Assembly: GCA_964586145.1 (NCBI GenBank)
Contig: CAZPHH010000009.1
Coordinates: 5,912 to 69,911 of the forward strand
DNA: 64,000 nucleotides
Origin: an uncultured Phycisphaeraceae bacterium
GTDB taxonomy: Bacteria; Planctomycetota; Phycisphaerae; UBA1845
Reading direction: 5' to 3'
The notes under the pieces are model-generated. The model searched no databases and was not told where the DNA came from. It saw nothing but the letters and a program-made list of their open reading frames with translations. Below are positions 1 to 64,000 of the stretch, piece after piece. Position 1 is the first letter of the stretch. Each line of letters opens with the position of its first letter. The translations under genes and the position numbers were made by a program.

Positions 1-48
1 TTGCGGGTGTCGCCGTCTGAGCGGACCGCACGCCGCCCCACCGGCCCC

Positions 49-717
49 CTACTGCTTCACCCGCTTCAGCACTTCGTCCACCATCTTCTTCGTTCCCTGG
101 AACACCTCTGCCGGGCCTGAGGCCAGCATGTAGGCCGGCGTCGACACGATCTGGTACTGTGGATCCACCACGATGTCGGTGGCCGGGCAGTTTTGGTGCT
201 TCGCCCCCATCTTTTCCACGGCCGCGGCGGTCTGCGCGTCGGTGCCGATGGTCAGAGTGGGGGCGATCTTCCGCCGGCCGGCGATCCGCGCCATCAGGGC
301 GGGTGCGATGCACATGAACCCGATCGGCTTGCCCATTTCGATCATGTCATTCACGAGGCGCTCCACGTCGGCATCCACCTCACAGTCCGGGCCCGCGGCA
401 GCGAACGTACAGAGGTTCTTGGCGGCGCCGAAGCCGCCGGGAACGATCAGGGCATCGATGTCCCGCGCTTCCATCGCTGAAAGGGGCGTGATTTTGCCGC
501 GGGCGATGCGGGCCGACTCGGCCAGTACGCCGCGGGTCTGGCCTTCCGCGGGCTTCTGCTGCACGTGGTCGATCACGTGCATCTGTGGCTTGTCCGGGGC
601 GCAGCAGACGGCTTGGGCGCCCGCCTGATCGAGGGCCAGCAGGGCCAGAACGGCTTCGTGGATCTCACTCCCGTCAAACACTCCGCAGCCGGAAAGACAG
701 ACAGCGACCTTTGCCAT
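49..717 (-). CDS. elbB: DJ-1/PfpI-family protein ElbB-like (glyoxalase/isoprenoid-biosynthesis associated)
   Basis: Internal ATG at 717 (MAKVAVCLSGCGVFDGSEIHEAVL...) with a GGAGG just upstream. Near full-length resemblance to E. coli ElbB, including IVPGGFGAAKNL and GFMCIAP. The 393-aa track ORF reaching 1230 is an over-extension. Confidence 0.85.
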   Translation of the reverse strand: MAKVAVCLSGCGVFDGSEIHEAVLALLALDQAGAQAVCCAPDKPQMHVIDHVQQKPAEGQTRGVLAESARIARGKITPLSAMEARDIDALIVPGGFGAAKNLCTFAAAGPDCEVDADVERLVNDMIEMGKPIGFMCIAPALMARIAGRRKIAPTLTIGTDAQTAAAVEKMGAKHQNCPATDIVVDPQYQIVSTPAYMLASGPAEVFQGTKKMVDEVLKRVKQ

Positions 718-895
718 GGGAACACCTCCGATGGTACTGGGGTTCAGGGTTTCTCCGGTCTCGCCTTCTCCATTGTACCCCCGCGGAGTGGGCGCGGCCA
801 CCGGTTCTGCTCGCGTTGCATCACGGGCCTCGTCTTCGTAGAATTTCCGGTCCGGACCGGCCCGCACGGTATGCGATGGGAGGGGAATCCCGGGA

Positions 896-2392
896 ATGAT
901 TGTGAGCACCCGAACCGTATATCTCGAGACGATGGGCTGCCAGATGAACGTGCTGGACAGCGAGCTCGTGCTGGGGCAGTTGCGTCGGCTCGGGTACCGA
1001 CCGGTAGACGATATCGCCGGGGCGGACGTGGTGTTGATCAACACGTGCAGCGTGCGGGACCACGCGGAGCAGAAGGCCTTCTCCCGGCTAGGCGCCCTGA
1101 AAAAGCCCAAGGCCGCCCGGCCGGCGATGGTCATCGGCGTGATCGGCTGCATGGCCGAGCGCGATCCGGACGGCATTTTCCGAAAGACGCCGCACGTGGA
1201 CCTGGTGTGTGGGCCGGGCGAGTTGAACAAGATTCCCGCCCTGATCGAAGAGGTGCTGGAGACACGTCAGAAGGTGGTGGCGCTGACGGAGAACAAGTCG
1301 CGCCGCAATTCGCTGCTGGCCCGGGCGGTGGACTGCGACTCGGTGGAGGCCCTGGACCTGTCGCGCGAGGCCGGCCTGCCCGAGCGGATGACCCAGGCGT
1401 ACGTGCGCATCCAGCGCGGCTGCGACAAGTTCTGCACGTTCTGCATCGTTCCCTACACGCGCGGGGCGGAGCGTTGCCGGCCGCCGCAGGTCATCGTCGA
1501 AGAGGCGAGGATGCTTGCGGACCGCGGCTGCAAAGAGGTGACTCTGCTGGGCCAGACGGTCAACAGCTACGCCTTTCCGGAGAACGGGCGGCGCATCGGG
1601 CTGGCGGACCTGCTGGAACGCGTCAACGCCATTCCCGGGCTGGAACGTATCCGCTTTGTAACAAATTACCCCGGTGATTTCACCGACGACATTCTCCAGG
1701 CCATGGGCGATCTGCCCAAGGTGTGCGAGTACCTTCACATTCCCGTGCAGAGCGGATCGGACGCCGTGTTGAAGCGCATGAACCGCCGCTACACGGTCGA
1801 GCGGTACGAGGAGCTGCTGGCCCGGGCGCGCGAAACCGTGCCCGGCGTCGCGCTGGCAACCGATTTCATCGTGGGCTTCTGTGGAGAGACCGAGGCGGAG
1901 TTCCAGGCATCGTACGACCTGGTGGAGCGGGCGCGGTTCAAGAGTCTTTTCTGCTTCAAGTACTCACCGCGTCCGAACACGGTCGCGGACCGGCGGCTGC
2001 CGGATGACGTTCCGGATGCGGTCAAGCGAGCCCGCAACCTTGCCATCCTGCGGCTCCAGGAGCGGATTTCGCTGGCCGACAATCAAAGTTTCATCGGCCG
2101 GGAGGTCGAAGTACTGGTAGAGGGCTTCAGCAAGGCGGCCGTCAAGGCCCAGGAGGCGGAGCAATCCCGCGGGGCGGAAGTCGGCTGGCGCCGCGCCGAT
2201 CAACTTGTCGGGCGGACGCGGGGCGACCGAATCGTGGTCTTTCCCGGTACGGAGGCGGACATCGGCCAGGTTCGCCGCGTTCGGGTGCAATCGGCCACGG
2301 CCCTGACCCTGTTCGGGGAGTTGACGCCGGTCGTGGCGGGCCATACCGTCGCATCGAGGGCGGCGGACGTCCACGGCACCACCGGGGTTTGA
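896..2392 (+). CDS. miaB: tRNA-i6A37 methylthiotransferase MiaB (radical SAM)
   Basis: N-terminal UPF0004 motif YLETMGCQMN, radical-SAM CDKFCTFC cluster motif, C-terminal TRAM-like region. GGGAGGGG RBS before the ATG. Confidence 0.9.
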   Translation: MIVSTRTVYLETMGCQMNVLDSELVLGQLRRLGYRPVDDIAGADVVLINTCSVRDHAEQKAFSRLGALKKPKAARPAMVIGVIGCMAERDPDGIFRKTPHVDLVCGPGELNKIPALIEEVLETRQKVVALTENKSRRNSLLARAVDCDSVEALDLSREAGLPERMTQAYVRIQRGCDKFCTFCIVPYTRGAERCRPPQVIVEEARMLADRGCKEVTLLGQTVNSYAFPENGRRIGLADLLERVNAIPGLERIRFVTNYPGDFTDDILQAMGDLPKVCEYLHIPVQSGSDAVLKRMNRRYTVERYEELLARARETVPGVALATDFIVGFCGETEAEFQASYDLVERARFKSLFCFKYSPRPNTVADRRLPDDVPDAVKRARNLAILRLQERISLADNQSFIGREVEVLVEGFSKAAVKAQEAEQSRGAEVGWRRADQLVGRTRGDRIVVFPGTEADIGQVRRVRVQSATALTLFGELTPVVAGHTVASRAADVHGTTGV

Positions 2393-2433
2393 GAGTCACG
2401 GAACAGTCTCATCCTCCGGAAGGCTGAAAACTC

Positions 2434-2784
2434 ATGGCAGACGAACACGATTCCGGCACCGCATTACAGGAGCAGACCCAAGAGCGGGCGAAGGCGGACC
2501 CGAAGCCGAAGATCCTGCCGCCCTACCACGTGATCCTGCTGGACGACAACGACCACACGTATGAGTACGTCATCGAGATGCTTATGCGCCTGTTCGGCCA
2601 CTCCCTGGAGACGGCCTTCCAGATGGCCTGCGAAGTGGACGCGACCGGCCGGGTCATCGTGGACACCACGAGCAAGGAGCGGGCCGAGCTCAAGCAGGAG
2701 CAGATTCACGCCTACGGCCCGGACAAACTGCTCGAACGCAGCCGGGGCAGCATGTCGTCCGTGATCGAGCCGGCCATCTCCTGA
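2434..2784 (+). CDS. clpS: ATP-dependent Clp protease adaptor ClpS
   Basis: Core PPYHVILLDDNDHTYEYVIEMLMRLFGH is typical of ClpS. No clpA is adjacent. Confidence 0.9.
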   Translation: MADEHDSGTALQEQTQERAKADPKPKILPPYHVILLDDNDHTYEYVIEMLMRLFGHSLETAFQMACEVDATGRVIVDTTSKERAELKQEQIHAYGPDKLLERSRGSMSSVIEPAIS

Positions 2785-2802
2785 GCACCCTCCGGCCCTG
2801 CG

Positions 2803-4272
<1,470 letters not shown>

Positions 4273-4721
4273 CTACCGGTTCGAAGCACCGACCATCACG
4301 CGGCTCGGATACCACCCGGGGTGGATGCTGCGCCCAAACGCGAGGGACATTATACCCGCGACCCCGCGTGGCGCCCCGGGGTTTCGGTCCGCCGGCCCGC
4401 GCATCGTCCTATGCAGTCTGCGTGGGCATGGTGCCCGGGCACTCTACGCACTCCGGTCTTTGGCCGGCGCAGACCGGGGTCCGGACGAAAGGCCTTCCCG
4501 CCGTCGCACCCGCTGCAGGGCAGGGCGATCGTGGGGACCCTCGACGCCGGCGCTGCCCGTTGGCGTAAATGGCGCAACCACCGCCAGTTCCCCTTCGTAC
4601 CTGGCATTCCCCTTCGGGACTGGCATCGGTCCGCGGTGAAATTGCCCAGGGGGTGTGGATGCAACCGCCCGGGGTTGCTACATTACCCGCCCAGAGGTTT
4701 CTGGAAGGAGGAGCATGAACC

Positions 4722-6107
4722 GTGGGTACACCCTGTCTGGGCATTCTGGTGGGCGGCGGACCCGCCCCGGGCATCAACGGCGTCATCAGCGCCGCGGCGA
4801 TCGAGGCGATCAACAGCGGGATGCGGGTCATCGGCCTGTACGACGGCCTGCGCTGGCTGGCCGGCAAGGAGTTCGACGTTGCGCATCACACCATCGAGTT
4901 GACGATCCCCCTGGTGGCGCGGGTGCATTTCGACGGCGGATCGATCCTGCGAACCTCTCGAACCAGCCTTCTGGACGACAAGAAGCTCAAGACGTCCACG
5001 GTGGTGGCGGCGGACCCGGAGAAGGTCAAGCGGGTCATGGCCCGCCTGGAGCTCCTCGGCATCACGCACCTGCTGACGATCGGCGGTGACGACACCGCAC
5101 TCAGCGCCCGGATCACCGCGGAGGCATCGCGGGGCAAAATCCGGGTCGTCCACTGTCCCAAGACCATCGACAACGACCTTCCGTTGCCCGGCGACCTTCC
5201 CACGTTCGGATACAACACCGCCCGGCACCATGGAGCGATCCTCGTCAAGAACCTGATGCAGGATTCCAAGACGACGGACCGTTGGTACATCGTGGTGGCC
5301 ATGGGCCGCAACGCCGGCTTCCTGGCCCTGGGCATCGGAAAGTCCGCGGGCGCCACCCTCACCCTGATCCCGGAGGAGTTCCGCGACAAGGTGACCGTCG
5401 CGCAGGTGTGCGACGTTATCGAGGGCGCAATTCTCAAGCGGCGCGCGATGGGGCGACACGACGGCGTGGCCGTCCTTGCGGAGGGCCTGGCGTACCGATT
5501 CGGCGACCGGGTCGAACTCGAACGCATCCTGGGCTGTGAAGTCCCGGTGGACGCCGCCGGTCACCCGCGACTCGCGGAGTTCCCTCTCCAGGACGTCATC
5601 CGCAAAGAGCTGGTCAGGCGGTTTCGCGACCGCGGCGACAAGACCACGATTGTATCCGGCACTCTCGGCTACGAACTCCGCTGCGCCGAGCCGACCCCGT
5701 TCGACATGGCGTACTGCCGCGACCTCGGCCACGGGGCGATCCGCATGTTGCTGGATACCGAGGCGAACTATCCGCTGGGCGTGATGGTTACGCTCCAGGG
5801 CGGGCACCTCAAGCCGATGTTCTTCGAGGAGATGGTGGATCCGCAGACCAACCGGACGCGCGTCCGCCAGGTGGACATCTCCTCCGACTCCTACCGCGTC
5901 GCCCGGGCGTACATGCTCCGCCTGAACAAGAGGGACTTCGAATCGCCCGAATTCGTGCAGAAGATGGCCGGGCACGCGAAGCTCAGCGAGGCGGAATTCC
6001 GCAAGCGGTTCTTCCCCGTTGTGGACGGCACGATCTGCCTGGACCCGCCGGCGGAAGGACCCCAGCCGTTTCTGAATCTGCTTCGCAATGGCCAGACGGA
6101 ACCGTGA
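4722..6107 (+). CDS. pfp: 6-phosphofructokinase, probably pyrophosphate-dependent (PFP)
   Basis: GTG start 8 nt after GGAAGGAGGAG. PFK motifs GGGPAPGINGVI, TIGGDDT (Asp where ATP-PFKs have Gly, a PPi-type marker), PKTIDNDL, MGRNAGFLAL. Confidence 0.8.
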   Translation: MGTPCLGILVGGGPAPGINGVISAAAIEAINSGMRVIGLYDGLRWLAGKEFDVAHHTIELTIPLVARVHFDGGSILRTSRTSLLDDKKLKTSTVVAADPEKVKRVMARLELLGITHLLTIGGDDTALSARITAEASRGKIRVVHCPKTIDNDLPLPGDLPTFGYNTARHHGAILVKNLMQDSKTTDRWYIVVAMGRNAGFLALGIGKSAGATLTLIPEEFRDKVTVAQVCDVIEGAILKRRAMGRHDGVAVLAEGLAYRFGDRVELERILGCEVPVDAAGHPRLAEFPLQDVIRKELVRRFRDRGDKTTIVSGTLGYELRCAEPTPFDMAYCRDLGHGAIRMLLDTEANYPLGVMVTLQGGHLKPMFFEEMVDPQTNRTRVRQVDISSDSYRVARAYMLRLNKRDFESPEFVQKMAGHAKLSEAEFRKRFFPVVDGTICLDPPAEGPQPFLNLLRNGQTEP

Positions 6108-6189
6108 TGCCGCCGGGGTGACCCGGACGCTTCGCCGTTTCTCGACCTGGGCCCCGGTGCGCCGACCGCAGGTCGGGAATCGCAGCGCC

Positions 6190-7305
6190 TCATTCCTCCG
6201 GGATCGGCCGCGTACCCTGCACCGGCCCGACCACGGAGTGATACTTGAACTCGACGTATCCCTGTCGCTCGAACTTCGCGGCCAGGCGCCGCAGGGTATC
6301 GATCAGGTCGGTCAGCCTCTCCAGGGACACGCGCATGGCCTCGTACAGCCGGGCGTCCCGCAGGAGCAGGCCCAGGGTCCCCTCGCCCTCGGCCATCTGA
6401 ACGGCCACTCGGTTCAGGGTACTCGTTAGCTCCGCCGTGCCATCCAGCACGGGGCCCAGCCGGTTGATCTGTCCGCGTACGTCCTGCACCGCCAATTGGA
6501 GTTCGTCCGAGATCTGCCGGACATCCGTCTTGAGCGTGGCCGCGGTCTCCCGCAGGTCCGCGAAGGTCTGCTTGCCGTCCGCCGTCATGTCGCGGATGTT
6601 CTCCACGGACTGCTTCACACCCGCCTTGAATTCCGGATCGCCCATGATGTCGTTCCAGTGCCGTAGCGTCTCGTCGAACCGCTGCACCACCGTATGGAGA
6701 GTGGCGGTGATCCGCCGGGCGGAGGCCGCCGGATCGTCCACTTCCCTGATGGTGCGTTTTTCCAGCAGATCGTGCAGGTCGGCGGCCACAGGCCGGAGGT
6801 CCGCGGCGAGGTTCCCGATTTCCAGGCCGGTGCGCTCGAGCGTGGGCATGAGTGTCGGCGGGAGAATGTCCGCCAGCGGATTGCCCATCTCGCCTCGAAT
6901 GCCCGCGCCTTCCCGTGGGAGCATGACCAACTCTTTGTCTGTGGTGGGCACCGCCAGCTCGATCCGGGTCCGGCCAATGCCGATGGGTGAGGTCAGGATG
7001 ATGGCCCGGGTGCCCTTTGGGATTTCGTACTGGTTTCGGATCAGGGCTATGATCTTGACGCCCTCGTAGGGCTTCTTGGCATTCACGAATTCGGTGCGTC
7101 CCACCCGCCCGACCTCGACGCCGTTCATGTTGATGGGCGTGCCCTCCTGCACACCGGAAAGCTGGTTCACCCGAACGGAGAGTTCATATTCCGCCCCCCC
7201 CAGCCACGTCGGGTGCTCGCCGAACAGGACCATCAACGTGGCGGCGGTACCCAGGCCCGCCAGCATGAAGAACCCGACCAGCACATTCCGCCTGAACTCG
7301 CTCAT
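6190..7305 (-). CDS. MCE/MlaD-family substrate-binding protein of ABC transporter
   Basis: N-terminal TM helix (VLVGFFMLAGLGTAATLMVLF) followed by an MCE-like beta domain and a long helical C-terminus. ATGA overlap with the upstream ATPase gene. Confidence 0.8.
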   Translation of the reverse strand: MSEFRRNVLVGFFMLAGLGTAATLMVLFGEHPTWLGGAEYELSVRVNQLSGVQEGTPINMNGVEVGRVGRTEFVNAKKPYEGVKIIALIRNQYEIPKGTRAIILTSPIGIGRTRIELAVPTTDKELVMLPREGAGIRGEMGNPLADILPPTLMPTLERTGLEIGNLAADLRPVAADLHDLLEKRTIREVDDPAASARRITATLHTVVQRFDETLRHWNDIMGDPEFKAGVKQSVENIRDMTADGKQTFADLRETAATLKTDVRQISDELQLAVQDVRGQINRLGPVLDGTAELTSTLNRVAVQMAEGEGTLGLLLRDARLYEAMRVSLERLTDLIDTLRRLAAKFERQGYVEFKYHSVVGPVQGTRPIPEE

Positions 7306-8120
7306 GATCCGACTCCGTTTCGCAGGCTGCGCAGGTCCGCCGCAGACGCCCGCCCTTCCACGAACCGGCGGACCCGCTCATCCTTCGAGGCTGCCAGCGC
7401 ATCCGGCGTGCCGTCGAAGATGAAGCGCCCGTCGTGCAGCATGATGATCCGGTCCCCGACCTTGCGAGCACTGGCCATGTCGTGCGTCACGACGACGCCC
7501 GTCACGCCCATCTCCCGCTTGAGCTTGAGGATCAGCTCGTTGATCACGTCGGCCCGCACCGGATCTAATCCTGTTGTGGGCTCGTCGTATAGTACGACTT
7601 CCGGGTCCAGAGCGATGGCACGGGCCAGGGCCACGCGTTTCTTCTGCCCGCCCGACAACTCCGCCGGGCGCTTGCCCTGGATTCCGTCCAACCCCACCAT
7701 CCGCAGCTTCTCCGACACGATCCGCGACACGTCCGCCGGGGAGCGACGCGTATGCTCGATCACGGGAAAGGCGAGGTTCTCCGCCACGGTCAGCGAGTCA
7801 AACAGCGCCCCGAGTTGAAACAGAAAGCCGAACCGTTGTCGCAGTCGATCGAGCTGCCGGATGTTCATCCGGTCCACCCGGTCTCCCCGGAATCGCACCT
7901 CTCCGTGGTCGGGCCGCAGCAGGCCCACCATATGCTTGAGAATGACGCTCTTGCCCGCTCCGGACTCGCCGATCACGACCATGGTCTCGCCCGCCCGCAG
8001 GGAGAGGTCCACGCCTTGCAGCACGCGCTGGGCGCCGAACGCCTTATGCACGTTGGCGAATCGAATAACGGGCACGCCATCGGCGTCCCCCCCGGGACCC
8101 TGCGACACGGCAAAACTCAT
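7302..8120 (-). CDS. ABC transporter ATP-binding protein (MlaF-like)
   Basis: Walker A GESGAGKS, signature LSGGQKKRVALARA, Walker B VVLYDEPTTGLD. Confidence 0.9.
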   Translation of the reverse strand: MSFAVSQGPGGDADGVPVIRFANVHKAFGAQRVLQGVDLSLRAGETMVVIGESGAGKSVILKHMVGLLRPDHGEVRFRGDRVDRMNIRQLDRLRQRFGFLFQLGALFDSLTVAENLAFPVIEHTRRSPADVSRIVSEKLRMVGLDGIQGKRPAELSGGQKKRVALARAIALDPEVVLYDEPTTGLDPVRADVINELILKLKREMGVTGVVVTHDMASARKVGDRIIMLHDGRFIFDGTPDALAASKDERVRRFVEGRASAADLRSLRNGVGS

Positions 8121-8132
8121 GGCAAACGCACG

Positions 8133-8951
8133 TCAGATCAACGCCTTGAAACCGAACAACCCCTTGTAGACGCCCTGCGCAAAAGTCGCCACGAAGAAGT
8201 CGATCACCAGAATCACGATGAAGTTGGCCACGAAGGAGTCGGTGCAGGCTTTCCCGACACCCTCCGCCCCGGGCCTGCAGTAGAACCCCTTGTAACAGGC
8301 GATGGTCCCGATACTGCCCCCGAAGAGCAGGCTCTTGACCAGCCCCACCCCCACGTCCCATTTCTCGATGGCCTCGGCCGTCCAGTACCAGTACGGGCCC
8401 GACGGAACGTCCTTCACCACGACCGCGATGAACCAGCCCGCCAGGCAACCCGCCAGGTCGCAGAAAAACGTCAGCAGCGGGGTCAGAAGCAGGCAGGCCA
8501 GAAACCGCGGAACCACCAGGTGCCGGACCGGGTCGGCCCCCATGACCCGGTACGCATCCAGTTGTTCCGTCACGTTCATCGTGCCCAGTTCGGCGGTCAG
8601 GGCCCCGCCCACCCGACCGGCCAGCATCACGCCCGCCAGGACCGGCCCCAGTTCCTTGACCAGGGTCAGGTTCAGGAGCATGCCCATTTGCTCCTGGAAA
8701 CCGGCCGCCGCCAACTGGTCATACGCCTGGACGGCCAGCACCAGGCCCACGAAGACGCCGGTGATCAGCACCACCGGCAGCGTCCGGTTGCCGACCTCGT
8801 AAAACTGAGGCATGACCCGCTGCCAGGTGCGATAGCGGGGCAGGCCCACAAGCGTCCGTTCGAGCATGGTGCCGGTGAAGCACCAGAACTGCCCGAAGGA
8901 CGCAAATGAAGCAACCGCTTTTCCGCCGCAGCGTGCGATCAGGCCCAGCAT
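8133..8951 (-). CDS. ABC transporter permease (MlaE-like)
   Basis: Polytopic membrane protein with MlaE-like sequence (ELGPVLAGVMLAGRVGGALTAELGTM). The start is uncertain (ATG 8951 chosen; the ORF is open to 9029). Confidence 0.8.
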   Translation of the reverse strand: MLGLIARCGGKAVASFASFGQFWCFTGTMLERTLVGLPRYRTWQRVMPQFYEVGNRTLPVVLITGVFVGLVLAVQAYDQLAAAGFQEQMGMLLNLTLVKELGPVLAGVMLAGRVGGALTAELGTMNVTEQLDAYRVMGADPVRHLVVPRFLACLLLTPLLTFFCDLAGCLAGWFIAVVVKDVPSGPYWYWTAEAIEKWDVGVGLVKSLLFGGSIGTIACYKGFYCRPGAEGVGKACTDSFVANFIVILVIDFFVATFAQGVYKGLFGFKALI

Positions 8952-9082
8952 GGTCGTTACGGGGAACCCGCCTCGCGCAACACGTAAACCCTGCCGCGAC
9001 CTTGTAATGGCGACGCCCCGGCGTGTCAATTACATGCCCCAGCGGCACTTGCCCCGATTTGTACCCGCGATATGATCCGCGG

Positions 9083-9808
9083 ATGCTTCCCGAATCCCCG
9101 GACGTATCCGTTGTTGTCCCCGCCTTTCGCGAGGCCCCAAACCTGCGTCCCCTCGCGGAACGCGTCTTCGCCGCAACCCGGGGCGCCGGGCTGGACGCGG
9201 AACTCATCATCGTCGACGACAGTTCAGGGGACGGCAGTGCGGAGATCGTGGCCGATCTCGCCGCCCTGTTTCCGGTCCGCATCATCGTCCGGACAAACGA
9301 ACGCGGGCTCAGTTCCGCCGTCCTTCGCGGCTTTCAGGAGGCCCGAGGCCCCTTCCTCGTGGTGATGGACGCCGACCTCTCCCACCCGCCGGAGGCCATC
9401 CCGGACCTGGTTGCCCCCGTTCGTGAGGGCCGGGCGGATTTTGCCCTGGGGTCCCGCTACGTCTCCGGGGGCCACATCGACCAGGACTGGTCGCTTTTCC
9501 GCCACCTGAACAGCCGCATCGCGACCTGGCTGGCTCGTCCCCTCACGTCCGTCCGGGATCCGATGTCCGGCTTCTTCTGCCTGGCCCGCGCCAGCCTGGA
9601 GCGGGCGGCCCCGCTGAATCCCGTCGGGTACAAAATCGCCCTGGAACTGATCGTCAAGACCCGAAGCCGCCGCTGCCTGGAGGTGCCCATTTCCTTTGCC
9701 GACCGGGCGGCCGGTACCAGCAAACTGACCGCCCGGGAGCAGCTTCGCTATCTTCGCCACCTAGCCCGCTTGTACTGGTTCCGCATTGCGGGCCCGCAGA
9801 AGAGATGA
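9083..9808 (+). CDS. GT2 polyprenol-phosphate glycosyltransferase (Dpm1-like)
   Basis: VSVVVPAFREAPNL...IIVDDSSGDGS...VVMDADLSHPP is typical of dolichyl/polyprenyl-phosphate mannose or glucose synthases. The start is set at the second ATG. Confidence 0.8.
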   Translation: MLPESPDVSVVVPAFREAPNLRPLAERVFAATRGAGLDAELIIVDDSSGDGSAEIVADLAALFPVRIIVRTNERGLSSAVLRGFQEARGPFLVVMDADLSHPPEAIPDLVAPVREGRADFALGSRYVSGGHIDQDWSLFRHLNSRIATWLARPLTSVRDPMSGFFCLARASLERAAPLNPVGYKIALELIVKTRSRRCLEVPISFADRAAGTSKLTAREQLRYLRHLARLYWFRIAGPQKR

Positions 9809-9957
9809 CCAGCGCTTGAGGAACGTCCGGTCGTTCGGGTATGCTGCATGTTTTACCGACGTGGGCTGAGCCGACCCACCGACACAGGAGGCGTGAGCTG
9901 CCCGGTCTCCACCCGGGAGCGCTCCCAGACGACAGGCTGCGGCGGAGTGAACCGGCA

Positions 9958-10917
9958 ATGAATGAATCCCTGCGAATCGTCGTGGCCCTCGGGGGCAACG
10001 CCCTGTCCGACCCGACCCGGCCCGGCAGCGTGGCCGAGCAGTTCGCACGCACGCGCGAGACTTCCATCCCGCTGTGCGATCTGCTGGAAGAGGGACACCG
10101 GCTGCTCATCACGCACGGAAACGGCCCGCAGGTAGGCAGTATTCTCCGGAGGGTCGAGCTGTCGCAGCACGAAGTCCATCCCATTGACCTGGGCCTCTGC
10201 GTGGCCGATTCGCAGGCGGGCATGGGTTACATGATCTGCCAGTGTATGACGAATGAACTGCTCCGCCGCCGCATCGATCGCTACGCCATCGCTCTGGTCA
10301 CCACGGTGCAGGTCGATCCGAACGACCCGGCCTTCACGAACCCCACCAAGCCGATCGGCGCGTTTTGCTCGCCCGACGTCGCACGGCGACATATGGCGCA
10401 GGACGGCTGGAAGATGGTCGAAGTGCCCGGTAAGGGCTTTCGGCGCGTCGTGCCGTCACCCCGGCCCATCGCCATCAAGCCGCTTCAGCCCATTAAGGAC
10501 CTTTTTGACAAGGGCGAGATTCTGGTCGCCTGCGGCGGAGGGGGGATTCCCATTATCTGGCGCGACGGCTGGGGGTATGAAGGACTCGAGGCGGTCATCG
10601 ACAAGGACTTGGCGGCCGCCCTGCTGGCCGTCGGGGTGGGGGCGGATCGGCTCGTCATCGTGACCGATCAGGATTGCGTTTACGAGAATTTCGGCACACC
10701 CGACCAGCGGCCCATCCCACGGCTGACCGTGGAACAGGCGCGACAACGTCTGGAGACGGGTGAGTTTCCCCCCGGCTCCATGGGGCCGAAGGTGGAGGCG
10801 GCCATCCAGTTCCTCACCCAGTCGCCACGGCCCAATGTCAAGACCGTAATTACGTCGTATACCACGTTGGTGGACGCCATCCACGACCGCGCCGGAACGT
10901 GCTTCGTCCGCGTCTGA
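9958..10917 (+). CDS. arcC: carbamate kinase
   Basis: MNESLRIVVALGGNAL...ITHGNGPQVG...CGGGGIP motifs. No arcA/arcB nearby. Confidence 0.9.
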   Translation: MNESLRIVVALGGNALSDPTRPGSVAEQFARTRETSIPLCDLLEEGHRLLITHGNGPQVGSILRRVELSQHEVHPIDLGLCVADSQAGMGYMICQCMTNELLRRRIDRYAIALVTTVQVDPNDPAFTNPTKPIGAFCSPDVARRHMAQDGWKMVEVPGKGFRRVVPSPRPIAIKPLQPIKDLFDKGEILVACGGGGIPIIWRDGWGYEGLEAVIDKDLAAALLAVGVGADRLVIVTDQDCVYENFGTPDQRPIPRLTVEQARQRLETGEFPPGSMGPKVEAAIQFLTQSPRPNVKTVITSYTTLVDAIHDRAGTCFVRV

Positions 10918-10973
10918 GAGCGGCCCTCATCCGGCCCGGGAGCAGCTCCCCTGCCGGGCCCCGCCTGCATCCG

Positions 10974-11753
10974 CTACTCGTCGATCCGGCCCCGCTCCAC
11001 GCGATTTCCGGTGGCTCGGGCCGGGTCCAGCCGGCGCAGCACGCGACGGCGCATGGCCTGGAACGGCTGTGTCAGCCATCGATGCACGTGGACGTAGACG
11101 GGCCGGCGGTACGAGGCCGTCAGGACCTCGGGACTCAACTGGTCCCGGCGTGTCCGCCGCTGGAGCTTGGTCAGGTGATACAGGTCACCCTGCTGGAAAC
11201 GCCGCAGCAGCCAGCGAGCCGGCGGGAACCGGCGTGCCCAACGCGGCAGCCGAAACGCGATCTGAAAATCGAAGAGGTACGGCCGACCATCTTCCCCGAC
11301 CAGCACGTTCTCGCACTTCTCGAGGTCCACGTACGCCATGCCGCGAGCATGCATGGCACGGATGGCGTCGTGAAGCCGGGGAAAGAAGTCATCCGGCACT
11401 CGCTCTCCCTTGCGGAGGACGTGCCCGGGCACGAAGTCGTGGGCCGTCGCTCCCCTGCCCCACATACCCACGAACCGCGGCACGGCCTCCAGGTCCGCCA
11501 GCAGGCGAAACATGGCCGCCTCGCGCCGGGCCAGAAACCGACCGGTCCAAGCCATGGGTATCCCAAAAAGAGACACGCGTCGCCCAATCTTCAGGACAAT
11601 CTGTCCGTCGGGGCCCCCGTAGAGTCCGGTGGCGGCGAAGAAGTCGTGCTTGAATCCGCGTACATAGGAATACGGATGCCCGTCGATTTCCACGCTTGGT
11701 GGAAAGGATTCTCTTCCCAGCGCACGCAGCCAAGCCGGCACGGTCCTGGTCAA
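10974..11753 (-). CDS. atypical protein-kinase-like (PKL) fold protein, RIO/LPS-kinase-like
   Basis: Catalytic-loop-like YVDLEKCENVLV followed by LFDFQ (DFG-like). The only in-frame starts near the 5' end are TTG (11753) or GTG. Function unknown. Confidence 0.55.
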   Translation of the reverse strand: MTRTVPAWLRALGRESFPPSVEIDGHPYSYVRGFKHDFFAATGLYGGPDGQIVLKIGRRVSLFGIPMAWTGRFLARREAAMFRLLADLEAVPRFVGMWGRGATAHDFVPGHVLRKGERVPDDFFPRLHDAIRAMHARGMAYVDLEKCENVLVGEDGRPYLFDFQIAFRLPRWARRFPPARWLLRRFQQGDLYHLTKLQRRTRRDQLSPEVLTASYRRPVYVHVHRWLTQPFQAMRRRVLRRLDPARATGNRVERGRIDE

Positions 11754-12297
11754 TGAAACAGCCCCCGACCGCGGCGGCTTCTTCGACCACCGGGGTCAGG
11801 GGCTGATTGTGCGGTCCAGCCCCCTGATTTTCAAATTTGAGGAAGCTGCCGCGCGTCTCGCTCTTCCCGTCCCTCCGCGCGAGGGTGCTTTTGCCGTGTC
11901 GTCCCAATCATCAGCCCCTCGGACGGAAGCTGTCGTGTCCCTCCGTTCAGAGGAGCAGTCAATGGCGTTTCATCGCAAACCGGTCCGCTCTCGCCCCCAT
12001 CCCAGGCGGAGGCTTTCCAGACTCCACGTTGGTCCAACGCCGGGAACAAGGCTCCGGCCAAGGCGTTGGCTCCACAGACACGATCTCCCTTAAAAAAACC
12101 AGTCTTCCTCACGAAACACGTATGGTACTGACAAGGACGGTGACCGGAGCCTTGTCCAGCGTTTCGCAGAATCAGCGTGTGGTGACGAACGGAGAGCCGC
12201 CCTGCGTCGGCAACCGGAACGCAAGGGCACACGCCGCGCGACGTCCGGGACGCCACAAGTTCACTCTTCGTTCATCGGGCTGACGCTTGAGGAAAAT

Positions 12298-12348
12298 ACG
12301 GAATGACGAACAGTACGAATGACGGATTCAAACGGAATACACGCGTCC
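12298..12348. repeat. three imperfect ~17-bp tandem repeats (core ACGGAATGACG) in an AT-rich island
   Basis: ACGGAATGACGAACAGT / ACGAATGACGGATTCAA / ACGGAATACACGCGTCC, read directly. They lie in a 1.1-kb region without a credible ORF. Confidence 0.4.
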
Positions 12349-12838
12349 GCCCATGCACTTTCTATTGTCTGCCAACGTCTATTTCATACCCGATAACGCA
12401 AAAAAGTCAAGAGCGCAGCGCCCCGAAAGTGACAAATTGTTGTCGGCGCGTTGCATGTTCCATGCGATGATGCCTGTTCGGTGGCGTCGCCTGACGCGGC
12501 CGACCCCTCCGCAGTCCGATTCCTGAGCGACAAGGTCCCCTGGAAGCTGCCATCGCAGCTCGCTCTGACGCACGACCCCGCGTCTGAGAACGCGACCGAC
12601 CGTGACGCATCCCATCCCCGCATTTCCTCCGGTCTGAACCGATCCTTCGTAGAGGTTCGTGGACCCGCCGAACTGAACCCTGTCAGCGCCCACAAGCCCA
12701 GGACGTCGCTCACCCGTCGCCGCTTGTCGTCTCGGTGGAGCGTCGAGTGAGGTCAGAGCCCAGCGACCGCCGGCGGCCGACCAAGACTTGGCCGGACCGG
12801 GACGATCGCGGCCAGTCGGTTGGTGCCCGATTACGGTC

Positions 12839-12867
12839 TTGGTGACGGGGCACGGACATACTATACT
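12839..12867 (+). promoter_or_regulatory. candidate sigma70-type promoter for cdaA
   Basis: TTGGTG-17 nt-TATACT, about 70 nt upstream of the cdaA ATG. Confidence 0.3.
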
Positions 12868-12939
12868 CCTCCCGGAGGCGACGGAACGCAGGGGCGCCGT
12901 GTAACCACTTTCGGCAGCAATAGGGGCAGGGCCACCGCG

Positions 12940-13896
12940 ATGCCGGGTTGGCTGATCGCACAATTGACCTTCGCGGATCGGGTCGGGCGTTTCGGAGCCC
13001 GTCTGGCCGACATCGAGTTGTACGATCTTTTCCGGGTCGCCCTCGAGATGTTCCTCATCGGGATCGTCGTGTACTTCACGCTGCGATTCCTCCAGGGCAC
13101 TCGGGGGGCCCGACTGCTACGGGCCATCGGCCTGATCGTCGTCGTCAGCTTTCTGGTGGTCCGACTGGTGGCCGCAAAGCTTGAACTCGACCGCATCAGT
13201 TACGTGTATCCCTACTTCCTGGGCGCCGTGTTTCTCATCACGCTCATCGTATTCCAGACGGAGTTGCGCCGCGGCTTGCTGCTGATCGGGGCGAACTGGT
13301 GGTCGCGGAGCTGGGCGGAGGAGGCGGCCCGGGTCATCGAGCCGGTCGTCCAGGCCGCCGCGAGCCTCTCCAAGAAGAAGGTCGGCGCCCTGATTGCCGT
13401 AGAGCGGAGCGTGGGCATGGCCGCTGTGGCCGAGACCGGCGTGGCCCTGGACGCGGTGGTGAGCGCCGAGCTTCTCGGCTCGGTGTTCTGGCCCGGCTCC
13501 GTGCTGCACGACATGGGCGTGATTATCCGGGGCAATCGAATTGTGGCGGCCGGGTGCCAGTTTCCGCTGACCGATTCCGATGATGTCGACCGCTCGCTGG
13601 GCAGTCGCCACCGCGCCGCGGTGGGCATCAGCCACGAATCGGACGCGCTGGTGGTGGTGGTCAGCGAAGAGACCGGCACCATCTCGGTGGCCGAGCATGG
13701 TCGCCTGCGCCGCTCGCTGACCCCCGACACGCTCCGCCAGATCCTCACCGAGGGCCTGACGGGCGGGGTGGGGCGCGGAGCCGGCGCGAGCTTCCTGCGT
13801 TCAGAGAAGGCCGCCGTGCCGCGTCCGTCCGTCGCTCGGGAAGAAAGCTCGGATGCGTCCGGGACCACGCTGTCCAAGGCGAAGACGGGTACCTGA
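12940..13896 (+). CDS. cdaA: diadenylate cyclase CdaA (c-di-AMP synthase)
   Basis: Three N-terminal TM helices and a DAC domain with GALIAVER...DMGVIIRGNRI...GSRHRAA...SEETGTISVA. The start is set at MPGWLIAQ. Confidence 0.9.
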   Translation: MPGWLIAQLTFADRVGRFGARLADIELYDLFRVALEMFLIGIVVYFTLRFLQGTRGARLLRAIGLIVVVSFLVVRLVAAKLELDRISYVYPYFLGAVFLITLIVFQTELRRGLLLIGANWWSRSWAEEAARVIEPVVQAAASLSKKKVGALIAVERSVGMAAVAETGVALDAVVSAELLGSVFWPGSVLHDMGVIIRGNRIVAAGCQFPLTDSDDVDRSLGSRHRAAVGISHESDALVVVVSEETGTISVAEHGRLRRSLTPDTLRQILTEGLTGGVGRGAGASFLRSEKAAVPRPSVAREESSDASGTTLSKAKTGT

Positions 13897-13897
13897 C

Positions 13898-14938
13898 ATG
13901 GCCCAGATCAAGCTCATCGCGATGACCATCGGACTGACCGTGCTGATCTGGGTGTTTGCCGACCAGCTCCTGCGGGAATCCGATGATCTGCTCATTCACG
14001 TTCGCCTCGCGCCCTCCGGCCCAACTGGAATGTCGGTCCGGACGCCGGACGATCACACTCCGTCTTTCCGGGTGCGAGTCAGCGGACCGCGGCGTATCAT
14101 CGCCAAGAAGGTGGTCGGCGGCTCTGTTGGTGTGGACCTTCCCGTCACGGAGCGCAAGACCGGCCGGTACACTCTGACCATGCTCGAGGAGCTCCGGAAG
14201 CTGCCCGGCCCGTTCGACGATCTGTCCATCGAATCCGTCAGCCCGGAAACGCTCGACGTTCTGGTGGACAACACCGTCACAGTCGAAATGGACGTTCGCC
14301 TCCGCGAAACGGAGGCGCTCGACTTCGAGATCGACCCCACCGTGGAGCCGACGAGGGTTCGCGTGGCGATTTCGGAATTGGCCCTGCACGGGCTGCCGCC
14401 GGACATCGCCGGCATCCCCCCGGACCAGCGCTACGTCGCCCTGAACGTCACCCGCCACCTCGCGAAGTTCCCGGCGGGCACGCTGTTCTCCCGCGACGTC
14501 ATGCTCGAACACCGCGTGGCCGGGGTCAATGTTCGCATCGAACCGCCTGAAGTCCGCCTCGTTGCGCAACTGGCGGAGCGACGCAAGGAAACCACGATCC
14601 CCGCGGTCCCCATCAACTTTCAAGGGAGCGCGACGGTATTAAACCGTTACTTTATTGACCAGCGCGACCGTTTCACCCTGCTGACGCAGCCGATTACGCT
14701 CCGCGGTCCGGATGACGTGCTGGATCGGATCACCTCCGGGCAGATCAAGGTTTTCGGGATCATCACCCTGACGACGCCGAATGCGGACGAGGTGGGCAAG
14801 TTCCAGGAGGCGATGCCGCGTTTCAACCTGCCGCCGGGGGTAGAGTTGGTGGGGTCACCCGATCCGGTCGAGTTCCGTCTGTTACCCCGACCCTCGCCCG
14901 AGAACGGCAACGAGTCCCCCCAGGCGTCGCTGAACTAG
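13898..14938 (+). CDS. CdaR-like regulator candidate (YbbR-type, by position)
   Basis: The ATG lies 1 nt after the cdaA stop. It has an N-terminal TM helix (IKLIAMTIGLTVLIWVFA) followed by repetitive beta-rich segments. The assignment rests mainly on cdaA-cdaR synteny. Confidence 0.6.
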   Translation: MAQIKLIAMTIGLTVLIWVFADQLLRESDDLLIHVRLAPSGPTGMSVRTPDDHTPSFRVRVSGPRRIIAKKVVGGSVGVDLPVTERKTGRYTLTMLEELRKLPGPFDDLSIESVSPETLDVLVDNTVTVEMDVRLRETEALDFEIDPTVEPTRVRVAISELALHGLPPDIAGIPPDQRYVALNVTRHLAKFPAGTLFSRDVMLEHRVAGVNVRIEPPEVRLVAQLAERRKETTIPAVPINFQGSATVLNRYFIDQRDRFTLLTQPITLRGPDDVLDRITSGQIKVFGIITLTTPNADEVGKFQEAMPRFNLPPGVELVGSPDPVEFRLLPRPSPENGNESPQASLN

Positions 14939-14963
14939 GGGTGAGATTTTCCGGGCCGGCCAC

Positions 14964-14991
14964 TTGACACGGGATGGCGCCGGGCTATTCT
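14964..14991 (+). promoter_or_regulatory. promoter of the stand-alone 5S rRNA gene
   Basis: Perfect -35 TTGACA (14964-14969), 16-nt spacer, -10 TATTCT (14986-14991). The predicted TSS coincides with the 5' end of the 5S helix I. Confidence 0.55.
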
Positions 14992-14995
14992 ACCC

Positions 14996-15104
14996 TGTGC
15001 GGTGACAATGCGTGCAGGGAAACACCCGTCCCCATTCCGAACACGGTAGTGAAGCCTGTACGGCCGAGGGTAGTCGAAAGGCGAGATTAGGTGATTGCCG
15101 CATT
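14996..15104 (+). rRNA. rrf: 5S ribosomal RNA, short (~109 nt) form
   Basis: CCCAUUCCGAACACGGUAGUGAAGC and GCCGAGGGUAGU match universal 5S loop B/C and loop E regions. Helix I pairs 14997-15005 with 15095-15103. Helix IV is shortened. Confidence 0.85.
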
Positions 15105-15110
15105 ATTTTG

Positions 15111-15139
15111 AAAGCCCGCTTCGGCGGGCTTTTCTTTTG
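15111..15139 (+). terminator. Rho-independent terminator after 5S rRNA
   Basis: AAAGCCCGC-TTCG-GCGGGCTTT stem-loop followed by TCTTTTG. Confidence 0.75.
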
Positions 15140-15227
15140 TCACCATCGGATCGGTCTGTATCCGGCGCGGCTCGGGCGTCCGCGGTGACGAGCCGGACCG
15201 TGCCGCTCTTTCTGAGGAGATCCAGGC

Positions 15228-15317
15228 GTGGGAATCGTCGCAACGGCATTGGTTCTGATCGGGATTCTTCTGGCGTCGTTCGGGGCCATATTCACCCCAC
15301 TGGTGCTGGCCACGTGA
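15228..15317 (+). CDS. candidate 29-aa hydrophobic mini-protein
   Basis: GTG preceded by GAGGAG (8-nt spacing). Translation MGIVATALVLIGILLASFGAIFTPLVLAT is a single TM helix. It is below the ORF-track length cutoff and is speculative. Confidence 0.25.
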   Translation: MGIVATALVLIGILLASFGAIFTPLVLAT

Positions 15318-15388
15318 GTGGGACCGTTCCGGCGCCGCTGATCGTGCCGGTGGTCGGAGTTCAATCATCTCATGGAAGGTAAAGAACG

Positions 15389-16087
15389 ATGAGCGCTCGT
15401 CTGGTGATCGTGACCGGGGGCGGCCGGGGCATCGGCCGGGCCACGTGTCGGCGCTTCGCAGCGGCCGGCGACCAGGTGGTGGCCGTTGCCCGAACGGCCG
15501 CCGAAATCGAGGAAACTCGCGATCAGATACAGGCGGACGGCGGCGTCTGCGCAGCCTGCTCTGCGGACCTGGGCCGCTGTGAGGAGGTCGAGCGGCTCAT
15601 CGACTCCGTCCATCGCGAGTTCGGCCGGGTAGACGTGCTGGTGAACAATGCGGGCATGGTCGTCAAGGGACCGGCGGCGACGATGGATCCTGCCGCCTTC
15701 GAGGCCATGGTGGCCGTGAACATCTCGGCGATCTTCCATGCCACGCGCCGCGTCTGGCCCATCATGGAAGCCCAGGGGGGCGGCACGATCATCAATGTGT
15801 CGTCCATGGCCGCGTTTGACCCGTTCCCGGGGCTGGGCACGTACGGGGCGACCAAGGCGTGGGTGAACACGTTCACGCTGGGCCTGGCCGGCGAGGGTCG
15901 CAAGGCGGGCATCCGGGTGTTCGGCGTGGCCCCCGGCTCGGTGGAGACCAAGATGCTTCGCAGTATCTTCCCCGACCTGCCGGCGCATCGCGTGCTTTCA
16001 CCGGATCAGCTCGCCGATACGATCTTCGCCGTGGCCCGGCCCGAGTTCGCGCATGCCACCGGGCAGGTCATCGCGGTTCGCAGTTGA
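15389..16087 (+). CDS. short-chain dehydrogenase/reductase (SDR)
   Basis: TGGGRGIG cofactor motif, NNAG, and the S...YxxxK pattern (YGATKAW). Confidence 0.9.
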   Translation: MSARLVIVTGGGRGIGRATCRRFAAAGDQVVAVARTAAEIEETRDQIQADGGVCAACSADLGRCEEVERLIDSVHREFGRVDVLVNNAGMVVKGPAATMDPAAFEAMVAVNISAIFHATRRVWPIMEAQGGGTIINVSSMAAFDPFPGLGTYGATKAWVNTFTLGLAGEGRKAGIRVFGVAPGSVETKMLRSIFPDLPAHRVLSPDQLADTIFAVARPEFAHATGQVIAVRS

Positions 16088-16110
16088 TCGTCCGCCCGAC
16101 CGCGCGGCGT

Positions 16111-17331
16111 TCATGAGCCGCCCAGAATCGTGACACTGGGCGTCTGGCGTGCAGCCAGGTTCCCTCGCAAGGCGTCGACCTGCTGTTGGAGTTGGCGCAT
16201 TCGACCGCGCAGATTCTCCGGGGCGAAGCCGATCTGCCGTTCGTACTCGGCGGCGATGGCCGTGACGTTGCGCGACTTCATCCCGTCCAGTTCCTGCCGC
16301 AGGAATTCCGATTCCGCCCGGATTTCCTCGGCGCGAATGGCCACTTCCGCCAGGCGTTCGCGGAGCTTTCCGACCACCTCCCCACCGGCCTGGGCTCGTC
16401 GCTGCGCTCGCTGCTCGCGCAGGCGTAAGCGGGCCTCGGCCAACTCAGCTTCTGCCTGATGAAGCTCCGCGGCGGGCCCTTGCCCCCTCTCGACCAAGGC
16501 CCGCGTGTGATCCACCTTTGCCTGGTGTGCGGCGATGATCTTCTCAACCTCTTCCGCAATGGGGTCGGGGCCGCCCTGGACCTGTTCGTCCACGCGGGCG
16601 ATCTGCTGGAGGATGGCATTCTCCTGGGCTTCCGCGCGTTTCAGCTCGCGTTCCATGTCCGCCAGGCGTTCCCGTAGCGATCCCTGAATCCTCAGAACAC
16701 GATCCAGCCGCAATTCCTCCACGCCTGCCTGGGTTCGAAGCGCCTCCTCCAGTTCCGCGAGTTGCTGCAGGCGACCACTGATCTCAGCCAGTTGTTGCTC
16801 GGCGACCGCCAGTCCGCGTTCCAGGCGCTCACCCTCCTGCTGTGATGCCTCTTTCAGTATGGCATCCACTCGGGCGCACAGTGCATCCCAGAAGCCCTGG
16901 CGGACCGGCTCACATGCAGCCCCTTCCCAACCGGCAGTCAGAATACAAACCATAGTCCCGCCTGCAGGAGGCGGACTGGGCAGCGGCATGGGCCCCTCCG
17001 TCATGGCTCCCGGCATCCCCCCCATGCCAGGTTGGCGGCCGAACATGACGCCACCACGATCATCGAGCCGGGACAGTCTGATGGCTGCTCGCAACTGGGC
17101 CGGATCACAGGGCGAGTCTTCCACTCTGAACTCCGGATACGTTCGTTCCAGCGCAACATTGAAAAGCTCCTGCGCCCCGTCCGCGCTCAGATGGAGAGCC
17201 GAAGGGTCGCACGCGATTCGCACCACGCACGACGACGGGGCGAGCCCCGGCTCAACCGCCTTCGGTTGGGCAGACGCCGGCCAAGCGGTCACAAGCAACG
17301 CCGCCGCTACTGCAATCACACGGACTTTCAT
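16111..17331 (-). CDS. secreted coiled-coil protein, function unknown
   Basis: Signal peptide MKVRVIAVAAALLVTAWPASA-QP, a Gly/Met/Pro-rich linker, then ~250 aa of heptad-like E/R/L/A/Q-rich sequence. ATGA overlap with the upstream gene. Confidence 0.7.
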   Translation of the reverse strand: MKVRVIAVAAALLVTAWPASAQPKAVEPGLAPSSCVVRIACDPSALHLSADGAQELFNVALERTYPEFRVEDSPCDPAQLRAAIRLSRLDDRGGVMFGRQPGMGGMPGAMTEGPMPLPSPPPAGGTMVCILTAGWEGAACEPVRQGFWDALCARVDAILKEASQQEGERLERGLAVAEQQLAEISGRLQQLAELEEALRTQAGVEELRLDRVLRIQGSLRERLADMERELKRAEAQENAILQQIARVDEQVQGGPDPIAEEVEKIIAAHQAKVDHTRALVERGQGPAAELHQAEAELAEARLRLREQRAQRRAQAGGEVVGKLRERLAEVAIRAEEIRAESEFLRQELDGMKSRNVTAIAAEYERQIGFAPENLRGRMRQLQQQVDALRGNLAARQTPSVTILGGS

Positions 17332-17933
17332 GAGACACCTCCCGTGGAAGTTTCGATTTCATTCAGTCGCTGCCGAGCGGTGTCGGCAGCGGGGGTTTGC
17401 GGAAACAGGTCCACAATTCGCCTGTACGTGGCCGCGCAGGCGGTGCTCACCACCCCGCTGCCGCAACGTCGCTCCGCGGATTCCAGCGCCACGTCCGCCA
17501 CGCCGGCGATCTGGCCGCGCAGCTCCTCCAAGGGGTCCGGCCGGTCGAGTTCCTTCTGAAGCTCAGCCAGTCGGGCACGGCTTCTCTCATAGGCCAGCAG
17601 AGCATCCACCGCCGCCTCCCGGGTCCGGATATCCGACTCCAGGCGGTCGATCTCAGCGCGGAGTTCCGCGGGATCAGCCACCGTTGGCGTCACCGCCGGG
17701 AGTTTCGGCTCGCCGGGGGACGCAACATGGGTGTTGCCCGGCGCTGTGCCCAGGAGCCACCATCCACCCAGCCCCACCAGAAGCAGCACACTTGCCGTGA
17801 CCCCCGTTGTCCGAGTCTGTGTACGCCGCAGGGCCTTTCGGCGAACCCGGTCCGCCAAGCCGTCGGCCAGGGGTCGGCCCGGGCCAGCCGCCGCGTCCGC
17901 GTCTCGGATTAGCCTGGCAAGGGGATCGCTCAT
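17328..17933 (-). CDS. putative anti-sigma factor (single-pass membrane protein)
   Basis: Immediately follows the ECF sigma gene with an ATGA overlap. It has a short cytoplasmic N-terminus, one TM helix (VTASVLLLVGLGGWWLLG) and a helical exterior domain. No zf-HC2 motif was seen. Confidence 0.55.
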   Translation of the reverse strand: MSDPLARLIRDADAAAGPGRPLADGLADRVRRKALRRTQTRTTGVTASVLLLVGLGGWWLLGTAPGNTHVASPGEPKLPAVTPTVADPAELRAEIDRLESDIRTREAAVDALLAYERSRARLAELQKELDRPDPLEELRGQIAGVADVALESAERRCGSGVVSTACAATYRRIVDLFPQTPAADTARQRLNEIETSTGGVS

Positions 17934-18520
17934 ATCGCACCTTCATCCACACCCACGTGGCCCAGTTTCTCCTTCAGACGCTGCCGGGCCCGCATCAGGC
18001 GAACGTTCACGGTATTGGGTCGCACTCCGAGGATTTCACCCACACGCTCCACCGGCAGGTCCTCCAGGTACCGCAGGACGATGACCTCACGGTACGCGAC
18101 GGGCAGTTGGCGTATGGCGTCACGCACGACCGCGGTTGCGTCCCCATCGTGACGATGCTCGCCGGACCCAAACTCGGCATCGGGCGTCGCTTGCCGGAGC
18201 AGCCATAACCACCTCATCCGATGCCGTTTGCGACACTGATTCACAGTCAGGACAGTCAGCCAGGTGGAAAGTCGGCAGTCCCCGCGAAAACGAGCCCGAT
18301 GGGTCCAAACCGCCAGGAACACGTCCTGAACGATATCCTCCACCTCGCCGGACCAGCCCACCAGCCGATAGGCCAGACGAGCGACGTGGCCCTGGTGGGC
18401 CGTCACAAGCCGAGCGAAGGCTGTGGCATCTCCGTCGGCACAGGCCGACCAAAGCCGCGTCTCCTCACTGGCCGTAACATCCACCCGTATTCCACCCGTA
18501 ATGACCAGGGTCCCGGTCAT
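17930..18520 (-). CDS. ECF-type RNA polymerase sigma factor
   Basis: Region 2 (EDIVQDVFLAVWTHRARFRG...STWLTVLTVNQCRKRHR) and region 4 (VIVLRYLEDLPVERVGEILGVRPNTVNVRLMRARQRLK). ATG 18520 is preferred over the TTG at 18571. Confidence 0.85.
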   Translation of the reverse strand: MTGTLVITGGIRVDVTASEETRLWSACADGDATAFARLVTAHQGHVARLAYRLVGWSGEVEDIVQDVFLAVWTHRARFRGDCRLSTWLTVLTVNQCRKRHRMRWLWLLRQATPDAEFGSGEHRHDGDATAVVRDAIRQLPVAYREVIVLRYLEDLPVERVGEILGVRPNTVNVRLMRARQRLKEKLGHVGVDEGAI

Positions 18521-18594
18521 GACCACCCTATTAGACCCGGACCAGGGCGGGAGATGACAGAGAATTCCCAAGGCGGCGGGCCGGCAGGCAGGCT

Positions 18595-19323
18595 TCAGGA
18601 TGGGATTGCCGCGAGGGCATCGCGGATTTCGCGGAGGACGGCGTCGTGCCGGGGGGTCCAGGCCCGGGCGGGTCGGGATTCGGCCTCGTCGTCGCCCAAC
18701 CCGGCGGTTTTCGACCCTCGGAGGCGGTCCAGGATGAGCGTACGGACGTGTTGGGGGTCTTGGATGCCTTCGATCAGCCCCTGGTTGGTGACCTGGAAGC
18801 CTTTCTCATGGGAGTCACCGCCCGCGCCGGCCGTCTCGACAACCACATCTGCGATGGCGAAGTGCCGCTGCACCGGGCCCTGCGAGACACGGATGTTCTG
18901 GACGTTTTCAAAGGTGATCGTCACCTCGCGGATGACCCAGACGCCTCGCCGAATGCGAAGGCTGCGCCGCGTCATGACGTACCAGGTAGTGTCGTACCGC
19001 AGGTGCAGCGCCACGAACACGATAATGTCCGGCACAACCGCCAGAATGAAGGCCACCGGAAACAGCAGAATGCCCAGCCAGGGGACGAAGACCGTCAGGA
19101 CGATCCAGCCGACGAGGATGGCCACGTCCAGCGGCAGCAGGCCGAGCCAGAACCAGAACTTGAGATACCGCAGGAAGCCCGGGGCGGGCTGAAACGTCTC
19201 GATGACGTCACCCGGCTCCACGGGCAGCGTCGGCGGTTCTTTCGGCACGCGGAACCAGTCGACGAGCACGCGCCAGACGCCCTGGTAGATCCACTGCGAA
19301 GCATGCTCCGTTCGGCCGCTCAT
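18595..19323 (-). CDS. bPH_2 (YdbT-like) membrane-flanked PH-domain protein
   Basis: TM hairpin followed by YVMTRRSLRIRRGVWVIREVTITFENVQNIRVSQGPVQRHFAIADVVVETAG. The ATG at 19323 overlaps the upstream stop (ATGA). Confidence 0.7.
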   Translation of the reverse strand: MSGRTEHASQWIYQGVWRVLVDWFRVPKEPPTLPVEPGDVIETFQPAPGFLRYLKFWFWLGLLPLDVAILVGWIVLTVFVPWLGILLFPVAFILAVVPDIIVFVALHLRYDTTWYVMTRRSLRIRRGVWVIREVTITFENVQNIRVSQGPVQRHFAIADVVVETAGAGGDSHEKGFQVTNQGLIEGIQDPQHVRTLILDRLRGSKTAGLGDDEAESRPARAWTPRHDAVLREIRDALAAIPS

Positions 19324-19838
19324 GCCTCGGCCCTCCTCTGCCTCGCCAGTCGGCGCACTTCGTCGCGGATTTCGCAAAGGACCTTCAGGGTCTCGTCCCC
19401 ACCGTCACCCGCGTCGGCCGGTGTCTCCGGGCTTCCTTCTCCCCTGGCCCCGCGCATCTGCGCGTAGAGGTAGTCTCGCAGAGCTTCCGCCAGCAAAATG
19501 CCCTCAATGGTCATCTCCGCCCCGGCCGACCCGGACGCAGTCTGGACGGAAATCGTGGCCAGGCCCAGCCAGCGGTGCAGGATGTTCCGGGTCACGTGGA
19601 TGTCCTGGATTCGCCGGTACGTCAAATAGATTTCGCGGCGAAACAGGACGCCCCAGGACATGGAGACGCCCTTGTCGTCAAAGCGGTACCGAAGCGTGTG
19701 GTACTTGCACCAGAGAACGATGATCACCACCGGAAAGGCCACGGTGGTCAGCAGGGACACGAGAATGTAGTAGGTCATCAGCACCGGGTCGGGGCGGGTG
19801 ATGGCCTGCGGATCGAAAGGCATTTGCGCACGTGACAT
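19320..19838 (-). CDS. bPH_2 (YdbS-like) membrane-flanked PH-domain protein
   Basis: TM hairpin and RYRFDDKGVSMSWGVLFRREIYLTYRRIQDIHVTRNILHRWLGLATISVQTAS. ATG 19838 has a GGAGG 7 nt upstream. Confidence 0.75.
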   Translation of the reverse strand: MSRAQMPFDPQAITRPDPVLMTYYILVSLLTTVAFPVVIIVLWCKYHTLRYRFDDKGVSMSWGVLFRREIYLTYRRIQDIHVTRNILHRWLGLATISVQTASGSAGAEMTIEGILLAEALRDYLYAQMRGARGEGSPETPADAGDGGDETLKVLCEIRDEVRRLARQRRAEA

Positions 19839-19902
19839 TACGGGGCCTCCGTTGTGGTCGGGCCGCAACGCCGAGCGATCATACCGTTCCTGCGATCAGA
19901 AT

Positions 19903-22900
19903 CTATGGCGCCGCCGCATCGCGGCCGTGTCCGCGCGGCTCTCCGCCGGCGAGCTTTGCGACCTCGGTGCCCGCCAGCAGGAACGCGCCGACCCCGTACG
20001 GCATAGAACTGTCAAAAGAGGTCGCCCCCGGCGCCGCGGCGGGCACCTGCACGAACCCGAGCTTGCCGTCCGGGTGGACGGAGGCCGCCAGGGCATCCCA
20101 CGCACTGCGAACGACAGGCGTGTATGTCTCGCGGTCCAGAATGCCCTGATTGACCCCCCACGCCAGGGCGTAGCAGAAGAAGCCGGTGCCGCTGGTTTCC
20201 TTTACGGCCGGATCGTCGGGATCCAGCAGGCTGGGATGCCACGTGCCGTCCGGCGTCTGCAGCTTCACGATGCGGGCCGCCATCTTCGTGAAGAGTTCCA
20301 CGTAGCGCGGGCGGTCGGGATAGTCCTCGGGCATCTTCGATAACACCCGCACCAACCCGGCCATCACCCAGCCGTTGCCGCGGCTCCAGAAGACCTTCTT
20401 CCCGTTGGCCGCGCGGCGGCCGAAGAAGCTCGAATCACGCCAATACAGCGATTCCTCGGCATCAAACAGATAGTCCGTCGTGTGCCACCACTGCTCGTTC
20501 ATGGTGTCCAGGTACTTCCGATCTCCCGTGACGGCGTACAGGTAGGCCAGCGACGGCGGGCCCATGAAGAGCGCGTCGCACCACGCCCACTCGCGGAGAT
20601 GGATGTTGTTCTTCCACTCCAGGGATTCGGTGTGGGGGCGAGCGGCGATCTGGTCGGCCACGTCTTGCCAGTTGGCGATCATCTCCGGGGACTTGTAAAT
20701 TTCGTAGAGCTCGGAATACGTCTGGCCGACGCAGTAATCGTCGGCGAAAAACGTCCGCGGCCCGATCTTCCACTCATTCTCCTCGCCGATCGCTTTCATG
20801 GCCTCGTAATATCGCCGGTCGCCCGTGTGGTGGCCGAGAGCCATCGCGCCGGCATAGAAGGCGCCGTTGATCCAATCGGTCTTGCTGACGGGCAGTTCCT
20901 GCGTGAGTTGCCAGTCCGCCACCTGCCGCATGAGGGCCTCGATCGCCTCGGGGTCGCGTGCGGAACTGGGGCGGGTTTGGTGCATCATGATGGCCGTGCG
21001 GAAGTCGGTGTAGTGGCGATAGTCCCCATTCATCCAGAACAGGCCGGATGCGTCGGCCGGGTGGTTCCGGGCGACGAACGGCCGAATGTTGTGCCTCGCG
21101 GAGTTCCCGGTGATGTGCTCCGATCGCCAGGTCCGGCCCAGGTCGGCCGTGGTCCAGCGTTCGATCTCGAAGCGGTCGTTCCGTCGGCGTGAGAGATACA
21201 CTACGGACGGTTGCGTGTGATCCAGCACCACGCCGCCCGAGTAGTGCGGCTCTCGCTCTCGCTCGCCCTTTGGGGTCTGGGGAAACCACGGACCGGCCCA
21301 GGTAATCTCGTTGTCGATCCACCGGCTGCCGTCCCACGCCGCATAGCGGTAGCGGTGATCCTCTTCCGTGGGGCAGGCCGCGTATACGAGGATCGGACGG
21401 CCGTTCGCGTCCAGCGCGAGGTCCCACACCCAGGCGCGTGCGTTGCCGTGGGCGGCCGCGTCGTACACCTTGTCGGCCTGCGACGGTTCGAATGGAAGAT
21501 CGGCCAGGGCCGCGATTTGGCTGCCGTCGGCCCGGTGAAAGGCGCCGTCATGGTAGCAGGCGTAGTAAACGCTGTTGAGCGGCTCATTTCGCGGGTGCCC
21601 GTCGGTGAAGATGAGGTGGATTTTCTTCCGGCCATCGGTGGCGATTTTGACGTAGGGGCGGTTCCCTTGTGTGTTCTCCTTGCGCGACAGCACCGTTCCG
21701 AGCGGCTCCCAGGACTCACCGTTGTCGCGCGACCGAGCCCAGTTGGGTTTGAAATTGTCGCCTCTCCAGAAGAGGTAGATCGTGTTGTCCTCTTCCGTCA
21801 GAAGAACGGGATTGGGATACGTAACGCTCTTGTTCGGCCGGGGCCCCGTGTGGATGGGCAGAGCGCGTTCCTCGCTCCACGGCTCCAGCGCCTTCGGATT
21901 GCTGCACACGCGGGCGAGCATCTCGTCGCCGCCGTGACGGGAGTAGAAAGCCATGAGCTTCCCGTCGGGCAGAAACAGCAGCGACGGGTTGTCGTGATCG
22001 TCCCGCTGCAGCTTCTCGTGGAGCGTGGCCACGCGGGGCGTCCGGCCGGCCGGGTTGATGCACCCCACCTGAACGGAGCCGTCAGTGCTGAGCCAGCCGA
22101 TGTACGTCCGTCCGTCGTGCCAGACGGCCCTGGGATCCGCAAACCAGCACCACGCGCCGCCCGGGGTGACGACGGAGAACGAGCCGCCGGGCGGCGCATC
22201 GCTTTTGAGCCTGGCCGAGGCCGGGGCAATGAGCATGGTCACCCGGGCCTTCTCAACGGGCTGGGTCAACTCGATTCCCACCCGGGTGGGCTGATCCGGT
22301 ACCCGAAGGTTTTCGTGGATGGCCTCCGGGCGGATTTCGAAGGGGCTGCCTTCCACGGCGATGCGCACTCGAACGGCCGCCTTCTTCCCCAGGATGAGCA
22401 CTTCATCGGGCGCGATGCGTTCACAATGCCCGAACGTGATCAGGGCGTCGGCGAACCTCTCGGGCCCCCGAAAGACGACCTCGTCCACGATCTTCAGGTG
22501 GCCGTCGCCCTGGCGGGAGTACTCGAACGCGCGATGCAGCTTCTCCAACTGCGGCACGTCGTAGGCCGAGGTCAGGTCCAGGACCAGGGTGTCGCTCTGT
22601 TCCGTGAAGTCCGTTCGAAGCACGCGGCCCTGCGCCTCCGCACCCGTCCGTTGAAGCTGACCGGCCACGACGGGGACCGGGTGGCCGAAGGAGTTCAGGG
22701 CCTTGCTGTCGTACCGCCCGCTGCCGAAGGTCCGCGCGGTGTACACCTCCGCTCCCAGCTCGGCAAGGACAATCTCTTTTCCGACCGCCACCACGTATGA
22801 TCCGACGTCATTGTGGTTGTGGTGCTCGGCGTTGTGCCCGCCCTTGAGGGCCACCCCCATTTTCGCGGACGATGCGACGCCTGGCCGGGCAATCAGCACG

Positions 22901-24108
22901 CCGGCGTCTGCAAACCACGTCCGCGGACCGGGGCCGCTGGACGCCTCCGGCGCCGGCGCCGACCGGGAGGCGGAGTTGGGAAAGCCATACAGGAGGACGA
23001 TGGGCAGCGAACTGCGGGACGAGCCCGGTTCCTTCCGCTCCCACTGCTCCAGTCCCAGTCCGAGCCTTCGACTCACGTAGTACATTGCGGCGGGATCCGG
23101 GCGGGTGGCGATCGGGCAATCGGCGAACGCCGGGTACAGGCCGTTGAAGATCTCAAGCCGCGCGCCGAACTGCGCCGGCTCTTTCACTCCCTCGACCGCC
23201 AGGAGGTCCAGGGCCCCTCCGGTCGCCTGGTGAATTGCCTCCACGAGCAACACGTAGTGCCCGAAGCCGTAATTCCAGTAACTCAATCCTTCCGAACAGT
23301 AGCCGTCCGGCGTGAATCCCTGGAGGAAGTACCTGGAGTACAACTCGGCCGCCGCGATGAAGAGCGCCCTCTCGTCACGCGATTCGACCAGGGCCAGCGC
23401 CGCCTGCGTGACTTCGGCCAAGCACACGCTGTTCCAGTTGTTCGTCCATTTCAGCCATCGGTCCGGCGGCCGGTTCCCGTCCAGCGTGGCGAGAAACGGA
23501 TCCAGCGTCCGTCGCCGCACGTTTTCCCGCAGCAACGCCCGCGTCTGCGGCTGGAGCCGATCCCCGAGCAGGTAATCTGCCAGGGCGAGGTTGGCCGACA
23601 GGTGGGAGGACCCGAGATCGATGTGCGTCGCCTTCCCGTGAAAATTCTCGAGCTTCGGGTCGTGCGCCGACATGACCCACGTGCGTTCTGCGCAAAGGGC
23701 GTGAATCACCTCTTCCAGCGCCGGCAGAAACCGGCCCGCGTTCTCCATGCACTCGGCCAGCACAAACGGCGCAATCCGCCCGCGTCGCTGGTTGGCGACC
23801 CTCTCCCACCGGCTGCGGTTTCCGTTTTCCGTGTACTCCAGAAAGAGCGCATCCGGCTGCTCCGGCAGGGGCCCTGTCAGGAGCTTTTCCGCCCGGGCCA
23901 TCCACGCCTGCGACGACTCGCGCTGCGCGAACCGCTTCCAGGCGGCGCGGTCGGCGATGGGCGGACCAAACCCGCACGGGTCGGGGCCGAGCATGGCCGC
24001 AATCTCCCGGACGCGGGCCTCGGGCGGGCGCTCGACCTCCGCGAAGGACAACGGGCTCGAGAGAACCACCGCCGCACACATGACCATATTTGAACAGGTT
24101 GGTTTCAT
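19903..24108 (-). CDS. secreted three-module polysaccharide-degrading enzyme: heparinase II/III-like lyase + BNR_4-like beta-propeller + GH105 (unsaturated rhamnogalacturonyl/glucuronyl hydrolase)
   Basis: Signal peptide MKPTCSNMVMCAAVVLSSPLSFA. N-terminal module with GGHNAEHHNHNDVGSY (heparinase II/III). Middle module WCWFADPRAV...DNGESW (BNR-like). C-terminal YteR/GH105-like module (REWAWCDALFMGPP, WSRGNGWVMAG, SGTGFFCYALAWG). Confidence 0.85.
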   Translation of the reverse strand: MKPTCSNMVMCAAVVLSSPLSFAEVERPPEARVREIAAMLGPDPCGFGPPIADRAAWKRFAQRESSQAWMARAEKLLTGPLPEQPDALFLEYTENGNRSRWERVANQRRGRIAPFVLAECMENAGRFLPALEEVIHALCAERTWVMSAHDPKLENFHGKATHIDLGSSHLSANLALADYLLGDRLQPQTRALLRENVRRRTLDPFLATLDGNRPPDRWLKWTNNWNSVCLAEVTQAALALVESRDERALFIAAAELYSRYFLQGFTPDGYCSEGLSYWNYGFGHYVLLVEAIHQATGGALDLLAVEGVKEPAQFGARLEIFNGLYPAFADCPIATRPDPAAMYYVSRRLGLGLEQWERKEPGSSRSSLPIVLLYGFPNSASRSAPAPEASSGPGPRTWFADAGVLIARPGVASSAKMGVALKGGHNAEHHNHNDVGSYVVAVGKEIVLAELGAEVYTARTFGSGRYDSKALNSFGHPVPVVAGQLQRTGAEAQGRVLRTDFTEQSDTLVLDLTSAYDVPQLEKLHRAFEYSRQGDGHLKIVDEVVFRGPERFADALITFGHCERIAPDEVLILGKKAAVRVRIAVEGSPFEIRPEAIHENLRVPDQPTRVGIELTQPVEKARVTMLIAPASARLKSDAPPGGSFSVVTPGGAWCWFADPRAVWHDGRTYIGWLSTDGSVQVGCINPAGRTPRVATLHEKLQRDDHDNPSLLFLPDGKLMAFYSRHGGDEMLARVCSNPKALEPWSEERALPIHTGPRPNKSVTYPNPVLLTEEDNTIYLFWRGDNFKPNWARSRDNGESWEPLGTVLSRKENTQGNRPYVKIATDGRKKIHLIFTDGHPRNEPLNSVYYACYHDGAFHRADGSQIAALADLPFEPSQADKVYDAAAHGNARAWVWDLALDANGRPILVYAACPTEEDHRYRYAAWDGSRWIDNEITWAGPWFPQTPKGEREREPHYSGGVVLDHTQPSVVYLSRRRNDRFEIERWTTADLGRTWRSEHITGNSARHNIRPFVARNHPADASGLFWMNGDYRHYTDFRTAIMMHQTRPSSARDPEAIEALMRQVADWQLTQELPVSKTDWINGAFYAGAMALGHHTGDRRYYEAMKAIGEENEWKIGPRTFFADDYCVGQTYSELYEIYKSPEMIANWQDVADQIAARPHTESLEWKNNIHLREWAWCDALFMGPPSLAYLYAVTGDRKYLDTMNEQWWHTTDYLFDAEESLYWRDSSFFGRRAANGKKVFWSRGNGWVMAGLVRVLSKMPEDYPDRPRYVELFTKMAARIVKLQTPDGTWHPSLLDPDDPAVKETSGTGFFCYALAWGVNQGILDRETYTPVVRSAWDALAASVHPDGKLGFVQVPAAAPGATSFDSSMPYGVGAFLLAGTEVAKLAGGEPRGHGRDAAAP

Positions 24109-24284
24109 AGTGAACCATGCTAGCGCGCCGGCGGCGGGTGTCAACGCGTATCGAGATCGTCTGGGCAGCCGAGCGAGTGCGGGCGAGCCTGTTCAGTGCC
24201 CCCCTCCAGCGTGATAATCCTCCGTGTGAGCGGTGCAGGCGCGTCCGGACATGGGTTCGAGCGCGGCACGGTTGAGGCACACCC

Positions 24285-25040
24285 ATGGCGGCAAACGAGC
24301 CCCTTCTACCTCTGCTGGAACGCGTCGCGGAGCTTCTGCGCGGTGCAGAGCGCATCGCATGCCTGACCGGGGCGGGCGTCTCGGCGGAGAGCGGCGTGCC
24401 GACCTTTCGCGGCGTGGGCGGCCTCTGGGAGGGCAGACGCCCGGAGACGCTGGCCACGCCGGAGGCGTTCGCATCCGACCCGGAGGAGGTCTGGCGGTTC
24501 TACCTCTGGCGGCGCCGCCTTCTGCTGGCCTGCAAACCCAACCCCGGGCATTGCGCGCTCGCACGGCTTGAACGGCAGAAACCCGGATTCACGCTGATCA
24601 CGCAAAACGTCGACGGGCTCCACCTGCAGGCGGGCAGCCGGCGCGTGCTCGCCGTCCACGGCGACATCTGGATCGACCGCTGCACGCGATGCGGACGCGA
24701 GGCACGCTCCACCGGTGAAGACCTGGAGACCATTCCCCGCTGCGGCGCCTGCGGCGCCCTGGCCCGCCCCGGCGTGGTCTGGTTCGGCGAGATGCTGCCC
24801 ACGGACGTGTGGACGCAGGCCGAACGGGCGGCAGCGTCGTGCGATGTGATGCTGGTCGTGGGAACGAGTTCGCTGGTCTATCCCGCCGCCTCGCTGGCCG
24901 ACGTGGCCCGGGCGGGTGGGGCCACCATCGCGGAGATCAACCCGGAGGCCACGCCTGTAACGTCTCAGGCGGACGTGGCCATTTCGTCCCCGTCCGGCCA
25001 AGCCCTGCCGGCCATCGTGGACGGCCTCGGCACGTCCTGA
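24285..25040 (+). CDS. cobB: NAD-dependent protein deacylase (sirtuin, CobB)
   Basis: GAGVSAESGVPTFRG, QNVDGLH, Zn ribbon CTRCG...CGACG, GTSSLVYPAA. Confidence 0.9.
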   Translation: MAANEPLLPLLERVAELLRGAERIACLTGAGVSAESGVPTFRGVGGLWEGRRPETLATPEAFASDPEEVWRFYLWRRRLLLACKPNPGHCALARLERQKPGFTLITQNVDGLHLQAGSRRVLAVHGDIWIDRCTRCGREARSTGEDLETIPRCGACGALARPGVVWFGEMLPTDVWTQAERAAASCDVMLVVGTSSLVYPAASLADVARAGGATIAEINPEATPVTSQADVAISSPSGQALPAIVDGLGTS

Positions 25041-25195
25041 GGGGGCGCGCCGAGTCGGCCGGCCGCGTTGACGGGGGTCAGCCTCGCCAGTAGCATCACC
25101 CGGTCCCGGACCCCTCCGGAGCCCGACCGGGGTATGGAAAGGGAGGGGAAACGTGCCCCGGCGGGATCGATGGCCCACGCGAGACCGGTTGCCGC

Positions 25196-26002
25196 ATGTT
25201 TGCCGTGATTTCGGACATCCACAGCAACATCGAAGCGCTGACGGCGGTCCTGGAGGACATCGACCGGCGCGGCGTCCGGGAAGTGCATTGCTGCGGGGAT
25301 ATTGTGGGGTACGGGCCGAATCCCCTGGAGTGCCTCGATCAGTTGATCGAGCGAGATGTAAAATCGGTCTGTGGCAATCATGACATTGCCGTGTTCTTTG
25401 AGCCGCTGAACTTCAACGTCAGCGCCGAGCGAGCCGCGTACTGGACGCGCCAGGTCCTGGAGGACGAAGCCCGCAAGGCGTTGCGCAACCGCCGCTGGGA
25501 GATGCTGGGCAACATGCCGGAACGAATGGAGGTGCATGGCCTGCTGCTGGTGCATGCCTCCCCCCGCCGGCCGGTCAATGAGTATCTGTTCTCCGAGGAC
25601 GTGTACACGAACCCGAACAAGATTCTGGCGAATTTCGACCGCCTGGGGCACAACCACCGGGCGTGCGTTGTCGGACACACGCACGTGCCGGGTGTGTTCC
25701 TGGACGATCCCTATTTCGACGCGCCGGGCGACCTGACGGAGACGGATCGGTACGAGCTGACCTCTGAGGAAAAGGCGATTATCAACGTGGGCAGCGTGGG
25801 GCAGCCCCGGGACCGCGACATTCGGGCGAGTTACATCGTGGTGCACGAGCCCGCGGACGAGCCGGACCACGCGAACAACGACCTGCACGCCGTCATCGAG
25901 TTCGTGCGGATCGAATACGATGTGGAGAAGACGGTCAGGAAAATCCTGGCCATTCCTGAACTGGACGATTTTCTTGGCACGCGTCTCCTGGACGGCCGCT
26001 AG
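25196..26002 (+). CDS. metallophosphoesterase family protein
   Basis: MFAVISDIHSN, GDIVGYGP, GNHD and GHTH motifs of calcineurin-like phosphoesterases. Confidence 0.85.
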   Translation: MFAVISDIHSNIEALTAVLEDIDRRGVREVHCCGDIVGYGPNPLECLDQLIERDVKSVCGNHDIAVFFEPLNFNVSAERAAYWTRQVLEDEARKALRNRRWEMLGNMPERMEVHGLLLVHASPRRPVNEYLFSEDVYTNPNKILANFDRLGHNHRACVVGHTHVPGVFLDDPYFDAPGDLTETDRYELTSEEKAIINVGSVGQPRDRDIRASYIVVHEPADEPDHANNDLHAVIEFVRIEYDVEKTVRKILAIPELDDFLGTRLLDGR

Positions 26003-26115
26003 CCTCGTGTCCAGGGTCGGTTCGGGTCGCGCCCCGGCGGGGACCGGCGTGCGGTCCGCGAGAGAGATTTCCGGAACCACCGACGATCGAAGATCGTAGA
26101 GGAGCAGGTCCGACC

Positions 26116-28209
26116 GTGGATCGACGTTCGTTTATCCAAGCCATGCTGTGGGCAACCGCCGCGTTTCTCGTGTTCATCACGGTCTCGCAGCGGTACCTCA
26201 CGCCCCCGACACGACCCGAAGCCCCGGCGGACACAAGGGCCGGCGCCGCGGCAGGTGAGGAATCCGCCGATGCCGCGCCGACCTCTCGCCCGGACACGCC
26301 GGGACTGACCTCCTCCCCTTCCACGCCCGACGGGCTCCGGGCTGCCTCGGCGGAAGACGCCGGGCTTGTGGTCCTGGGAAGCGTGCCGGACGACCCCGAG
26401 AGCCCGTACCGGATGCGTCTGGAGCTCTCGCCGCGCGGCGCCGCGATTCGCACCGCCCATCTGACGGACTTCGCCGCCCGATACGGCAGCGACGAACGAT
26501 ACCAGCTCCTCCAGCCGGAAAAGGGGCCGACCGGCTCGGAACAGCTCTCTCTCGCGCTGGAGAGCATTACCGTCAACCTGCGGACGATTTCTCTGGAGGA
26601 TGCGGTCTGGCAGGTGTCTCCGTCCCACAGCGAGGACGAACAGGCCGCGCGGTTCACGCTGGATCTTCTGAGCGCCGAGGACCAACCTCTGCTCCGCATG
26701 GTGAGAGAGTACGTTCTGCGGCCCCAGACCGTCGAGTCGGGCCGACATGACCTGACCGTGACGTTCTCCCTGGAGAACCTGACAAGCGACATTCTGGACG
26801 TTCGGTTTGCGCAGCGGGGGCCGGTGGGCATCCGCCAGGAGTACAGCCGGGCGGACGACCGGTACGTGTACACGGCCGTCAGCCCGTCCGGCGCGGCGAC
26901 CCTTCCCAAGCTGAGCGGGATCGCCTTCAGCAAAGTCGCGTCCGGCGACAAACCGCTGATCGAATACAAGCGGGACGCGGGCGACCACTTCTGGTGGCAC
27001 GGCGCCGGGAACAAGTACTTCAGCTTCCTCGCCGTGCCGTTGGGCCACGTGAACAACGAGCGGCCGGACTACGTGGTACAGGCGGACGCGCTGGATCTGA
27101 GTCGAGAGAACAAATCGCATACGGGCGTGACGACGCGTCTGGTTCTGCGGGCCTCGGTGCCCCCGGGCGGTACGTGGGAATCGACGCAGACGTGCTATGT
27201 GGGGCCGAACGACAAGGAGTCGTTCGTACGGGAAAGCAATGCGGACTACGGCCGCCTGGGGTTCGGCGAAATCATCAGCGTGCAATACGGGTCATGCGCG
27301 TTCGGCTGGCTGACCGACCTGATGGTGTGGCTTCTGGACGGTCTGCACAAAGCCGTTCCGAACTACGGGGTCGCCATCATCATCCTGGTGATCATCGTGC
27401 GGGCGCTCCTTCACCCGCTGACGCGCAAGGGCCAGATCAACATGGTCCGCATGCAGGAACGGATGGGCAAGCTGCAGCCGAAACTGGAGCAGATCAAGAA
27501 GACCCACGGCAACGACAAGGTCCGCCTCCAGCAGGAAACCATGCGGGTGTACAAGGAAGAGGGAATCAACCCGGCGAGTTCCGTGTTCAACTCATGCCTC
27601 CCCATGATGATCCAGATGCCGATCTGGATCGCCCTGTACACCAGCCTGGCCAACAACATCCAGATGCGGCACCAACCCTTCGTTCTGTGGATTCACGACC
27701 TGACCGCTCCGGATGCGCTCATCACGTTCAGCCAGTCGTATCACGTTCCGCTCCTGAGCGCGCTGACCGGCCCCATCGAGGCGTTTAACCTGCTGCCCAT
27801 CCTGATGGGCATCACCATGTATCTGCAGCAGAAGCTGATGCCCAAGCCGCAGACGCCGGCCAAGCCCTCCGCCGGCGCCGGGTCCGGCCCGCAGTTCGAC
27901 CAGGCCGCCCAGATGCAGAAGATGATGCCCGTCATGTCGGTGTTCTTCTCGCTCATCCTCTACGCGATGCCCAGCGGGCTGAACCTGTACATCATGACCA
28001 GCAGCCTCTTCGGCATGCTCGAGCAGTACTACATCCGCAAGCACATCCGCACGGTGAAGGAACGAAACAAGGAGGAGGGCGGCACGGACGCGGCTGCCCC
28101 CCGGCCGCCGAAACCCTCCCGACCGCCCTCCTGGCTGGCCCGGAAGTTCCAGGACTTGCAGAAACGCGCCGAGGAAGCTCAACGCGTCCAGGGCCGCAGG
28201 AAGCACTGA
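26116..28209 (+). CDS. yidC: membrane protein insertase YidC
   Basis: N-terminal TM, large periplasmic domain, then the conserved core GVAIIILVIIVRALLHPLTRKGQ...MQKMMPVM. Basic C-terminal tail. GTG start with GAGGAG upstream. Confidence 0.9.
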   Translation: MDRRSFIQAMLWATAAFLVFITVSQRYLTPPTRPEAPADTRAGAAAGEESADAAPTSRPDTPGLTSSPSTPDGLRAASAEDAGLVVLGSVPDDPESPYRMRLELSPRGAAIRTAHLTDFAARYGSDERYQLLQPEKGPTGSEQLSLALESITVNLRTISLEDAVWQVSPSHSEDEQAARFTLDLLSAEDQPLLRMVREYVLRPQTVESGRHDLTVTFSLENLTSDILDVRFAQRGPVGIRQEYSRADDRYVYTAVSPSGAATLPKLSGIAFSKVASGDKPLIEYKRDAGDHFWWHGAGNKYFSFLAVPLGHVNNERPDYVVQADALDLSRENKSHTGVTTRLVLRASVPPGGTWESTQTCYVGPNDKESFVRESNADYGRLGFGEIISVQYGSCAFGWLTDLMVWLLDGLHKAVPNYGVAIIILVIIVRALLHPLTRKGQINMVRMQERMGKLQPKLEQIKKTHGNDKVRLQQETMRVYKEEGINPASSVFNSCLPMMIQMPIWIALYTSLANNIQMRHQPFVLWIHDLTAPDALITFSQSYHVPLLSALTGPIEAFNLLPILMGITMYLQQKLMPKPQTPAKPSAGAGSGPQFDQAAQMQKMMPVMSVFFSLILYAMPSGLNLYIMTSSLFGMLEQYYIRKHIRTVKERNKEEGGTDAAAPRPPKPSRPPSWLARKFQDLQKRAEEAQRVQGRRKH

Positions 28210-28261
28210 GCGACAGGCCGGATTTGCCGCACCGGCCGCACGTCGCCCGGTCCGCCGCCCC

Positions 28262-28402
28262 GAGCCCCGAGACGGGCGGGGCAGGCGCTTTTGACTCCCC
28301 CGGGCGCGGGGGTAGGATACCGGTCGGCAGGCACGAAACCGGGCGTCCTGGGATTCGGGGCGCCACGGAAGCCGACACGGAGCCGCCAGTTACCGGAGAA
28401 GG
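28262..28402 (+). promoter_or_regulatory. possible degenerate FMN (RFN) riboswitch-like leader of ribH
   Basis: GGGCGGGGC, GAAGCCGACA and a terminal GAGAAGG (also the RBS) resemble RFN conserved blocks in the right order. The AGUCCGGAUG block is imperfect and I could not draw a P1 helix. Confidence 0.25.
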
Positions 28403-28406
28403 CCGC

Positions 28407-28904
28407 ATGCCACAGGAGATTCATGGCAATCTGGTCGTCCAGCAGCAGCGCTTCGCCCTGCTCGTGACGCGATTCAACGACTTCATCACGTCCAAGCTCC
28501 TGGCCGGAGCGGTGGACACGCTGCAACGCCACGGATGTCCCGACGGGCAGATGACCGTTGTGCGGGTGCCGGGATCGTACGAACTGCCCCTGGCGGCGCG
28601 GAAGCTGGTCGGGACCGGCCGGTACGATGCCGTGATCTGTCTGGGGTGCATCATTCGCGGGCAGACGCCGCATTTTGAGTTCATCGCCGCCGAGTGCGCC
28701 AAGGGCATCGCCCAGGTTGCGATGGAATCGGGGACTCCGGTCACCTTCGGCGTCATCACGGCCGACACGCTGGAGCAGGCCATCGAACGGGCGGGCGCCA
28801 AGGCCGGGAACAAGGGTTCGGACGCGGCCCTGGCCGCGATCGAGCTGGCGAACCTGTACGCCCAGCTTCAGGGCGCCGGCGGCCGCGCCGGCAAGAAGGA
28901 CTGA
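28407..28904 (+). CDS. ribH: 6,7-dimethyl-8-ribityllumazine synthase
   Basis: MPQEIHGNLVVQQQRFALLVTRFNDFIT...VPGSYELP...GCIIRGQTPHFEF...GVITADT. Upstream track-ORF residues rejected. Confidence 0.92.
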   Translation: MPQEIHGNLVVQQQRFALLVTRFNDFITSKLLAGAVDTLQRHGCPDGQMTVVRVPGSYELPLAARKLVGTGRYDAVICLGCIIRGQTPHFEFIAAECAKGIAQVAMESGTPVTFGVITADTLEQAIERAGAKAGNKGSDAALAAIELANLYAQLQGAGGRAGKKD

Positions 28905-28912
28905 CCGCACCC

Positions 28913-29347
28913 GTGAGTCTCGACCGCCACCAGGCCCGTATCCTGGCCATGCAGTTGCTTGCCCAGATGGATGCTCAGGGGGACTCGTTCCTGGACGAGT
29001 TCGACGCATTCCTGGACAAATCGGAGTTGGCGCCGGCCCGCGCGACTCGGACATACGCCGCCGACCTGGCCCGACGAAGCTGGTCCCAGCGTCAGAAGCA
29101 AGACGAGCGTATCCGGGGTGTTGCCAGGCACTGGTCGCTGGAGCGGATGTCTCCCGTGGACCGCAACGTGATTCGGCTGGCCCTGGTGGAGCTCGAAGCC
29201 GGCACGGTGCCGGCTCGCGTGGTGATCGCCGAGGCCATCGAAATCAGCCGCGAATACGGGTCGGCGGAGTCGCCGCGATTCGTAAACGGCGTACTGGATG
29301 CGCTGTACCGACAGCAATCCGCCGCAGGCGGAAAGGACACAGGCTGA
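28913..29347 (+). CDS. nusB: transcription antitermination factor NusB
   Basis: GTG start 9 nt after the ribH stop. RHQARILAMQLLAQ...VDRNVIRLALVEL...INEAIEISREYG-like and FVNGVLDAL motifs. Confidence 0.85.
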   Translation: MSLDRHQARILAMQLLAQMDAQGDSFLDEFDAFLDKSELAPARATRTYAADLARRSWSQRQKQDERIRGVARHWSLERMSPVDRNVIRLALVELEAGTVPARVVIAEAIEISREYGSAESPRFVNGVLDALYRQQSAAGGKDTG

Positions 29348-30264
29348 TGGGTCTCTTTGATCGTTTGCGTAAGGGCCTGGCCAGAACGCGTGAGAAGGTC
29401 GCGGGCGGCGTGCGAGCCATCCTGCCGATCGGGAAACCCATTGACGACAAATTGCTGGACGACCTCCAGGACACGCTTCTGCTGGCCGACGTCGGGCCGG
29501 CCACCGTCGCCAAGCTGATCGACGTGACCCGACAGGCGTGGAAGCGGGGCAAGATCCGCGAGGCCCAGGAAATCGCCGCGTTCATTCAGGAGCACGTGGT
29601 CGCGATGTGGCCGCCGGCCGACCGCTCCATCCGGTTCGCGCCGGACGGCCCGACGGTGGTCCTCGTCACCGGCATCAACGGCTCCGGCAAGACGACCAGT
29701 ATCGCCAAGCTCTCGCACCACCTGACCCGCGAGGGCAAAAGCGTCATCCTCGGCGCCTGCGACACATACCGTGCGGCTGCCATCGAGCAGCTCACCGAAT
29801 GGTCCAACCGGATCGGCGTTCAGATCGTCAAGCACAAGCATGGCGCGGACCCGGGCGCCGTGGCCTATGACGCGTGCGATGCCGCTCTGGCCCGAAAGGC
29901 CGACGTCCTGCTGATCGACACCGCCGGCCGCCTGCACACGCAGGATCACCTCATGCGCGAGCTGGCGAAGATCCAAAAGGTGGTCGAGCGTAAGATTCCC
30001 GGGGCGCCCCACGAAGTATTGCTGGTCCTGGACGCCACCATCGGCCAGAACGCCGTCAGCCAGGCCCGAGTCTTCAGTGAGCACGTTTCGCTGACGGGAA
30101 TCATTCTGGCCAAGCTCGATGGCAGCGCGAAGGGAGGCATCGTCATCGGCATCCGCGACCAGTTGAACGTACCCGTGAAGTTCGTCGGGCTGGGCGAGAC
30201 GCCGGAGGACATCGAGCCGTTTGATCCCGCCCAGTTCATGAGCGCGATGTTCGCCACCGAGTGA
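29347..30264 (+). CDS. ftsY: signal recognition particle receptor FtsY
   Basis: MGLFDRLRKGLARTREK start overlapping the nusB stop (TGATG). NG domain with GINGSGKTTSIAKL, DTAGRLH, AKLDGSAKGG. Confidence 0.92.
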   Translation: MGLFDRLRKGLARTREKVAGGVRAILPIGKPIDDKLLDDLQDTLLLADVGPATVAKLIDVTRQAWKRGKIREAQEIAAFIQEHVVAMWPPADRSIRFAPDGPTVVLVTGINGSGKTTSIAKLSHHLTREGKSVILGACDTYRAAAIEQLTEWSNRIGVQIVKHKHGADPGAVAYDACDAALARKADVLLIDTAGRLHTQDHLMRELAKIQKVVERKIPGAPHEVLLVLDATIGQNAVSQARVFSEHVSLTGIILAKLDGSAKGGIVIGIRDQLNVPVKFVGLGETPEDIEPFDPAQFMSAMFATE

Positions 30265-30276
30265 CCCGAGCCCCGG

Positions 30277-30714
30277 ATGGCCCCTTGCGTCGGATGGCCG
30301 GTCATGAGCCTTGGATCAGACGAGATCAACCGCCTGATGACCGAGTCCATGCCCGGCTGGGGAATCACCGCGTCCCTGTTCTGCGGCACGTGCGGTTACA
30401 ACCTGCGGGGCCTGCCCTACTCCGGCGTGTGCCCGGAATGCGGCCACCGCTACAACGCGTGCGATCATCGTCTCACAGGCATCTTCCTCCCGAATGCCGT
30501 CCCCTTCCCCGGCTCCGACCTCGCATGTACCGTCCTGAGTTTCGGCATGGCCGGTCTGCTGGCCCTCATCGCGATGTCTGAGCGGGGAGCGATTGTGCCT
30601 GCCATTGCGTTTGCCGGCTTCGGCGTGGCCTTCGCCTACTTCACGTGGCGCAAGGCTCGCCTGTTTGTCCGCGCCCAGCGCATCCTCCGCAGGATTGAAC
30701 GGGAGCAAACCTGA
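30277..30714 (+). CDS. zinc-ribbon membrane protein, function unknown
   Basis: CGTCGYNLRGLPYSGVCPECG zinc ribbon followed by two TM helices. The start is uncertain. Confidence 0.5.
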   Translation: MAPCVGWPVMSLGSDEINRLMTESMPGWGITASLFCGTCGYNLRGLPYSGVCPECGHRYNACDHRLTGIFLPNAVPFPGSDLACTVLSFGMAGLLALIAMSERGAIVPAIAFAGFGVAFAYFTWRKARLFVRAQRILRRIEREQT

Positions 30715-30743
30715 TCCCGGGACCGCGAATCCCTCCTCGCGGA

Positions 30744-31121
30744 TCAGAACACCCAGTGGAACACGGTGGCATCCGCCACGGCCAGGACCGCGCAGACCAG
30801 CGACACCTTCACCCACAGCGGCCACGACGGCTTTCCCTCCGCCGCACCCCGTGGCGGCATCACCCTCAACGGCACGAACTGCCGGCGATCCACGGATTCC
30901 CGGGCTTGCGCGATCAGCTCGCCGGCCTCCACGGCGGACAAGTCCAGCAGGGCCCCATACTGCACCAGCCGCTGCCAGCGCCGGCGCGACATCCCGCCCC
31001 GTCTCACCTCCCCAGCCACCATCTCCCGAAAAACGGCGTGCCGTTGCGGGCGCGTCAGCCCCCGCGTCGGTGACGTATCCGCCCCCACCCGATGCAATCC
31101 CGACGATTCACCCTCGAACAT
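30744..31121 (-). CDS. hypothetical protein with C-terminal TM helix
   Basis: ORF with plausible composition and a C-terminal hydrophobic helix (WVKVSLVCAVLAVADATVF). No recognisable family. Confidence 0.4.
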   Translation of the reverse strand: MFEGESSGLHRVGADTSPTRGLTRPQRHAVFREMVAGEVRRGGMSRRRWQRLVQYGALLDLSAVEAGELIAQARESVDRRQFVPLRVMPPRGAAEGKPSWPLWVKVSLVCAVLAVADATVFHWVF

Positions 31122-31306
31122 GACCTTTCCTCCTCCTGTTGAACCCTAGGCGCGCCGAGTCGGCCACGCCACCGGCTCAACCCTGCCGGCTGAACCTGTG
31201 CGAGCAGAGGCGTATTCCTGGGCATTGTGCAGGAGAACCCGCCGCAATAAAGTCGTGCTTTTATTTGGTTGCGTGATTCTCTTCATGAAACCAATGGAAA
31301 TTACCG

Positions 31307-31334
31307 TTGTGTGAATGGAATCTGTCAGTATAAT
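31307..31334 (+). promoter_or_regulatory. candidate promoter of the deoR-BMC operon
   Basis: TTGTGT-16 nt-TATAAT (a perfect -10 hexamer noted by eye) in an AT-rich island. Flanked by two AATGGAA direct repeats 21 bp apart (31293-31299, 31314-31320). Confidence 0.45.
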
Positions 31335-31397
31335 TCCGGTTTCAGTCGCGAACTGTGCGATATCATTCAGGCTGATGCGCGTGCGGGGTAGAGAGCC

Positions 31398-32195
31398 GTG
31401 ACTACGCGGGATCGTCAGACAGAGATGTCCGCCTACCTGGCCGAACACGGATACGCATCCATTTCTGACCTCATGGCCCGGTTTGCCATCTCGGAATCGA
31501 CCGCGCGCCGTGATCTGCAGGAGATGCAGCAACGGGGGCTCCTACGTCGGACGCGCGGCGGCGCCTACTACGTCGGGACTCGAGAGCATCCGCTGAGCTA
31601 CGCCATCCGGGAGGGCCGGTTCACCCGCGCGAAAGAGGAGATCGGGCGTGTGGTGGCCGAGATGGTGCGGGATGGCGACTCGCTGATTCTCGACGGCGGC
31701 ACGACGACGTATCAGGTCGCCCGGCGGCTGCGGGGGCGACCGTTGCAGGTGGTTACGAATTCTCTGCCCATCGCCAACCTCCTCGGGAATGCGCCCCAGA
31801 CCGAATTGGTCTTTCTCGGCGGCTACGTCATGCCGCAGGCGGGCGTCGCACTGGGACCGCACGCCGAGAACATGCTGCGCTCGCTCACCGTGCGGATGGC
31901 CATCATGGGGACGGCCGGCATCACCGAGGAGGGGCTGTTCAACTCGCATCTGCTGATGGTGGAAGTGGAACGGTTGATGATGCAATCGGCGGAAGAGGTC
32001 GTGATCGCGGTGGACCACTCGAAGTTCGGGCGCAAGTCCATGGCCAAGCTCTGCGAGCTGGGTGAATTCCGGCACCTCGTCAGCGATGACGGACTGGAGG
32101 CCCGCTGGGTGAACCTGCTGGAGTCGTGCGGCACGGAGGTTCGGCTCGCCTCCACGGCCGACGGCGAGGACGACGACCCGGGAGAAACGCCATGA
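31398..32195 (+). CDS. DeoR-family transcriptional regulator
   Basis: N-terminal wHTH (ISDLMARFAISESTARRDLQEM) and a C-terminal DeoR sugar-phosphate sensor domain (LILDGGTTT...VVTNS). GTG start. Confidence 0.85.
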   Translation: MTTRDRQTEMSAYLAEHGYASISDLMARFAISESTARRDLQEMQQRGLLRRTRGGAYYVGTREHPLSYAIREGRFTRAKEEIGRVVAEMVRDGDSLILDGGTTTYQVARRLRGRPLQVVTNSLPIANLLGNAPQTELVFLGGYVMPQAGVALGPHAENMLRSLTVRMAIMGTAGITEEGLFNSHLLMVEVERLMMQSAEEVVIAVDHSKFGRKSMAKLCELGEFRHLVSDDGLEARWVNLLESCGTEVRLASTADGEDDDPGETP

Positions 32196-32872
32196 CCCAG
32201 ACCGCCTCGCAGTCCAAGCCGGACCGGGCGCGGATTGAACGCATCGTGCGGGAAATCGTCGCGGACCGTTTCGAACCTCGGCACACGGCCGGCCCCTCGC
32301 AACTCGTTGTGAACATTTCAGCCCGCCACCTGCACATTTCGCAGGAACACCTGGAGCATTTGTTCGGTCCCGGTGCGGAGCTGACCCCGTTCAAGCCGCT
32401 GTATCAGACGGGAGAGTTTGCGAGCGACCAGACGGTGGACCTGGTGGGCCCGCGCCGACGCATCCTGGCCAACGTGCGGATTCTGGGGCCCGTCCGACCG
32501 GCCACACAGATTGAACTGGCTTTTACGGACGCGGTGGGACTGGGCATCGACGTGCCGGTTCGCATGAGCGGCAATCACGAGGGCACGCCCGGCTGCCTGG
32601 TGCTCGGTCCGGCGGGCCGGCTGGAACTGACCCAGGGGGTGATCCGCGCGCAGCGACACGTACACATGACCCCGAAGGACGCGGAGCATTACGGCGTCCA
32701 GGCGGGCGATTCCATGACCCTGATTGTCGAACACGCCACGTGCGCCACGACGCTGCAGGGTGTTATCGCCCGGGTGCATCCAAGCTTCAAGCTCGAGGTG
32801 CATATCGACACCGACGAAGGCAACTGCTGCAATCTGGCGCAGGCAACGCACATACGCCTGGTGAAGGCGTGA
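32192..32872 (+). CDS. pduL: phosphate acyltransferase PduL (PTAC) with N-terminal encapsulation-peptide-like helix
   Basis: Two PduL repeats (VNISARHLHISQEHLEHLFG and VIRAQRHVHMTPKDAEHYGV). N-terminal amphipathic RIERIVREIVADRF. ATGA overlap with deoR. Confidence 0.9.
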   Translation: MTQTASQSKPDRARIERIVREIVADRFEPRHTAGPSQLVVNISARHLHISQEHLEHLFGPGAELTPFKPLYQTGEFASDQTVDLVGPRRRILANVRILGPVRPATQIELAFTDAVGLGIDVPVRMSGNHEGTPGCLVLGPAGRLELTQGVIRAQRHVHMTPKDAEHYGVQAGDSMTLIVEHATCATTLQGVIARVHPSFKLEVHIDTDEGNCCNLAQATHIRLVKA

Positions 32873-32932
32873 CAGACGTTCACGAGATACGGCCTGGCCG
32901 GGCAACGAAACACGGCCGACGGAGAAAGTGAT

Positions 32933-33238
32933 ATGGCAACGATTCAGGCATTGGGAATGATCGAGACGAGGGGGCTGGTGGCCCTCTTCGAGGCATCCGA
33001 CGCCATGCTGAAGGCAGCCAGCGTGGAGATGCTTGGCTGGCGAAAGGTCGGACGCGGCATGGTCACCAGCTTCATCGCAGGCGACGTGGCCGCGGTGAAA
33101 TCGGCCGTGGCCGCAGGGGAAGCCGCCGCCGCCAAGGTGGGAGAAGTGGTGGCCGTGCATATCATTCCGCGGCCCCACGACGAGTTGTCGGGGCTGTATC
33201 CCGACCGCAGCAAGGTGAAGAAGGGCGCAGGCAAGTAG
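32933..33238 (+). CDS. BMC-H shell protein (PF00936-type hexamer), Arg in pore motif
   Basis: ALGMIETRGLVALFEASDAMLKAA...GDVAAVKSAV...IPRPH. The pore loop is KVGRGMV instead of the usual K-I-G-S-G. Confidence 0.93.
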   Translation: MATIQALGMIETRGLVALFEASDAMLKAASVEMLGWRKVGRGMVTSFIAGDVAAVKSAVAAGEAAAAKVGEVVAVHIIPRPHDELSGLYPDRSKVKKGAGK

Positions 33239-33323
33239 GCAATCACGGCTCGGCCCTTCGGGCGCGGCCCGGCGTTGTGTCGTCCGGTGGGCGCCCGGAG
33301 CGTACCAGGCCCGGAGATGAACC

Positions 33324-33593
33324 ATGGATCAGGCAATCGGACTGGTGGAGACCGTCGGCGCGAATCCGTCCATTCAGGCGGCGGACGCCATGTGCAAGGC
33401 GGCAAGCGTGACGTTGGTGGGCAGTGTGGAGATCGGCAGCGGGTACGTCACCACGATCGTTCGCGGTGACGTGGGCAGCGTGAAAGCCGCGGTGGATGCC
33501 GGGGCGGAAGCCGCCAATGCAGCCGGGGAGCTGGTCAGCGCCCACGTCATTCCGCAGCCGCACGAGGACCTGATGGCGGCGATGATGGGGTAG
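33324..33593 (+). CDS. BMC-H shell protein
   Basis: [24 protein letters not shown]...[22 protein letters not shown]...IPQPH. Confidence 0.93.
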
Positions 33594-33609
33594 TTGCCCG
33601 CGCGGCGTT

Positions 33610-34779
33610 ATGGAAACCATGAACGTACTGGTCGTCAACATCGGCAGCACGTCCTTCAAGTTCCGCCTGTTTGACATGGCGGACGAGACGGTCCTGGCGC
33701 GCGGCAGCGTGGAGGGCGTAGGCAAGCCCGATGCGGCGGTCACGATCCGCATCGGAGACGACCCGCCCGCGGTCACGCATCAGCCGGTGCCGGACCAGGC
33801 GGCAGCCGTCGCCATCTGCACGGGCGGACTGCCCTGCCGCATCGACGCGGTGGGCTTCAAGGCCGTGCATGGCGGATCGATCGCGGACCCGACGGTTGTG
33901 ACGTCTGACGTGCTGCGCGTGATGGAGGAGTTCGCGGACGCGGTGCCGGCGCACAACCCGCCGTACGTCGCCGCGATGCGGGCGTTTCAGACGCGGATGC
34001 CGGAGGTTCCCCTGGTGGCGGCGTTCGAGACGGGCTTCCACCAGACGATCCCACTCACGCGGACGACCTTCGCGGTTCCGCACGAGTGGCGGACGGAGTT
34101 CGGTGTCCGGCGTTACGGTTTCCACGGGGCCTCGCACCGGTACATCGCCGTACGGACCGCCGAACTGCTGGGCCGGCAGGACCTGCGGGTCCTCTCGTGC
34201 CACCTCGGCGGCAGCAGTTCCATCTGTGCCATCCGGGACGGTCGCAGCGTGGCCAACAGTTTCGGCATGACGCCCCAGTCGGGACTGCCGCAGAACAATC
34301 GCGTGGGCGATTTCGACGCGTACGCCATGCTGCTGGTCCGGGCCCGAACGGGAATGGACCTGGATGCGATGCTCACGGCCATGGCCGGTGAGGGCGGGCT
34401 TCTGGGCATCAGCAGGCTGACCAACGACATGCAGAAGTTGGTGGAGGCAGCCCAGGCCGGGCACGCGGGCGCGGAACTCGCCCTCGGCGTTTTCGTGGAA
34501 AGCGTACGGCATTTCATCGGGGCGTACCTGTTGGCGCTGGGCGGGCTGGACGTGCTCGTGTTCACCGGCGGCATCGGGGAACGATCGCCCGAGGTGCGGC
34601 GGCGGGTGTGCGCGGGCCTGGAGTTTGTGGGCATTCGGCTGGATCCCGCGCGGAATGAAAGGGGCGGCGTCGAGGCCACGGTATCGGCTGACGGCGCTCC
34701 CGTCCGCATCCTGGCGATGCAGACGAATGAGGAGTTGATCGTCGCCCGGCAGACGAAACAGGTGCTGGCGACGCGATGA
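33610..34779 (+). CDS. ackA: acetate/propionate kinase
   Basis: VLVVNIGSTSFKFRLF, HNPPY, FHGASH and VFTGGIGE motifs of the AckA family. No terminal extension. Confidence 0.9.
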   Translation: METMNVLVVNIGSTSFKFRLFDMADETVLARGSVEGVGKPDAAVTIRIGDDPPAVTHQPVPDQAAAVAICTGGLPCRIDAVGFKAVHGGSIADPTVVTSDVLRVMEEFADAVPAHNPPYVAAMRAFQTRMPEVPLVAAFETGFHQTIPLTRTTFAVPHEWRTEFGVRRYGFHGASHRYIAVRTAELLGRQDLRVLSCHLGGSSSICAIRDGRSVANSFGMTPQSGLPQNNRVGDFDAYAMLLVRARTGMDLDAMLTAMAGEGGLLGISRLTNDMQKLVEAAQAGHAGAELALGVFVESVRHFIGAYLLALGGLDVLVFTGGIGERSPEVRRRVCAGLEFVGIRLDPARNERGGVEATVSADGAPVRILAMQTNEELIVARQTKQVLATR

Positions 34780-34842
34780 GTGAGCATTCGGGGCCGCCCC
34801 GCTTTGCGGGCCTGGTTCCTCTGAGAACGACCAAGCAAGGAG

Positions 34843-35124
34843 ATGGTTATGGCAAGGCAGGCACTGGGCTTGATTGAAACGCGGGGCCTTATCCCGGCGG
34901 TGGAGGCCACGGACGTGGGGCTGAAGGCGGCAAACGTCACCTTCGCCGGCGCTCGTCAGACCGGTTCCGGATTGATCAGTATCAGTCTGGTGGGTGACGT
35001 GGCGGCAGTGCGAGCGGCCACAGAGGCCGGTGCTGCGGCGGCCGCACGCCTGGGGGAGGTGATCTCGGTCGAGGTGCTCTCGCGTCCGCACGACGAACTC
35101 GAAAAGATCATGCCGAAGAAGTAG
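34843..35124 (+). CDS. BMC-H shell protein
   Basis: ALGLIETRGLIPAVEATDVGLKAA...TGSGLISISLVGDVAAVRAA...LSRPH. Confidence 0.93.
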   Translation: MVMARQALGLIETRGLIPAVEATDVGLKAANVTFAGARQTGSGLISISLVGDVAAVRAATEAGAAAAARLGEVISVEVLSRPHDELEKIMPKK

Positions 35125-35155
35125 CGCTGCCTCGGCCTCAAACGGGAGTGAACCC

Positions 35156-35479
35156 ATGTTCATCGGCAGAGTGACCGGCCACGTCGTGACCACGCAGAAG
35201 GAGCCGAGCATCGCCGAAGTGAAGCTGCTCGTGGTGGAGGCTTGCAACGTGGAGGGGCCCGGCGGCGCTGGGCTCAAGCCGACCGGGCGGGTACTCGTCG
35301 CGATCGACTCGCTCGGGGCAGGCGTGGGCGAATTCGTGCTGGTCACGCAGGGCAGCTCGGCCCGCATGACCGAACAGACCAAGACGATGCCTGTCGACGC
35401 GGTGGTGATCGGCATCATCGATGCGGTGCGGCTGCAGGAATGCGTGCTGCGGCGAGCGGACGGCACCCTCGGCGGGTGA
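35156..35479 (+). CDS. BMC-P vertex protein (EutN/CcmL family) 1
   Basis: MFIGRVTGHVVTTQK...LVAIDSLGAGVGEFVLVTQGSSAR is a typical PF03319 pattern. Confidence 0.9.
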   Translation: MFIGRVTGHVVTTQKEPSIAEVKLLVVEACNVEGPGGAGLKPTGRVLVAIDSLGAGVGEFVLVTQGSSARMTEQTKTMPVDAVVIGIIDAVRLQECVLRRADGTLGG

Positions 35480-35514
35480 CGCCACTCCACAGGCGTCGCA
35501 GACGGAAGTGAGCC

Positions 35515-36963
35515 ATGGCGACAACAGGCAGAAAGATGGATGAGACGCTGATCGCGGATGTGGTGAGCGCAGTGCTGGCCCGCCTGGGACCCGTTCCGGC
35601 GGTCCAGACGCCGCCCGCCAAGAGCGAGCCTTCTCCCGCCGGCCGGTTCGGCATCTTCCATGACGTCGACGCTGCGGTGAAGGCGGCCACCCAGGCCCAG
35701 CGCCAGTTGGCCGACGGCACCCTGGCCATGCGGGAAGCGGCCGTGGAGTGCATCCGCCACGTCATGCGACGCGACCGCGACGAACTCGCCCGCATCGAGT
35801 TTACTGAGACGAAGATGGGTCGTCTGCCCCACAAGCTCGCCAAACTCGACCTGGCGGCGACCGTCCCGGGCGTGGAAATGCTGCGCACCGAGGCCGTCAG
35901 CGGCGATCACGGGCTGACCATCACGGAATACGCCCCCTACGGCGTGATCGGCGTGGTGACCCCGGTCACGCACAGCATTCCCACGGTGGGATGCAACGCC
36001 ATCATGATGATCGCGGCCGGCAACAGCATGGTCTGCAACCCTCACCCCTCCGGGGCGAAGTGCGCCGTGGAGGCCGCCCGCCGGTTCAACCGAGAGATCG
36101 TACAGAGGATCGGAATCGACAATCTGATCTGCCTGATCGAGAACCCTACGCTGGAGAGCGCAGACCGCATCTTCCACCACCCCGGCATACGGATGCTCTG
36201 TGTGACGGGCGGACCCGGCGTGGCCAAGGCCGCGCTGGTGTCGGGCAAACGGGCTGTCGTGGCCGGTCCGGGCAACCCGCCGGTCGTGGTGGACGAGACG
36301 GCGGACATCGAGAAGGCCGCGGCGGGCATCATCGAGGGCGCCGCCTTTGATAACGACCTGCTCTGCATCGGCGAGAAGGAGGTCTTCGTAGTGCGGTCCG
36401 TGGCCGACGCCCTGATGGCCGCGATGGAACGTCACGGCGGGCACCGCCTGACACCGGCCGATCTGGACCGGCTGGCACAGGCCGTCCTCCACAAGGACGA
36501 GAAGACGGGCCACTACCATCCGAAGAAGGAATTCGTCGGGCAGGACCCGCAGGTGCTGGCCGAGACGATCGGCGTGCGGGTGGCGGCGGACGCACAGGTG
36601 CTGTTTGCCCAGACCACCGAAACCAATCCGTTCGTTCCGTGCGAGCAGATGATGCCCGTGCTGCCCATCGTTCCGGTGGCGGACGTGGACGAGGCCATTG
36701 CCAAGGCCGTGCACTACGAGCACGGATTCCGACACACGGTCATGATGTGGTCACGGAACGTGGACAACCTGACAAAAATGGGCAAGGCCAGTGACGCCAC
36801 CATCTTCGTGAAGAACGGCGCCTGCCCGGCCGGGCTGAGCGTCGGCGGCGAAGGATACGCCTCGTTTTCCATCGCCTCCCCCACGGGTGAAGGCGTCACC
36901 AGCCCGCTTTCGTTCACGCGGGCGAGGCGCTGCGTAATGGTGGACAATCTGCGCATCGTGTAA
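35515..36963 (+). CDS. CoA-acylating aldehyde dehydrogenase (PduP/EutE-like) with N-terminal encapsulation peptide
   Basis: N-terminal ETLIADVVSAVLARL helix plus a Pro-rich linker. ALDH core with catalytic-Cys context FDNDLLCIGEKE, as in BMC AldDHs. Confidence 0.9.
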   Translation: MATTGRKMDETLIADVVSAVLARLGPVPAVQTPPAKSEPSPAGRFGIFHDVDAAVKAATQAQRQLADGTLAMREAAVECIRHVMRRDRDELARIEFTETKMGRLPHKLAKLDLAATVPGVEMLRTEAVSGDHGLTITEYAPYGVIGVVTPVTHSIPTVGCNAIMMIAAGNSMVCNPHPSGAKCAVEAARRFNREIVQRIGIDNLICLIENPTLESADRIFHHPGIRMLCVTGGPGVAKAALVSGKRAVVAGPGNPPVVVDETADIEKAAAGIIEGAAFDNDLLCIGEKEVFVVRSVADALMAAMERHGGHRLTPADLDRLAQAVLHKDEKTGHYHPKKEFVGQDPQVLAETIGVRVAADAQVLFAQTTETNPFVPCEQMMPVLPIVPVADVDEAIAKAVHYEHGFRHTVMMWSRNVDNLTKMGKASDATIFVKNGACPAGLSVGGEGYASFSIASPTGEGVTSPLSFTRARRCVMVDNLRIV

Positions 36964-36980
36964 GAGACCGGATAGCGAAC

Positions 36981-37250
36981 ATGCTGCTGGGCACCGTGGA
37001 AGGACATGCAACCTCGACCGTCAAGCACCGCTCGCTGCGCGGCGTGAAGCTCGTGCTGGTGCAGCCCGTGCGGTCGATGACCGCGGAGCCGGTGCTGGCC
37101 GTGGACCGCATCGGGACCGCCGTCGGAGACGTGGTGATGATTTCCAGCGACGGCAAAGGCACGCGGGAGTTCGTCGGCGACCCCACGTCCCCCGCCCGCT
37201 GGACGATCGTCGGGATCGTGGACAATACAAAGGACCTGGCATTGGCATGA
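36981..37250 (+). CDS. BMC-P vertex protein 2
   Basis: MLLGTVEGHATSTVKH...LVLVQPV...LAVDRIGTAVGDVVMISSDG. Confidence 0.9.
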   Translation: MLLGTVEGHATSTVKHRSLRGVKLVLVQPVRSMTAEPVLAVDRIGTAVGDVVMISSDGKGTREFVGDPTSPARWTIVGIVDNTKDLALA

Positions 37251-37879
37251 GCCGCCCGCTGATCACCGTCAAGACCCTGATCGCCCAGTCACGCGAGGGC
37301 GCGGCCATCAACCTGCCCGCCGACGCGATCATCACGCCGGCCGCACAGGACTGGCTGCAGGCCACCCGCCTGCCCGTGCGTCGAAACGGCCCCGGCGCCC
37401 GCGCCCCGGCGTCCAGCCCCACGGTATACCTGATCGGCGACGCCCAGGAGCCCACCCTGCAGACGCTGCTGCCTATTCTGGAGCGGCAGCACGAGTCGCT
37501 GACCTTCCTGCCCTGCCAGGGACACCTGGCCGGCTGTCTCGATGCGGTTCGCCGCATGTGCGACGGCCTTTCTCAGTGCTCGCAGCGCCGCGGCATCGTC
37601 GTCGTCCGAGCGGGGAGCATCGTGAGTTGCGTGGCGAATCGGAATCCCAAGGTGCGCGCGGCCGTTCTGACCCGGCCGTCGGACCTGTACGGCCTGCAGA
37701 CAAACCTGGACATCAACGTGTTGGTTCTGGAGCAGGAGCGGCTGTCGCTGCGGCAGATGCAGTCGAGCATCGAGACGTTCCTGAGAGGCAAGGGCTCCCT
37801 GCACCCCGCGGTGGAGGCGGCGTTGTCCGGGACTGCAACGGCCAGCGCAAGCTGCATCCCCTGCAACGGAGCGAAATGA
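37247..37879 (+). CDS. BMC-associated protein: EutQ-N-terminal-like segment fused to a degenerate RpiB/LacAB-like domain
   Basis: N-terminus RPLITVKTLIAQSREGAAINLPADAIITPAAQDWL resembles the EutQ N-terminal segment (from memory). The C-terminal half aligns by hand to RpiB (GIVVVRAGSIVSCVANRNPKVRAAVL...INVLVLE), but the catalytic Cys/Thr/His positions are substituted. ATGA overlaps at both ends. Confidence 0.6.
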   Translation: MSRPLITVKTLIAQSREGAAINLPADAIITPAAQDWLQATRLPVRRNGPGARAPASSPTVYLIGDAQEPTLQTLLPILERQHESLTFLPCQGHLAGCLDAVRRMCDGLSQCSQRRGIVVVRAGSIVSCVANRNPKVRAAVLTRPSDLYGLQTNLDINVLVLEQERLSLRQMQSSIETFLRGKGSLHPAVEAALSGTATASASCIPCNGAK

Positions 37880-38169
37880 CCATGCGCGTGGGAAACGTGA
37901 TCGGCACGGTGACTCTCTCGCAGCGACTCGAAAACGTGGCCGGCGGCCGGTTCCTGGTCGTGCAACCGCGCGGGCTGGCCTCGCTGCGTGACGGGTCGCC
38001 GAGCACCGCCGAGCCCATCGTGGCGTACGACGAGATCAGCGCGGGGATCGGGTCCGTCGTCTCGATATCCGAAGGTCGCGAAGCGGCCATGCCGTTCCAC
38101 CCGCGCCTGGTCCCCGTTGACGCGTACGTGGCGGCCGTCCTGGACCACGTGGAGGCCGGGCAGTCGTAA
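37876..38169 (+). CDS. BMC-P vertex protein 3
   Basis: MTMRVGNVIGTVTLSQR...FLVVQP...VAYDEISAGIGSVVSISEG. Lies inside a longer out-of-context track ORF (37558..38169). Confidence 0.9.
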   Translation: MTMRVGNVIGTVTLSQRLENVAGGRFLVVQPRGLASLRDGSPSTAEPIVAYDEISAGIGSVVSISEGREAAMPFHPRLVPVDAYVAAVLDHVEAGQS

Positions 38170-38188
38170 TTGAAGTGAGGCAACAACC

Positions 38189-39379
38189 ATGGCGACGAAA
38201 TCGCTCGACATCAAGCTGGCCCGAATCAAGGCCGACCGGAACTGCAGGGAGTTCATCATCGCGGACGCGAAGGATGCGGACATGGCGTACGGCATCGCGT
38301 CCCCGGGCAAGAGCCCGGAAATGCATGCCCACGAAGCCCGGTTCCGCGGCCTGGAAGACTATCGCGAGTGTATCCGGCAGGTCGTTCACCACGGCCGCGT
38401 CGACGTCATGCTGATGTCCGCCCATACGAACTCCATTCTCACCGTGCGCGAGAAGCTGTTCGAGAACTCCCACGTGACACCCGCCGCCCGGGCCAACGAC
38501 ACCACGGACATCCACGTGGCGCGCCAGGGCGTGTACACGGGCGAACCCTCCCGGCCATTCGAAAGCACGACGATCGATCACATCCAGTGCGGCTATATCG
38601 ACTGCCGGGAGGAGGACCGCGCGATCGGGGCCAACCTCGGGCTGTACAGCGTCACGTTCAACAACGACGTGGAGCTCGACCGGCAGACGATGGAGCGATA
38701 CAAGGCGTTTCGCATTGAGGCGGAGCGTAAGGGCTTCCGGCACTTCCTGGAGGTGTTTGACCCCAACAAACCACAGAACCCCATCGACCCGACCCAGCTC
38801 GGCGGATTCATCAACGATATGGTCGTGCGAATGCTCGCCGGCGTTCCCGACGCCGGCCGGCCCCTTTTCCTCAAGATGGTCTACCACGGCCCGAAGTTCA
38901 CCGAAGAGCTGGCCAATTACGATCCGAAGCTCGTGGTGGGCGTTCTGGGCGGGGCGTCCGGCACCACCTACGACGCGTTCAAGCTGATCGCCGAGGCACA
39001 GAAACACGGCGCCCGTGTCGCCCTCTTCGGCCGCAAGATCAACAACGCCGAACACCAGTTGGCCTTCGTCGAGATGCTTCGCCGCATCGTGGATGGCGAC
39101 CTCTCGCCGGAAGAAGCCGTCCACGCCTACCACGGCGTGCTCCAGGCCCTGAACATCCGCCCCCATCGCCCGCTGGAGGACGACCTGCAGCTCACGAACC
39201 CTGCCGTGGGCCACAGCGGCGGACACACCATCAGCCTGCCGCCCGCACGGCGTGACGGCGCCGCCCGCGCCCCCTCCGGCCGCAAACCCCGCACCCAGCC
39301 GGACTTCTCCAAGATGACCAGCGAGGAGCGTCTGGCCTACCATCGCGGTCGGCTCCGCGGGATCGGAACGTGGTCATGA
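38189..39379 (+). CDS. class I aldolase-like TIM-barrel protein (DeoC/LacD/FbaB family) with ~60-aa C-terminal extension
   Basis: Hand alignment to YihT/LacD-type aldolases: GFRHFLEVFDP ~ strand with Glu, PLFLKMVYHG ~ Schiff-base Lys strand, VVGVLGGASGT...ALFGRKI ~ phosphate-binding end. There is a disordered P/R-rich tail ending in a short helix. Confidence 0.65.
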   Translation: MATKSLDIKLARIKADRNCREFIIADAKDADMAYGIASPGKSPEMHAHEARFRGLEDYRECIRQVVHHGRVDVMLMSAHTNSILTVREKLFENSHVTPAARANDTTDIHVARQGVYTGEPSRPFESTTIDHIQCGYIDCREEDRAIGANLGLYSVTFNNDVELDRQTMERYKAFRIEAERKGFRHFLEVFDPNKPQNPIDPTQLGGFINDMVVRMLAGVPDAGRPLFLKMVYHGPKFTEELANYDPKLVVGVLGGASGTTYDAFKLIAEAQKHGARVALFGRKINNAEHQLAFVEMLRRIVDGDLSPEEAVHAYHGVLQALNIRPHRPLEDDLQLTNPAVGHSGGHTISLPPARRDGAARAPSGRKPRTQPDFSKMTSEERLAYHRGRLRGIGTWS

Positions 39380-40704
39380 CGACCCTCAGACTCGATACCT
39401 CGGGTCTGCTGGATCGCATCGCGGCCAACGGCGTCGTCGGGGCCGGCGGGGCCGGCTTCCCCACGCACGTGAAGCTGGCCGGCAAGGTGGACACGGTCAT
39501 TCTGAACGCCGCCGAGTGCGAGCCGCTGCTCCACAAGGACAAGGAAATGCTGCGGCGCTACCCGGAGCAGGTCCTGGCCGGTCTGGTCGCGGCAGGTGAA
39601 CTGACGGGCGCGCGGGAGGTCATCGTCGGCGTCAAGGGCAAGTACGCCGAAGTGATCCGCCAAGTGCGTCCTCTCATGCCGTCGCACGGCCGCGTCGTGC
39701 CTCTTGCTGACGCCTATCCGGCCGGGGACGAGTTTATCCTGGTCTACGACGTGACGGGCCGGATCATTCCGCCCGGCGCCATTCCGCCGGTGGTCGGATG
39801 TGCCGTCCTGAACGTGGAGACCGCATACAACATCGGTGCCGGAAAGCCCGTTACAGAGAAGTTCCTCACGGTCGCCGGCGCCGTGAAGCGGCCGGTGACG
39901 CTTCGGGTCCCGGTGGGAATTCGCCTCGCGGAGGCCATCGATCTGGCCGGTGGGGCCACCGTTGACGATGCCCGCGTCCTGATCGGCGGAGTCATGATGG
40001 GGCAGCTTGCCGCTTCGCTCGATGAGCCCGTGACCAAGACCTGCGGCGGGCTCATCGTGCTGGGGCCGGACCACATGCTCGTGCGGCGATACGAGAGCCC
40101 GTGGAAGGAAATCGCCCGCATCGGCGCCGGCGCCTGCGACCAGTGCACGTTCTGTACGGAATTCTGTCCGCGCTACCTGTTGGGCCACCCGATCGAGCCG
40201 CACAAGGCGATGCGGTCGCTCGGCTTCGTAGAGGATCGCGAGCCGACGGTCATCGGCACGCAGTTCTGCTGCGAGTGCAACCTCTGCACGATGATCGCCT
40301 GCCCGGAGGATCTGGACCCCAAGAACGTCTGTACGCACAACAAGCGCCGGCTCGCCGCTGAGGGCCGCCAGTGGAGGGTCGACGCCAATCCGGACCGCGC
40401 CCGATTGCACATGGACGACCGGCGCGTTCCGATCAGCCGGCTCATCCGGAAGCTCGGGCTGTCGCAGTTCACGAACGAAGGTCCGCTGGAAGAGCCGGGC
40501 TACCGACCGGCCCGCGTGGTTCTGCCCCTCAAGCAACATGCAGGCGCGCCGGCAGAGCCGGTTGTGTCTTCCGGGGCCCGCGTGCGCCTCGGCGACGTGG
40601 TGGCGCGTCCGCCGAAGGACGCGCTGGGCGCCGTGATCCACGCCACCATCGACGGGGTCTGTGAGGTGTCGAAAGGCCAGGTAATCATCGCGGCGGCCGG
40701 ATGA
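39376..40704 (+). CDS. PduS/RnfC-like flavo-iron-sulfur oxidoreductase
   Basis: GAGGAGFPTHVK nucleotide motif, SLBB-like middle, two ferredoxin motifs CDQCTFCTEFCP and CCECNLCTMIACP. The ATG at 39376 overlaps the aldolase stop (ATGA). Confidence 0.85.
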   Translation: MTTLRLDTSGLLDRIAANGVVGAGGAGFPTHVKLAGKVDTVILNAAECEPLLHKDKEMLRRYPEQVLAGLVAAGELTGAREVIVGVKGKYAEVIRQVRPLMPSHGRVVPLADAYPAGDEFILVYDVTGRIIPPGAIPPVVGCAVLNVETAYNIGAGKPVTEKFLTVAGAVKRPVTLRVPVGIRLAEAIDLAGGATVDDARVLIGGVMMGQLAASLDEPVTKTCGGLIVLGPDHMLVRRYESPWKEIARIGAGACDQCTFCTEFCPRYLLGHPIEPHKAMRSLGFVEDREPTVIGTQFCCECNLCTMIACPEDLDPKNVCTHNKRRLAAEGRQWRVDANPDRARLHMDDRRVPISRLIRKLGLSQFTNEGPLEEPGYRPARVVLPLKQHAGAPAEPVVSSGARVRLGDVVARPPKDALGAVIHATIDGVCEVSKGQVIIAAAG

Positions 40705-41300
40705 CGTTGGAGCAATCACACATGCTCGAATCCGTGGGAATCATCGAATTGACCAGCGTGGGCATCGGATACGTCGTGCAGGACGCCATGCTCAAGGCGG
40801 CGGACGTCCGGCTGGTCCTGGGCCGCACCATCTGCTCCGGCAAATACATCATCGCGGTCACCGGCCAGGTGGCGGCCGTCACGGCCGCCGTTGAGAATGG
40901 CCTGGAAGCGGCGCCGGATGGCGTCATCGATCACTGCATCATCCCGCGGATTCACCCGACCGTATTCCGGGCGCTGGGCGGCGGCGTGGAATTGCACGTG
41001 CCGCACGCCGGCGTGGACGCGGAACACCCGCCCAAGGCGCTCGGCGTCGTCGAGACGTTCTCCGGCGTCAGCGTATTGGAGGCAGCCGACGCCGCGGCAA
41101 AGGCCGCAAACGTCGCACTCTTCCGCATCCACATGGCCATGGCCCTGGGCGGCAAGGGCTACATGCTGATGGCCGGCACGGTGTCGGACGTGCAGGCGTC
41201 CGTTGCGGCCGCCGCGGAAATCGTACGCAGGAAGGGCCTCCTCGTCTCCGCCGTTACCATCCCCGGCCCCTCGCGCGAACTGTTCTCCGAATACCTGTAG
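40701..41300 (+). CDS. BMC-T tandem-domain shell protein (PduT-like, Fe-S pore Cys conserved)
   Basis: Two BMC domains. Aligns along its length to PduT, including the RTICSGKY context of the pore [4Fe-4S] cysteine. ATGA overlap with the PduS-like gene. Confidence 0.9.
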   Translation: MTLEQSHMLESVGIIELTSVGIGYVVQDAMLKAADVRLVLGRTICSGKYIIAVTGQVAAVTAAVENGLEAAPDGVIDHCIIPRIHPTVFRALGGGVELHVPHAGVDAEHPPKALGVVETFSGVSVLEAADAAAKAANVALFRIHMAMALGGKGYMLMAGTVSDVQASVAAAAEIVRRKGLLVSAVTIPGPSRELFSEYL

Positions 41301-41440
41301 GGCGTCGCCGCCGACAACGGCCGCGTTTTCCCGCTATCGCACACGGTGCGACCGCACGCTTCCCCACCCTCCCGGCCAGCCTTGCCGCCACCCTCCGTGT
41401 TCGCGACATCCCCCGCTTCGGAGCATCCAGCGCAACGCGC

Positions 41441-41470
41441 ATAAAATTGGGCAGGCTTCTCAGCCTGCCC
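41441..41470 (-). terminator. Rho-independent terminator (minus strand), ~300 nt downstream of the GT2 gene
   Basis: GGGCAGGCT-GAGA-AGCCTGCCC 9-bp stem followed by AATTTTAT on the minus strand. Confidence 0.5.
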
Positions 41471-41594
41471 GATGGGACTTCCCCACGAGACTCGCACCAC
41501 TCCCTGCTCTCCCCGCGAGCTCGCCGGGAACCCCCATGCCCTCTCCCCACCCATCCCCCCTTGTGACCCCTCGCGTTCACCCCATCGGCCCGAT
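41441..41594 (-). ncRNA. speculative ~150-nt G-rich small RNA
   Basis: Minus-strand TTGACA (41629-41624), 17 nt, TAGGTT (41606-41601), same architecture as the 5S and S10 promoters. Ends at the 41441-41470 terminator. No family recognised. Confidence 0.2.
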
Positions 41595-41618
41595 GGGCAT
41601 AACCTACCTCAGGACAGT

Positions 41619-41648
41619 CTGGATGTCAAGCCATCCAGGAACTTTTTT
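41619..41648 (+). terminator. Rho-independent terminator (plus strand) downstream of the BMC operon
   Basis: CTGGATG-TCAAGC-CATCCAG stem-loop followed by GAACTTTTTT. Confidence 0.6.
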
Positions 41649-41771
41649 ACCCAATATCTGCTCGCTTACGTAACGAATTGCAAAACAACAAGTTACGGAG
41701 ATTCCCAAAAGAAGGATCGCCAGGAGCTTCTTGAGCCGTGAGCTGGAGAAACTCGACTCCGCCCGAGGACG

Positions 41772-43346
41772 CTACCGTCGCTCCGGCCCGTTGCCGATCC
41801 GAGCGGCCGCCTCGGCCGGAACCTCGTGCGGCGGAATCGCCGGGTCGCCAGCCTTAGCCAGCCATGGGCTCAGCAAGGTGGTGAGCCCCACGTAGAGGAA
41901 GCCCACGGCAAACAGAGACATGAAGAAGGCGCCGATGGTGATCCATCCGCTGCGGATGCACAGGACCAGGCAGACGAACATGTTGGCGCCCATGACGATT
42001 TCCACAATCGCCAGCCAGGGCACCCGGCGGCGCCGCTTGGAGTACGCGGTCCGCTGCCGCCAGGCCCGCTCCTGCGAGCTGGCCACGCCGAATTTGGGCG
42101 TACGCACGAACTCGCTGACCTTCCCCGTGAACCCCTCCAGCGTGGCCAGGGCGTTGTTGTAGCAGATGCCGATGCCCAGCGCCATCAGGAACGGCAGATA
42201 CTTGAGGCTCTCCACCCACGTGCGCTGCAGCTCACGTTGGCTGCACACGTAGAAGCTGCTGGCCGAACAGGTAGCCACGATGAACAGCGACACGTCCACC
42301 AGATAGATCCGGAACGGGGAGGCCGGTGCCCCGCCCCACCGCAACAGCAGCACGGGCAGCAGCAGCAGCGTGAGGGCGACCATGTACAGGTAGACCGTGC
42401 AACTGGTCAGATGGAAGAACGCCTCCACCTTGATTCGCACCGGCAGTCGCGACCGCAGGATTTTCGGAAGCAGTTTGCGGCAGGTCTGGGCGCCCCCCTT
42501 GGCCCAGCGATGCTGCTGGGATTTGAACGCCGCCATGTCTGGCGGCAGTTCCGCCGGGGAGGCCACGGTGGGCAGAAACAGGAACTTCCATCCCTTGAGC
42601 TGCGCGCGATAGGACAGATCGAGGTCTTCGGTCAGGGTGTCATGCTCCCAGCCGCCGGCGTCCTGAATGCACGACTTGCGCCAGATGCCCGCCGTGCCGT
42701 TGAAACTCATGAAGCGTCCACTGCGATTGCGTGCCCCGTGCTCCATCACGAAATGCCCGTCCAGCAGAATCGCCTGAGTCCGGGTCAGCAGCGAGTGCTC
42801 GCGGTTGATGTGCTCCCAACGGGCCTGCACCATGCCGACGCGACTGTCCGTGAAGTAGTGAACGGTGTCCGTCAGGATGTTCGTCGGCGGCACGAAGTCT
42901 GCATCAAAGATGCACACAAACTCCCCTGTCGCGGTCTTCAGGCCGTTCTCCAGGGCGCCGGCCTTGTAGCCAGTGCGGTCGGTCCGGTGAATGTACTCGA
43001 TGTCGTGCCCCTCGCGCCGCATTCGATCCACCGCGGCCTGCGCAATCTCCACGGTGTCGTCCGTGGAATCGTCCAGCACCTGGATCTGCAGGCGATCGCG
43101 GGGGTACTCCACTTCACACGTGGTCTCGATGATCCGCTCGGCCACGTAGCGCTCGTTGTACATCGGGAGCTGAATCGTGACGCGCGGCATTTCGTCAAAC
43201 CGGACGGGCGGCTTCTTCGGCACGTTCCGCGCGTGCTTGTAGTACAGATACACCAGGTGGTACCGGTGCAGTCCGTACAAGCAGATCATCAGCATGATCA
43301 GACTGTACAGCCCGTAGATCACGTAGTTAAGCGTGTAGTGCGGCAT
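41772..43346 (-). CDS. processive GT2 beta-glycan synthase (CslA/cellulose-synthase-like)
   Basis: DDSTD, FDADF, TEDLDLS and QQHRW motifs with multiple C-terminal TM helices. Confidence 0.85.
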   Translation of the reverse strand: MPHYTLNYVIYGLYSLIMLMICLYGLHRYHLVYLYYKHARNVPKKPPVRFDEMPRVTIQLPMYNERYVAERIIETTCEVEYPRDRLQIQVLDDSTDDTVEIAQAAVDRMRREGHDIEYIHRTDRTGYKAGALENGLKTATGEFVCIFDADFVPPTNILTDTVHYFTDSRVGMVQARWEHINREHSLLTRTQAILLDGHFVMEHGARNRSGRFMSFNGTAGIWRKSCIQDAGGWEHDTLTEDLDLSYRAQLKGWKFLFLPTVASPAELPPDMAAFKSQQHRWAKGGAQTCRKLLPKILRSRLPVRIKVEAFFHLTSCTVYLYMVALTLLLLPVLLLRWGGAPASPFRIYLVDVSLFIVATCSASSFYVCSQRELQRTWVESLKYLPFLMALGIGICYNNALATLEGFTGKVSEFVRTPKFGVASSQERAWRQRTAYSKRRRRVPWLAIVEIVMGANMFVCLVLCIRSGWITIGAFFMSLFAVGFLYVGLTTLLSPWLAKAGDPAIPPHEVPAEAAARIGNGPERR

Positions 43347-43494
43347 GTGCGAAACTCATCCCTTGGCGCCCGACCCCGGACGGGCGTTCCGCGCCTTCCT
43401 CGCCCTCATCCGCAAGGAGGGTGTTTCATTCTAGCCGGAAGTGGTTCTGGTGACAACAGTTACCGGCATGCCCGATCCCGGCCCCATCGCGTCC

Positions 43495-43920
43495 CTACTC
43501 ACTCAGCGCCGCGTGAAGGGCCTCAACCAGCGCTTCCGCCCGACCCGGCTCATACCGCCCGGGGCGCCACCGATAGCCCAGCCCGTCGCCCTCCCGCCGC
43601 GGAATCAGGTGGAAGTGAAGGTGCATGACCTCCTGACCGGCCACCCGCCCGTTGTTCTGGAGCACGTTATACCCGTCGGCGGCCACGACGTTCCGAATCG
43701 CTCGTCCCAGCCGGGGCAACGACCGGCACAGCCCGGCGGCCTGCGACTCATCCAAATCGTCCAGCGCCACGATGTGGTCCCGGGGCACCCAGAGAATGTG
43801 CCCTTCCGCCAGCGGGCCGATGTCGAGGAACGCCAGCCCGTGCTCCGTTTCAAGGACTTTGTGGCAGGGGATTTCGCCGTGGATGATCCGGCAGAAGATG
43901 CACTGGGGGTCCCGAGGCAT
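43495..43920 (-). CDS. HIT-family nucleotide hydrolase/transferase
   Basis: CIFCRI zinc-like motif and histidine triad HLHFHLIP. Confidence 0.9.
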   Translation of the reverse strand: MPRDPQCIFCRIIHGEIPCHKVLETEHGLAFLDIGPLAEGHILWVPRDHIVALDDLDESQAAGLCRSLPRLGRAIRNVVAADGYNVLQNNGRVAGQEVMHLHFHLIPRREGDGLGYRWRPGRYEPGRAEALVEALHAALSE

Positions 43921-44013
43921 GGTCGCTTCCCTCCATGGCGTCCGGGCTGTCGCCCGTCCTCGGTCGACTCAGGCCTGGCCACCAGCCGCCCGCAACGAGA
44001 GGTCTGCGCCCCC

Positions 44014-44679
44014 TTACTCGGCCGGCGCGTCGGCCCCGTTGGCGGCCTTGCCCTCGGCCCCGACCCGACTGGTCTTGACGCCTTTGCGGGTCATGGCTAC
44101 GGCGAACGCATAGCGGGCGTCGGCCCGGCGATGTCGCGCGGTCTTGGGCGAACGGGCCACGGGGCCCGGCCCCTTCTCCTCTCCAACCAGTTGAACGATC
44201 GCCTGGGGGCTGTGGTCGCCGATGCGCGGGCGGGCCACTCGAATGATCCGGGTGTATCCGCCGTTTCGGTCGGCATACCGGGGTGCGATGGTGTTGATCA
44301 GCCGATGCGTCACGGACTCGCCGGTGAAGGCAAGGCGACCGCGCGGCTGCCCCGTGCGGTGTCGGCGCCCGCTGCGATACCGCAGCGCTGCCTGACGCTT
44401 TGCATCGGGCATGCCGTCATACGCCTCCTGATGCTCGGCCGGAATCAAGGTGCGGTCCGACAGGAGCTTGTGAATCTGCCGACGGGCCGTCTGACTCCCG
44501 TTCTGGGCCTCCTTCGCCAGGGTGATGAGCTTCTCCGCAAACGGACGGATGTCCTTCGCCTTGGCCAGCGTGGTCTTCACCTCGCCGTGCTCGAGGAGGC
44601 TCTGGGCAAGGTTGCGCTGCATGGCCCGGCGATGCGCCGAGGTCCGGTTCAACTTCTTCTTGGATATACGGTGTCTCAT
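44014..44679 (-). CDS. rplQ: 50S ribosomal protein L17 (extended, 221 aa)
   Basis: MRHRISKKKLNRTSAHRRAMQRNLAQSL...TTLAKAKDIRPFAEKLITLAK. Has internal and C-terminal extra sequence relative to the 127-aa E. coli L17. Confidence 0.9.
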   Translation of the reverse strand: MRHRISKKKLNRTSAHRRAMQRNLAQSLLEHGEVKTTLAKAKDIRPFAEKLITLAKEAQNGSQTARRQIHKLLSDRTLIPAEHQEAYDGMPDAKRQAALRYRSGRRHRTGQPRGRLAFTGESVTHRLINTIAPRYADRNGGYTRIIRVARPRIGDHSPQAIVQLVGEEKGPGPVARSPKTARHRRADARYAFAVAMTRKGVKTSRVGAEGKAANGADAPAE

Positions 44680-44791
44680 GGTCCTCGACCGTCCACTTCA
44701 CGGAACCACGGCTGTCCGCTTCGCGGCCGACAGCCCTTGCGATATCTCTGACTACCTCCGAGCGGGCAGACGCGCCATTCCGGCGCGGGCC

Positions 44792-45880
44792 TCACACACT
44801 CTCCAGAGGTTCCTGCTCCATACCACTGCCGATGCCCTCGGTGTCCGATTCGCTCAGCCCGGCGCCGGGGGGCAAACCCTCCGGCCGCCCGCCGCCGATG
44901 CTCATGCCCAGCGTCAGGCCAAGGTCCGCCAGCTTGCGTCGCACCTCCCGCAGGGACGTCTTGCCGAAGCTGCGTACGCGGAGCAGGTCGGCCTCCGTCT
45001 TGCGGATGAGCTCGCCGATCGTGGCCACCCGCGCCGACTCCAGGCAGTTGCTCGCCCGAACGGAAAGCTCCAAATCCGCGATGGGGCGAGCCAGGGTGGC
45101 CTGCATTTCGGAATCCAGCCGCTCCTCGATCACCGGACGGTGCGGCGTCTCGGTCACGACATCGTGCCCGAGCTCGTAGTACTGGACAAACGGGTTGAGG
45201 TGCTTGCGGAGGATCTTGGCCGCCTCCACCACCGCATCCTCCGGAAGCAGCGTCCCGCGCGTCCAGACTTCGAGAATCAGCCGGTCGTAGTTCGTGCGCT
45301 GTCCGACACGCGTGTCCTCCGTCCGGTATCGCACCCGCACCACGGGCGAAAAGACCGAATCGACCGGAATCACGCCAAGCTGCTGCTCCGGGCCCTCGTT
45401 CTCCTCGGCCGGCCGGTATCCTCGGCCCTTTCCGACCGTCATCTCCATCTCGAAGGGCACATCGTCTGTGAGCGTGCAAAGGAGCTGGTCCTGGTTGACG
45501 ATCTCGGCACCGGCTTCGGCCTCGATCGCCGAAGCGCGGATCTCGCCCGCCTTCGAGGCCGCGACCCGCATCGTTTTGACTGTCTCCTCGTCTCCCTCCA
45601 CCTGCACGACCAGGCTCTTGACGTTCAGGATGATGTCGGTCACGTCCTCCAGCACGCCGGGCAGGGAGGTGAACTCGTGCGACGCCCCCGTAATTTTTAC
45701 GGCGGTCACCGCCGCGCCCTCCAGGCTCGACAGGAGAATCCGCCGGAGGGAGTTGCCCACCGTCGTCCCGAACCCTCGCTCGAACGGTTCAATAATGAAC
45801 CGTCCATATGTGGGCGTGCATACCGTCTCATCCTTGACAACCCGGCTCGGCAGTTCCAACCCTCGCCACCTGATACGCAT
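44792..45880 (-). CDS. rpoA: DNA-directed RNA polymerase subunit alpha
   Basis: YGRFIIEPFERGFGTTVGNSLRRILLSS and the C-terminal domain ELSVRASNCL. ATG 45880 follows GGAGGAG. Confidence 0.92.
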   Translation of the reverse strand: MRIRWRGLELPSRVVKDETVCTPTYGRFIIEPFERGFGTTVGNSLRRILLSSLEGAAVTAVKITGASHEFTSLPGVLEDVTDIILNVKSLVVQVEGDEETVKTMRVAASKAGEIRASAIEAEAGAEIVNQDQLLCTLTDDVPFEMEMTVGKGRGYRPAEENEGPEQQLGVIPVDSVFSPVVRVRYRTEDTRVGQRTNYDRLILEVWTRGTLLPEDAVVEAAKILRKHLNPFVQYYELGHDVVTETPHRPVIEERLDSEMQATLARPIADLELSVRASNCLESARVATIGELIRKTEADLLRVRSFGKTSLREVRRKLADLGLTLGMSIGGGRPEGLPPGAGLSESDTEGIGSGMEQEPLESV

Positions 45881-45962
45881 CGACTTGATCTCCTCCGCGG
45901 GGTTACATCGATGAATCGCGGTCCGGCTCGTCACAGGCCGCAGGCCCGTCTCACCGGCGGGC

Positions 45963-46598
45963 CTAGCGGCTGCACATTTCCACGATCAGTTGCGTCTGCA
46001 CCGCAGGCACCTGGGCGTCCTCGGGGCCGGGCAGCGCCACCACCTGCGCCTCCAGCCGGTTCACGTCCAGACTCAGCCACGGCTGCACCTGCGGCGTCCC
46101 CTCGCCGAGAGTCGCGCGGATGAACTTCTGACTGCTTTCCGTCGGCCGCGCGCCGATCTTGTCTCCCACGGACACCAGGTATCCCGGACGGTTCACTTTG
46201 CGACCGTTCACGTGGATGTGACCGTGCCCGATGACCTGCCGCGCCGACCGGCGCGACGGGGCAAATCCCAGCTTATGCACGACGTTGTCCAAACGGCGCT
46301 CCACGGTGATCAGCAGCGCGTCGCCCGTGTTGATGCGGGCCCGCTCCGCCATCCGGAAGTACACCATGAATTGCCGCTCCAGAAGCCCGTAGTACCGTTT
46401 GAACTTCTGCTTCTCCCGAAGCCGCACGCCGTAGGAACTCGCCTGACGCCGCCGGCGGAACGCATGCATGCCCGGCGGGAAGTTCCGCCACTGCCGCTCC
46501 AGCGGGCACTTGGCCGTCTCACAGCGCACACCCTTGAGGTGAAGCTTCTTGCCCTCTCGCCGACATTGCCGGCACGCCGGCCCCAGATATCGTCCCAT
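45963..46598 (-). CDS. rpsD: 30S ribosomal protein S4
   Basis: MGRYLGPACRQCRREGKKLHLKG...RLDNVV...S4 domain. First 35 codons of the track ORF rejected. Confidence 0.92.
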   Translation of the reverse strand: MGRYLGPACRQCRREGKKLHLKGVRCETAKCPLERQWRNFPPGMHAFRRRRQASSYGVRLREKQKFKRYYGLLERQFMVYFRMAERARINTGDALLITVERRLDNVVHKLGFAPSRRSARQVIGHGHIHVNGRKVNRPGYLVSVGDKIGARPTESSQKFIRATLGEGTPQVQPWLSLDVNRLEAQVVALPGPEDAQVPAVQTQLIVEMCSR

Positions 46599-46672
46599 GA
46601 CTGCTCGCCTGATCCAATCGTTCGTTTCCGTCCCGATTCCGCGGTCGGCACCCGGCCGCCGCGTGGACGGGC

Positions 46673-47059
46673 CTAGACCCGCCGCCGCTTCGCCGGTCGG
46701 CATCCATTGTGCGGCAAAGGAGTTACATCTTCAATAGACTGAATATTCATCCCCGCCGCCTGCAGGGCCGTGATCGCCGACTCACGGCCGGACCCCGGCC
46801 CCTTCACCCGGACCTCCAACTCCACGATGCCGTACTTCTTGGCCGCCTGGGCCGCCTGCTCCGCCGCACGCTGGGCCGCGAAGGGCGTGCTCTTGCGCGT
46901 CCCCTTGAATCCCACCGTGCCCGCGGACGACCAGCACAGCACCTCGCCGCTCAGGTCGGTGATGGTCACCATGGTGTTGTTGAACGTGGCCTTGATATGG
47001 GCGATCCCCCGGGCCACGCTACGACGCGTTTTTCGCTTGCCGGATGCCTTCTTAGCCAC
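46673..47059 (-). CDS. rpsK: 30S ribosomal protein S11
   Basis: [18 protein letters not shown]...TPFAAQ...[15 protein letters not shown] start overlaps the rpsM stop. Confidence 0.93.
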
Positions 47060-47441
47060 GATGCAACTCCTTCACACCCTTCTTGCCGGCCACCGTCTTG
47101 CGCGGGCCTTTTCGCGTTCGGGCGTTCGTTCGCGTCCGCTGCCCCCGGGTGGGCAGACCCCGGCGGTGCCGCATGCCCCGGTAGCACCGGATGTCCCGCA
47201 GACGCGCGATGTTCGCGTTGACGATCCGACGGAGCTGGCCTTCCACCTGGTAGTTCCGGTCGATCACCGACGCCACTCGCGAAATCTCGTCTTCGGTGAG
47301 GTTCTTCGCTCGCACCGCGGGGTCAATGCCGGCCTCCTTGCACACCTGCACGGCGGTATGCGGACCCACCCCGTAGATGTACGTCAGTGCGATCCGAAGC
47401 TGCTTGTCATTCGGAATGTCAACGCCTGCTACACGTGGCAC
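47052..47441 (-). CDS. rpsM: 30S ribosomal protein S13
   Basis: [26 protein letters not shown]...[22 protein letters not shown] start after AAGGAGA. Confidence 0.93.
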
Positions 47442-47460
47442 GCCTGGTCTCCTTCGCCGG

Positions 47461-47574
47461 TCAACCCTGACGCTGCTTGTGACGCGGATTCGTACAGATC
47501 ACCCGCACCACACCCTTTCGCTTGACAATTCGGCAGTTCTCACAGATCCGCCGAACACTCGCTCGAACCTTCAT
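47461..47574 (-). CDS. rpmJ: 50S ribosomal protein L36
   Basis: [41 protein letters not shown] overlap with the map stop. Confidence 0.92.
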
Positions 47575-48422
47575 CTCGATCCCTGCCTTTCGACACCCGG
47601 CGACCACCCCGGCTCGGTCCGTCCGTCGCTCAGCACGTCCGAACCCGATGCAGTGACCGCAACGGTGTGCTCGAAATGCGCAGACGGCCTGCCGTCCCGC
47701 GTCACCACCGTCCAACTGTCCGACGTCGCCTTCGTCTCATGCGTTCCCAGGTTGACCATCGGTTCGATGGCCAGCACCAGGCCCGGCTCCAGCCGGAAAT
47801 CCTCGCTACGGCGCTGCCCGTCCCAGTAGTTCGGGACCTTCGGCTCCTCGTGCATCTGCCGGCCGATCCCGTGCCCCACAAAATCCCGCACGACCGACAG
47901 GTTCTGCCCCTCCACGTACGCCTGCATGGCCCGGGCCACCTCGCTCCAACAGCGGCCGGGCCGAATTTCCTGGACGGCCAGGGTCAGCGCCTCTTCGGTC
48001 ACCCGCAACAGGTGCTCCGCTTCCGCCGACACTCGCCCGACGCCCAGCGTCACCGCGGCGTCGCCGCAGTATCCCTTCAGCCGCACGCCGCAATCGATGC
48101 TGACGATGTCTCCTTCGATCAGCACCCGGTCACCCGGAATGCCGTGGACAATCTGCTCGTTCACGCTGATGCACAGCGCCGCGGGGAACGGGAAACGGGC
48201 CTGCGGATTGACCACCCCCTTGAACAGGGGCGCCGCCCCGCACTCCGCAATGATCTCCTCCGCATGCCGATTCAGGGCGCCCGTCACGACGCCCGGCTTC
48301 ACCAGCCCCCGCATCTCCTCCAGCACGCGGTACACCACCGCGTTCGCCCGACGCATCAACTCGATCTCTCGCCGGCTCTTCAGCACAATCCCGCCGGGCA
48401 CCGGTCGACTGCTTCCCATCAT
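47571..48422 (-). CDS. map: type I methionine aminopeptidase
   Basis: Metal ligand contexts [21 protein letters not shown] and FEHTV. Confidence 0.92.
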
Positions 48423-48488
48423 CTCCGCTTGCCTTCCGGTTCCGGACGCCGCGTCCGCAACCGCCCGCCGGCCGACATGGCCCGGCGA

Positions 48489-49859
48489 CTACCCCCGGCC
48501 TCCCTTGATCGTGCCCTCGCCACCCAGGAACCCCTGGTAGTTCCGCATGATGAGGTTTGCCTCGATCCGCTGCACCAAATCCAGGGCCACGCTCACCACG
48601 ATCAGCAGGCCCGTCCCGCCCAGGAACGCGGACACGAAGAACGGGATCTCGAGCCAGGCCGCCACCACGGTCGGAATGATCGCGATCAGGGCCAGGAAGC
48701 CCGCACCCACGTACGTGATCCGCCCCATCACCTTCTCCAGGTAGTCCGCGGTCCGCTTGCCGGGCCGCAGGCCCGGGATGAAGCTGCCGTAATCCCGCAG
48801 GTTGTTCGCCATCTCCTTGGGCTGGAACTGCACCGTGGTCCAGAAATACGCGAAGAAGTACACCATCGCCACGTACGTCACCACGTACACATAACTGCCC
48901 GTGCTGAACCACACCGCCAGCTTGTTGAAGAACCCGCCCGCATACCAGACGCTGTGGAACCAGTTGAAGATCATCCGCGGGAAGATCAGCAACGAACTGG
49001 CGAAGATGATCGGCATCACGCCGCCGTGGTTCACCCGCAGCGGCAGATACTGCCGCTGCCCGCCGTACACCCGCCGACCCCGCGTCTGCTTAGCCTGCTG
49101 GATGGGAATCCGGCGCTGACCCTGCGTGATCAGAATGGCCCCCGCCACCACGGCCACAAACGCCACGATCAGGAACAGGATCTTCTGCGGCCCCATCGTG
49201 CCCGCCGCGCTCGCCGTCACGCGAAGGTCGGCGGTCTGTGCCACGTAGATCACGGCCATCGGCATGTTGGCGAGAATCCCCGCCATGATGATCAGGGAAA
49301 TCCCGTTGCCGATCCCGTACTCGTCGATCTGCTCCCCCAGCCACATCAGGAACACGGTCCCGGTGGTCAGGGCCGCCACCGCGACCAGAAGGTAGAACGG
49401 ACTCTCGCGAAAGTCCGCGTAGATGAAACTCTGCTGCCCCGTTCCGGACCGCAGGAACTTCAGCCAGATGATGGCCTGAATCACGCAGAGAAGCACCGTG
49501 GCGTACCGCGTGTACTCCTGGATCTTCTTGCGCCCGGACTCGCCTTCGCGCTGCAGTTTCTCCAGGGCCGGCACCACCGTGACCAGAAGCTGGAAAATAA
49601 TGGACGCCGAGATGTAGGGCATGATGCCCAGCCCGAAGATCGTGCTCTGGCTCAGGTTTCCGCCCGTGAAGATGGCGAAGTACTGCGCCAGTTCTCCCAG
49701 CGGCCCGCCCCCTTCGGCGATGGAACTCATCGCCTCCTGGTTCACGCCCGGAAGGGGCACGGCGAACCCCAGCCGATAGATCATGAGCAGACCCAGAGTG
49801 AAGAGCAGCTTGTTCCGCAACTCCGGGATCTTGAAGATGTTGATGAATGTTCGGAACAT
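48489..49859 (-). CDS. secY: preprotein translocase subunit SecY
   Basis: MFRTFINIFKIPELRNKLLFTLGLL...10-TM SecY core. Syntenic after rplO. Confidence 0.93.
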   Translation of the reverse strand: MFRTFINIFKIPELRNKLLFTLGLLMIYRLGFAVPLPGVNQEAMSSIAEGGGPLGELAQYFAIFTGGNLSQSTIFGLGIMPYISASIIFQLLVTVVPALEKLQREGESGRKKIQEYTRYATVLLCVIQAIIWLKFLRSGTGQQSFIYADFRESPFYLLVAVAALTTGTVFLMWLGEQIDEYGIGNGISLIIMAGILANMPMAVIYVAQTADLRVTASAAGTMGPQKILFLIVAFVAVVAGAILITQGQRRIPIQQAKQTRGRRVYGGQRQYLPLRVNHGGVMPIIFASSLLIFPRMIFNWFHSVWYAGGFFNKLAVWFSTGSYVYVVTYVAMVYFFAYFWTTVQFQPKEMANNLRDYGSFIPGLRPGKRTADYLEKVMGRITYVGAGFLALIAIIPTVVAAWLEIPFFVSAFLGGTGLLIVVSVALDLVQRIEANLIMRNYQGFLGGEGTIKGGRG

Positions 49860-49918
49860 GGCCTCCCACGTCCTGCCGACCCGCCGGCCGGCCTGATCCG
49901 GGCCCTACGGCCCACCCT

Positions 49919-50365
49919 TCAGACCACGCGGGCCTCGCCGCCCGCCGCGGCAATGCTCTCCGTCGCCTTCCGGCTGAACCGGGCCGCTTCGACCGTCAAC
50001 TTCTTGCTCAGGGCGCCGTCGCCCAGCACCTTCACCGGCTGCTGCTTGCTGCGGACCAGCCGGGCATCGATCAGGGCCTGAAGATTCACCACGTCCCCCG
50101 AAGAGAACCGCTCCTCCAGGTCCTTGAGATTCACCACGCTGTACCGCGTCCCGAACTTGACGTTGCTGAAGCCCCGCTTGGGAATCCGCCGGAACAGGGG
50201 CATCTGCCCGCCTTCCGCGAACCCGCGGTTCCGCCAGCCCGCCCGAGACCCGCATCCCTTGTGCCCACGGGTCGCGGTCTTCCCGCGTCCGCTGCCCGGA
50301 CCCCGCCCGATCCGCTTGCGACGGCGGTGAGCGCCGGCCTGACGCGTGATGTCCGTGATATTCAT
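49919..50365 (-). CDS. rplO: 50S ribosomal protein L15
   Basis: RIGRGPGSGRGKTATRGHKG...GGQMPLFRRIPKRGF. Confidence 0.93.
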   Translation of the reverse strand: MNITDITRQAGAHRRRKRIGRGPGSGRGKTATRGHKGCGSRAGWRNRGFAEGGQMPLFRRIPKRGFSNVKFGTRYSVVNLKDLEERFSSGDVVNLQALIDARLVRSKQQPVKVLGDGALSKKLTVEAARFSRKATESIAAAGGEARVV

Positions 50366-50369
50366 GATT

Positions 50370-50879
50370 CTACGCCTGCCCGGCCAGCGTCACGCCTCGA
50401 TTGCGCGCGATGGCCTCCCGATCGTACAGCCCGTCCAGCGCGGCAAACGCCGCTCGAACGAGGTTCTTCGGGCTGTTCGACCCGTAACTCTTCGTCAGTA
50501 CGTCCTTCACGCCGGCCAGCTCCAGAACCGGCCGGACGCTGCCACCGGCGATCACACCCGTGCCCTCCGACGCCGGCAACAGGATCACCTTGCTCGCGCC
50601 GAACCGACCCCAGATGCGATGCGGAAGCGTGCCGCCCTGGAGCTTCACCCGGATCATGCCTTTGTGCGCGATCTTGCGAGCCTTGTCCACGGCGGACGGC
50701 ACTTCCGGGGCCTTGCCATAGCCGATCCCCACCCGGCCGTTCCGATCGCCCACCACCACCAGGGCCGCGAAACTGAACCGCCGACCGCCCTTGACCACCG
50801 TCGCGCAGCGGTAGATCTTGACGACCTCCTCCTCAAATTCCGACTCTTCCCGTGGAAAGAATGCTTGCGACATACTCAT
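50370..50879 (-). CDS. rpsE: 30S ribosomal protein S5
   Basis: [30 protein letters not shown]...GTGVIAGG. Directly abuts rplO, so there is no rpmD. Confidence 0.93.
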
Positions 50880-50922
50880 TCCCTTTGCGGGACCGCTGGC
50901 CGGCCGGCCCGTCCCGCCGCGG

Positions 50923-51291
50923 TCAGAACTTCAGCCCGGCCTCCCGGGCCGCGTCGGCCAGGGCCTTGATGCGGCCGTGAAACTTGTATCCGTTGCGGTC
51001 AAAGCACACCTGTGCGATCCCGGCCGACGCCGCCCGCTCCGCGAGCGTCTTGCCGACCGCCTTGGCCGCGTCGATGTTGCCACCGTACGTTACGCTCGTC
51101 CGCAGGTCCTTGCCCTGCGTACTGGCGGCGCAAAGCGTGACGCCTCGCTGGTCGTCCACGATTTGCGCGTAAATGTTCTTCAGGCTGCGAAACACCGTCA
51201 GCCGCGGCTTCTGGGCCGTGCCGAAGACCGACTTCCGCACGCGATGCTTGCGCCGCACCCGCCGAACCTGCTTGATTTTTTCCGCTCTCAT
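50923..51291 (-). CDS. rplR: 50S ribosomal protein L18
   Basis: [18 protein letters not shown]...[26 protein letters not shown]. Confidence 0.93.
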
Positions 51292-51386
51292 GGCCTGCTT
51301 CGTCTTCCGTCAACCCCACAACCCAACCCCACTGAGGGTCGCCCCGCGGCCGACCGACGCGGTCGACCCCGGTTCAGGCCGCCCGG

Positions 51387-51986
51387 CTAGCCGCCGCCGC
51401 TGGCAAACGCCTTGCCCTGCTTGCGGCGCACCTGCTCGCCCTGGTACCGAATGCCCTTGCCCTTGTACGGCTCCGCCTTGCGGATCATCCGCACGTCTGC
51501 ACAGAAAGAGCCGACCAGTTGCTTGTCGATGCCCCGCACCACGAACTTCGCCGGCTCCATCTCGCCGCGGGCCGCCTTCACCTCCACGGTCACGTCCAGG
51601 CCCTTGGGCACCGGGATCTCGAACTGGGCCTTGTTCTTGCCGCCGCGGCCCATGAATCCGCAGTTCAGGTGCAGCTTGCCGCCCACCAGGTCACAGCCGT
51701 AGCCGGTCCCGTAAATCTCCAAACGCCGTTCGTACCCCTGCGTCACCCCGACCACCATGTTCTGCAGCAGGGCCCGCGTCAGCCCGTGAAGGGCGCGTTG
51801 CTGCTTGGTGTCGGCCTCCCGCTCGACGCAGATTCTCTTTTCGGCCGCATCCACCGTCACGGAAATCCCTGCCGGGAACGTGTGGCAAAGCGACCCCTTG
51901 CCGGACGACACGGTTACCGTGCGTCCGCTGACCTTCACATCCACCCCGCTCGGCACAGGGATGGGTTTCTTGCCGACTCGAGACAT
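51387..51986 (-). CDS. rplF: 50S ribosomal protein L6
   Basis: MSRVGKKPIPVPSGVDVKVSGRTVTV...PEPYKGKGIRY. ATG 51986 follows GGAGGATGAG. Confidence 0.93.
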   Translation of the reverse strand: MSRVGKKPIPVPSGVDVKVSGRTVTVSSGKGSLCHTFPAGISVTVDAAEKRICVEREADTKQQRALHGLTRALLQNMVVGVTQGYERRLEIYGTGYGCDLVGGKLHLNCGFMGRGGKNKAQFEIPVPKGLDVTVEVKAARGEMEPAKFVVRGIDKQLVGSFCADVRMIRKAEPYKGKGIRYQGEQVRRKQGKAFASGGG

Positions 51987-52038
51987 CGTCTTCTCATCCT
52001 CCGGGCCCGGGGCCGTAGACGCCGCCGGACGCACCCGG

Positions 52039-52434
52039 TCAGTACACCGTGCAGATCAACTCGCCGCCCACTTTCCGTTCGCGGCACGCGCGGTCGCTCA
52101 GCACCCCCTGGCTGGTGGAAATGATCGCAATTCCCAGCCCGTCCATCACGCTCGGCAGGGCCTCGACGCCGGAATACATGCGCCGTCCCGGCTTGGAGGC
52201 GCGGCGAATGGCGTGGATCACGTCCTCTCCGTTCGGACCGTACCTCAGGTCCATCCGCAGCAGGTTCTGCCGGGTGTCGGCGATCACGTCGTACGACTCG
52301 ATGAACCCTTCGTCCCGCAGCACCTGGGCAATCCCCACTTTCAGCTTGGACGAAGGCACCGTCACCTGCTTCCGGCGGATGCGTGCGGCGTTGCGAATCC
52401 GGGTCAGCATGTCGGCTATGGGGTCACTCCACAT
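52039..52434 (-). CDS. rpsH: 30S ribosomal protein S8
   Basis: DPIADMLTRIRNA...GIAIISTSQGVLSD...GGELICTVY. Confidence 0.93.
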   Translation of the reverse strand: MWSDPIADMLTRIRNAARIRRKQVTVPSSKLKVGIAQVLRDEGFIESYDVIADTRQNLLRMDLRYGPNGEDVIHAIRRASKPGRRMYSGVEALPSVMDGLGIAIISTSQGVLSDRACRERKVGGELICTVY

Positions 52435-52530
52435 CCGATCGTCACCTCACTTGCGTCTCTCCGAGGGCCCGCGGCCCGACGCCGCCGCCCTCCGTCGTCC
52501 GCCCGTATCCGACGGGCGGACTCCAGGTCG

Positions 52531-52716
52531 CTACCAACTCGCCTTCCGCATCCCCGGGATCTTGCCCTCATGGGCCAGCGACCGCAGGCAGATGCGACAA
52601 ATCCGGAACTTGCGGTACACCGCCCGCGAGCGGCCGCACAACTGACACCGTCGAATGATTCGAACGCGGTACTTCGGCGTCCGACTCGCCTTGTTCATCC
52701 AGGCCTTGGTCGCCAT
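52531..52716 (-). CDS. rpsN: 30S ribosomal protein S14, zinc-binding type Z
   Basis: 61 aa with [20 protein letters not shown]. Confidence 0.92.
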
Positions 52717-52719
52717 GCG

Positions 52720-53277
52720 CTACTCCTGACCGCCCGTCCGGCGGAACGGCATTCCCAGCTTCGCCAGCAGCCCCCTCGCCTGTTCATCCGTGGTGGCGGA
52801 GGTCACCAGCGTGATGTTCATTCCCTGGGGATACTCCACTTTGTTGATGTCGATCTCCGGAAACACGGACTGGTCCGCGATCCCCAGTGAGTAATTGCCC
52901 CGGCCGTCAAACGCATCCGGGCTCAGGCCGCGGAAGTCACGCATCCGCGGGATGGCCAGGTTGATCAGCCGGTCGACGAACTCATACATCCGCCGACCCC
53001 GCAGAGTCACCTTCAGGCCGATCTCATACCCGGTGCGGAGCTTGAAGTTCGAAACGCTCTTGCGGGCCCGGCAGATCGCCGCCTTCTGACCCGTGATCTT
53101 GGAAAGATCATCCGCCGCCGCCGGCAGCCGCTTCTTGTCCTGCAGGGCCTTGCCCAGCCCCATGGACACAATCACCTTCCGAAGGCGCGGCACCGCCAGC
53201 TCGTTTTGGATCCCGAAATCCTCCCGCAACGAAGGGAGAATCTCCGTCTTGTATTGCTCGAGTAGTCTCGCCATCAC
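52720..53277 (-). CDS. rplE: 50S ribosomal protein L5
   Basis: ARLLEQYKTEILPSL...PRLRKVIVSMGLG...DGRGNYSLGI. Confidence 0.93.
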   Translation of the reverse strand: MMARLLEQYKTEILPSLREDFGIQNELAVPRLRKVIVSMGLGKALQDKKRLPAAADDLSKITGQKAAICRARKSVSNFKLRTGYEIGLKVTLRGRRMYEFVDRLINLAIPRMRDFRGLSPDAFDGRGNYSLGIADQSVFPEIDINKVEYPQGMNITLVTSATTDEQARGLLAKLGMPFRRTGGQE

Positions 53278-53338
53278 CTACCGTCACGCTTTCCGTCGGC
53301 CGCCCGCATCCGGGCCGGGCCGCCCGTCACAGTCCTCC

Positions 53339-53692
53339 CTATGCCTGCTCCGCCTTGCGCAGCGAGTCCAGCACGTTGCCGTCCTGCGTCACCCGCCTCT
53401 TGGCGATCACCTTGCCGGCGCTGTTTCGATCCACCTCAAAGTGGATCCGGCGACCCCGGCCCGCCTTCGGGTCGTACGGCAGCACGTTGGACAGGTGGAT
53501 CGGGGCCTCCTTCTGCAGGCGGCCGCCCTGCGGGTTCCGGCGGGTGGGCCGAACGTGGCGGTACACCATGTTCACGCCCTCCACCACCACCCGGTCGCGG
53601 TCGTAATCGATCCGCAACACTTTGCCCCGCGCTCCCTTGTGAGCGCCGGCGATCACCTCGACCACCTGATCCCTGCGAATGCGACGCGCCAT
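53339..53692 (-). CDS. rplX: 50S ribosomal protein L24
   Basis: MARRIRRDQVVEVIAGAHKGARGKVLRI (KOW motif). First 10 track-ORF codons rejected. Confidence 0.9.
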   Translation of the reverse strand: MARRIRRDQVVEVIAGAHKGARGKVLRIDYDRDRVVVEGVNMVYRHVRPTRRNPQGGRLQKEAPIHLSNVLPYDPKAGRGRRIHFEVDRNSAGKVIAKRRVTQDGNVLDSLRKAEQA

Positions 53693-53748
53693 GGTTCGCC
53701 TTCCTGTCCGCGTTCTCCACAAACCGTCCCGGCCGGACCGGCTTTCGA

Positions 53749-54168
53749 TCAGACCACCTCGTCGGCCAGGGAGATAATCTTCATGTACCCCCGCTCGCGC
53801 AGCTCCCGGGCCACCGCCCCGAAAATGCGCGTGCCGCGGGGATCGTTGTTGTTGTCCAGCAGCACCACGGCGTTCGTGTCAAACCGCACGTAGCTCCCGT
53901 CCGGTCGACACGTGGGCTTGCACGTCCGCACCACCACCGCCCGCGCCTTGCGCCGGGTCGATCGCTCCTTCCGCGTGGCGCCGCCCGCGAAATCACTATT
54001 GGGAAGCGCCTTCTTCACCGCCACCAGCACGATGTCGCCCACTTCCGCACGCTTCAGACGATACTTGCCGTGGCGGGCCGTGCTGCCCTTGCCAAGCACG
54101 GCGATCACCTGGGCCTGTTTCGCCCCGGTGTTGTCGGCCACGTCCACCATGGTCTGCAACTGGATCAT
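53749..54168 (-). CDS. rplN: 50S ribosomal protein L14 (with ~17-aa insertion)
   Basis: [17 protein letters not shown]...[16 protein letters not shown]...[12 protein letters not shown]...KIISLA. Confidence 0.92.
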
Positions 54169-54260
54169 CGATCACCTGCGCTCACGCTGCGCCGCTTCGG
54201 CGGCATCCCGTCCGCCCGCCTCGGGGCGGCCCCGCCGTCTCCCGGCCCGCGGTCCGGGGC

Positions 54261-54548
54261 CTACAGAACCTTGACCAGCCGCCAGCTCTTCGTCTTCGAT
54301 ACCGGACGACAGGCCGCCACCTCCACCCGATCACCCACGTGGGCCTCGTTCTTTTCGTCGTGTACGTGCAGCCGGGTCCGCCGCCGCATGTACTTGCCGT
54401 ACTTGGCGTGTTGGGTCAGGTGCATGCACTCCACGACGATGGTCTTGTCGCCCTGGTCCGAGGCCACCACGCCGCGCCGCACCGCCCGCGCCCGTCGTCC
54501 CGATGACTTCTCGCTTCCCGTATCGCTGCTCGTCTCTGCTGGCGTCAT
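54261..54548 (-). CDS. rpsQ: 30S ribosomal protein S17
   Basis: RRGVVASDQGDKTIVVECMHLTQHAKYGKYMRRRTRLHVHDE...GDRVEVAACRPVSKTK. Confidence 0.92.
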   Translation of the reverse strand: MTPAETSSDTGSEKSSGRRARAVRRGVVASDQGDKTIVVECMHLTQHAKYGKYMRRRTRLHVHDEKNEAHVGDRVEVAACRPVSKTKSWRLVKVL

Positions 54549-54605
54549 GCCGCTGCTCGTCCTTTCCGAATCACGCCGCGGTCACCCACCCGGCAACGTC
54601 CGAAC

Positions 54606-54854
54606 TCAACCGCCGCGCCGGTGCGTGGCGATCGCCTCCAGGTGGTATTGCCTCTCTTCGATTCCGCTCTCGCCCCGCTCCTTCAGAATCGTGAAGATGC
54701 GAGCGATGTCCCGCCGGGCCTGCGTCACCTGGTTCGGGTTCTCCAGCTTCTCCGTCACCCGCTGCGAACGCAGGTCGAACAGGTGCCGACGCAACCGGTC
54801 CAGCTCCCCGTGCAACTCCTCGGTCTTCATGTCACGCAGTTGCCCGATCTTCAT
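54606..54854 (-). CDS. rpmC: 50S ribosomal protein L29 (C-terminally extended)
   Basis: MKIGQLRDMKTEELHGELDRLRRHLFDLRSQ. Lies at the C-terminal end of a longer spurious track ORF (54606..55547). Confidence 0.88.
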   Translation of the reverse strand: MKIGQLRDMKTEELHGELDRLRRHLFDLRSQRVTEKLENPNQVTQARRDIARIFTILKERGESGIEERQYHLEAIATHRRGG

Positions 54855-54874
54855 CAGTATCGCTCCCAACCCGA

Positions 54875-55291
54875 TCAGCCGTGATGCCGCCGGACAAACC
54901 GGCAACGCAACGGCATCTTGTTGGCCACCCGCGCCAGGGCCATCTTGGCGATGCTCTCCTCGACCCCGCCGATCTCGTACAGAACCTTCCCGGCACGCAC
55001 CCGGGCCACCCATTCCTCCGGCTCGCCCTTGCCCTTGCCCATCCGCGTCTCCAGCGGCTTGGACGACACCGGGTGGTCCGGGAACAGACGCATGAACACC
55101 CGCCCCTCGCGGTGCAGGAAGTGCGTCGCCGCCACCCGGCCCGCCTCGATCTGACGGGCCGTGATCCAGCCGGGCTCCAGCACCTGCAGGCCGAACTCCC
55201 CGTACGACACCCGCGTCCCGCGGGTGGCGTGGCCGCGAATCTTGCCGCGCTGGGCTTTGCGGAACTTGACTCGCTTGGGCATCATCGCCAT
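54875..55291 (-). CDS. rplP: 50S ribosomal protein L16
   Basis: MPKRVKFRKAQRGKIRG...ETRMGKGKG. Confidence 0.93.
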   Translation of the reverse strand: MAMMPKRVKFRKAQRGKIRGHATRGTRVSYGEFGLQVLEPGWITARQIEAGRVAATHFLHREGRVFMRLFPDHPVSSKPLETRMGKGKGEPEEWVARVRAGKVLYEIGGVEESIAKMALARVANKMPLRCRFVRRHHG

Positions 55292-55318
55292 TGCACAATC
55301 TCCCGATCACACCCGCGG

Positions 55319-56017
55319 TCAGCCGCGCTTGCCCCGCCGACCCCGCCGCGGCTCCATAGGCGTCAGCGTCACCTCTTCCCCGTACTTGCCCGTGAACAGC
55401 CAGACCTTCACGCCGATCACGCCGTATGACGTCCGGCTCACCGCGAATCCGTAATCCACATGCGCTTGAAGCGTGTGAAGCGGAATCGAACCCCGGATCT
55501 GCTTCTCGCACCGGGCCATCTCCGCCCCGCCCAACCGCCCGCTGCATATGATCTTGCAGCCCTTGGCGCCCGCGCCCATCGCCGCGTCAATCCGCATCTT
55601 CATCACGCGGCGGAACCCCGCCCGCTTCCGAAGCTGCTCCGCCACCGACTCCGCCAGCAACTGGGCGTCCGTGTCCGGCGACTGGATCTCCTGGATCGTC
55701 ACCTTGATCTTGCGGTCAACCAGCTCTTCCAGCGCTTCCCGAAGCTTGTCCACCTCGGCGCCCTTCGGCCCGATCACCAGACCCGGACGCGCCGTGTGCA
55801 GAACCACCTCCACCTCGTTCCGCGTCCGTCGGATGACCACCTTCGCCACCGCCGCGTACGGAGGCTGCCGGTTCAGACGTTCGTCGATGAACCGCCGAAT
55901 CTTCTGGTCCTCCACCAGGCACTCGCCGAAGTCTTTTTTCGACGGCGGGTACCAATGAGAGCGCCAGTCCTCCGTCACGCCCATGCGGAAGCCGAGTGGA
56001 TGAATCTTCTGCCCCAC
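55319..56017 (-). CDS. rpsC: 30S ribosomal protein S3
   Basis: MGQKIHPLGFRMGVTEDWRSHWY...KH domain...GRLGGAEMAR. Confidence 0.93.
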   Translation of the reverse strand: MGQKIHPLGFRMGVTEDWRSHWYPPSKKDFGECLVEDQKIRRFIDERLNRQPPYAAVAKVVIRRTRNEVEVVLHTARPGLVIGPKGAEVDKLREALEELVDRKIKVTIQEIQSPDTDAQLLAESVAEQLRKRAGFRRVMKMRIDAAMGAGAKGCKIICSGRLGGAEMARCEKQIRGSIPLHTLQAHVDYGFAVSRTSYGVIGVKVWLFTGKYGEEVTLTPMEPRRGRRGKRG

Positions 56018-56074
56018 GTCTTGCTCCTCGTCCGGCCTGCCGGGCCCGTCCCTCGGGACCCGCCGCCCGGCCCG

Positions 56075-56440
56075 TTACTTCTCGGCAACCCGAACAACCA
56101 GGTGACTCGTCCGCTTGGCGATCGGATGGGCCCGGCCGCGGTCCTTCGGGTGCCAGCGTCGGAAGTACGGCCCGCCGTCCACCCGAGCCTCCGTCACCCG
56201 CAACTGCGCTACGTTCGCCTCGTCCTGTTCCGCGTTGTTGATCGCGGAGCGCAGCACGCTCGCGACCATGCCGCTCGCCCGCCGATGGTTGAAGCGCAGA
56301 ATGTCCAGCGCCTCCGGGCACGACCGCCCGCGAATCAGCGCCATCACCAGACGGGCCTTTCGCGGACTGATCCGGGCGAACCGAAAGATCGCCCCCCACT
56401 CGCTCCGTGTCTCGGTCTGCTCTGCCATGGTCCGACTCAC
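56075..56440 (-). CDS. rplV: 50S ribosomal protein L22
   Basis: FARISPRKARLVMALIRGRSCPEALDIL...SAINNAE...RAHPIAKRTSHL. Confidence 0.92.
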   Translation of the reverse strand: MSRTMAEQTETRSEWGAIFRFARISPRKARLVMALIRGRSCPEALDILRFNHRRASGMVASVLRSAINNAEQDEANVAQLRVTEARVDGGPYFRRWHPKDRGRAHPIAKRTSHLVVRVAEK

Positions 56441-56505
56441 CTATCCAGGCCCTCCGCCGTCGGCCCGCCTCCGCCGTCCGCGAGGCGCCGCCTGCGGCAT
56501 CGGGA

Positions 56506-56772
56506 TCACTTCTTCGAGCCCGCGTGCCCCTTGAACGTCCGCGTGGGACTGAACTCGCCGAGCTTGTGGCCCACCATGTCTTCCGTCACCAGCACGCCCA
56601 CAAACTGCTTGCCGTTGTGCACGTCGAACTTCTGGCCCACGAACTCCGGCACGATCGTGCATCGGCGAGCCCAGGTTCGAATCGGCTGGTTCACGTTCCG
56701 CTCCTTCGCCAGGATCACCTTGCGATAGAGCTTCTCGTCCACGAACGGACCCTTCTTCGCAGATCGCGTCAT
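56506..56772 (-). CDS. rpsS: 30S ribosomal protein S19
   Basis: [15 protein letters not shown]...[27 protein letters not shown]...[16 protein letters not shown]. Confidence 0.93.
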
Positions 56773-56865
56773 CCTGCGAGCCTCTCACTTGCTTTCGTGA
56801 CCATCCGGACTCACGCCGCCGCTGTTCGGCCGTTCACAGGGGCCGCATACGGCAACCACGTCCCG

Positions 56866-57732
56866 TTATTTCCGAGGCAGCACCAACTGCCCGTACCGCT
56901 TGCTTCGACGCCGCCGCAAGATGCGCTTGTTCGACGGCTTGTTCGGGCTTCGGGTATGTCCACCCTTCGCCAGTTTGCCGGTCGGGCTGCACGGGTGACG
57001 ACCGCCGCAGTTCCGCCCCTCACCGCCGCCCAGCGGGTGATCGTGCGGGTTCATGCAGGTCCCGCGCACGTGCGGGCGCCGACCCCGATGCCGCGTCCGC
57101 CCGGCCTTGCCCCAGCGCAGATTCTGGTGGTCGACGTTGCCGAGCTGCCCGATCGTGGCCCGGCACTCGATCCGGACCTGCCGCATTTCGCCCGACGGCA
57201 TCACCAGCGTCGCCCAGTTCCCTTCGCGGGCCAGCAGCCGGCAGGCCGCGCCCGCGGAGCGTGCCATCTTCCCCCCCTGGCCCGCGTTCATCTCGACGTT
57301 GTGTACGTCCATGCCCACGGGGATCGAGCTGAGCGGCATGCAGTTGCCGATTTTCGGCTCCACGCGCTCGCCGCTCTCGACCACCTCGCCCGGCTTCAGC
57401 CCGACGGGGGCCAGGATGTACCGCTTCTCGCCGTCGGAGTACTGCACCAGGGCGATATGGCACGAGCGGTTCGGGTCGTACTCCACGCTCACCACGCTCG
57501 CCCCGGAGTCGTCCTTTCGCCGCCGGAAGTCAATTCGACGGTAAATTTTGCGGGCCCCGCCGCCGCGATGCCGACACGTGATCCGCCCGTGATGATTCCG
57601 ACCGCCGCGCCGGACCAGCCGCTCACAAAGCGACTTCTCCGGGCCCTTCCGCTTGTCGGTGATCTCATCAAAATCATTCACCGACGACTTGCGCCGTCCG
57701 GGGGACGTCGGTTTGTAGATCTTGATGCCCAT
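56866..57732 (-). CDS. rplB: 50S ribosomal protein L2
   Basis: [14 protein letters not shown]...[13 protein letters not shown]...[18 protein letters not shown]. Confidence 0.93.
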
Positions 57733-57774
57733 GTCAACCCCGCTCTCGCCGCACGTTCACGGCGCTTGGCTTTC

Positions 57775-58086
57775 TCAGAACAAATCAATGTGGAAGCCCT
57801 GCCGAAGGACCACCACCGCCTTCTTGACGTCAGCCGTCTTGCCGGTCTTGAACCGCACCCGACGACGCTTGCCGCCGCGATTCGCCGTACGGACGGCCTC
57901 CACCTTCACGTTGTAGATCTTCTCGATCGCCTGCTTGATCATCGGCTTGGTCGCTTCGGCGTGCACCTCAAACGTGAACGCCCCGCCCCGAGCCGCCCGT
58001 GACGCCGACGCGTCATACTGCTGCTGGCTCTGGTGCGTACCCTTCTCGGTGACCAGCGGGCGCTTGATAATGTGGTAAATGTCCAT
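57775..58086 (-). CDS. rplW: 50S ribosomal protein L23
   Basis: IIKRPLVTEKGT...FEVHAEATKPMIKQAIEKIYNVKV. Confidence 0.92.
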   Translation of the reverse strand: MDIYHIIKRPLVTEKGTHQSQQQYDASASRAARGGAFTFEVHAEATKPMIKQAIEKIYNVKVEAVRTANRGGKRRRVRFKTGKTADVKKAVVVLRQGFHIDLF

Positions 58087-58088
58087 GG

Positions 58089-58754
58089 TCAGGATGCCCC
58101 GTCACCGTGTTCGACCCGTCCCGGCCGCAGGCGAACCGGATCGTTCTGCAGAACCTCAAACGCCGCCTGCGAAAACACCAACGTCGGCCGACGCAGCACC
58201 TCGCAGGCGTTCAACTCCTGGATCGCCCGGATCTCCGTTCGCGGAATGTTCCGCCCGGACCGGTACACCGCCTCGTTGTGCTCGTCCAGCGCCACCACCG
58301 CCCCCCGCTCCGCCCCGATGGCCTTCAGCATCTGGGCGAAGCGTCGCGTTTTGGGCGCGTCGAACGAAAGGTCCTTGACGATCACCGCGTGATTCGTGGT
58401 CAGCTTCGCCAGAATCGCGCTGTTGCGGGCCAGACGCCGCATTCGCTTCGGTACGTCCTTCCGCCAGTTCTGCTCGGCCTTGGCAAACGCCACCCCGCCG
58501 CCCCGACGGATGTTCGTCCGAAGCGTGCCCGCCCGCGCGTTGCCCGTCCCTTTTTGCCGGTAGAGCTTCCGCGTCGAGCCGGCCACCATCCCGCGGCTCT
58601 TCGTCCGGGCGCTGGCCTGCCGCTGATTGGACTGCCAGGCCACGATGGCCTGCTTCAGCAGCTTCACGCGGACCCGCCCGCCCAGCAGCGCCGGGTCGAT
58701 CTCCATCGAGCCCGCCGCCTTGCCCTGCATATCCACCACTGGAACCGAAATCAT
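58089..58754 (-). CDS. rplD: 50S ribosomal protein L4
   Basis: KSRGMVAGSTRKLYRQKGTGNARAG...RRGGGVAF. Syntenic between rplC and rplW. Confidence 0.92.
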   Translation of the reverse strand: MISVPVVDMQGKAAGSMEIDPALLGGRVRVKLLKQAIVAWQSNQRQASARTKSRGMVAGSTRKLYRQKGTGNARAGTLRTNIRRGGGVAFAKAEQNWRKDVPKRMRRLARNSAILAKLTTNHAVIVKDLSFDAPKTRRFAQMLKAIGAERGAVVALDEHNEAVYRSGRNIPRTEIRAIQELNACEVLRRPTLVFSQAAFEVLQNDPVRLRPGRVEHGDGAS

Positions 58755-58811
58755 GACCTCTGATCCACCGCCCGATTCGCCCAGGCGAACCGGGCGTCTT
58801 CATCGCCCGGT

Positions 58812-59462
58812 CTACTTTCTCGTTTTCGACTGCCGCACGAACACCAGCGACCCGTTCGGGCCCGGCACGCTGCCCTTGATCAACAGCAAATTGTGCTCCG
58901 CATCCACCTTCATCAAACGCTGGCAGCGGGCCGTACGCCGGTCATGCCCTTTGTGACCCGCCATCCGCTTGCCCTTGCGAATCGCCCGCCCGGTCCCACG
59001 CGTGGCCATCCCGCCCGCGATGCTGCCCGGAGAACGGTGCTTCCGCTCCGTCCCGTGCGTCGCCGGCTGCCCGCCGAACCCGAACCGACGCATCACGCCG
59101 GTGAACCCGTGCCCCTTGGACACGCCCGTCACGTCCACGTACCCGACACCCTCCGCAAACAGGTCGACCGTCACCACGTCACCCTGGGCAACAGCGGCCT
59201 GCTCGTTCAGGCGAATCTCGCGGGCGTACCGCTTCGGACCCGTGCCGGCACGGGCCGCATGGCCGATCAGGGCCTTCGTCGTCCGGTGCGGCTTGACATC
59301 CTCGAACCCCAACTGCACCGCGTCGTACCCGTCGACGTCCCGCGTGCGGACCTGCATCACCGTACAGGGACCGGCCTGCACGACGGTCACCGGCGTCACC
59401 ACGCCCGACTCATCGCACACGCGAGTCATGCCGATCTTCTTGCCTATCAGTGCCGGGATCAT
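58812..59462 (-). CDS. rplC: 50S ribosomal protein L3
   Basis: MIPALIGKKIGMTRVCDE...GVSKGHGFTGVMRRFGFGGQPATHG. Upstream 68 codons of the track ORF rejected. Confidence 0.92.
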   Translation of the reverse strand: MIPALIGKKIGMTRVCDESGVVTPVTVVQAGPCTVMQVRTRDVDGYDAVQLGFEDVKPHRTTKALIGHAARAGTGPKRYAREIRLNEQAAVAQGDVVTVDLFAEGVGYVDVTGVSKGHGFTGVMRRFGFGGQPATHGTERKHRSPGSIAGGMATRGTGRAIRKGKRMAGHKGHDRRTARCQRLMKVDAEHNLLLIKGSVPGPNGSLVFVRQSKTRK

Positions 59463-59625
59463 AATTCTCGCATCTAACCCGACCCGCGCCGGTACACGGA
59501 CCGGTCCCGCTCCGGGTTCTTCTGGCCGTGCGATCCAACTCACACAGCTCGATTGTCTCTCAAGATAACGTCGAAACGGGTCCGGTCGCCCGGTCGCCCG
59601 ACGGGTGAAACGAGGAAACCTACGG

Positions 59626-59940
59626 CTACGTCTTAATGCGGATGAACACCCCGGCGGGAACCACAAGCCGGTTCAGGGCCTCTACGGTCCGCGGGGTCGG
59701 ATCGTAGATGTCGATCAGACGCTTGTGCGTCCGAAGCTCAAACTGTTCCCGCGACTTCTTGTCAATGTGCGGCCCACGCAGCACCGTGTACCGCTCAATG
59801 CGCGTCGGCAAGAGCACCGGTCCGTGGACCCGCGCACTTGTCCGCTTGGCGTGATCTACGATCTCCCGGGCCGAAGAATCCAGCGCCGCGTGATCGTAGG
59901 CCTCCATCCGTATACGAATTCTATTACCGCTTGCCGGCAT
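59626..59940 (-). CDS. rpsJ: 30S ribosomal protein S10
   Basis: [22 protein letters not shown]...[39 protein letters not shown]. Confidence 0.93.
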
Positions 59941-60013
59941 GTTTCCGCCTGTACCACCTGCACCTGAACCTGGCGTATTCGCCCTGCCGCCCCAATAGCG
60001 CGACAGACCGGAT

Positions 60014-60041
60014 ACCGTATCTGCTCCGAGAATTTTGTCAA
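60014..60041 (-). promoter_or_regulatory. candidate promoter of the S10-spc-alpha superoperon
   Basis: Minus-strand TTGACA (60041-60036), 16 nt, TACGGT (60019-60014), about 70 nt upstream of the rpsJ ATG. Confidence 0.45.
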
Positions 60042-60055
60042 CACCCGCCCGCCAC

Positions 60056-60075
60056 GGGATTTTTGTGAAAATCCC
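60056..60075. promoter_or_regulatory. perfect 8-bp-arm palindrome just upstream of the S10 promoter -35
   Basis: GGGATTTT-TGTG-AAAATCCC, read directly. A/T-tract arms sit where an UP element or operator would lie. Confidence 0.4.
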
Positions 60076-60267
60076 GCCGCCCGGACCGATCCCGCTGGCA
60101 CACCAGCGTCACTGTATTTTCTAACGCCCCAATGCATACGCGGCCGCGCCAACCGCCGCTTTGGCGGGGTGCGAGCCAAGTGCCCCCTGTGGTATCATCC
60201 CCCTCCCGCCCCTTAGGGCATCGATCCGTGGTTGGCTCGACCCCCGGCGGGAGGAGGTGCTCATTCA

Positions 60268-61008
60268 ATGTCCCGCCTGTCTCTCCGGTTTGCCATGCTT
60301 GTCTGCCTCAGCGTCACCCTGTTCAGCGGCGCCGAACCCGTGGCCGCCCCGCCGACCACCGCGCCGCCACCGGACCCCACACGGTTTTCCGACGAGATTT
60401 CCCGGTTCATCGAATGGGACCGCCGTAACGCCTTTCCGAAGCATGCGATCCTCTTCGTCGGCAGTTCCAGCATCCGGATGTGGGCAACCCGCGAGAGCTT
60501 CCCCGACTGGCCGGTGATCAACCGGGGCTTCGGCGGTTCCCACACGTCCGATGTGAACCACTACTTCAACAACCTCGTCAAGCCGTACAACGCAAAGGTC
60601 ATCCTGCTTTACGCCGGTGACAACGACATCGCCAGTAACCGCAGCCCGGAGCAGGTCCGCGACGCCTTCCTTGCGTTTGTCGGCCGCGTCCGGGAAACCC
60701 AGCCCGACGTCCCGATTCTCTACCTCTCGATCAAGCCCAGTGCGAGCCGCTGGCAACACTGGCCGCGCATGAGAGAGGCCAACGCCCTCATCCGCGACGT
60801 CTGTGAGAAACAGCCTCACCTGACCTACGTGGATGTCGGCACGCCCATGCTCGGTTCCGACGGCAACCCCCGCCCCGAATACTACCTCCCGGACCGTCTC
60901 CACCTTTCCGAGGCCGGCTACGCCGTCTGGACCCGCATCCTGACCCCGATCCTTGACGAGATCCTTCACCCCCTGGTCAAACCGCCTGCTACGGGCGGGA
61001 CGCGCTGA
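60268..61008 (+). CDS. secreted SGNH/GDSL-family esterase
   Basis: Signal peptide MSRLSLRFAMLVCLSVTLFSGA. SGNH blocks FVGSSSI, GFGGS, YAGDNDI and a DRLH-type block V. ATG 60268 follows GGAGGAGG. Confidence 0.8.
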   Translation: MSRLSLRFAMLVCLSVTLFSGAEPVAAPPTTAPPPDPTRFSDEISRFIEWDRRNAFPKHAILFVGSSSIRMWATRESFPDWPVINRGFGGSHTSDVNHYFNNLVKPYNAKVILLYAGDNDIASNRSPEQVRDAFLAFVGRVRETQPDVPILYLSIKPSASRWQHWPRMREANALIRDVCEKQPHLTYVDVGTPMLGSDGNPRPEYYLPDRLHLSEAGYAVWTRILTPILDEILHPLVKPPATGGTR

Positions 61009-64000
61009 ACTGCCTCTGGAAGTGGGCGAAGTCGCGCAGGTCGACGTCGTCGTCCAGGTCGATGTCGAACCTCTCGCACTGGGGGGATTCGTAGGTGGCC
61101 GCGGGGCCCGTCATGCAGCCGGACCAGTAGGCATAGTCCTCCAGATCTACGCCACCCTCGCCGGTGTAGTCCCCGTCGGGCCACGAACGCACGAAGGTCA
61201 GTCGAAGTGCGTCCGCGTACATCCGCTGGTCCCAGCCCGCGCTCGGTTTGCCGCTGACGGCTTCCTCGGAAACATTCACCGAGCCGGCTTCGGCGCTCTG
61301 GCCGGAGTCGAACCAGTACTCGCCGAGCGATATCCACTGGTTTGCGTTCGTCGGCTCGGGCGCCCCCGTGGAAATCTGATCGATCAGCCGGACCGTCTGC
61401 CCCTGGTGATGGCGAATCGTGTACTTCGCGTCGTAGCAATTGGCGCCGTTGTCCCACGTCACGAAGGCCTCGTACCGGCCGCGGGTCTCGACGTGCGGGA
61501 TGAATGTGGCGTTGTCCGTGCCGGTGTTGGGCAGTTCATAGGTGATGAATCGACTGCCGGTGCCGGTCAGTCCGGGCGCCGTGCTCTTGATGGTGCTGTT
61601 GGCCCACGCTCCGATTTCGCTGTAGACGGGTGGTGGCGTCACGTTTCCGAGCGCATCTCGGCTCTCGCAGATGATGGCGGGGGCCGTGGGCACGTCGCAA
61701 AGCAGCTCGACCTCATCGATGTACACCGTGAACGGTCCCACGGTATCCACGGCGGAGAAGGCCAGATGTTCCAGCGTGCCCTTGTTCGTGAAAGAGGCGA
61801 GCACCCCGTCCCCCGTCATGCCGAGCACCGGGTCCGTCAGCGGGTCAAAGAGGAAGGTCTGCCACACGCCCGGCATGGGCTCCACCAGCCTGCCCTGAGG
61901 TGCCGCTCCCACGACGCTGTCCGCTCCAACCCATTCGATAGTTCCACTATCTCCGCCGTCCTCGCCGAAATCTGCGGTCGTGCCCGTCTCTCGAACGCCG
62001 ACGGCCAAGCGGAACCGTCCGGCCTCCACCCGCATACGTACACGAATCGGTCGATCCAATGCAATCGTCGGATTGGGAACGTACGGGCTGTTGTGCGTGG
62101 TCAGCCGCATCCAGCGGCTCGGATCGCTTTCCACGAATTGCCACTGGACCTTGCAGCAGGCCGATCCGCCGAAGGGCGCCACCTGGTCGGTGACACCGGC
62201 CACGTTCGGCTCCATCTCCAGATTCTGTGGCGTTGAACCACTGTACCGAGGATACTGGAACATCACTCGGGCATTGTTGGCGTAGCCCTCGAAATGACTC
62301 AGCATGACCGGATAACACGGGAGCGGGTCCTCCACCAGGACCTGCCAACTCACTTCATCGCTGCCTGCTGAATTCTCCGCCCGTACAGTGAAATCGATCA
62401 CCTGGCCCACTTCGTCCTCTGATGCGACCCAGCCGCTGACCAGGCCCCGAACGGATACGGCCGCCCCCGGCGGACCCTCGACGAGCGTCCAGGGTTGGGC
62501 CGTACCCTGAACCAGCGTCAACTGGCGAACGGGCTGCTGGCCGACCAGCACAACCTCCGGACCGGGCGAAACCTCCGCAATCACCGGCGACAAAGGAGTG
62601 TCGAACGCCATATCCAGCCGAACGATGTCACCCGCCAAAACGGTCGCCTGCCCGCCGATGACCACATAGCCCGAATGCTCAGCCGTGACCGCGTACTCGA
62701 TGCCTGCCGCATCGGTCGGGATCAGCGTGGACACGAAGTACCCGTTGCCGTCCGTCAGCACGGAGGATTGGCCCGCGACGGTTACCGTCGCATTCTCAAC
62801 CGGCTGGTCGGTCACTCCATCGGTGATCCGACCCCACAGCGTCCCTTCTACGGCGGCGGCCGTTCGCCAGGGCATCGCCGGCACCGGGGCTCGATCCGTG
62901 TACAGATTCTGGGCAACGTAGGGATACCAGGTCCAATCGGCCTCGAAGTTACCATCGAGATCGTTGTCGGCGGTTTTCGAGTAAGCGAAGTTGATCGTTC
63001 CGTCGGCACCCTGGTCGAACGCGTATAGCATCTGGATGATGCTGTTGGGCATCGAGTTCAGATAGAGGCACTGGCCGATGTACATGTGGCGCTGATAGCG
63101 CCATCCTATGGAAAGATCAACCCAGGTCCGATAGAGATCGCTTTGCGAGGGTATATGCTCGGCCTGGTAGTTCATGGGGCAGGCGCCGTCGAGCCAGCCC
63201 AATCGCATCCATTTCTCCCAGTCCTGGAACACGTTTCGATAGCCGTAGGTGTTCTTGAAGGTCGTGGTTGGGGTGCCCCATTCGACCACGGCAGCCGTGA
63301 GACTCAACGGTTGCACAGGATTCGTCTTGATGGCGGCCATTTCCGCCCGGCTCCTGCGAACCAGTTCGTCGATGGTCCGCCGGCGAAAATCGTCCCATCC
63401 GGTGTCACAACCTGGCACGGGCACGTCGGAGCGGCCGGTCAGGGCACGGAATCGGGCAAGAGATGAATGAGCGTACGTCGTGTCGACAGGGTAGCCGGCA
63501 TCGTAGCTGGAGTGGCGGATGTAATCCCAGTGAATGCCGTCGATCTCGTAATTCATCACGAGTTCGCGCACGATGCTGATCAGATACTCCTGCACCTCGG
63601 GCGACCCGGGATCGAGATGATAGAAGCCCTCGATCGTGGTCGGGCCGTCGCCCATATCCGCGGAGCGCACGCAGAGCCATTGCGGATTCGCCGTGAGGAT
63701 CGTGTTGCCCACCGGCGGCCAGGCCTGGCTCACCAGGTAGGGGATGAGCCGCCCGTGCACCTTGAGCCCGTTGGCGTGGGCCCGCGCAATCAGGTGGGCC
63801 AGTGGATCGATTTCCGGCGGATAGGCAAGTGCCTTGGGCAGGATGCTGGAGTTCCAGAGGGCCCCGTGAAGGCTTCCGGCCGTGTCCTGCTTGTACAGGA
63901 TCAGGGCGTTGATGACGTTGTAGTTGCCCTGCATCGCCCGGGCGACCATGTCGTCAATCTGGCCCACGTTCTGCAGCCCGGTATGACTAGCGGAAGTGGA
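60989..64000 (-). CDS. GHL10 (DUF187/YngK-like) glycoside-hydrolase-like protein with Ig/CarboxypepD_reg-like modules and C-terminal dockerin/EF-hand-like repeat; N-terminus lies outside the window
   Basis: GHL10-like HANGLKVHGRLIPY...FYHLDPGSPEVQEYL...EIDGIHWDYIR. C-terminus has DGDYTGEGGVDLEDY...DLDDDVDLRDF. The reading frame stays open to position 64000 upstream of the GTG used by the track. Confidence 0.8.
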   Translation of the reverse strand, partial: STSASHTGLQNVGQIDDMVARAMQGNYNVINALILYKQDTAGSLHGALWNSSILPKALAYPPEIDPLAHLIARAHANGLKVHGRLIPYLVSQAWPPVGNTILTANPQWLCVRSADMGDGPTTIEGFYHLDPGSPEVQEYLISIVRELVMNYEIDGIHWDYIRHSSYDAGYPVDTTYAHSSLARFRALTGRSDVPVPGCDTGWDDFRRRTIDELVRRSRAEMAAIKTNPVQPLSLTAAVVEWGTPTTTFKNTYGYRNVFQDWEKWMRLGWLDGACPMNYQAEHIPSQSDLYRTWVDLSIGWRYQRHMYIGQCLYLNSMPNSIIQMLYAFDQGADGTINFAYSKTADNDLDGNFEADWTWYPYVAQNLYTDRAPVPAMPWRTAAAVEGTLWGRITDGVTDQPVENATVTVAGQSSVLTDGNGYFVSTLIPTDAAGIEYAVTAEHSGYVVIGGQATVLAGDIVRLDMAFDTPLSPVIAEVSPGPEVVLVGQQPVRQLTLVQGTAQPWTLVEGPPGAAVSVRGLVSGWVASEDEVGQVIDFTVRAENSAGSDEVSWQVLVEDPLPCYPVMLSHFEGYANNARVMFQYPRYSGSTPQNLEMEPNVAGVTDQVAPFGGSACCKVQWQFVESDPSRWMRLTTHNSPYVPNPTIALDRPIRVRMRVEAGRFRLAVGVRETGTTADFGEDGGDSGTIEWVGADSVVGAAPQGRLVEPMPGVWQTFLFDPLTDPVLGMTGDGVLASFTNKGTLEHLAFSAVDTVGPFTVYIDEVELLCDVPTAPAIICESRDALGNVTPPPVYSEIGAWANSTIKSTAPGLTGTGSRFITYELPNTGTDNATFIPHVETRGRYEAFVTWDNGANCYDAKYTIRHHQGQTVRLIDQISTGAPEPTNANQWISLGEYWFDSGQSAEAGSVNVSEEAVSGKPSAGWDQRMYADALRLTFVRSWPDGDYTGEGGVDLEDYAYWSGCMTGPAATYESPQCERFDIDLDDDVDLRDFAHFQRQFSASRP

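Follow-up and report, generated by a model that had tools for sequence, protein, structure and literature searches.

In bacteria, the 5S rRNA gene is ordinarily co-transcribed with the 23S rRNA gene, which ensures a 1:1 supply of the two RNAs. In the rrnB operon of E. coli, the 3' part of the 9S pre-5S RNA is made up of the 5S, an AU-rich linker and the T1 terminator hairpin, and is matured by RNase E cleavage and then by exonucleolytic trimming. Separate 16S, 23S and 5S genes, each with its own promoter, have been described in Leptospira, Thermoplasma and Nanoarchaeum (rrnDB paper, PMC2686494). Among the planctomycetes, the 16S and 23S genes are unlinked in Phycisphaeraceae and MSBL9 (Brewer et al., 10.1101/705046), and the unlinking described for the phylum is one in which the 16S gene lies away from a 23S-5S pair (PMC13514998; 10.1101/705046, Figure 1 legend). 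Ordinary 23S-5S pairs are also found in Tepidisphaerales, another order of the Phycisphaerae (PMC13514998). The 5S rRNA of planctomycetes includes an established short type of 109–111 nt, below the minimum length usual in bacteria and defined by a truncated helix IV and by a residue missing in helix II/loop B (PMC3906078). Our literature search found no prior description of a stand-alone 5S gene in Phycisphaerae.

Here, we describe such a gene in a 64-kb stretch of DNA from an uncultured Phycisphaeraceae bacterium, analysed as a whole and called the window below. The gene had been picked out by an earlier reading of the sequence alone (hereafter the sequence-only reading), as a 5S rRNA gene that carries a promoter and a terminator of its own and is unlinked to 23S and 16S. 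Our analysis makes it likely that this is an autonomous and monocistronic gene, probably the sole 5S gene, and that it forms a self-contained unit rather than the last gene of an rrn operon.

The 5S rRNA gene lies at 14998–15103 on the plus strand. A search of the 64-kb window with Rfam, the check proposed by the sequence-only reading, returned a strong RF00001 match of 66.1 bits (E 1.1e-11), compared with a gathering threshold of 38 bits, that runs over model positions 1–120 and is not truncated. The identification as 5S rRNA thus stood, while the proposed length of ~109 nt became 106 nt by Rfam boundaries. In the alignment to the model, helix IV occupies 4 nt in the window 5S versus 15 in RF00001, forming 3 bp capped by a GAAA tetraloop, and 1 nt is deleted after GCCUGU, in the helix II/loop B region. 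The same reduced helix, of 3–4 bp capped by GNRA or UNCG-type tetraloops, is seen in the homologues (74 distinct 5S sequences). With a length well under ~118 nt and a shortened helix IV, the gene belongs to the short planctomycete type, as had been suspected from its size and truncated helix (PMC3906078).

Conservation of the fold was assessed by covariation analysis, chosen because the minimum free energy of the unit gave a z-score of -1.2 versus shuffles, which is not significant; MFE stability was accordingly dropped as support, being uninformative rather than contrary. The 74 distinct homologous 5S sequences were aligned to the canonical five-helix structure with its 33 pairs. In this alignment, 95.8% of cells are paired, versus 88.3% for column shuffles and 27–48% for slid partners. 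Compensatory changes on both sides occur in 12 of the 33 pairs, compensatory cells number 163 where 42 are expected, and the covariation score of 0.221 (versus 0.079) was reached by none of 500 shuffles. Little or no variation is seen, over the whole alignment, in the helix III/loop C segment with its CCGAAC motif and in the loop E-region sequences on either side of helix IV. All helices are intact in the window copy, and positions 14998–15141 fold as a three-way 5S junction, which the MFE structure reproduces, followed by an independent hairpin. The window sequence is therefore no decayed copy with disrupted helices, the outcome that would have spoken against the sequence-only reading; it is a bona fide 5S rRNA, with purifying and compensatory selection acting on its structure.

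No other rRNA gene accompanies it. The 5S is the sole Rfam gathering-level match in the 64-kb window, no tRNA was found there, and blastn with a 4.3-kb 23S query detected no similarity in the window, in agreement with the earlier statement that the 15 kb to its left and the 49 kb to its right are free of 23S and 16S. Between 11600 and 15400, a permissive Rfam scan returned sub-threshold chance matches that overlap the 5S and its terminator only (rsmX, 21.7 bits; istR, 20.9 bits). Upstream, on the plus strand, lie a DAC-domain gene (diadenylate cyclase, cdaA-like; 12940–13896; 318 aa; PF02457, E 5.1e-38) and a called gene of 346 aa in the cdaR position (13898–14938), and downstream of the 5S the gene calls place an SDR gene at 15389–16087. 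Of the two neighbours named by the sequence-only reading, the SDR gene was recovered, while the "cdaR-like" gene has no domain support: its product has no Pfam match at E<=1e-3, the best being YbbR at E 0.5 and 11.2 bits, versus a cutoff of 22.3. We have therefore rejected the name CdaR for this gene, and below "CdaR-like" denotes purely a gene position, the gene and the DAC-domain gene before it being referred to as the DAC pair. The stop codon of the 346-aa gene falls 25 nt before the -35 hexamer of the 5S, a gap into which a separate terminator would not fit.

The locus is not particular to one assembly. Seventeen metagenome contigs (the longest of 73–76 kb), drawn from JGI, ENA and Logan assemblies, code for exactly this SDR protein and have identical gene order, and the locus is identically assembled in at least 10 independent assemblies; given this uniform gene order, it is reproducibly assembled. 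A scan of metagenomes with a species-level 59-nt 5S pattern found one contig, MTKY01048107.1 (L097), with the same CdaR-like/5S/SDR context. Homologues of the 346-aa protein, at 40–93% identity, are found in MAGs labelled Phycisphaerae, Phycisphaerales or Planctomycetota. The planctomycete attribution made from the sequence alone agrees with these homologues and with the genomes that match the 5S, whose labels (labels as distinct from phylogenomic placement) are Phycisphaerae, Phycisphaerales or Planctomycetota.

A further observation concerns the ~1.1 kb upstream of the DAC gene, ~11760–12930, which has no called gene on the source contigs and where the permissive Rfam scan was empty. The window holds a 194-aa minus-strand ORF at 12379–12963, and in a relative (L012, 7991–8563) a 190-aa minus-strand ORF is called at the position equivalent to this gene-free stretch.

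Immediately upstream of the 5S, the window contains a -35 hexamer, TTGACA, at 14964–14969 and a -10 hexamer, TATTCT, at 14986–14991, both on the plus strand, separated by a 16-nt spacer and ending 6 nt before the first base of the 5S. The sequence-only reading had described exactly this arrangement, placed for a start at the 5' end of the 5S, and it is borne out. In a promoter scan of the window, TTGACA-16-TATTCT scores 10 of 12 against the promoter consensus, and TTGACA-N16-TATNNT occurs once on both strands of the 64 kb, versus 0.02 occurrences expected from shuffles. Farther upstream, 14–20 nt from the -35, an A/T tract (AGATTTT, 14944–14950, plus strand) resembles an UP element and may function as one.

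The conservation of these motifs was measured over 72 stand-alone units with enough upstream sequence, i.e. 71 loci from relatives plus the window. TTGAC is invariant and at a fixed position in all 72; an A follows it in 40 units and a G in another 28, and in 60 it has a C before it. The spacer to the -10 is 16 nt in 64 of the units. The -10 has the consensus TAtnaT, with its first T in 65 units, its A in 68 and its final T in 68, and it lies 6 nt from the nominal 5S start in 51 (range 4–11), while G occupies the second 5S position in 57. At 14–20 nt upstream of the -35, A+T content is 0.60–0.81, versus ~0.4 nearby. When the window and its relatives are aligned, the -35, the T-A-T...T of the -10 and a terminator stem CCCGC-TTCG-GCGGG are kept and the other flanks have diverged. 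At the sequence level, then, a sigma-70-type promoter motif precedes the 5S and is conserved in 72/72 units, and we predict that it is active.

Downstream, helix I is directly followed by a U-rich tract, TTATTTT (15103–15109, plus strand), which is a candidate for a first termination point and/or for the zone where the 3' end is matured by cleavage or trimming. Next to it stands an intrinsic-terminator-like hairpin, GAAAGCCCGC-TTCG-GCGGGCTTTT followed by CTTTTG (15110–15141, plus strand), corresponding to the GC hairpin and T-tract reported by the sequence-only reading. Its stem, at 15110–15133, has 10 bp, 6 of them GC pairs, and a 4-nt loop, and is followed by CTTTTCTTTTG; the hairpin is present in the MFE and centroid folds of 14998–15141 alike. 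Both elements recur in the relatives. Of 71 related loci, 70 have a hairpin with dG <= -8 kcal/mol followed by a T-run in the ~50 nt past the 5S. Four or more consecutive T are found no farther than 16 nt beyond helix I in 69 of 72 units, and at six consecutive positions between helix I and the hairpin T is present in 56–72 of 72 sequences. The 5S thus has a hairpin and T-run of its own that would serve as terminator, with probable termination points in the two T-rich segments. The promoter and terminator motifs thus go beyond a match to a consensus: they stand at fixed positions in 72/72 and 70/71 stand-alone units, respectively, of different species, where the sequence around them and even the adjacent genes vary. 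This supports the notion of a 5S unit that has both signals to itself.

Two kinds of short sequence were seen past the terminator. The motif TGCGC starts 4–7 nt past the stem in 49 of 71 stand-alone loci (e.g. TTTTCATGCGC; example loci are L018, L020, L022, L038, L044 and L047, at 5–11 nt after the stem); of random 65-nt windows drawn at these loci, 9% contain it anywhere. It travels with the 5S unit across gene contexts and is lacking in the sub-clade of the window (15134–15150). In the window, a small hydrophobic ORF of 29 aa, MGIVATALVLIGILLASFGAIFTPLVLAT, lies just past the terminator at 15228–15317 on the plus strand, with a GTG start and GGAG 8 nt upstream. It has equivalents at L012 11332–11421, L016 11389–11478 and L017 3768–3857, and peptides of 27–37 aa with the motif ..LG.F..iF..L.fatg follow the 5S in L014/L091, L039, L042, L044, L055 and L071. 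These similar peptides occur both in the DAC context and in other 5S contexts, and a crude screen for hydrophobic ORFs after the 5S flagged 11 of 66 loci; the ORF may encode a conserved small membrane protein.

How the gene is arranged in related genomes was approached in two ways. Six homologues of the 346-aa protein (40–87% identity) were examined in their genomic context. At each of these loci a 5S lies directly after the DAC pair, scoring 62.7–73.9 bits against RF00001, and the downstream gene varies; the six include CP070691.1, a complete chromosome of 3.79 Mb. Over all relatives scored, RF00001 matches range from 62.7 to 75.5 bits. When a degenerate 5S pattern, which a 5S differing at the specified positions escapes, was searched for in one genome per GTDB species, it matched once in each of 79 contigs, all from different assemblies. 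Among them are four complete chromosomes (CP070691.1, CP070827.1, CP070744.1 and OY776568.1), in each of which the sole pattern match is a stand-alone 5S after the DAC pair. No second 5S and no 23S-linked copy matching the pattern was found in the 79 genomes, and coexistence with an operon-linked 5S, which would mark an orphan copy, was not seen in any of them. The comparison with other 5S copies advocated by the sequence-only reading could thus be made among relatives, four of them complete, where the pattern revealed no 23S-linked second copy with which the stand-alone gene might be compared.

In 72 of the 79 genomes, the 5S has no 23S nearby, and no 23S similarity was detected in the sequence examined at these 72 loci; Rfam LSU matches were likewise absent from 12 stand-alone blocks. 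By tblastn synteny, the 5S follows immediately on the DAC/CdaR-like pair in 42 of the 72, and the order DAC/CdaR-like/5S is kept down to 29–40% protein identity. The distance from the stop codon to the -35 has a median of 60 nt (43 loci) and is usually 19–340 nt. The remaining stand-alone genes form several small synteny groups beside unrelated genes, among them genes for signal peptidase I, an aminotransferase, a homogentisate-dioxygenase-like protein, a fatty-acid hydroxylase and an RNA methyltransferase/pseudouridine-synthase fusion. Judged from these sequences, the stand-alone 5S is a conserved trait of a large Phycisphaerae group and not an oddity of one genome. The sequence-only reading had called an autonomous 5S unusual, which holds for bacteria in general; in this lineage, with 72 stand-alone loci, it is the rule and by no means peculiar to the genome of the window. 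Since Tepidisphaerales have 23S-5S pairs, the trait is not class-wide.

Some individual loci of this set showed further features. At L021 (CBDTZI010000188.1), ~2.1 kb separate the CdaR-like gene from the 5S promoter (oriented coordinates ~4564–6690), which suggests an insertion between the two. A c-di-GMP-I riboswitch (59.8 bits) lies at L020 7755–7834 on the minus strand, ~1.8 kb from the 5S in CP070827.1, and an Acido-Lenti-1 sRNA match of 38.7 bits, just above threshold, lies at L060 6960–7006 on the minus strand.

The other seven pattern matches (L024, L025, L030, L033, L075, L092 and L094) come from AT-rich loci with the 23S directly upstream of the 5S, and are labelled Uhrbacteria, Gammaproteobacteria or unclassified. 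Their 5S is also of the short type, with a 4-bp helix IV. It has no promoter, and complementary flanks extend helix I and are followed by a T-run. Rfam LSU matches were obtained in L025 and L033, and in L025 the 23S spans 3,740 nt versus 2,925 model positions, so that it probably contains an insertion. Because these 23S-linked genes were recovered, the pattern is not blind to linked copies. We considered the seven loci as a planctomycete outgroup that would represent the ancestral state and dropped this use of them in view of their labels, their AT-richness and the 3.7-kb 23S with its insertion.

We propose the following course of expression for the unit. A strong sigma-70-type promoter, comprising the A/T tract, cTTGACA, the 16-nt spacer and TATTCT, would drive the 5S, with a start that coincides with the first base pair of helix I or lies within ~1 nt of it; the conserved G at 14999 and positions 14997/14998 are the likeliest candidates. 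If it starts at helix I, there would be no 5' leader to remove. Termination would take place either in the U-tract behind helix I or, 7 nt further on, at the GC hairpin and its U-run, and a 3' tail of small length would be lost through cleavage within the U-rich linker and/or trimming by a 3' exonuclease. The mRNA of the DAC pair probably reads through the 5S and stops at the 5S terminator, because the upstream pair has no terminator of its own. As the 5S would not be co-transcribed with the 23S, its supply would have to be matched through the strength and regulation of its promoter. A bolder version of this scheme is at present rather doubtful, namely that in much of the Phycisphaerae the gene is a minimal 5S that dispenses with nearly all processing: the promoter would be set at helix I, helix I and the U-tract would form the primary terminator, backed up by the downstream hairpin, and the primary transcript would be about the mature 5S. 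Its supply would then be governed by a dedicated promoter of the UP-element type and be fully uncoupled from that of 23S and, together with the reported unlinking of 16S and 23S, all three rRNA genes would be dispersed.

The position of the gene, so close behind the DAC pair, invites a different account of where the RNA comes from, in which most of the 5S is released from the DAC/CdaR-like operon transcript, whose 3' end it would form, and its promoter has little or no activity. The gap between stop codon and -35 (25 nt in the window and a median of 60 nt over the 43 loci, with no terminator between) is what such an origin would lead one to expect, and so is the gene order shared by 42 of 72 genomes down to 29–40% protein identity. 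What weighs against it is that in ~30 genomes the 5S unit sits beside unrelated genes and retains the complete promoter motif with its distance to the 5S unchanged, and that TTGAC, the spacer and the -10 are far better conserved than the adjacent non-coding sequence; a housekeeping signalling operon would, moreover, be an unlikely source of RNA in rRNA-level amounts. We consider this origin improbable as the main one. Transcription of the 5S from its own promoter is the account that we prefer, although the 25-nt gap is a point against its being the whole story, as some 5S could stem from read-through mRNA.

The remaining alternatives question the role of the gene rather than its transcription. 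Extra 5S genes are common in bacteria (rrnDB paper, PMC2686494), and Tepidisphaerales retain 23S-5S pairs (PMC13514998), so one might suppose that the window 5S is a surplus orphan and that the ribosomal 5S is encoded beside the 23S elsewhere in the genome. Yet none of the 79 genomes, the four complete chromosomes included, has two matches to a pattern that is able to recover 5S genes linked to a 23S, as it did in other lineages; purifying and compensatory selection on the structure is clear; and the predicted promoter, with its UP-like tract, appears to be of rRNA-like strength. A surplus copy thus seems to us somewhat less probable still than an origin from the DAC operon. That the gene is a 5S-derived pseudogene or a non-ribosomal regulatory RNA, e.g. 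a decoy for 5S-binding ribosomal proteins, strikes us as scarcely credible. Nothing specific argues for it, apart from a shortened helix IV and a length of 106 nt that are atypical for bacteria, and this short form is a known planctomycete 5S type (PMC3906078). The near-invariant helix III/loop C and loop E-region sequences and the covariation of all helices point the other way, as does the fact that in the complete genomes it is apparently the sole 5S detected by the pattern search. An autonomous ribosomal 5S gene, transcribed as its own unit, remains the reading that best accommodates these observations.

Placed beside the described systems, the Phycisphaerae 5S resembles that of Leptospira, Thermoplasma and Nanoarchaeum in lying apart from the 23S with promoter-like and terminator-like signals of its own (a likeness at the sequence level), and differs in its host lineage, which is free-living Phycisphaerae (Planctomycetota) represented by at least 72 species-level genomes. 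To our knowledge, a start at helix I, a U-tract abutting helix I and a recurrent position after a DAC pair are not features of those three systems. With Pirellula/Rhodopirellula and Tepidisphaerales it shares the phylum, the tendency of rrn operons to break up and the short 5S type, but in these the 5S stays with the 23S, whereas the window-type 5S stands on its own. The succession of helix I, a brief single-stranded linker rich in A/U and then a terminator hairpin recalls the 3' part of the E. coli 9S RNA; unlike the latter, the Phycisphaerae unit has no upstream 23S and would have no 5' leader, and its linker consists almost wholly of U and adjoins helix I directly. Like surplus or orphan bacterial 5S genes, the window 5S is not adjacent to a 23S, but those are additions to operon-linked copies, and here each of 79 genomes gave a single match to the pattern. 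What is new is therefore a further lineage, broad and free-living, with an autonomous 5S, dispersed rRNA genes as such being already known. Distinctive of it are the uniformity of the cassette, the predicted start at helix I, a U-tract that immediately follows this helix and the repeated occurrence of the unit behind the DAC pair.

The finding also has practical sides. A MAG requires a 5S gene to be ranked as high-quality. In JAJVHX010000016.1 (L076), positions 7531–7636 match RF00001 at 75.2 bits and are accompanied by the conserved promoter and terminator, yet the published table for this Phycisphaerae MAG (JAJVHX; PCS_19R/Bin_19R) lists zero 5S genes (PMC9202391). A short stand-alone 5S that scores 75 bits is thus missed by some annotation pipelines, and such misses affect "high-quality MAG" calls. 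Because it is in a single-copy context, the 5S gene assembles well, and the locus is therefore usable as a synteny marker for the clade. The conserved promoter-RNA-terminator cassette would further be a ready-made expression module for planctomycete genetics.

For the biology of the group, the main implication is that a broad, environmentally common and free-living clade appears to have abandoned the co-transcription of 5S and 23S rRNA, and therefore would have to keep their stoichiometry through regulation at the level of promoters. Engineering work on 5S autonomy reportedly exists, and the natural case of the Phycisphaerae would be complementary to it. The 5S of Phycisphaerae may in this way offer a natural test case for how the supply of 5S rRNA is coordinated with the assembly of the 50S subunit.

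Follow-up and report, generated by a model that had tools for sequence, protein, structure and literature searches.

A single predicted polypeptide joins a PL33-like lyase, a BNR_4 propeller and a GH105 hydrolase in an uncultured Phycisphaeraceae bacterium

One minus-strand ORF of the window (the whole 64,000-nucleotide stretch of DNA analysed here, from a member of the Phycisphaerae, phylum Planctomycetota) encodes a 1401-aa polypeptide in which a PL33-like lyase module, a BNR_4 beta-propeller and a GH105 module follow one another. We infer from these modules the activities, the substrate, export and a benefit of tethering, and the protein is probably an exported multi-catalytic enzyme of ~150 kDa that would combine lyase cleavage with removal of unsaturated ends on an acidic glycan that contains rhamnose and a 4-linked uronate, glucuronic or possibly iduronic acid. 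The initial annotation had described a single polypeptide of about 1400 aa with modules at residues 35-645, 655-1055 and 1063-1400; the one open frame is confirmed, and these limits agree with the features below.

19903..24108, minus strand: complete CDS, with the first ATG at 24108 (1401 aa plus stop).
24040..24108, minus strand: putative Sec signal peptide, residues 1-23 (MKPTCSNMVMCAAVVLSSPLSFA, followed by EV), from hydropathy, pLDDT and the starts of homologue alignments.
22219..24021, minus strand: module 1, residues 30-630, PL33-like lyase, from phmmer, a family profile, Foldseek and conserved residues.
22162..22218, minus strand: linker 1, residues 631-649 (SARLKSDAPPGGSFSVVTP), with pLDDT <50 from residue 633.
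20974..22161, minus strand: module 2, residues 650-1045, seven-bladed BNR_4 beta-propeller and predicted lyase, from Pfam, profile, model and Foldseek.
20944..20973, minus strand: linker 2, residues 1046-1055 (RPSSARDPEA), with pLDDT <50 at domain residues 400-409 and GH105 homology from ~1056.
19939..20943, minus strand: module 3, residues 1056-1390, predicted GH105 unsaturated uronyl hydrolase, from Pfam, PDB matches and the catalytic Asp.
19906..19938, minus strand: C-terminal tail, residues 1391-1401 (PRGHGRDAAAP), without a recognisable Pfam domain.

Export would proceed through the putative Sec signal peptide. The hydrophobic stretch peaks at residues 8-16 and is followed by a cleavage-like site (SFA/E), residues 1-22 have pLDDT <50 in the predicted model, and the alignment to most standalone homologues begins at approximately residue 23-32.

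By sequence and by predicted fold, the closest family of module 1 is PL33. Its model (pLDDT 89.7) has the two-domain architecture of that family, with an alpha/alpha toroid (helices 30-375) and an antiparallel beta-sandwich (strands 396-629), and its ten best Foldseek matches are all PL33 (TM 0.74-0.81). Homology to PL33, the family of BtPL33HA (BT4410; 8r6z/8r70/8r75) and of the PL33_2 enzymes ObPL33gellan and ObPL33CS, extends over the full length; phmmer gives an E-value of 2e-43 against BtPL33HA (8r6z/8r75), and the family profile matches PL33 at 5e-65 over full length versus 1e-30 for PL35. The Asn/Tyr/His/Tyr catalytic set of PL33 is also present, with N224, Y277, H430 and Y456 aligning to BtPL33HA Asn238, Tyr291, His444 and Tyr470, as are equivalents of the +1 subsite Arg/His/Leu/Trp (R98, H149, L165, W225) and of the processivity Phe (F461), residues whose roles have been described (PMC11848413). 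All nine are invariant across 25 homologues. In addition, V228 occupies the position of the Val that distinguishes PL33_2.

The heparinase-fold lyase that had been proposed for the N-terminus is thus supported, and we keep the fold assignment because PL33 structures match in both sequence and fold, despite a Pfam Hepar_II_III_C score of 17.9 bits, which is under the 24-bit gathering threshold. The same profile reaches 20.3 bits in P0001, and several close homologues pass it (24-49 bits). The clade of module 1 has no characterised member and occurs chiefly in Planctomycetota, Verrucomicrobiota and Armatimonadota. Its standalone relatives are ~790 aa long and end in a region of ~150 aa whose Pfam match, where there is any, is CBM_4_9, whereas here two further catalytic modules take the place of that region. 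Linker 1 stands where both this C-terminal region and the signal peptide of a standalone BNR_4 protein would otherwise lie; the consensus of BNR_4 homologues carries ~35 leader residues ahead of GAWCWFADPRA.

Module 2 had been called a BNR_4-like propeller of unspecified role. The fold is borne out (Pfam BNR_4, PF15892, 129 bits; cut-off 27.3), with a model of pLDDT 90.9 in which 28 strands form a seven-bladed beta-propeller, but the role can be narrowed, since the PL25/PL42 catalytic set is intact. Foldseek places PL25 first (5uas/5uam, TM 0.74), followed by GH145/PL42 (ranks 5-12, TM 0.61-0.67) and then PL24, and the sixteen best chain matches, from 12 PDB entries, all belong to these three groups, which act on Rha-(1,4)-uronate linkages. 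The sole significant match of the sequence profile is PL25 5uam (E 7e-9, 274 of 444 positions). H705, H725, Y764, R782 and Y819 correspond to PL25 His123, His143, Tyr188, Arg204 and Tyr246, are invariant across 29 homologues, and have roles that have been examined in propeller lyases (PMC13193363, PMC8377490, PMC8406133). Module 2 is therefore most likely, on its sequence and model, a second lyase of the PL25/PL42/PL24 group rather than an accessory module.

The PL25 ulvan lyase PLSV_3936 (5uam/5uas) is the best structural match of module 2, and its His/His/Tyr/Arg/Tyr equivalents are all kept, but identity to PL25 is ~16%, versus the 45-50% shared among characterised PL25 members, and Asn122 and Lys125 are replaced by Asp and Asn. 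At least three of the four PL25 zinc ligands (His208/His264/Cys266/His278) are missing, with Phe137, Ile184 and Arg191 (domain numbering) standing where PL25 has His208, Cys266 and His278, and His retained only at the His264 position of the profile alignment. The homologues of module 2 also come largely from non-marine bacteria, in which ulvan is not expected. With PL42, formerly GH145 (FoRham1, 7esk; BT3686, 5mul; exo-acting L-Rha-alpha-1,4-GlcA lyases), module 2 shares the propeller, the His/His/Tyr/Arg arrangement and the BNR_4 family, of which FoRham1 is a member (PMC8377490); its sequence profile matched no PL42/GH145 chain at E up to 10. The uncharacterised BNR_4 clade itself consists mostly of standalone proteins of ~440 aa in Verrucomicrobiota, Planctomycetota, Acidobacteriota, Gemmatimonadota and others.

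The initial annotation named domain HMMs as a check on its assignments, and these speak for module 3 (PF07470, GH88/105, 285 bits), but not for module 1, where Hepar_II_III_C falls below its cut-off. On sequence, module 3 is clearly GH105 and not GH88, as GH105 enzymes are the best-matching solved structures and none from GH88 appears at E up to 1. Homology spans the full length of the Nonlabens ulvanivorans unsaturated 3S-rhamnoglycuronyl hydrolase (4ce7, E 3e-71), a Bacteroides enzyme (5noa, E 1e-53) and Bacillus subtilis YteR (1nc5, E 4e-16), with a further match to 4q88, and the WxDxxFM and RGNGW motifs are kept. Asp143 of YteR, which we take to be the catalytic residue, aligns to D1178 within WCDALFM, in agreement with the C-terminal GH105 originally proposed. 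The known enzymes are single-domain proteins of ~370 aa, whereas module 3 forms the C-terminal part of a three-enzyme polypeptide.

On these E-values the glucuronyl-specific 4ce7 and 5noa are much nearer relatives of module 3 than the rhamnogalacturonyl-specific YteR is. Of the substrates suggested earlier, pectin RG-I is consequently the least supported, and these sequence relationships point instead to a glucuronate/rhamnose glycan as the likely substrate, perhaps ulvan-like, a Rha-GlcA-capped arabinogalactan or a gellan-like exopolysaccharide. Because identity to the characterised, solved PL33_1 enzymes (22-24%) and to PL25 is low, and because zinc ligands and Lys125 have been lost, the specificity of any one relative is not transferable to modules 1 and 2. 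Modules 1 and 2 may target different polymers.

A covalent lyase-GH105 fusion had been thought unusual, which proved wrong in sequence space. Among the 150 best representatives, drawn from 1.84 billion clusters, 36 consist of GH105 plus a single lyase module of either type, arranged either way round: 17 BNR_4>GH105 (such as the candidate division KSB1 protein P0241, and L001 and L006 from Planctomycetota), 13 GH105>BNR_4 (such as P0246, and P0253, which also carries a T9SS sorting domain) and 6 GH105>PL33-like, including the P0252 cluster of 4017 members. These proteins draw on the same families and imply the same lyase-to-GH105 coupling, with per-module identities to the 1401-aa protein of 44-54% (L001, L006) and 37-44% (GH105>PL33-like), but none has both lyase types. 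The differing module order indicates that the fusions arose independently, and we found no paper describing the two-module BNR_4/PL33-like-GH105 fusions in the literature searched. When the architecture was sought elsewhere, as had been proposed, all three modules occurred together only in the 1401-aa protein among the 150 best representatives. Novelty is thus limited to the three-module combination, and two-part lyase-GH105 fusions are common.

The same survey bears on whether both lyases serve one pathway. Perhaps the two lyase modules act on different polymers and the fusion reflects a shared need for GH105; the target of module 1 could, for instance, be a polymer of glucuronate with hexosamine or glucose (heparosan, chondroitin or a gellan-like exopolysaccharide, for example), and that of module 2 Rha-GlcA caps or ulvan. 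Indeed, characterised PL33 enzymes cut GlcNAc/GalNAc/Glc-GlcA linkages rather than Rha-GlcA, GH105 partners each lyase type separately, and in the 150 best representatives PL33-like and BNR_4 modules never co-occur in the absence of GH105. In addition, no BNR_4 or GH105 gene was found within 10 kb of standalone PL33-like homologues at 78 loci, and the genes beside a gut GH105>PL33-like fusion, for a sulfatase and an M60 peptidase, place it in a host-glycan context. We nevertheless regard separate substrates as unlikely, since polymers of the gellan and ulvan types have both linkage kinds or both sugars, so that one substrate is possible, and since the three modules are joined in one lineage only, which suggests a specific combined need.

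Less likely again is an enzyme with a single heparinase-like lyase and GH105, in which the propeller is a non-catalytic binding module or spacer, the substrate is pectin RG-I or ulvan, and the rhamnose released goes to a microcompartment. The module identities would be the same, seven-bladed propeller lectins do turn up further down the Foldseek ranking (TM 0.45-0.53), and a microcompartment locus lies ~7 kb away. The invariance of the PL25/PL42 catalytic residues within the propeller clade argues against a binding role, however, as does the direct propeller-GH105 fusion in 30 representative clusters without another lyase, which is hard to reconcile with a binding module, and the RG-I component is opposed by the affinities of module 3 discussed above. 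For the microcompartment, which the initial annotation had proposed to be fed with rhamnose, there is proximity only: housekeeping genes on the plus strand (Sir2, phosphoesterase, YidC, lumazine synthase, FtsY) and a 145-aa plus-strand ORF without a Pfam match lie in between, and the ORFs scanned in that locus include no class II aldolase and no rhamnose-catabolic gene. Nor does the 1401-aa ORF have an adjoining gene for a transporter, a sulfatase or sugar catabolism in the window, and the microcompartment link is without support from gene context.

That three neighbouring genes, each of a kind with plentiful standalone homologues at full-gene length, were joined through an error in sequencing or assembly, or became a non-functional read-through on the recent loss of a stop codon, is effectively refuted by the near-identical copies and shared synteny described next, by uniform GC3 (0.84-0.86 across all three modules), by clean junctions with linkers of 10-19 residues in which inspection revealed neither an internal signal peptide or start site nor translated intergenic remnants, and by the intact catalytic residues of all modules. 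The 90%-identity cluster of the protein has 7 members of 1359-1394 aa on ~14 contigs from four data sources (ENA, JGI, NCBI and Logan), and one independent contig has the same neighbouring genes, which together exclude a frameshift or assembly artefact, including the splitting frameshift that the initial annotation had named as its refutation. The minus-strand frame is uninterrupted from an in-frame TTG at 24144 to 19903 (a TTG start would add 12 residues), and the ORF is genuine.

For the two-lyase enzyme that we favour, a sequence of steps can be proposed, and the earlier logic of a lyase followed by GH105 holds. By analogy with BtPL33HA, Tyr277 of module 1, activated by His430, would take H5 of the uronate while Asn224 steadies the carboxylate, and elimination would lead to loss of the sugar at the uronate O4. 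In module 2, His705/Tyr764, with Arg782 as charge neutraliser, would eliminate rhamnose or a rhamnose-ended chain from the uronate O4. Each lyase would thus generate a new non-reducing end carrying a 4,5-unsaturated uronate, and module 3, through Asp1178, would hydrate the double bond, free the unsaturated uronate and expose the next sugar. There is precedent for this coupling, as the unsaturated product of PL42/GH145 lyases is cleaved by GH105 (PMC8406133); in Bacteroides arabinogalactan-protein loci the two are separate genes, whereas here the pairing is covalent. The recurrent fusions of GH105 to each lyase type are Rosetta-stone evidence for the same coupling. Tethering would ensure co-export and fixed stoichiometry and would keep producer near consumer, an arrangement that may suit a bacterium in which carbohydrate enzymes are encoded at scattered sites and not in operons.

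It is tempting to speculate further, and we do so tentatively, that the protein is a self-contained depolymerisation machine for a glucuronate/rhamnose polysaccharide, in which two mechanistically unrelated lyases cut the two linkages onto uronate and GH105 clears the ends. If this is true, the BNR_4 clade of standalone ~440-aa proteins would represent a new family of lyases, separate from PL25, PL42 and PL24.

The gene for the three-module protein lies within a reading frame that runs uninterrupted from a TTG over 19903..24144 of the reverse strand, and its first ATG, at 24108, gives a product of 1401 residues. The heparinase-like lyase, BNR_4-like propeller and GH105 hydrolase that the initial annotation had placed in a single ORF are indeed found together there, each module being matched to its family. 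GC3 is 0.84-0.86 across all modules and linkers, the same as in the neighbouring genes. Furthermore, the protein's 90%-identity cluster comprises seven proteins of 1359-1394 aa drawn from ENA, JGI, NCBI and Logan, whose members sit on approximately 14 contigs (the longest 76 kb), and on an independent ENA contig (L081) the gene is flanked by the same neighbours as in the window. This multi-source cluster and conserved synteny exclude a frameshift in separate genes or a chimeric assembly. The modules are joined by two linkers:

Linker 1, residues 631-649, SARLKSDAPPGGSFSVVTP, short and poorly ordered in models
Linker 2, residues 1046-1055, RPSSARDPEA, short and poorly ordered in models

The signal peptides of standalone BNR_4 and GH105 proteins are missing at both junctions, which look like evolved fusions. 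At the N-terminus, a hydrophobic stretch (residues 8-16) is followed by SFA|E, residues 1-22 are disordered in the model, and most standalone homologues align only from residue ~23-32 onward; from these features we infer that the protein is exported.

Module 1 (residues ~30-630) is a predicted PL33-like lyase. Taken by itself, Pfam came close to contradicting the heparinase II/III-like assignment, as the heparinase C-terminal match is sub-threshold (17.9 bits versus a threshold of 24), and the assignment therefore rests on sequence, profile and fold searches of the PDB, all of which favour PL33. A phmmer search recovered the PL33 lyases BtPL33HA and BcPL33HA (E 2e-43), and a profile built from 25 homologues matched PL33 over its full length (E 5e-65), followed by PL35 (1e-30). 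The AlphaFold model (pLDDT 89.7) shows a helical toroid and then a beta-sandwich, and the top ten Foldseek matches in the PDB are all PL33 (TM 0.74-0.81, identity 22-24%), with PL35, PL15, PL17, PL12 and human DS-epimerase ranking below. No NCBIfam model matched either module 1 or module 2. The invariant catalytic residues of PL33 are Asn238, Tyr291 and His444, with Tyr470 above the dyad, while Arg103, His154, Leu174 and Trp239 form the +1/+2 subsites and Phe475 is linked to processivity (PMC11848413). The catalytic set aligns with N224, Y277, H430 and Y456 of module 1, and the remaining residues with R98, H149, L165, W225 and F461; all nine were confirmed in the sequence and are invariant across the 25-sequence alignment, which takes in distant GH105-fused relatives. 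The residue that separates the subfamilies PL33_1 (Trp) and PL33_2 (Val) (PMC11848413) is Val in module 1 (V228). 'Position 301 (His)' is described as covarying with this Trp-to-Val change (PMC11848413); the nearby His in the aligned structure 8r6z is residue 294 by count, versus 301 in the paper, and aligns with Y280 of module 1.

The initial annotation had left the propeller (module 2, residues 650-1045) as an unspecified module, and a second lyase was likely missed. Pfam BNR_4 scores 129 bits, and homologues are mostly standalone proteins of ~440 aa with 50-59% identity in Verrucomicrobiota, Planctomycetota, Acidobacteriota, Gemmatimonadota, Fidelibacterota and others. A profile of 29 homologues has the PL25 ulvan lyase 5uam as its sole significant solved match (E 7e-9). 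The model (pLDDT 90.9, 28 strands) ranks PL25 first (TM 0.74), then the GH145/PL42 Rha-GlcA lyases (5mvh, 5mum, 4irt, 7esk, 5mul) and then the PL24 ulvan lyases (6byx, 7drq, 6jq9), with lectins and sialidases ranking far lower; a sialidase was ruled out, the sialidase TM to module 2 being only ~0.4. The PL25 catalytic residues His123/Tyr188/Arg204, together with His143/Tyr246, correspond to His85/Tyr150/Arg166/His105/Tyr202 of the PL42 enzyme FoRham1 (PMC13193363, PMC8377490). In module 2 they align with H705/Y764/R782/H725/Y819, and all five are invariant across the clade. Nevertheless, module 2 lacks three of the four PL25 zinc ligands as well as Lys125, and identity to PL25 is ~16%; judged by its sequence, it belongs to a separate clade within the BNR_4 superfamily rather than to PL25. 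The His/Tyr/Arg site of GH145 frees rhamnose from Rha-GlcA, and the unsaturated product that remains is cut by a separate GH105 (PMC8406133).

Module 3 (residues 1056-1390) matches PF07470 at 285 bits; the only NCBIfam match, BglB, is far below threshold. Its PDB matches are as follows, and no GH88 structure was matched in the same search:

4ce7, Nonlabens unsaturated 3S-rhamnoglycuronyl hydrolase, E 3e-71
5noa, Bacteroides GH105, E 1e-53
4q88, uncharacterised protein whose PDB record gives no function, E 4e-50
1nc5, B. subtilis YteR, rhamnogalacturonyl hydrolase, E 4e-16

D1178 (motif WCDALFM) aligns with Asp143 of YteR.

How unusual such a fusion is was assessed with residues 202-1401 as the query in a search of 1.84 billion cluster representatives; the best 150 were typed by comparing them with each of the three modules in local BLAST, with spot checks by Pfam.

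Architectures among the best 150 cluster representatives (A>B, module order from N- to C-terminus)
PL33-like only: 64
BNR_4 only: 25
GH105 without either lyase: 24
BNR_4>GH105: 17
GH105>BNR_4: 13
GH105>PL33-like: 6
PL33-like>BNR_4>GH105: 1 (the three-module protein's own cluster)

The claim that a lyase-GH105 fusion is unusual thus stands for the triple combination but not for two-module fusions. No published description of a PL-GH105 fusion was found in the literature library searched. The size of one GH105>PL33-like cluster (P0252, 980 aa; 4017 members) shows that this two-module enzyme is very abundant, and host-associated samples are its probable source. Both module orders occur, which indicates that the fusions arose repeatedly, and the shared partner is GH105 in every case. 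This pattern is good comparative evidence that each of the two lyase-like clades makes GH105 substrates. Such repeated, independent fusion argues, at the level of sequence, that the PL33-like and BNR_4 clades both produce 4,5-unsaturated uronates.

BNR_4>GH105 genes also occur in two other Planctomycetota genomes. In the first (L001, MAG PNC21; 7830-13252, forward strand), a sulfatase gene overlaps the start of a BNR_4>GH105>DUF6807 gene (1113 aa) by 4 bp, an arrangement suggesting that this fusion family may act on a sulfated substrate. In the second, a marine MAG (L006), a single ORF of 1838 aa combines Alpha-L-AF_C (GH51-like), GH95 and GH29 alpha-L-fucosidase modules (2209-7725, forward strand), and the BNR_4>GH105 gene lies two genes downstream; joining catalytic modules end to end seems to be a habit of these genomes. 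An ancestral pair of a PL33-like and a BNR_4-GH105 gene was looked for in these two genomes and not seen: the upstream neighbour is the sulfatase in L001 and an unrelated 616-aa protein in L006. Neither BNR_4 nor GH105 was found within 10 kb of standalone PL33-like genes at any of 78 loci. On a further contig (L082, GCA_030844565.1; 8869-15465), a GH105>PL33-like gene (981 aa), related to the P0252 cluster, lies between a sulfatase and a Peptidase_M60, adjoined by a polysaccharide-synthesis cluster. Other cluster representatives show GH92>GH105 (P0292), GH105>DUF4861 (P0358), BNR_4>GH105>DUF4861 (P0323), a GDSL esterase with a PL33-like module (P0384), and GH105>BNR_4 with a T9SS sorting domain (P0253).

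In the best-supported reading, the protein would be exported and its two unrelated lyases would both generate 4,5-unsaturated uronate ends, which the GH105 tethered to them would then remove. That the two lyase modules work on different polymers rather than one strikes us as unlikely. A fitting substrate has to carry 4-substituted glucuronate (or iduronate), probably along with rhamnose; candidates are ulvan-type glucuronorhamnans, Rha-GlcA-capped arabinogalactan-proteins, and gellan-like bacterial or algal exopolysaccharides. RG-I is less likely, because module 3 is far nearer to glucuronyl-specific enzymes than to YteR.

The genomic neighbourhood is mostly housekeeping in its annotated genes, and the nearest named sequences to the window's RpoA are from Phycisphaerales/Phycisphaerae (best 83%). 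The relevant features are:

17930-19868, reverse strand, directly downstream of the three-module gene, genes for two membrane proteins of the bPH_2 (bacterial PH domain) type, followed by one for an ECF sigma factor
31398-41300, forward strand, microcompartment locus
44014-46703, reverse strand, annotated L17, RpoA and S4
60232-61008, forward strand, GDSL-type esterase, overlapping the end of the next gene
60989-63967, reverse strand, 992-aa protein with GHL10, CarboxypepD_reg and Golvesin_C domains

Sir2, metallophosphoesterase, YidC, lumazine synthase and FtsY are encoded on the opposite strand from the three-module gene. In L081, two bPH_2 genes likewise follow, and the contig stops before the sigma-factor position. 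Small reverse-strand ORFs run on beyond S4 to ~59.9 kb in what looks like a ribosomal-protein block, and the stretch between ~46 kb and 62 kb has a strongly negative GC skew. No polysaccharide-degrading enzyme adjoins the three-module gene, and no sulfatase, recognisable sugar transporter or sugar-catabolic gene was found in the 64-kb window. The only glycan-active candidates elsewhere in it are the GDSL esterase and the GHL10-domain protein at 60-64 kb, the latter of which may be another glycan-active protein.

The proposal that released rhamnose feeds the microcompartment was overstated. The locus encodes a DeoR regulator, PduL, acetate kinase, aldehyde dehydrogenase, an RpiB-like 210-aa protein, an RnfC/Nuo51-like protein, and the shell proteins BMC-H, EutN and tandem-BMC, together with a 396-aa ORF (38189-39379) that has no Pfam or PDB match. 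Among its scanned ORFs there was no class II aldolase, lactaldehyde reductase or rhamnose gene, and the intervening genes are housekeeping; the locus lends the proposed link no support. The locus resembles a sugar-phosphate type at least as closely as the fucose/rhamnose type, and it may be the former. A feedstock link at the level of whole-cell metabolism is possible.

Multi-catalytic carbohydrate-active enzymes are already known as a broader class, and the main value of the three-module protein is as a functional pointer to two uncharacterised lyase-like clades, the fusions providing a prediction of function for both. It also offers a test system for whether lyase-hydrolase tethering raises turnover, and possibly a one-protein tool against ulvan-type or Rha-GlcA-capped glycans. 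Planctomycetota, which lack polysaccharide-utilisation operons, may instead hold pathway steps together by gene fusion, as the three-module protein illustrates.

Follow-up and report, generated by a model that had tools for sequence, protein, structure and literature searches.

The closest described system is the PVM of Planctopirus (Planctomyces) limnophila, which is encoded by pvmABDEGHIJKLMNO and required to grow on L-fucose or L-rhamnose, with lactaldehyde as the aldehyde it sequesters (Erbilgin 2014; see also PMC4207490 and PMC11958385). PVM-like loci share a class II aldolase and GRM5-like core proteins, and are found mostly in Firmicutes (Axen 2014; Sutter 2021). The combination of DeoC and RpiB defines a further type, SPU (Axen 2014; Sutter 2021). 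For SPU6, characterisation of the DERA, and of the complex that it forms with an inactive RPI, followed in 2024 (Dwyer 2024, PMC11585597). In the initial annotation, the operon studied here was called PVM-like, and loci combining DeoC with RpiB were described as PVM-like and never characterised. Both statements were mistaken. Loci of that kind are those of SPU, and the PVM-like class is ruled out for an operon that has no class II aldolase and whose host is a planctomycete.

In the window (the whole 64-kb stretch of DNA that was analysed), 14 co-directional genes occupy positions 31398-41300 of the + strand. They encode DeoR, PduL, 3 BMC-H proteins, AckA, 3 BMC-P proteins, an acylating AldDH, an RpiB-like protein, a protein of 396 aa (X396), a PduS-like protein and a tandem-domain BMC-T. 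All ORFs are intact, third-position GC is high and of coding type in 14/14, and 12 of the 14 genes have clear Pfam matches. The 14 ORFs and 7 shell genes annotated at first are thus present, the latter as 3 BMC-H (PF00936, 75-94 bits), 3 BMC-P (PF03319, 65-97 bits) and 1 BMC-T (two PF00936 domains), and Pfam matches bear out a metabolosome whose core is AldDH-PduL-AckA and which has a BMC-P triplet. The operon lies within the span first assigned to it, 31293-41648, but the ends of that span need correction: 31293 is intergenic, DeoR starts at 31398 or 31425, and the last gene ends at 41300. An in-frame stop immediately precedes the DeoR ORF start, and the intergenic stretch 5' of DeoR, in which TATAAT occurs at 31329, is AT-richer (54% GC). 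A possible operon end is marked by a terminator-like hairpin and T run that a consensus scan placed at 41618-41639 (+ strand), such sites being no commoner in this region than in shuffled sequence. ATGA is present at all five junctions where start/stop overlaps had been annotated; at two of them the overlap hinges on the choice of start codon, and gene callers (identical metagenome contigs) place the start of the third BMC-P at 37882 and that of BMC-T at 40722. The tight coupling first read from the overlaps is not supported; they are ordinary in compact operons and uncertain in 2/5 cases. The missing enzymes had been named correctly: no class II aldolase (FucA-like match) was detectable by tblastn across the 64-kb window, and no alcohol dehydrogenase, B12 enzyme or glycyl-radical enzyme was found by Pfam among the operon genes.

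The layouts of 80 genome loci were compared by tblastn, and 51 non-redundant BMC-linked X396 loci were counted. The canonical layout is DeoR-PduL-H-H-AckA-(H)-P-AldDH-P-(RpiB-like)-P-class II aldolase-(Ldh)-X396, in which Pfam finds PF00596 and Ldh_1_N/C. It is found in Gemmataceae, Pirellulales, Isosphaeraceae, Verrucomicrobiota and other Phycisphaerae. The core and shell genes here are syntenic with those of 45 canonical PVM loci, at 40-70% identity per gene, and this synteny points to descent from the characterised PVM locus. A class II aldolase is present in 45/51 BMC-linked loci, in 0/45 of which PduS/T occur; it is absent from 5 of the 51, and PduS and T are present in all five of these. 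Two further variant loci were found besides this count. A neighbour-joining tree of X396 groups the variant loci with L012 in a single clade, sister to the canonical Phycisphaerae; in this clade PvmN and PvmO were lost, and in all members but L012 PduS and a PduT-type shell protein were gained. The 14-gene arrangement is intact over ~30% protein divergence, in distant relatives, and the nearest relatives of X396 are 94-95% identical and belong to Phycisphaerae and Planctomycetota MAGs. Judged from these sequence comparisons, the operon derives from the PVM metabolosome operon and is a form specific to its lineage within Phycisphaerae (Planctomycetota), and the kinship with the planctomycetal PVM organelle first proposed extends gene for gene. 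The operon stands out by having lost PvmN and PvmO and gained PduS and BMC-T. The aldolase-like and RpiB-like genes, earlier counted in an unusual enzyme set, are not peculiar in themselves: in canonical PVM, X396 comes directly after PvmN or PvmO, and an RpiB-like gene lies between BMC-P 2 and 3 in many canonical loci, not all. It is very improbable that the operon is a decaying PVM remnant that no longer forms a working organelle. The PVM-defining enzyme and the only predicted equivalent of an alcohol dehydrogenase are indeed both absent; however, the intact ORFs with coding-type GC3, the recurrence of the same arrangement in distant relatives and the conservation of catalytic and motif residues all argue against decay.

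The first gene encodes a DeoR-family regulator, the PvmA equivalent (31398..32195; PF08220 and PF00455, HTH_DeoR and DeoRC), which starts at GTG 31398 or at ATG 31425 (256 aa, the length given by gene callers). The PduL-type phosphotransacylase, the PvmB equivalent (32192..32872; PF06130 (PTAC), 231 bits; PDB 5cuo, E=3.7e-40), begins with an amphipathic helix, RARIERIVREIVADRF, followed by a linker. Its "Gln77" specificity position is Glu, as against the Tyr/Phe linked to lactyl-CoA; canonical PVM loci have F/Y here in 16 cases and Q/E/D in 15, so the position is not discriminating. The BMC-H shell proteins 1 (32933..33238; PF00936, 92 bits) and 2 (33324..33593; PF00936, 94 bits) are followed by a kinase of the acetate/propionate family, the PvmG equivalent (33610..34779; PF00871, 333 bits; TIGR00016, 323 bits), and by BMC-H 3 (34843..35124; PF00936, 75 bits). 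The three BMC-P pentamers (35156..35479, 36981..37250, and 37876, with ATGA overlap, or 37882, as given by gene callers, to 38169; PF03319, 97, 77 and 65 bits) share 28-33% pairwise identity and are distinct genes. The first is the PvmH equivalent, and the equivalent ~109-aa BMC-P is labelled pvmH in the tree files of Sutter 2021. Between the first two lies the CoA-acylating aldehyde dehydrogenase, the PvmJ equivalent (35515..36963; PF00171; NCBIfam PRK15398, 612 bits), with its Cys in NDLLCIGEKE and an amphipathic, encapsulation-peptide-like N-terminal helix, DETLIADVVSAVLARL, before a Pro-rich linker.

In X396 (38189..39379, + strand), according to alignment A1 and the AF2 model, residues 1-335 make up a barrel, which a variable linker (~336-370) joins to a conserved C-terminal helix, PDFSKMTSEERLAYHRGRL. 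No Pfam match was obtained even at E<=10, and no significant match to curated family models or to any PDB chain sequence; NCBIfam gave weak matches to ADH synthase and LsrF. The AF2 model is of moderate quality (pTM 0.71, pLDDT 68) and predicts an eight-stranded barrel with K229 on the sixth strand. By Foldseek it matches M. jannaschii ADH synthase, LsrF, T. tenax FBP aldolase and LacD with probability 1.0 and E ~4e-9, the matches including 2qji, 3glc and 1w8s; no DERA occurs among the 50 matches listed. The earlier description as class I aldolase-like therefore stands at the level of the fold. Membership of the DeoC family is ruled out by that family's own model, PF01791. The predicted TIM barrel is of the kind found in DhnA/FbaB, LsrF, ADH-synthase, LacD and YihT of the PF01791 superfamily. 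In the prediction, X396 would have an Asp on beta-1, a Lys on beta-6 and a LacD/YihT-like Glu on beta-5, Glu188 resembling YihT IIEPV. The spacing of its motifs matches LsrF and YihT, K229, G254-G255 and G281-R282 being spaced like LsrF K203, GG226-227 and GR253-254, so that GG and G-R may correspond to the phosphate-binding pair on beta-7 and beta-8 of DhnA/LacD-type aldolases; the residues were paired by motif spacing and by a single weak local alignment (E=0.025). Residues D26, E188, K229, G254, G255, G281 and R282 are invariant among BMC-type, free-living and fused members (alignment A4). Compared with class I aldolases, X396 has ~57 more residues in its N-terminal half, and the BMC-type members add the linker and C-terminal helix. 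The C-terminal peptide is basic and polar, unlike the hydrophobic encapsulation peptide of PvmN. The best reading of the modelled fold and motifs is that X396 is an encapsulated ketose-phosphate aldolase, proposed to supply the aldehyde. A different role may also be considered, because in most PVM loci X396 is accompanied by a class II aldolase.

The X396-like protein family is widespread. Its shorter, tail-less members adjoin or are fused to sugar kinases in 7/7 contexts: one Lyx_isomer-PfkB-X396-like-AraC arrangement, two contexts adjoining PfkB, two adjoining ADP_PFK_GK, one cluster with an FGGY kinase, an ABC sugar transporter and DeoR, and two X396-PfkB fusion proteins are among those found. 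In many genomes X396 is a solo satellite gene. It is conceivable, if rather unlikely, that a class II aldolase still serves as signature enzyme from a satellite locus beyond the window, with X396 as an accessory acting on a second sugar phosphate or on DHAP and the organelle being of the fucose/rhamnose PVM type. The solo occurrence of X396 itself fits such an arrangement, as do the adjoining class II aldolase in the 45 canonical loci and the PVM organisation with satellite loci described by Sutter 2021. Moreover, the 64 kb in view are part of a MAG, the rest of which could encode a class II aldolase that carries an encapsulation peptide. Against this, the loss is common to the whole clade, stable over the same ~30% divergence and seen on contigs of 0.6 to 3.8 Mb, and no class II aldolase was detected in the window. 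The L001 genome is also absent among the 120 matches listed for a search with Phycisphaerae PvmN protein, a weak argument. The loss of PvmN coincides with the loss of PvmO and the gain of PduS/T, which suggests re-engineering rather than relocation.

The RpiB-like protein (37247..37879, + strand) joins an RpiB fold to an EutQ-like N-terminal module of ~47 residues. This module had been recognised at first, and comparison supports it (RPLITVKTLIAQSREGAA..IITPAAQDWL, against KKLITANDIREAHARGEQ..IITPEAREVA in E. coli EutQ). PF02502 matches weakly over residues 99-181 (33.3 bits, cut-off 24.7), the AF2 model has a pLDDT of 85, and the top Foldseek matches are all RpiB. The assignment to RpiB thus holds for the fold and not for the catalytic residues: E. 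coli Cys66 and His99 are not kept, both columns are variable (alignment A2), and Val and Thr stand there in the window protein. Since these residues are gone, and since the inactive RPI of SPU acts in this way for DERA, the protein is probably a non-catalytic scaffold or a partner of the aldolase.

The same features could suggest a function of the SPU type, with X396 as a strongly diverged aldolase of the DERA kind that would convert deoxyribose-5-phosphate or a similar sugar phosphate to acetaldehyde, followed by acetyl-CoA, acetyl-phosphate and acetate. [quoted passage not shown] The loss of catalytic residues recalls the inactive SPU RPI, and the PduL Glu occupies the position that is Gln/Glu in acetyl-/propionyl-CoA types. 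We nevertheless consider this function improbable. X396 fails the SPU-defining PF01791, and its nearest folds are DhnA, LsrF and LacD; all core and shell genes are PVM-syntenic, X396 co-occurs with a fuculose-phosphate-type aldolase in canonical PVM, and half of the canonical PVM PduLs also do without Tyr/Phe.

The last two genes encode a PduS-like flavoprotein with NADH/FMN and two [4Fe-4S] sites (39376..40704; TIGR01945, 210 bits) and a tandem-domain BMC-T of the PduT type (40701 or 40722..41300; two PF00936; TIGR02526 eut_PduT, 99 bits, below cut-off). The former has the Pfam domains Complex1_51K (PF01512), SLBB (PF10531), Fer4_17 (PF13534) and RnfC_N (PF13375). The likely BMC-T start is 40722, which gives the conserved form of 192 aa seen in L001 and L002. 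In this form the Cys of RTICSGKY, kept in both loci, is residue 38; the pore Cys of PduT is Cys38. The PduS/PduT pairs of Pdu and other metabolosomes have the same PduS domains, a tandem BMC-T with a pore Cys, and adjoining genes with PduS directly upstream. The Pdu-type systems differ from the operon here, which is without a B12-dependent enzyme, and the role of PduS therefore cannot be cobalamin reduction. PduS homologues have been proposed to recycle NAD+ (cited in Dwyer 2024, PMC11585597), and we infer that PduS/PduT do so in this organelle.

Taken together, the operon may be read as a PVM-derived variant with X396 as its encapsulated Schiff-base aldolase, PduS/PduT recycling NAD+ and the RpiB-like protein as a scaffold or partner; we hold this reading as a whole to be somewhat probable. 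An isomerase and a cytosolic kinase would together provide a phosphorylated ketose, which would then enter the shell; no isomerase or kinase gene was found near the operon. X396, retained in the lumen by its C-terminal helix, would form a Schiff base on Lys229 and cleave the ketose phosphate to DHAP and an aldehyde. Should fuculose-1-P or rhamnulose-1-P still be the substrate, this aldehyde would be lactaldehyde. AldDH would convert the aldehyde to acyl-CoA and NADH, PduL would yield acyl-phosphate and regenerate CoA, and the AckA-type kinase would produce ATP and the acid. PduS would reoxidise NADH, and an Fe-S cluster in the pore of PduT would let the electrons out, a route standing in for the lost PvmO. 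The RpiB-like protein, its catalytic residues lost, would serve as scaffold or partner of the aldolase, as inactive RPI does with DERA in SPU. The architecture of the proteins is of a cargo type: domain, variable linker and conserved terminal helix in X396, and N-terminal amphipathic helices in AldDH and PduL.

A wider proposal is more tentative, and we lean slightly against it. X396 would represent a hitherto unrecognised family of Schiff-base sugar-phosphate aldolases, kinase-coupled when free and targeting-tailed in microcompartments. In this Phycisphaerae clade no other signature enzyme would be needed, and the organelle would be a distinct one, derived from PVM, that exports electrons via PduS/PduT and does not form an alcohol; in canonical PVM, X396 would be an overlooked second aldolase. 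If this is true, X396 might, for example, split rhamnulose-1-P in canonical PVM while PvmN splits fuculose-1-P.

Compared with the described types, the operon resembles PVM-like loci as a metabolosome with an aldolase as presumed signature enzyme and with DeoR, which is present in most of them; it differs in having neither their class II aldolase nor their GRM5-like core proteins nor their mostly Firmicutes hosts. SPU likewise encodes an RpiB-fold protein without isomerase activity beside a class-I-aldolase-fold enzyme among BMC-P genes, and shares the BMC-P triplet and, in some subtypes, a PTAC with a PduS/PduT-type pair. However, of the two families that mark SPU only PF02502 is found here, whereas the PF01791 DERA with its N-terminal extension is replaced by a DhnA/LsrF/LacD-like protein with a C-terminal peptide. 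With the PVM of P. limnophila the operon has in common the order DeoR-PduL-H-H-AckA-P-AldDH-P-(RpiB-like)-P, which includes DeoR, PTAC, kinase and AldDH in PVM order, the BMC-P triplet accompanied by BMC-H, the AldDH/PduL/kinase core and a Planctomycetota host. The PF00596 class II aldolase, PvmN, and the Ldh/Mdh-type dehydrogenase, PvmO, are absent from the operon, and the locus is accordingly not identical in gene families to the characterised PVM, as first held. To the PVM set it adds a third BMC-H, the PduS-like flavoprotein and the PduT-type BMC-T.

The 14-gene metabolosome operon described in the initial annotation was borne out, with small corrections, by Pfam, ORF and GC analysis. The GC content of the window is 65%, and an unbroken run of ORFs with coding-type third-position GC extends over 31398-41300 of the + strand. 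According to Pfam, the operon encodes, all on the + strand, a DeoR regulator (HTH_DeoR and DeoRC), a PduL-type PTAC (231 bits), three single-domain BMC-H proteins, an acetate-kinase-family protein (333 bits), three pentamer proteins (EutN/CcmL), an aldehyde dehydrogenase (AldDH; also NCBIfam PRK15398, 612 bits), a PduS-like protein (Complex1_51K, SLBB, Fer4_17 and RnfC_N), a two-domain BMC-T and a 210-aa RpiB-like protein (37247-37879) that passes PF02502 weakly, at 33 bits. A 396-aa protein (38189-39379, + strand; here called X396) stays without a Pfam match at a threshold as loose as E<=10. The proposed left boundary, 31293, proved intergenic; the DeoR ORF starts at 31398 or 31425. ATGA was found at all five junctions for which an overlap had been claimed, but two of the overlaps are uncertain, depending on start codon choice, because on identical metagenome contigs gene callers place the start of the third BMC-P at 37882 and that of BMC-T at 40722, and the conserved form of BMC-T has 192 aa.

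Both flanks of the operon are housekeeping, with YidC, RibH, NusB and FtsY on the 5' side (26116-31150) and a GT2 glycosyltransferase, a HIT protein and the L17/RpoA/S4/S11/S13 ribosomal operon on the 3' side (41772-59940). No catabolic genes adjoin the operon, and a scan 5' of DeoR revealed no promoter. The remainder of the window is also housekeeping, apart from a single GH88/BNR protein. Its gene (19903-24144, - strand; 1413 aa, BNR_4 with a C-terminal GH88, unsaturated glucuronyl hydrolase) is the sole obvious polysaccharide-degradation gene of the window. The reported absence of a class II aldolase, which we take to be the PvmN of Erbilgin 2014, was confirmed, as no tblastn match exists anywhere in the 64-kb window. 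The main alternative is that a satellite locus encodes this enzyme. The visible region comprises only 64 kb, which leaves room for such a locus. A protein search with one Phycisphaerae PvmN as query gave no match from the genome carrying the related locus L001 among the 120 matches listed, which is weak evidence.

The 14 operon products, together with E. coli FucA, were mapped onto the best 80 of at least 555 X396 loci, and examples were checked with Pfam. The canonical order is DeoR, PduL, H, H, AckA, (H), P, AldDH, P, (RpiB-like), P, class II aldolase, (Ldh/Mdh), X396, with H and P denoting BMC-H and BMC-P. In published descriptions of the planctomycete fucose/rhamnose microcompartment (PVM), the cluster is written pvmABDEGHIJKLMNO, where PvmB is the PTAC, PvmG the kinase, PvmJ the AldDH and PvmO the alcohol-dehydrogenase equivalent (PMC4207490, PMC11958385). 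By a partly inferred mapping, X396 lies directly beyond the last named pvm gene. No mention of it was found in the literature searched, Erbilgin 2014 lying outside that search, and X396 seems to have escaped notice at the end of PVM loci.

PduS and BMC-T were counted over 51 non-redundant BMC-linked loci. They are absent from all 45 loci with a class II aldolase, 26 of which also carry Ldh/Mdh. Class II aldolase and Ldh/Mdh are both absent from five loci, all five of which possess PduS and BMC-T, and from one more, L012, in which PduS and BMC-T are absent too. Beyond the 51, contigs of 1.8 Mb and 0.59 Mb yielded two more variant loci. In a neighbour-joining tree of X396, the variant loci group with L012 in a single clade, sister to canonical Phycisphaerae, which fits a single loss of PvmN and PvmO. 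The 14-gene arrangement is kept across about 30% protein divergence and is therefore under selection; it is very unlikely that the operon is a decaying remnant. ABC sugar-transporter genes recur beside the variant loci, and no further substrate clue was found among their neighbours. In several canonical Phycisphaerae loci (L010, 9280-9924; L095, 9246-9884; also L014 and L015), an ORF of 212-214 aa without Pfam match lies between class II aldolase and X396, in the slot occupied by the Ldh/Mdh gene (PvmO) in Planctomycetia. A Verrucomicrobiota-type PVM locus, L073 (CALQJI020000095.1), was found in a MAG titled Klebsiella pneumoniae; it groups with L061 in the X396 tree, and the bin is probably mislabelled or contaminated.

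Alignment of X396 divides the protein into a highly conserved core (residues 1-335), a Pro/Ala/Ser-rich linker of very variable length and a conserved C-terminal peptide, PDFxKMTxxERLAYHRxRL. The AlphaFold model (pLDDT 68, pTM 0.71) has eight strands forming a barrel, with a terminal helix at 378-392. In the PDB, the best Foldseek matches all belong to the DhnA/LacD type of class I aldolases, namely M. jannaschii ADH synthase, E. coli LsrF, T. tenax FBP aldolase and LacD (probability 1.0, E about 4e-9, TM to target 0.64-0.74). In NCBIfam, residues 250-314 match ADH synthase and LsrF weakly. When PDB sequences were searched with a profile HMM of X396, no aldolase was retrieved, only chance matches to the tail, and hhalign against known aldolases produced no meaningful alignment in global mode and one weak segment with LsrF in local mode. 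Motifs were compared with E. coli LsrF, FbaB and YihT. FLK229MVY, GG254-255 and FGR282KINN of X396 correspond in motif and spacing to IIK203TYY, GG226-227 and MGR254NIFQ of LsrF, and FLE188VFDP corresponds in motif to IIE159PV of YihT; E188, K229, GG254-255 and R282 are invariant in all subfamilies. This resemblance is motif-level evidence for an aldolase, short of proof of chemistry. In two diverged members, P0317 and P0323, the beta-6 Lys is replaced, in P0317 together with the beta-5 Glu and the G-R motif, while P0323 still bears the C-terminal peptide. Both may be inactive paralogues.

More than 8000 relatives of X396 are present in the database, all "hypothetical" where named and none with a Pfam domain. 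At least 555 X396 loci were found in a scan of one genome per species, in Phycisphaerae, Planctomycetia and Verrucomicrobiota and more sparsely in Calditrichia, KSB1, Sumerlaeota and Acidobacteriota. All solo copies examined carry the C-terminal peptide. Among 23 loci of tail-bearing solo genes no conserved neighbours were found, the only hint being sulfatases in Calditrichia. In a Pirellulales MAG (L085, 10001-13305), a solo X396 gene faces PduS and a PduT-type BMC-T in convergent orientation, other shell genes being absent within 10 kb, so that these three are neighbours in a second gene order too. On a 7.7-kb contig of a MAG titled Cytophagia (L021, 4248-7100), a tail-bearing X396 is directly followed by an AldDH 42% identical to that of the window; the contig contains no shell genes.

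When 1.84 billion cluster representatives were searched with a profile, 1371 clusters were returned at E<=1e-3. Among them is a shorter subfamily (about 327-348 aa) that stops directly after the barrel and retains the motifs, and a sugar kinase is linked to it in every context retrieved. In one context, a lyxose-type isomerase, a PfkB kinase, the X396-like gene and an AraC regulator occur together. PfkB directly adjoins the X396-like gene in two loci, and elsewhere a kinase of the ADP-PFK/GK family lies directly upstream. A further context combines an FGGY kinase, an ABC sugar transporter, a Zn-dehydrogenase, a GlpD-like oxidase and a DeoR regulator, and P0270 (727 aa) and P0333 (674 aa) are X396-like/PfkB fusion proteins. 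Since these contexts follow the same isomerase-kinase-aldolase logic as fucose and rhamnose breakdown, sugar-phosphate aldolase is the best-supported function of the X396 family. Genes of the FAA_hydrolase family were also observed near tail-less X396-like genes on two unrelated contigs (L097, 219-1088; L101, 3-647). Among the members of that family are the diketo-deoxy-fuconate and -rhamnonate hydrolases that act in non-phosphorylative deoxy-sugar pathways.

The proposed scheme builds on the observed locus content, PVM synteny, loss and gain pattern and protein folds. A ketose phosphate made in the cytosol would enter the shell and be split by X396 into DHAP and an aldehyde; AldDH, PduL and the kinase would then yield acid and ATP with recycling of CoA, and electrons would be exported by PduS/PduT. 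No isomerase or kinase gene linked to the operon was found. Both AldDH and PduL begin with N-terminal amphipathic helices followed by linkers. PduL residue 77, considered as a lactyl-CoA marker, does not discriminate. The PduS gene precedes BMC-T, which retains the PduT-type Cys, and a proposed NAD+-recycling role of PduS homologues has been cited (Dwyer 2024, PMC11585597). Because PduS and PduT appear where PvmO is absent, we infer that they take over NAD+ recycling in variant loci.

In environmental data, few microcompartment types are as abundant as PVM compartments, which are linked to the degradation of algal polysaccharides rich in fucose and rhamnose. Should X396 prove to be an encapsulated aldolase, the PVM pathway as now accepted, with one bifunctional class II aldolase, would be incomplete, and one Phycisphaerae clade would run the organelle with another signature enzyme and another NAD+ recycling device. 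A function would also be gained for a family present in at least 555 scanned species genomes, with thousands of predicted proteins, and the X396 tail would offer a new cargo-targeting peptide for shell engineering. This large family, which has no Pfam or PDB-sequence match and only weak NCBIfam matches, combines a modelled class I aldolase fold with links to sugar kinases and a tail of the microcompartment type, and is the most valuable by-product of the analysis.

The RpiB-like protein folds as RpiB (pLDDT 85; all top Foldseek matches are RpiB), and its residues 1 to about 47 resemble the EutQ N-terminus. Isomerase activity is unlikely, because E. coli Cys66 and His99 fall in variable columns, occupied by Val and Thr in the window protein. 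Its family also has conserved Cys90, Cys105 and Cys206 and a short, variable, Cys-containing C-terminal tail. In the sugar phosphate utilisation (SPU) compartment SPU6, the DeoC aldolase (DERA) acts on deoxyribose-5-phosphate and forms a complex with an RpiB-type isomerase (RPI) that is essentially inactive, with Cys66 changed to Asp (Dwyer, Sutter and Kerfeld 2024, PMC11585597). The parallel with this inactive, DERA-binding RPI suggests that the RpiB-like protein is a scaffold or partner.

The SPU type is defined by DeoC (PF01791) and RpiB (PF02502), and PVM-like loci, mostly from Firmicutes and with GRM5-like core proteins, have the class II aldolase in common with PVM (Axen 2014; Sutter 2021). 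The treatment of DeoC and RpiB loci as PVM-like in the initial annotation thus merged two distinct catalogue types. An SPU-like acetaldehyde pathway is possible for the window operon but disfavoured, as X396 fails PF01791, its fold neighbours point elsewhere and the operon synteny is that of PVM. The initial interpretation is partly supported; the name PVM-like is wrong, and the locus is a variant of PVM.

Follow-up and report, generated by a model that had tools for sequence, protein, structure and literature searches.

A PvmL-like protein with a degenerate RpiB-type domain as a putative packaging adaptor in a Phycisphaerae microcompartment locus

What would a protein with the fold of a sugar-phosphate isomerase, stripped of the corresponding catalytic residues, do between two pentamer genes of a microcompartment (BMC) locus? 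The question is raised by a gene product of 210 aa encoded in the window, that is, the whole 64-kb stretch of DNA that was analysed. The features of the locus to which it belongs are the following.

31398..41300, forward strand: whole BMC locus, from a Pfam scan of the locus proteins and from the gene junctions.
36981..37250, forward strand: upstream BMC-P (pentamer) gene in the PvmK position, matching PF03319 EutN/CcmL at E 1.7e-21.
37247..37879, forward strand: target gene, PvmL-like, 210 aa, composed of an N-terminal module, a linker, a degenerate RpiB/LacAB domain and a Cys tail.
37876..38169, forward strand: downstream BMC-P (pentamer) gene in the PvmM position, matching PF03319 EutN/CcmL at E 6.8e-18.
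38189..39379, forward strand: 396-aa "hypothetical" protein, a predicted cryptic class I (Schiff-base) aldolase of DeoC/LacD fold and a candidate partner and signature enzyme.

The order of the locus is DeoR, PduL, two BMC-H, AckA, a further BMC-H, BMC-P, AldDH, BMC-P, the target, BMC-P, the class I aldolase-like gene, a PduS-like gene and BMC-T. At the upstream junction of the target, the BMC-P stop codon (TGA, 37248-37250) lies over its ATG (37247-37249), and at the downstream junction its own TGA (37877-37879) lies over the ATG of the next BMC-P (37876-37878), each forming an ATGA overlap. A preliminary description of this DNA had placed an ORF at 37247-37879, between two BMC-P genes with ATGA overlaps; the translation is identical to the one quoted there, and both junctions and both PF03319 matches confirm the arrangement. 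A pseudogene or a chance ORF can be discarded, given that the frame is intact, that its GC3 of 0.88 is like that of the neighbouring genes, and that it has been kept in 37 species-level genomes. The AF2 model of the target has a pLDDT of 84. Its homologs comprise 27 close sequences and 631 representatives at E<1e-10; the family statistics given below come from 140 representatives and from the alignments A1 and A4.

PvmL is reportedly a component of the Planctomycetes/Verrucomicrobia (PVM) locus, the primary paper on which is said to be that of Erbilgin 2014. Several features expected of a PVM-type locus are present here: a BMC-P triplet, DeoR, PduL, acetate kinase and AldDH in conserved order, in a Planctomycetota host. 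Thirty-seven related loci, all from Planctomycetota and the closest of them from Phycisphaerae, show this gene order; where the neighbours were informative in GTDB, a BMC-P gene directly precedes the homolog in 35 of 35 loci and directly follows it in 34 of 34. The target shares with PvmL the operon slot X in the series AldDH (PvmJ), BMC-P (PvmK), X, BMC-P (PvmM), and is 27-34% identical (tblastn, E 1e-14 to 1e-25) to the proteins that fill this slot in the class II aldolase loci L016-L036. Synteny, together with the naming used in Supplementary Data 6 of Sutter 2021, thus makes the target the ortholog, in Phycisphaerae, of PvmL, which belongs to the PVM microcompartment loci of Planctomycetes and is itself uncharacterised. 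In the reachable literature no described function of PvmL was found, and looking for pvmL and its neighbours by gene name gave nothing relevant.

The canonical and the Phycisphaerae forms differ in several respects. A profile search recovers EP-bearing Planctomycete forms at E ~1e-20, and these contain the same N-terminal module and degenerate RpiB-like body as the target. An N-terminal extension of more than 30 residues, with a classical amphipathic encapsulation helix before the module, is present in 110 of the 140 representatives, and 24 of the 140 are EP-less; the helix of the EP-bearing members matches the EP model HMM02441_01.PVM, with the consensus ..LIERIVREVLRRL... The target lacks this helix, since it starts with MSRPLITV at the module itself and the overlapping upstream gene leaves no room for one, and the helix is likewise absent from all Phycisphaerae loci examined. 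Moreover, the target differs from the PvmL of canonical loci by its Cys-bearing tail, and the class II aldolase of those loci is replaced here by the class I aldolase-like gene plus PduS and BMC-T. Consistent with this, no class II aldolase (PF00596, FucA-like) is encoded anywhere in the 64-kb window, whereas PF00596 follows the third BMC-P in L016-L036 and in L038.

In Supplementary Data 6 of Sutter 2021, PvmL is listed as "PF02441 Flavoprotein", with the EP model HMM02441_01.PVM. This label is contradicted by the data: PF02441 is not among the families listed as matches of the 140 members (E<=1), nor among those matched by the isolated N-terminal modules (E<=10), and no flavoprotein fold is found among the significant fold matches of Foldseek in the PDB.

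Within the target, the following segments can be told apart.

37256..37387, forward strand: N-terminal module of ~45 aa, residues 4-47, beta-alpha-beta-alpha-beta.
37388..37420, forward strand: Pro/Ala/Gly/Ser-rich flexible linker, residues 48-58.
37421..37831, forward strand: RpiB/LacAB-fold domain without the catalytic residues, residues 59-195.
37832..37876, forward strand: low-confidence C-terminal tail with a CxxC motif (C203, C206).

That the C-terminal part adopts an RpiB/LacAB fold had been proposed in the preliminary description, and PF02502, hhalign and Foldseek now agree on it. PF02502 is matched with 33.3 bits (gathering threshold 24.7) by residues 99-181, so that roughly two thirds of the model (positions 42-124 of 138) are covered; against the NCBIfam RpiB models the score is far below the cut-off (23.5 versus 135 bits). 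Within the family, 104 of the 140 representatives match PF02502 at E<=1, most members remaining under the gathering threshold. Residues 59-195 are modelled by AF2 with pLDDT >90, the best 45 Foldseek matches in the PDB are without exception RpiB/LacAB proteins, with E values as low as 6e-7 and a TM-score, normalised to the target structure, of 0.65-0.8, and hhalign of the family against E. coli RpiB yields a probability of 94% with E 1.6e-7. The target thus shares with RpiB/LacAB (PF02502; E. coli RpiB, C. thermocellum 3he8) the fold and the core motifs ANK...IRAA...N(V/I)L; the identity is 13-20%, and the catalytic residues within the confident alignment are all replaced.

The replacements can be followed in the hhalign register, in which target residue i equals RpiB residue i-54 and the confident profile alignment covers residues 96-182. 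The E. coli RpiB residues Cys66, Thr68, His99 and Asn100 become Val120, Ala122, Asn153 and Leu154, respectively. Position 120, in the Cys66 column, holds T in 55, V in 31, A in 26, S in 18 and C in 6 of the 140 representatives; E, S, Q, T, D and further residues occur in the His99 column, and the Asn100 column is hydrophobic throughout. The equivalent of His10 would be Ala66 or Gln67, as judged by eye for the Asp9/His10 strand outside the profile alignment, and it is not conserved in the broad family. The loss of catalytic residues stated in the preliminary description hence holds; the substitutes named there do not, its register being off by 1-2 positions (Val and not Arg, Ala and not Gly, Asn and not Thr). 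The sugar-phosphate-binding role that had been left as an option looks unlikely, because the phosphate-binding Arg133/His134/Arg137 of the C-terminal helix of RpiB also appear to be lost, with Ser184, Leu185 and Ala188 in their place (by eye, outside the confident alignment) and no conservation in the broad family.

One may ask whether the protein has kept an enzymatic or a specific ligand-binding function, with a rebuilt site in the RpiB scaffold for isomerising or binding a sugar phosphate from the 6-deoxyhexose pathway, much as M. tuberculosis RpiB works with Glu for Cys. Only the equivalents of RpiB N77, R83 and N103 are retained, and these residues, which we take to be conserved in true RpiBs as well and to lie outside the active site, speak against such an activity. 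The same can be said of the catalytic-equivalent columns, all of which vary freely across the 140 representatives, of the beta3 loop (120-123), in which no acidic or Cys residue is fixed, of the apparent loss of the phosphate-binding residues, and of a domain that is less conserved than the N-terminal module and that in most members scores below the PF02502 threshold. On the other hand, the fold is kept at high model confidence, C128 is kept in 130 of the 140 representatives and the columns of R/K132, R137, N131 and N157 are conserved, the pathway setting is one of sugar-phosphate cleavage, and the RpiB family is substrate-promiscuous and tolerates a changed base (PMC11585597). Taken together, a surviving or remodelled activity seems to us very unlikely.

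The segment under the strongest constraint lies elsewhere. The N-terminal module is the best-conserved part of the family, with a mean pairwise identity of 63% in A1 and 34% in A4, versus 48-51% and 18-33% for the RpiB-like domain, and selection thus appears to act on the module and not on the active site. In the AF2 model it is formed by helices 8-17 and 31-40 and strands 21-24 and 44-47, and in its motif T30-P31-x-A33-x-D35 the residues T30, P31, A33 and D35 are invariant or nearly so in the family. No Pfam model exists for the module; in EutT, PF01923 covers residues 94-245 only. Its relatives were found at the ends of other proteins. The C-terminus of TIGR02536 is matched by 105 of the 140 members (best E 1.4e-6, model positions 162-205 of 207), and the EutT model by 13 of the 140, with the EutT N-terminus (residues 4-45) recovered at E 8.7e-9 by an HMM of the module. 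Models of PduM (PF15953, TIGR04493) are matched by 17-19 of the 140 members, weakly (best E 0.0015), and residues 60-108 of P0061 align to PduM model positions 107-153 of 153, that is, to the PduM C-terminus. When the profile of the module alone (48 aa) was run against 5.8 billion sequences, just six short ORFs were returned, the profile being too weak at that scale.

A EutQ-like N-terminal segment had been assigned to this region in the preliminary description. In support of it, EutQ residues 2-46 span the whole module (hhalign P 3.8e-4, ~8 SD over shuffled controls); nevertheless, the EutQ model is matched by only 3 of the 140 members, and with the module HMM the E value is a marginal 0.049, so the assignment needs the correction that EutT, TIGR02536 and PduM are nearer relatives of the module than EutQ is. 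The module can accordingly be regarded, from these profile comparisons, as homologous to the EutT N-terminus and to the TIGR02536 and PduM C-termini, with a weaker relationship to the H1/H2 region of EutQ. The remainder of its strongest sequence relatives, EutT and TIGR02536, is unrelated to the target, being a cobalamin adenosyltransferase and an uncharacterised body, respectively, and no described function for the module was found in either of them. It should be mentioned that EutT, the strongest relative, is an enzyme, which counts against an adaptor.

In Salmonella, binding to the shell proteins EutM and EutL has been reported for the H1/H2 segment of EutQ (residues 9-41), which is also reported to be needed for shell-cargo association, and EutQ 1-99 is enough to target GFP to the organelle (PMC12487888). 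The target resembles EutQ in the pattern and length of the module, in two helices at equivalent positions, in an N-terminal site followed by a flexible region and in the BMC context. EutQ also has the cargo-peptide-binding helices H3/H4, whereas in the target the linker and the RpiB-like domain come directly after the module, and the cupin/acetate-kinase domain of EutQ (PF06249) has no match in the target. PduM has been described as a low-abundance structural Pdu protein in which a signal helix at the N-terminus precedes a Rossmann-like body; loss of PduM partly separates shell and core and alters MCP size (PMC11463388). It shares the ~45-aa module, which is at its C-terminus and not at the N-terminus as in the target, and no RpiB likeness was detectable here in its body.

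Between the module and the body, the P/A/G/S-rich linker noted in the preliminary description is recovered as residues 48-58, with a pLDDT <50 for residues 49-55 and the lowest conservation in the family (12-21% pairwise identity). At the other end of the protein, the C-terminal tail is predicted to be disordered (AF2), and its C206 is kept in 24 of 26 close homologs. A Cys-bearing tail (CxC or CxxC, up to 4+ Cys) is present in 11 of 11 related loci with PduS and BMC-T and essentially absent from the 18 tabulated loci without them, 17 of which are canonical PVM loci with a class II aldolase. In addition, C90 and C105 are conserved in the subfamily of the target only, and the BMC-T of the locus carries a pore Cys in the sequence TICSGKY. 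These observations would suit a redox or metal-binding accessory whose Cys-rich tail works with the PduS-like flavo-Fe-S protein and the PduT-like BMC-T in electron transfer, and the catalogue's flavoprotein entry for PvmL, as well as the reported HHpred link of the PduM body to flavin-binding Rossmann folds (PMC11463388), could be cited in its favour. Nevertheless, the 104 members with PF02502 stand against none with PF02441 among the listed matches, no flavoprotein fold is among the significant PDB matches, and a role conserved throughout the family is not accounted for by Cys features confined to one subfamily. A function of a disordered tail could, moreover, add to an adaptor role without replacing it. 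We consider a redox accessory unlikely as the main explanation. A purely structural role such as that of an adaptor, for its part, leaves the near-invariant Cys128, the subfamily-specific Cys90 and Cys105 and the Cys tail without explanation, which counts against it.

The gene that follows the third pentamer gene encodes the 396-aa protein, which has no Pfam match and hence none to PF01791. Sequence-only searches of the PDB with the protein or its profile gave nothing, and it was identified by fold search alone. It has at least 8000 homologs, the 120 listed being all unnamed or "hypothetical". The AF2 model (pLDDT 71) is a TIM barrel with a conserved C-terminal helix at residues 378-389, and its top Foldseek matches are ADH synthase, LsrF, LacD, archaeal FBA and YihT at E ~1e-8. 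A GG...GRKI motif aligns to LsrF residues 224-284, and an invariant K229 in FLKMVY resembles the IIKTYY of LsrF. On the basis of the model, the protein is predicted to be a cryptic class I aldolase of the FbaB/LacD branch (ADH synthase, LsrF, LacD) and not of the DERA branch, and it may represent an unrecognised signature enzyme of these organelles. The gene is missing from two related loci (L012 and L015); this absence and the branch of the enzyme both count against the adaptor reading.

A dead isomerase beside an aldolase has a described counterpart. The RPI (pfam02502) of SPU microcompartments is without the catalytic Cys and has negligible isomerase activity (Dwyer, Sutter & Kerfeld 2024, PMC11585597); in all SPU RPIs Cys66 is changed to Asp and His99 is retained, and the protein, which associates ~1:1 with the aldolase DERA, has been proposed to help in packaging the core (PMC11585597). 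Set against this published description, the target is likewise a BMC-encoded member of the RpiB family that has lost the Cys, with an N-terminal targeting element, a flexible linker and an RPI fold in that order, and the SPU locus shares with the present one the BMC-P triplet, AldDH, PTAC and PduS. The two differ in that SPU RPI has Asp66 and His99 and the target Val120 and Asn153, neither position being fixed in the target family; in that one amphipathic helix is described as the targeting element of SPU RPI and the target has a folded module of ~45 aa in its place; and in the partner, a pfam01791 DERA in SPU compared with an FbaB/LacD-type candidate one gene away here and a class II aldolase in canonical PVM loci. 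The present locus is not an SPU subtype: its order and shell set are those of PVM, its AldDH-P-L-P core is common to the class II aldolase loci, and its aldolase-like gene has no PF01791/DERA match.

A dead isomerase fold joined to a domain common to shell-binding proteins points most likely to organelle assembly and not to catalysis. On balance, the target is probably a non-catalytic, shell-tethered packaging adaptor of a PVM-type microcompartment, in the Phycisphaerae form of PvmL; we infer shell binding, cargo binding and oligomerisation, and cargo binding by the RpiB-like body is suggested purely by analogy with SPU. According to this model, the N-terminal module would dock on the lumenal face of the shell, as the same module may do in EutQ H1/H2, PduM, EutT and TIGR02536 proteins. 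The flexible linker would join it to an RpiB-fold body devoid of base, proton shuttle, ring-opening His and, probably, phosphate-binding residues, which could serve as an oligomerising docking platform for cargo. The likeliest cargo would be the aldolase encoded beside the third pentamer gene, the cryptic class I enzyme here and the class II PvmN in canonical PVM loci, docked in the way in which inactive SPU RPI is held in its 1:1 complex with DERA. The strict slot between the genes of two special pentamer paralogs and the codon overlaps with both suggest that the products are made together, and perhaps that the protein sits near a vertex.

That same slot invites another explanation, namely a pentamer-specific assembly factor that binds or chaperones the two flanking BMC-P paralogs (of the grey and orange clades) and sets vertex capping or organelle size, with no link to cargo. 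In every informative locus the gene keeps its place between two BMC-P genes, and both junctions overlap; adjacency alone is no proof of physical interaction. In the pdu operon, pduM lies directly upstream of the pentamer gene pduN. The genes of EutT, EutQ and TIGR02536 are not known to have such a pentamer linkage, which weighs against the idea. The grey and orange BMC-P clades always co-occur, in a role left unexplained (PMC8217296), and the effect of PduM loss on MCP size would fit, with the proviso that possible polar effects on pduN of edits in the module-bearing pduM have been raised (PMC11463388). By contrast, the shell partners reported for EutQ H1/H2 are the hexamer and trimer proteins EutM and EutL and not a pentamer, and SPU loci also have a BMC-P triplet, yet their RPI binds an aldolase. 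We assign a purely pentamer-directed function a small probability and retain the adaptor as the preferred reading.

A bolder extension of the adaptor, which we hold to be rather doubtful, would make the ~45-aa "(V/I)(I/V)T...(I/L)TPxAxD" module a widespread but so far unrecognised domain for shell attachment in catabolic microcompartments, common to EutQ, EutT, PduM, TIGR02536 and PvmL, and PvmL-type proteins vertex-associated linker pseudoenzymes, stoichiometric with the grey and orange pentamers, that tether a class I or class II aldolase to the shell. If true, it would give the BMC-P triplet its missing function and bring the organelles of both PVM and SPU together as machines of the "dead RpiB + aldolase" kind, and the Cys tail of Phycisphaerae would couple the PvmL hub to the PduS/PduT electron conduit.

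In Planctomycetes and Verrucomicrobia, PVM microcompartments have been reported to degrade fucose, rhamnose and sugars derived from fucoidan. Should the adaptor be correct, the PVM and SPU organelles would be linked by a common dead-isomerase-plus-aldolase theme, and a portable, sequence-defined shell-docking module would be at hand for cargo targeting in engineered microcompartments. PvmL would also need a new annotation, as an assembly factor without enzymatic activity in place of "flavoprotein" or "RpiB isomerase". Some members of the family are annotated as "ribose 5-phosphate isomerase RpiB" in current genomes, an annotation that would, in that case, distort pathway reconstructions.

The gene under study lies in a 10-kb, single-strand microcompartment (BMC) operon of the window, whose GC content is 65.6%, and its nearest relatives come from metagenome-assembled genomes (MAGs) of Phycisphaerae (Planctomycetota). 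Its translation is identical to that of the preliminary description, and the ATGA overlaps reported there at both ends are present, joining its start ATG to the stop of the upstream BMC-P gene and its stop to the start of the downstream one.

Features of the BMC operon (window coordinates)
31398-41300, whole operon: DeoR regulator, PduL phosphotransacylase, two BMC-H, acetate kinase, BMC-H, BMC-P, acylating aldehyde dehydrogenase (AldDH), BMC-P, target, BMC-P, 396-aa protein, PduS-like flavo-Fe-S protein, tandem BMC-T
37247-37879, + strand: target (210 aa)
37832-37876: Cys-bearing C-terminal tail of the target (residues 196-210)
38189-39379, + strand: 396-aa 'hypothetical' protein with no Pfam hit
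39370-41300, + strand: PduS-like protein (Complex1_51K, SLBB, RnfC_N and 4Fe-4S domains) followed, through an ATGA overlap, by the tandem BMC-T

An AlphaFold2 model of the target built on 26 homologs (mean pLDDT 84) comprises a beta-alpha-beta-alpha-beta module (residues 4-47; pLDDT about 80), a Pro/Ala-rich linker predicted as disordered (48-58), an alpha/beta domain modelled with high confidence (59-195; pLDDT >90) and a floppy C-terminal tail ending in SCIPCNGAK. When this model is compared with the PDB by Foldseek, places 1-45 are all occupied by RpiB/LacAB isomerases (E down to 6e-7, 13-20% identity, TM 0.65-0.8 on the target structure), and receiver domains come next with E >0.02. The sequence scores 33.3 bits against PF02502 (gathering score 24.7) over residues 99-181 only, and falls far short of the NCBIfam RpiB model cut-offs.

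In hhalign, the profile built from 140 representatives of the family matches E. coli RpiB with 94% probability (E 1.6e-7), placing target residue i at RpiB position i-54, and a phmmer alignment of the target to C. thermocellum RpiB yields the same register. In it, the positions of E. coli RpiB Cys66, Thr68, His99 and Asn100 are occupied by Val120, Ala122, Asn153 and Leu154. The loss of catalytic residues proposed in the preliminary description therefore holds, although the Arg, Gly and Thr named there are adjacent residues, read in a register one to two positions off. The catalytic columns are free to vary among the representatives (position 120 is T in 55, V in 31, A in 26, S in 18 and C in 6), and the equivalents of RpiB N77, R83 and N103, which in RpiB structures sit outside the active site, are invariant or nearly so. 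The Asp9/His10 strand and the Arg133/His134/Arg137 helix, both beyond the confident alignment, appear replaced by eye and are not conserved. Judged by its residues, such a pattern reads as the signature of a pseudoenzyme. Several close homologs (P0016, P0020, P0022, P0024) are publicly annotated as 'ribose 5-phosphate isomerase RpiB', which is probably a misannotation because all catalytic residues are lost, and which could mislead reconstructions of the pentose-phosphate pathway in MAGs of Phycisphaerae.

Conservation in the protein is highest in the N-terminal module, whose mean pairwise identity is 63% among close family members and 34% across the broad family, compared with 48-51% and 18-33% for the RpiB-like domain; T30, P31, A33 and D35 of the module vary little or not at all. 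The module occurs in no other protein of the target's locus. A scan of the 140 family members against NCBIfam gave the following matches.

NCBIfam matches of the 140 family members, and E. coli reference genes (locus L001)
TIGR02536 ethanolamine-utilisation protein: 105/140, best E 1.4e-6, in its C-terminal 40 residues (162-205 of 207)
PduM, two models: 19/140 and 17/140, best E 0.0015, at PduM positions 107-153 of 153
EutT: 13/140, best E 0.0017, at its N-terminus
EutQ: 3/140, best E 0.0096
18503-19306 of L001: eutT
19303-20004 of L001: eutQ

An HMM of the module finds residues 4-45 of E. coli EutT at E 8.7e-9 (proteome of 4300) and residues 3-36 of EutQ at E 0.049; among 404 decoy ORFs the lowest E was 0.56. 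Likewise, hhalign scores of 40.6 (EutT) and 23.0 (EutQ) compare with 8.3 +/- 1.8 (maximum 16.6) for 100 shuffles. Both comparisons agree with an EutQ-like N-terminus, though the direct similarity to EutQ is marginal. The preliminary observation is real, and the earlier interpretation of the target is essentially supported. The module itself appears to be a BMC-specific element wider than EutQ, and the recognition that it is shared, over ~45 aa, by PvmL, PduM, EutT, TIGR02536 proteins and EutQ is new. There is no Pfam model for it: the Pfam models EutQ (EutQ residues 84-231) and Cob_adeno_trans (EutT residues 94-245) do not reach it, and PF15953 (PduM) is the only one to touch it, at its C-terminal end.

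Two papers indicate what the module probably does. Residues 1-99 of Salmonella EutQ are reported to be enough to target GFP to the organelle; shell binding (EutM, EutL) has been assigned to H1/H2 (residues 9-41), the stretch aligning with the target module, while H3/H4 bind cargo encapsulation peptides (EPs), and deletion of the N-terminus separates shell and cargo (PMC12487888). Without PduM, core and shell come partly apart and the compartments are larger; PduM is said to lack homologs outside Pdu loci (PMC11463388), a statement contradicted by the shared ~45-aa module.

A family profile search of 1.8 billion representatives recovered 631 proteins at E<1e-10. Most have 220-290 aa and carry an amphipathic helix (e.g., TIERMVREVL, IEQIVANVL) and a Pro/Ala linker ahead of the module and the degenerate RpiB-like body; most do not reach the PF02502 threshold, hence their "hypothetical" annotation. 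The N-terminal extension is present in 110/140 representatives and missing in 24/140, as it is in the target. Across 37 species-level Planctomycetota genomes the homolog always lies between two BMC-P genes, downstream of an aldehyde dehydrogenase (BMC-P upstream in 35/35 informative loci and downstream in 34/34). In 20 of these loci the second flanking pentamer gene is followed by one for a FucA-like class II aldolase, the enzyme that marks the PVM organelle. In the BMC catalog the AldDH is PvmJ, the two special pentamers are PvmK and PvmM, and the aldolase is PvmN; PvmL appears there under "PF02441 Flavoprotein", accompanied by the encapsulation-peptide model HMM02441_01.PVM, whose consensus ..LIERIVREVLRRL.. 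agrees with the N-terminal helix of the EP-bearing family members recovered. By this naming, the target is the Phycisphaerae, EP-less ortholog of PvmL, a named but uncharacterised PVM component rather than a new kind of protein; what is new is this EP-less and Cys-tailed variant, together with the proposed reassignment of PvmL from "flavoprotein" to RpiB-fold pseudoenzyme. The flavoprotein label was not reproduced: at E<=1, PF02502 is matched by 104/140 members and PF02441 is not listed among their Pfam families, and no flavoprotein fold appears among the significant Foldseek matches of the target in the PDB.

The idea that a dead RpiB serves packaging is already published for SPU organelles. 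In the pfam02502 "RPI" of SPU microcompartments, a targeting element at the N-terminus is followed by a long linker. No SPU RPI keeps Cys66, and the one tested shows negligible ribose-5-P isomerase activity and binds the signature aldolase DERA in a stable complex of ~1:1, leading the authors to suggest that RPI lost its enzymatic function and now helps core packaging (PMC11585597). The target shares the loss of Cys66 and is further degenerate, since its His99 is lost too.

The signature enzyme that defines PVM loci, a FucA-like class II aldolase, is found nowhere in the 64-kb window (1-64000), and in this PVM variant its slot is filled by the gene for the 396-aa protein. This gene comes immediately after the third pentamer gene in window-type loci, which have no class II aldolase; canonical PVM loci carry both, with the 396-aa gene next in line downstream of the class II aldolase gene. 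The protein has at least 8000 homologs; those among the 120 matches listed are 61-97% identical, all unnamed or "hypothetical" and without a Pfam domain, and sequence searches of the PDB found nothing. Its AlphaFold2 model (pLDDT 71) is a (beta-alpha)8 barrel with a disordered segment behind it that leads to a conserved helix at the C-terminus, and Foldseek retrieves class I Schiff-base aldolases of the DeoC/LacD superfamily (ADH synthase, LsrF, LacD, archaeal FBA, YihT; E ~1e-8). The GG...GRKI motif for phosphate binding lines up with residues 224-284 of LsrF, and the invariant Lys229 (FLKMVY), at the position of LsrF's IIKTYY, is the putative Schiff-base lysine. We predict from the model a class I DeoC/LacD-fold aldolase, a cryptic neighbor not previously described that is a candidate partner of the target and perhaps a signature enzyme that has gone unrecognised. 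In the related loci L012 and L015 the class II aldolase gene lies upstream, on the opposite strand and next to DeoR, and the 396-aa gene is missing, which suggests that class I-like and class II aldolases can substitute for each other. With one or the other in PVM-type loci, the pairing of dead RpiB and aldolase thus recurs there as in SPU, although the SPU partner is DERA and the 396-aa protein is not a DERA.

Anatomy, residue loss, conservation pattern and synteny are seen directly, and all binding steps are inferred in the mechanism that we regard, with moderate confidence, as most likely, in which the protein is a shell-to-cargo linker. The N-terminal module would anchor it to the inner shell surface, the linker would provide reach, and the inert RpiB-fold body would offer a binding surface for the aldolase or other cargo, so that cargo is tied to shell. 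The body may also oligomerise, since true RpiBs are dimers or tetramers. The target gene always occupies the slot between pentamer genes of the grey and orange clades, a multiplicity that has no explanation so far, and its codons overlap with theirs; this suggests that the target is co-produced with the flanking pentamers and possibly plays a vertex-proximal role.

Regarding cysteines, Cys128 is conserved in 130/140 representatives, and a conserved Cys90 and Cys105 and a C-terminal Cys tail are particular to the window-type subfamily. This tail (CxC or CxxC, up to four or more Cys) is found in homologs of the related loci L002-L015 and extends to PCGCTGCSHGGTCGSSGPCQTGGQC in one member. The PduS-like/BMC-T pair is present in window-type loci, with a PduT-like pore cysteine (TICSGKY) in the tandem BMC-T of the window, and absent from the canonical PVM loci examined. 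All 11 of the 11 related loci with the pair have the Cys tail, which is essentially absent from 18 other tabulated loci, 17 of them canonical PVM with class II aldolase, where the tails often end in IEQGGGRADW. Because it follows the pair across loci, the Cys tail hints at a metal or redox add-on.

The target lacks an N-terminal helix of the kind seen in PduL and AldDH, where both helices look like encapsulation peptides. PduL (32126-32872) probably starts at ATG 32192, in an ATGA overlap with the DeoR stop, and not at GTG 32126; from ATG 32192 it keeps its N-terminal amphipathic helix RARIERIVREIVADRF, and AldDH (35515-36963) begins with a similar helix, ETLIADVVSAVLARL.
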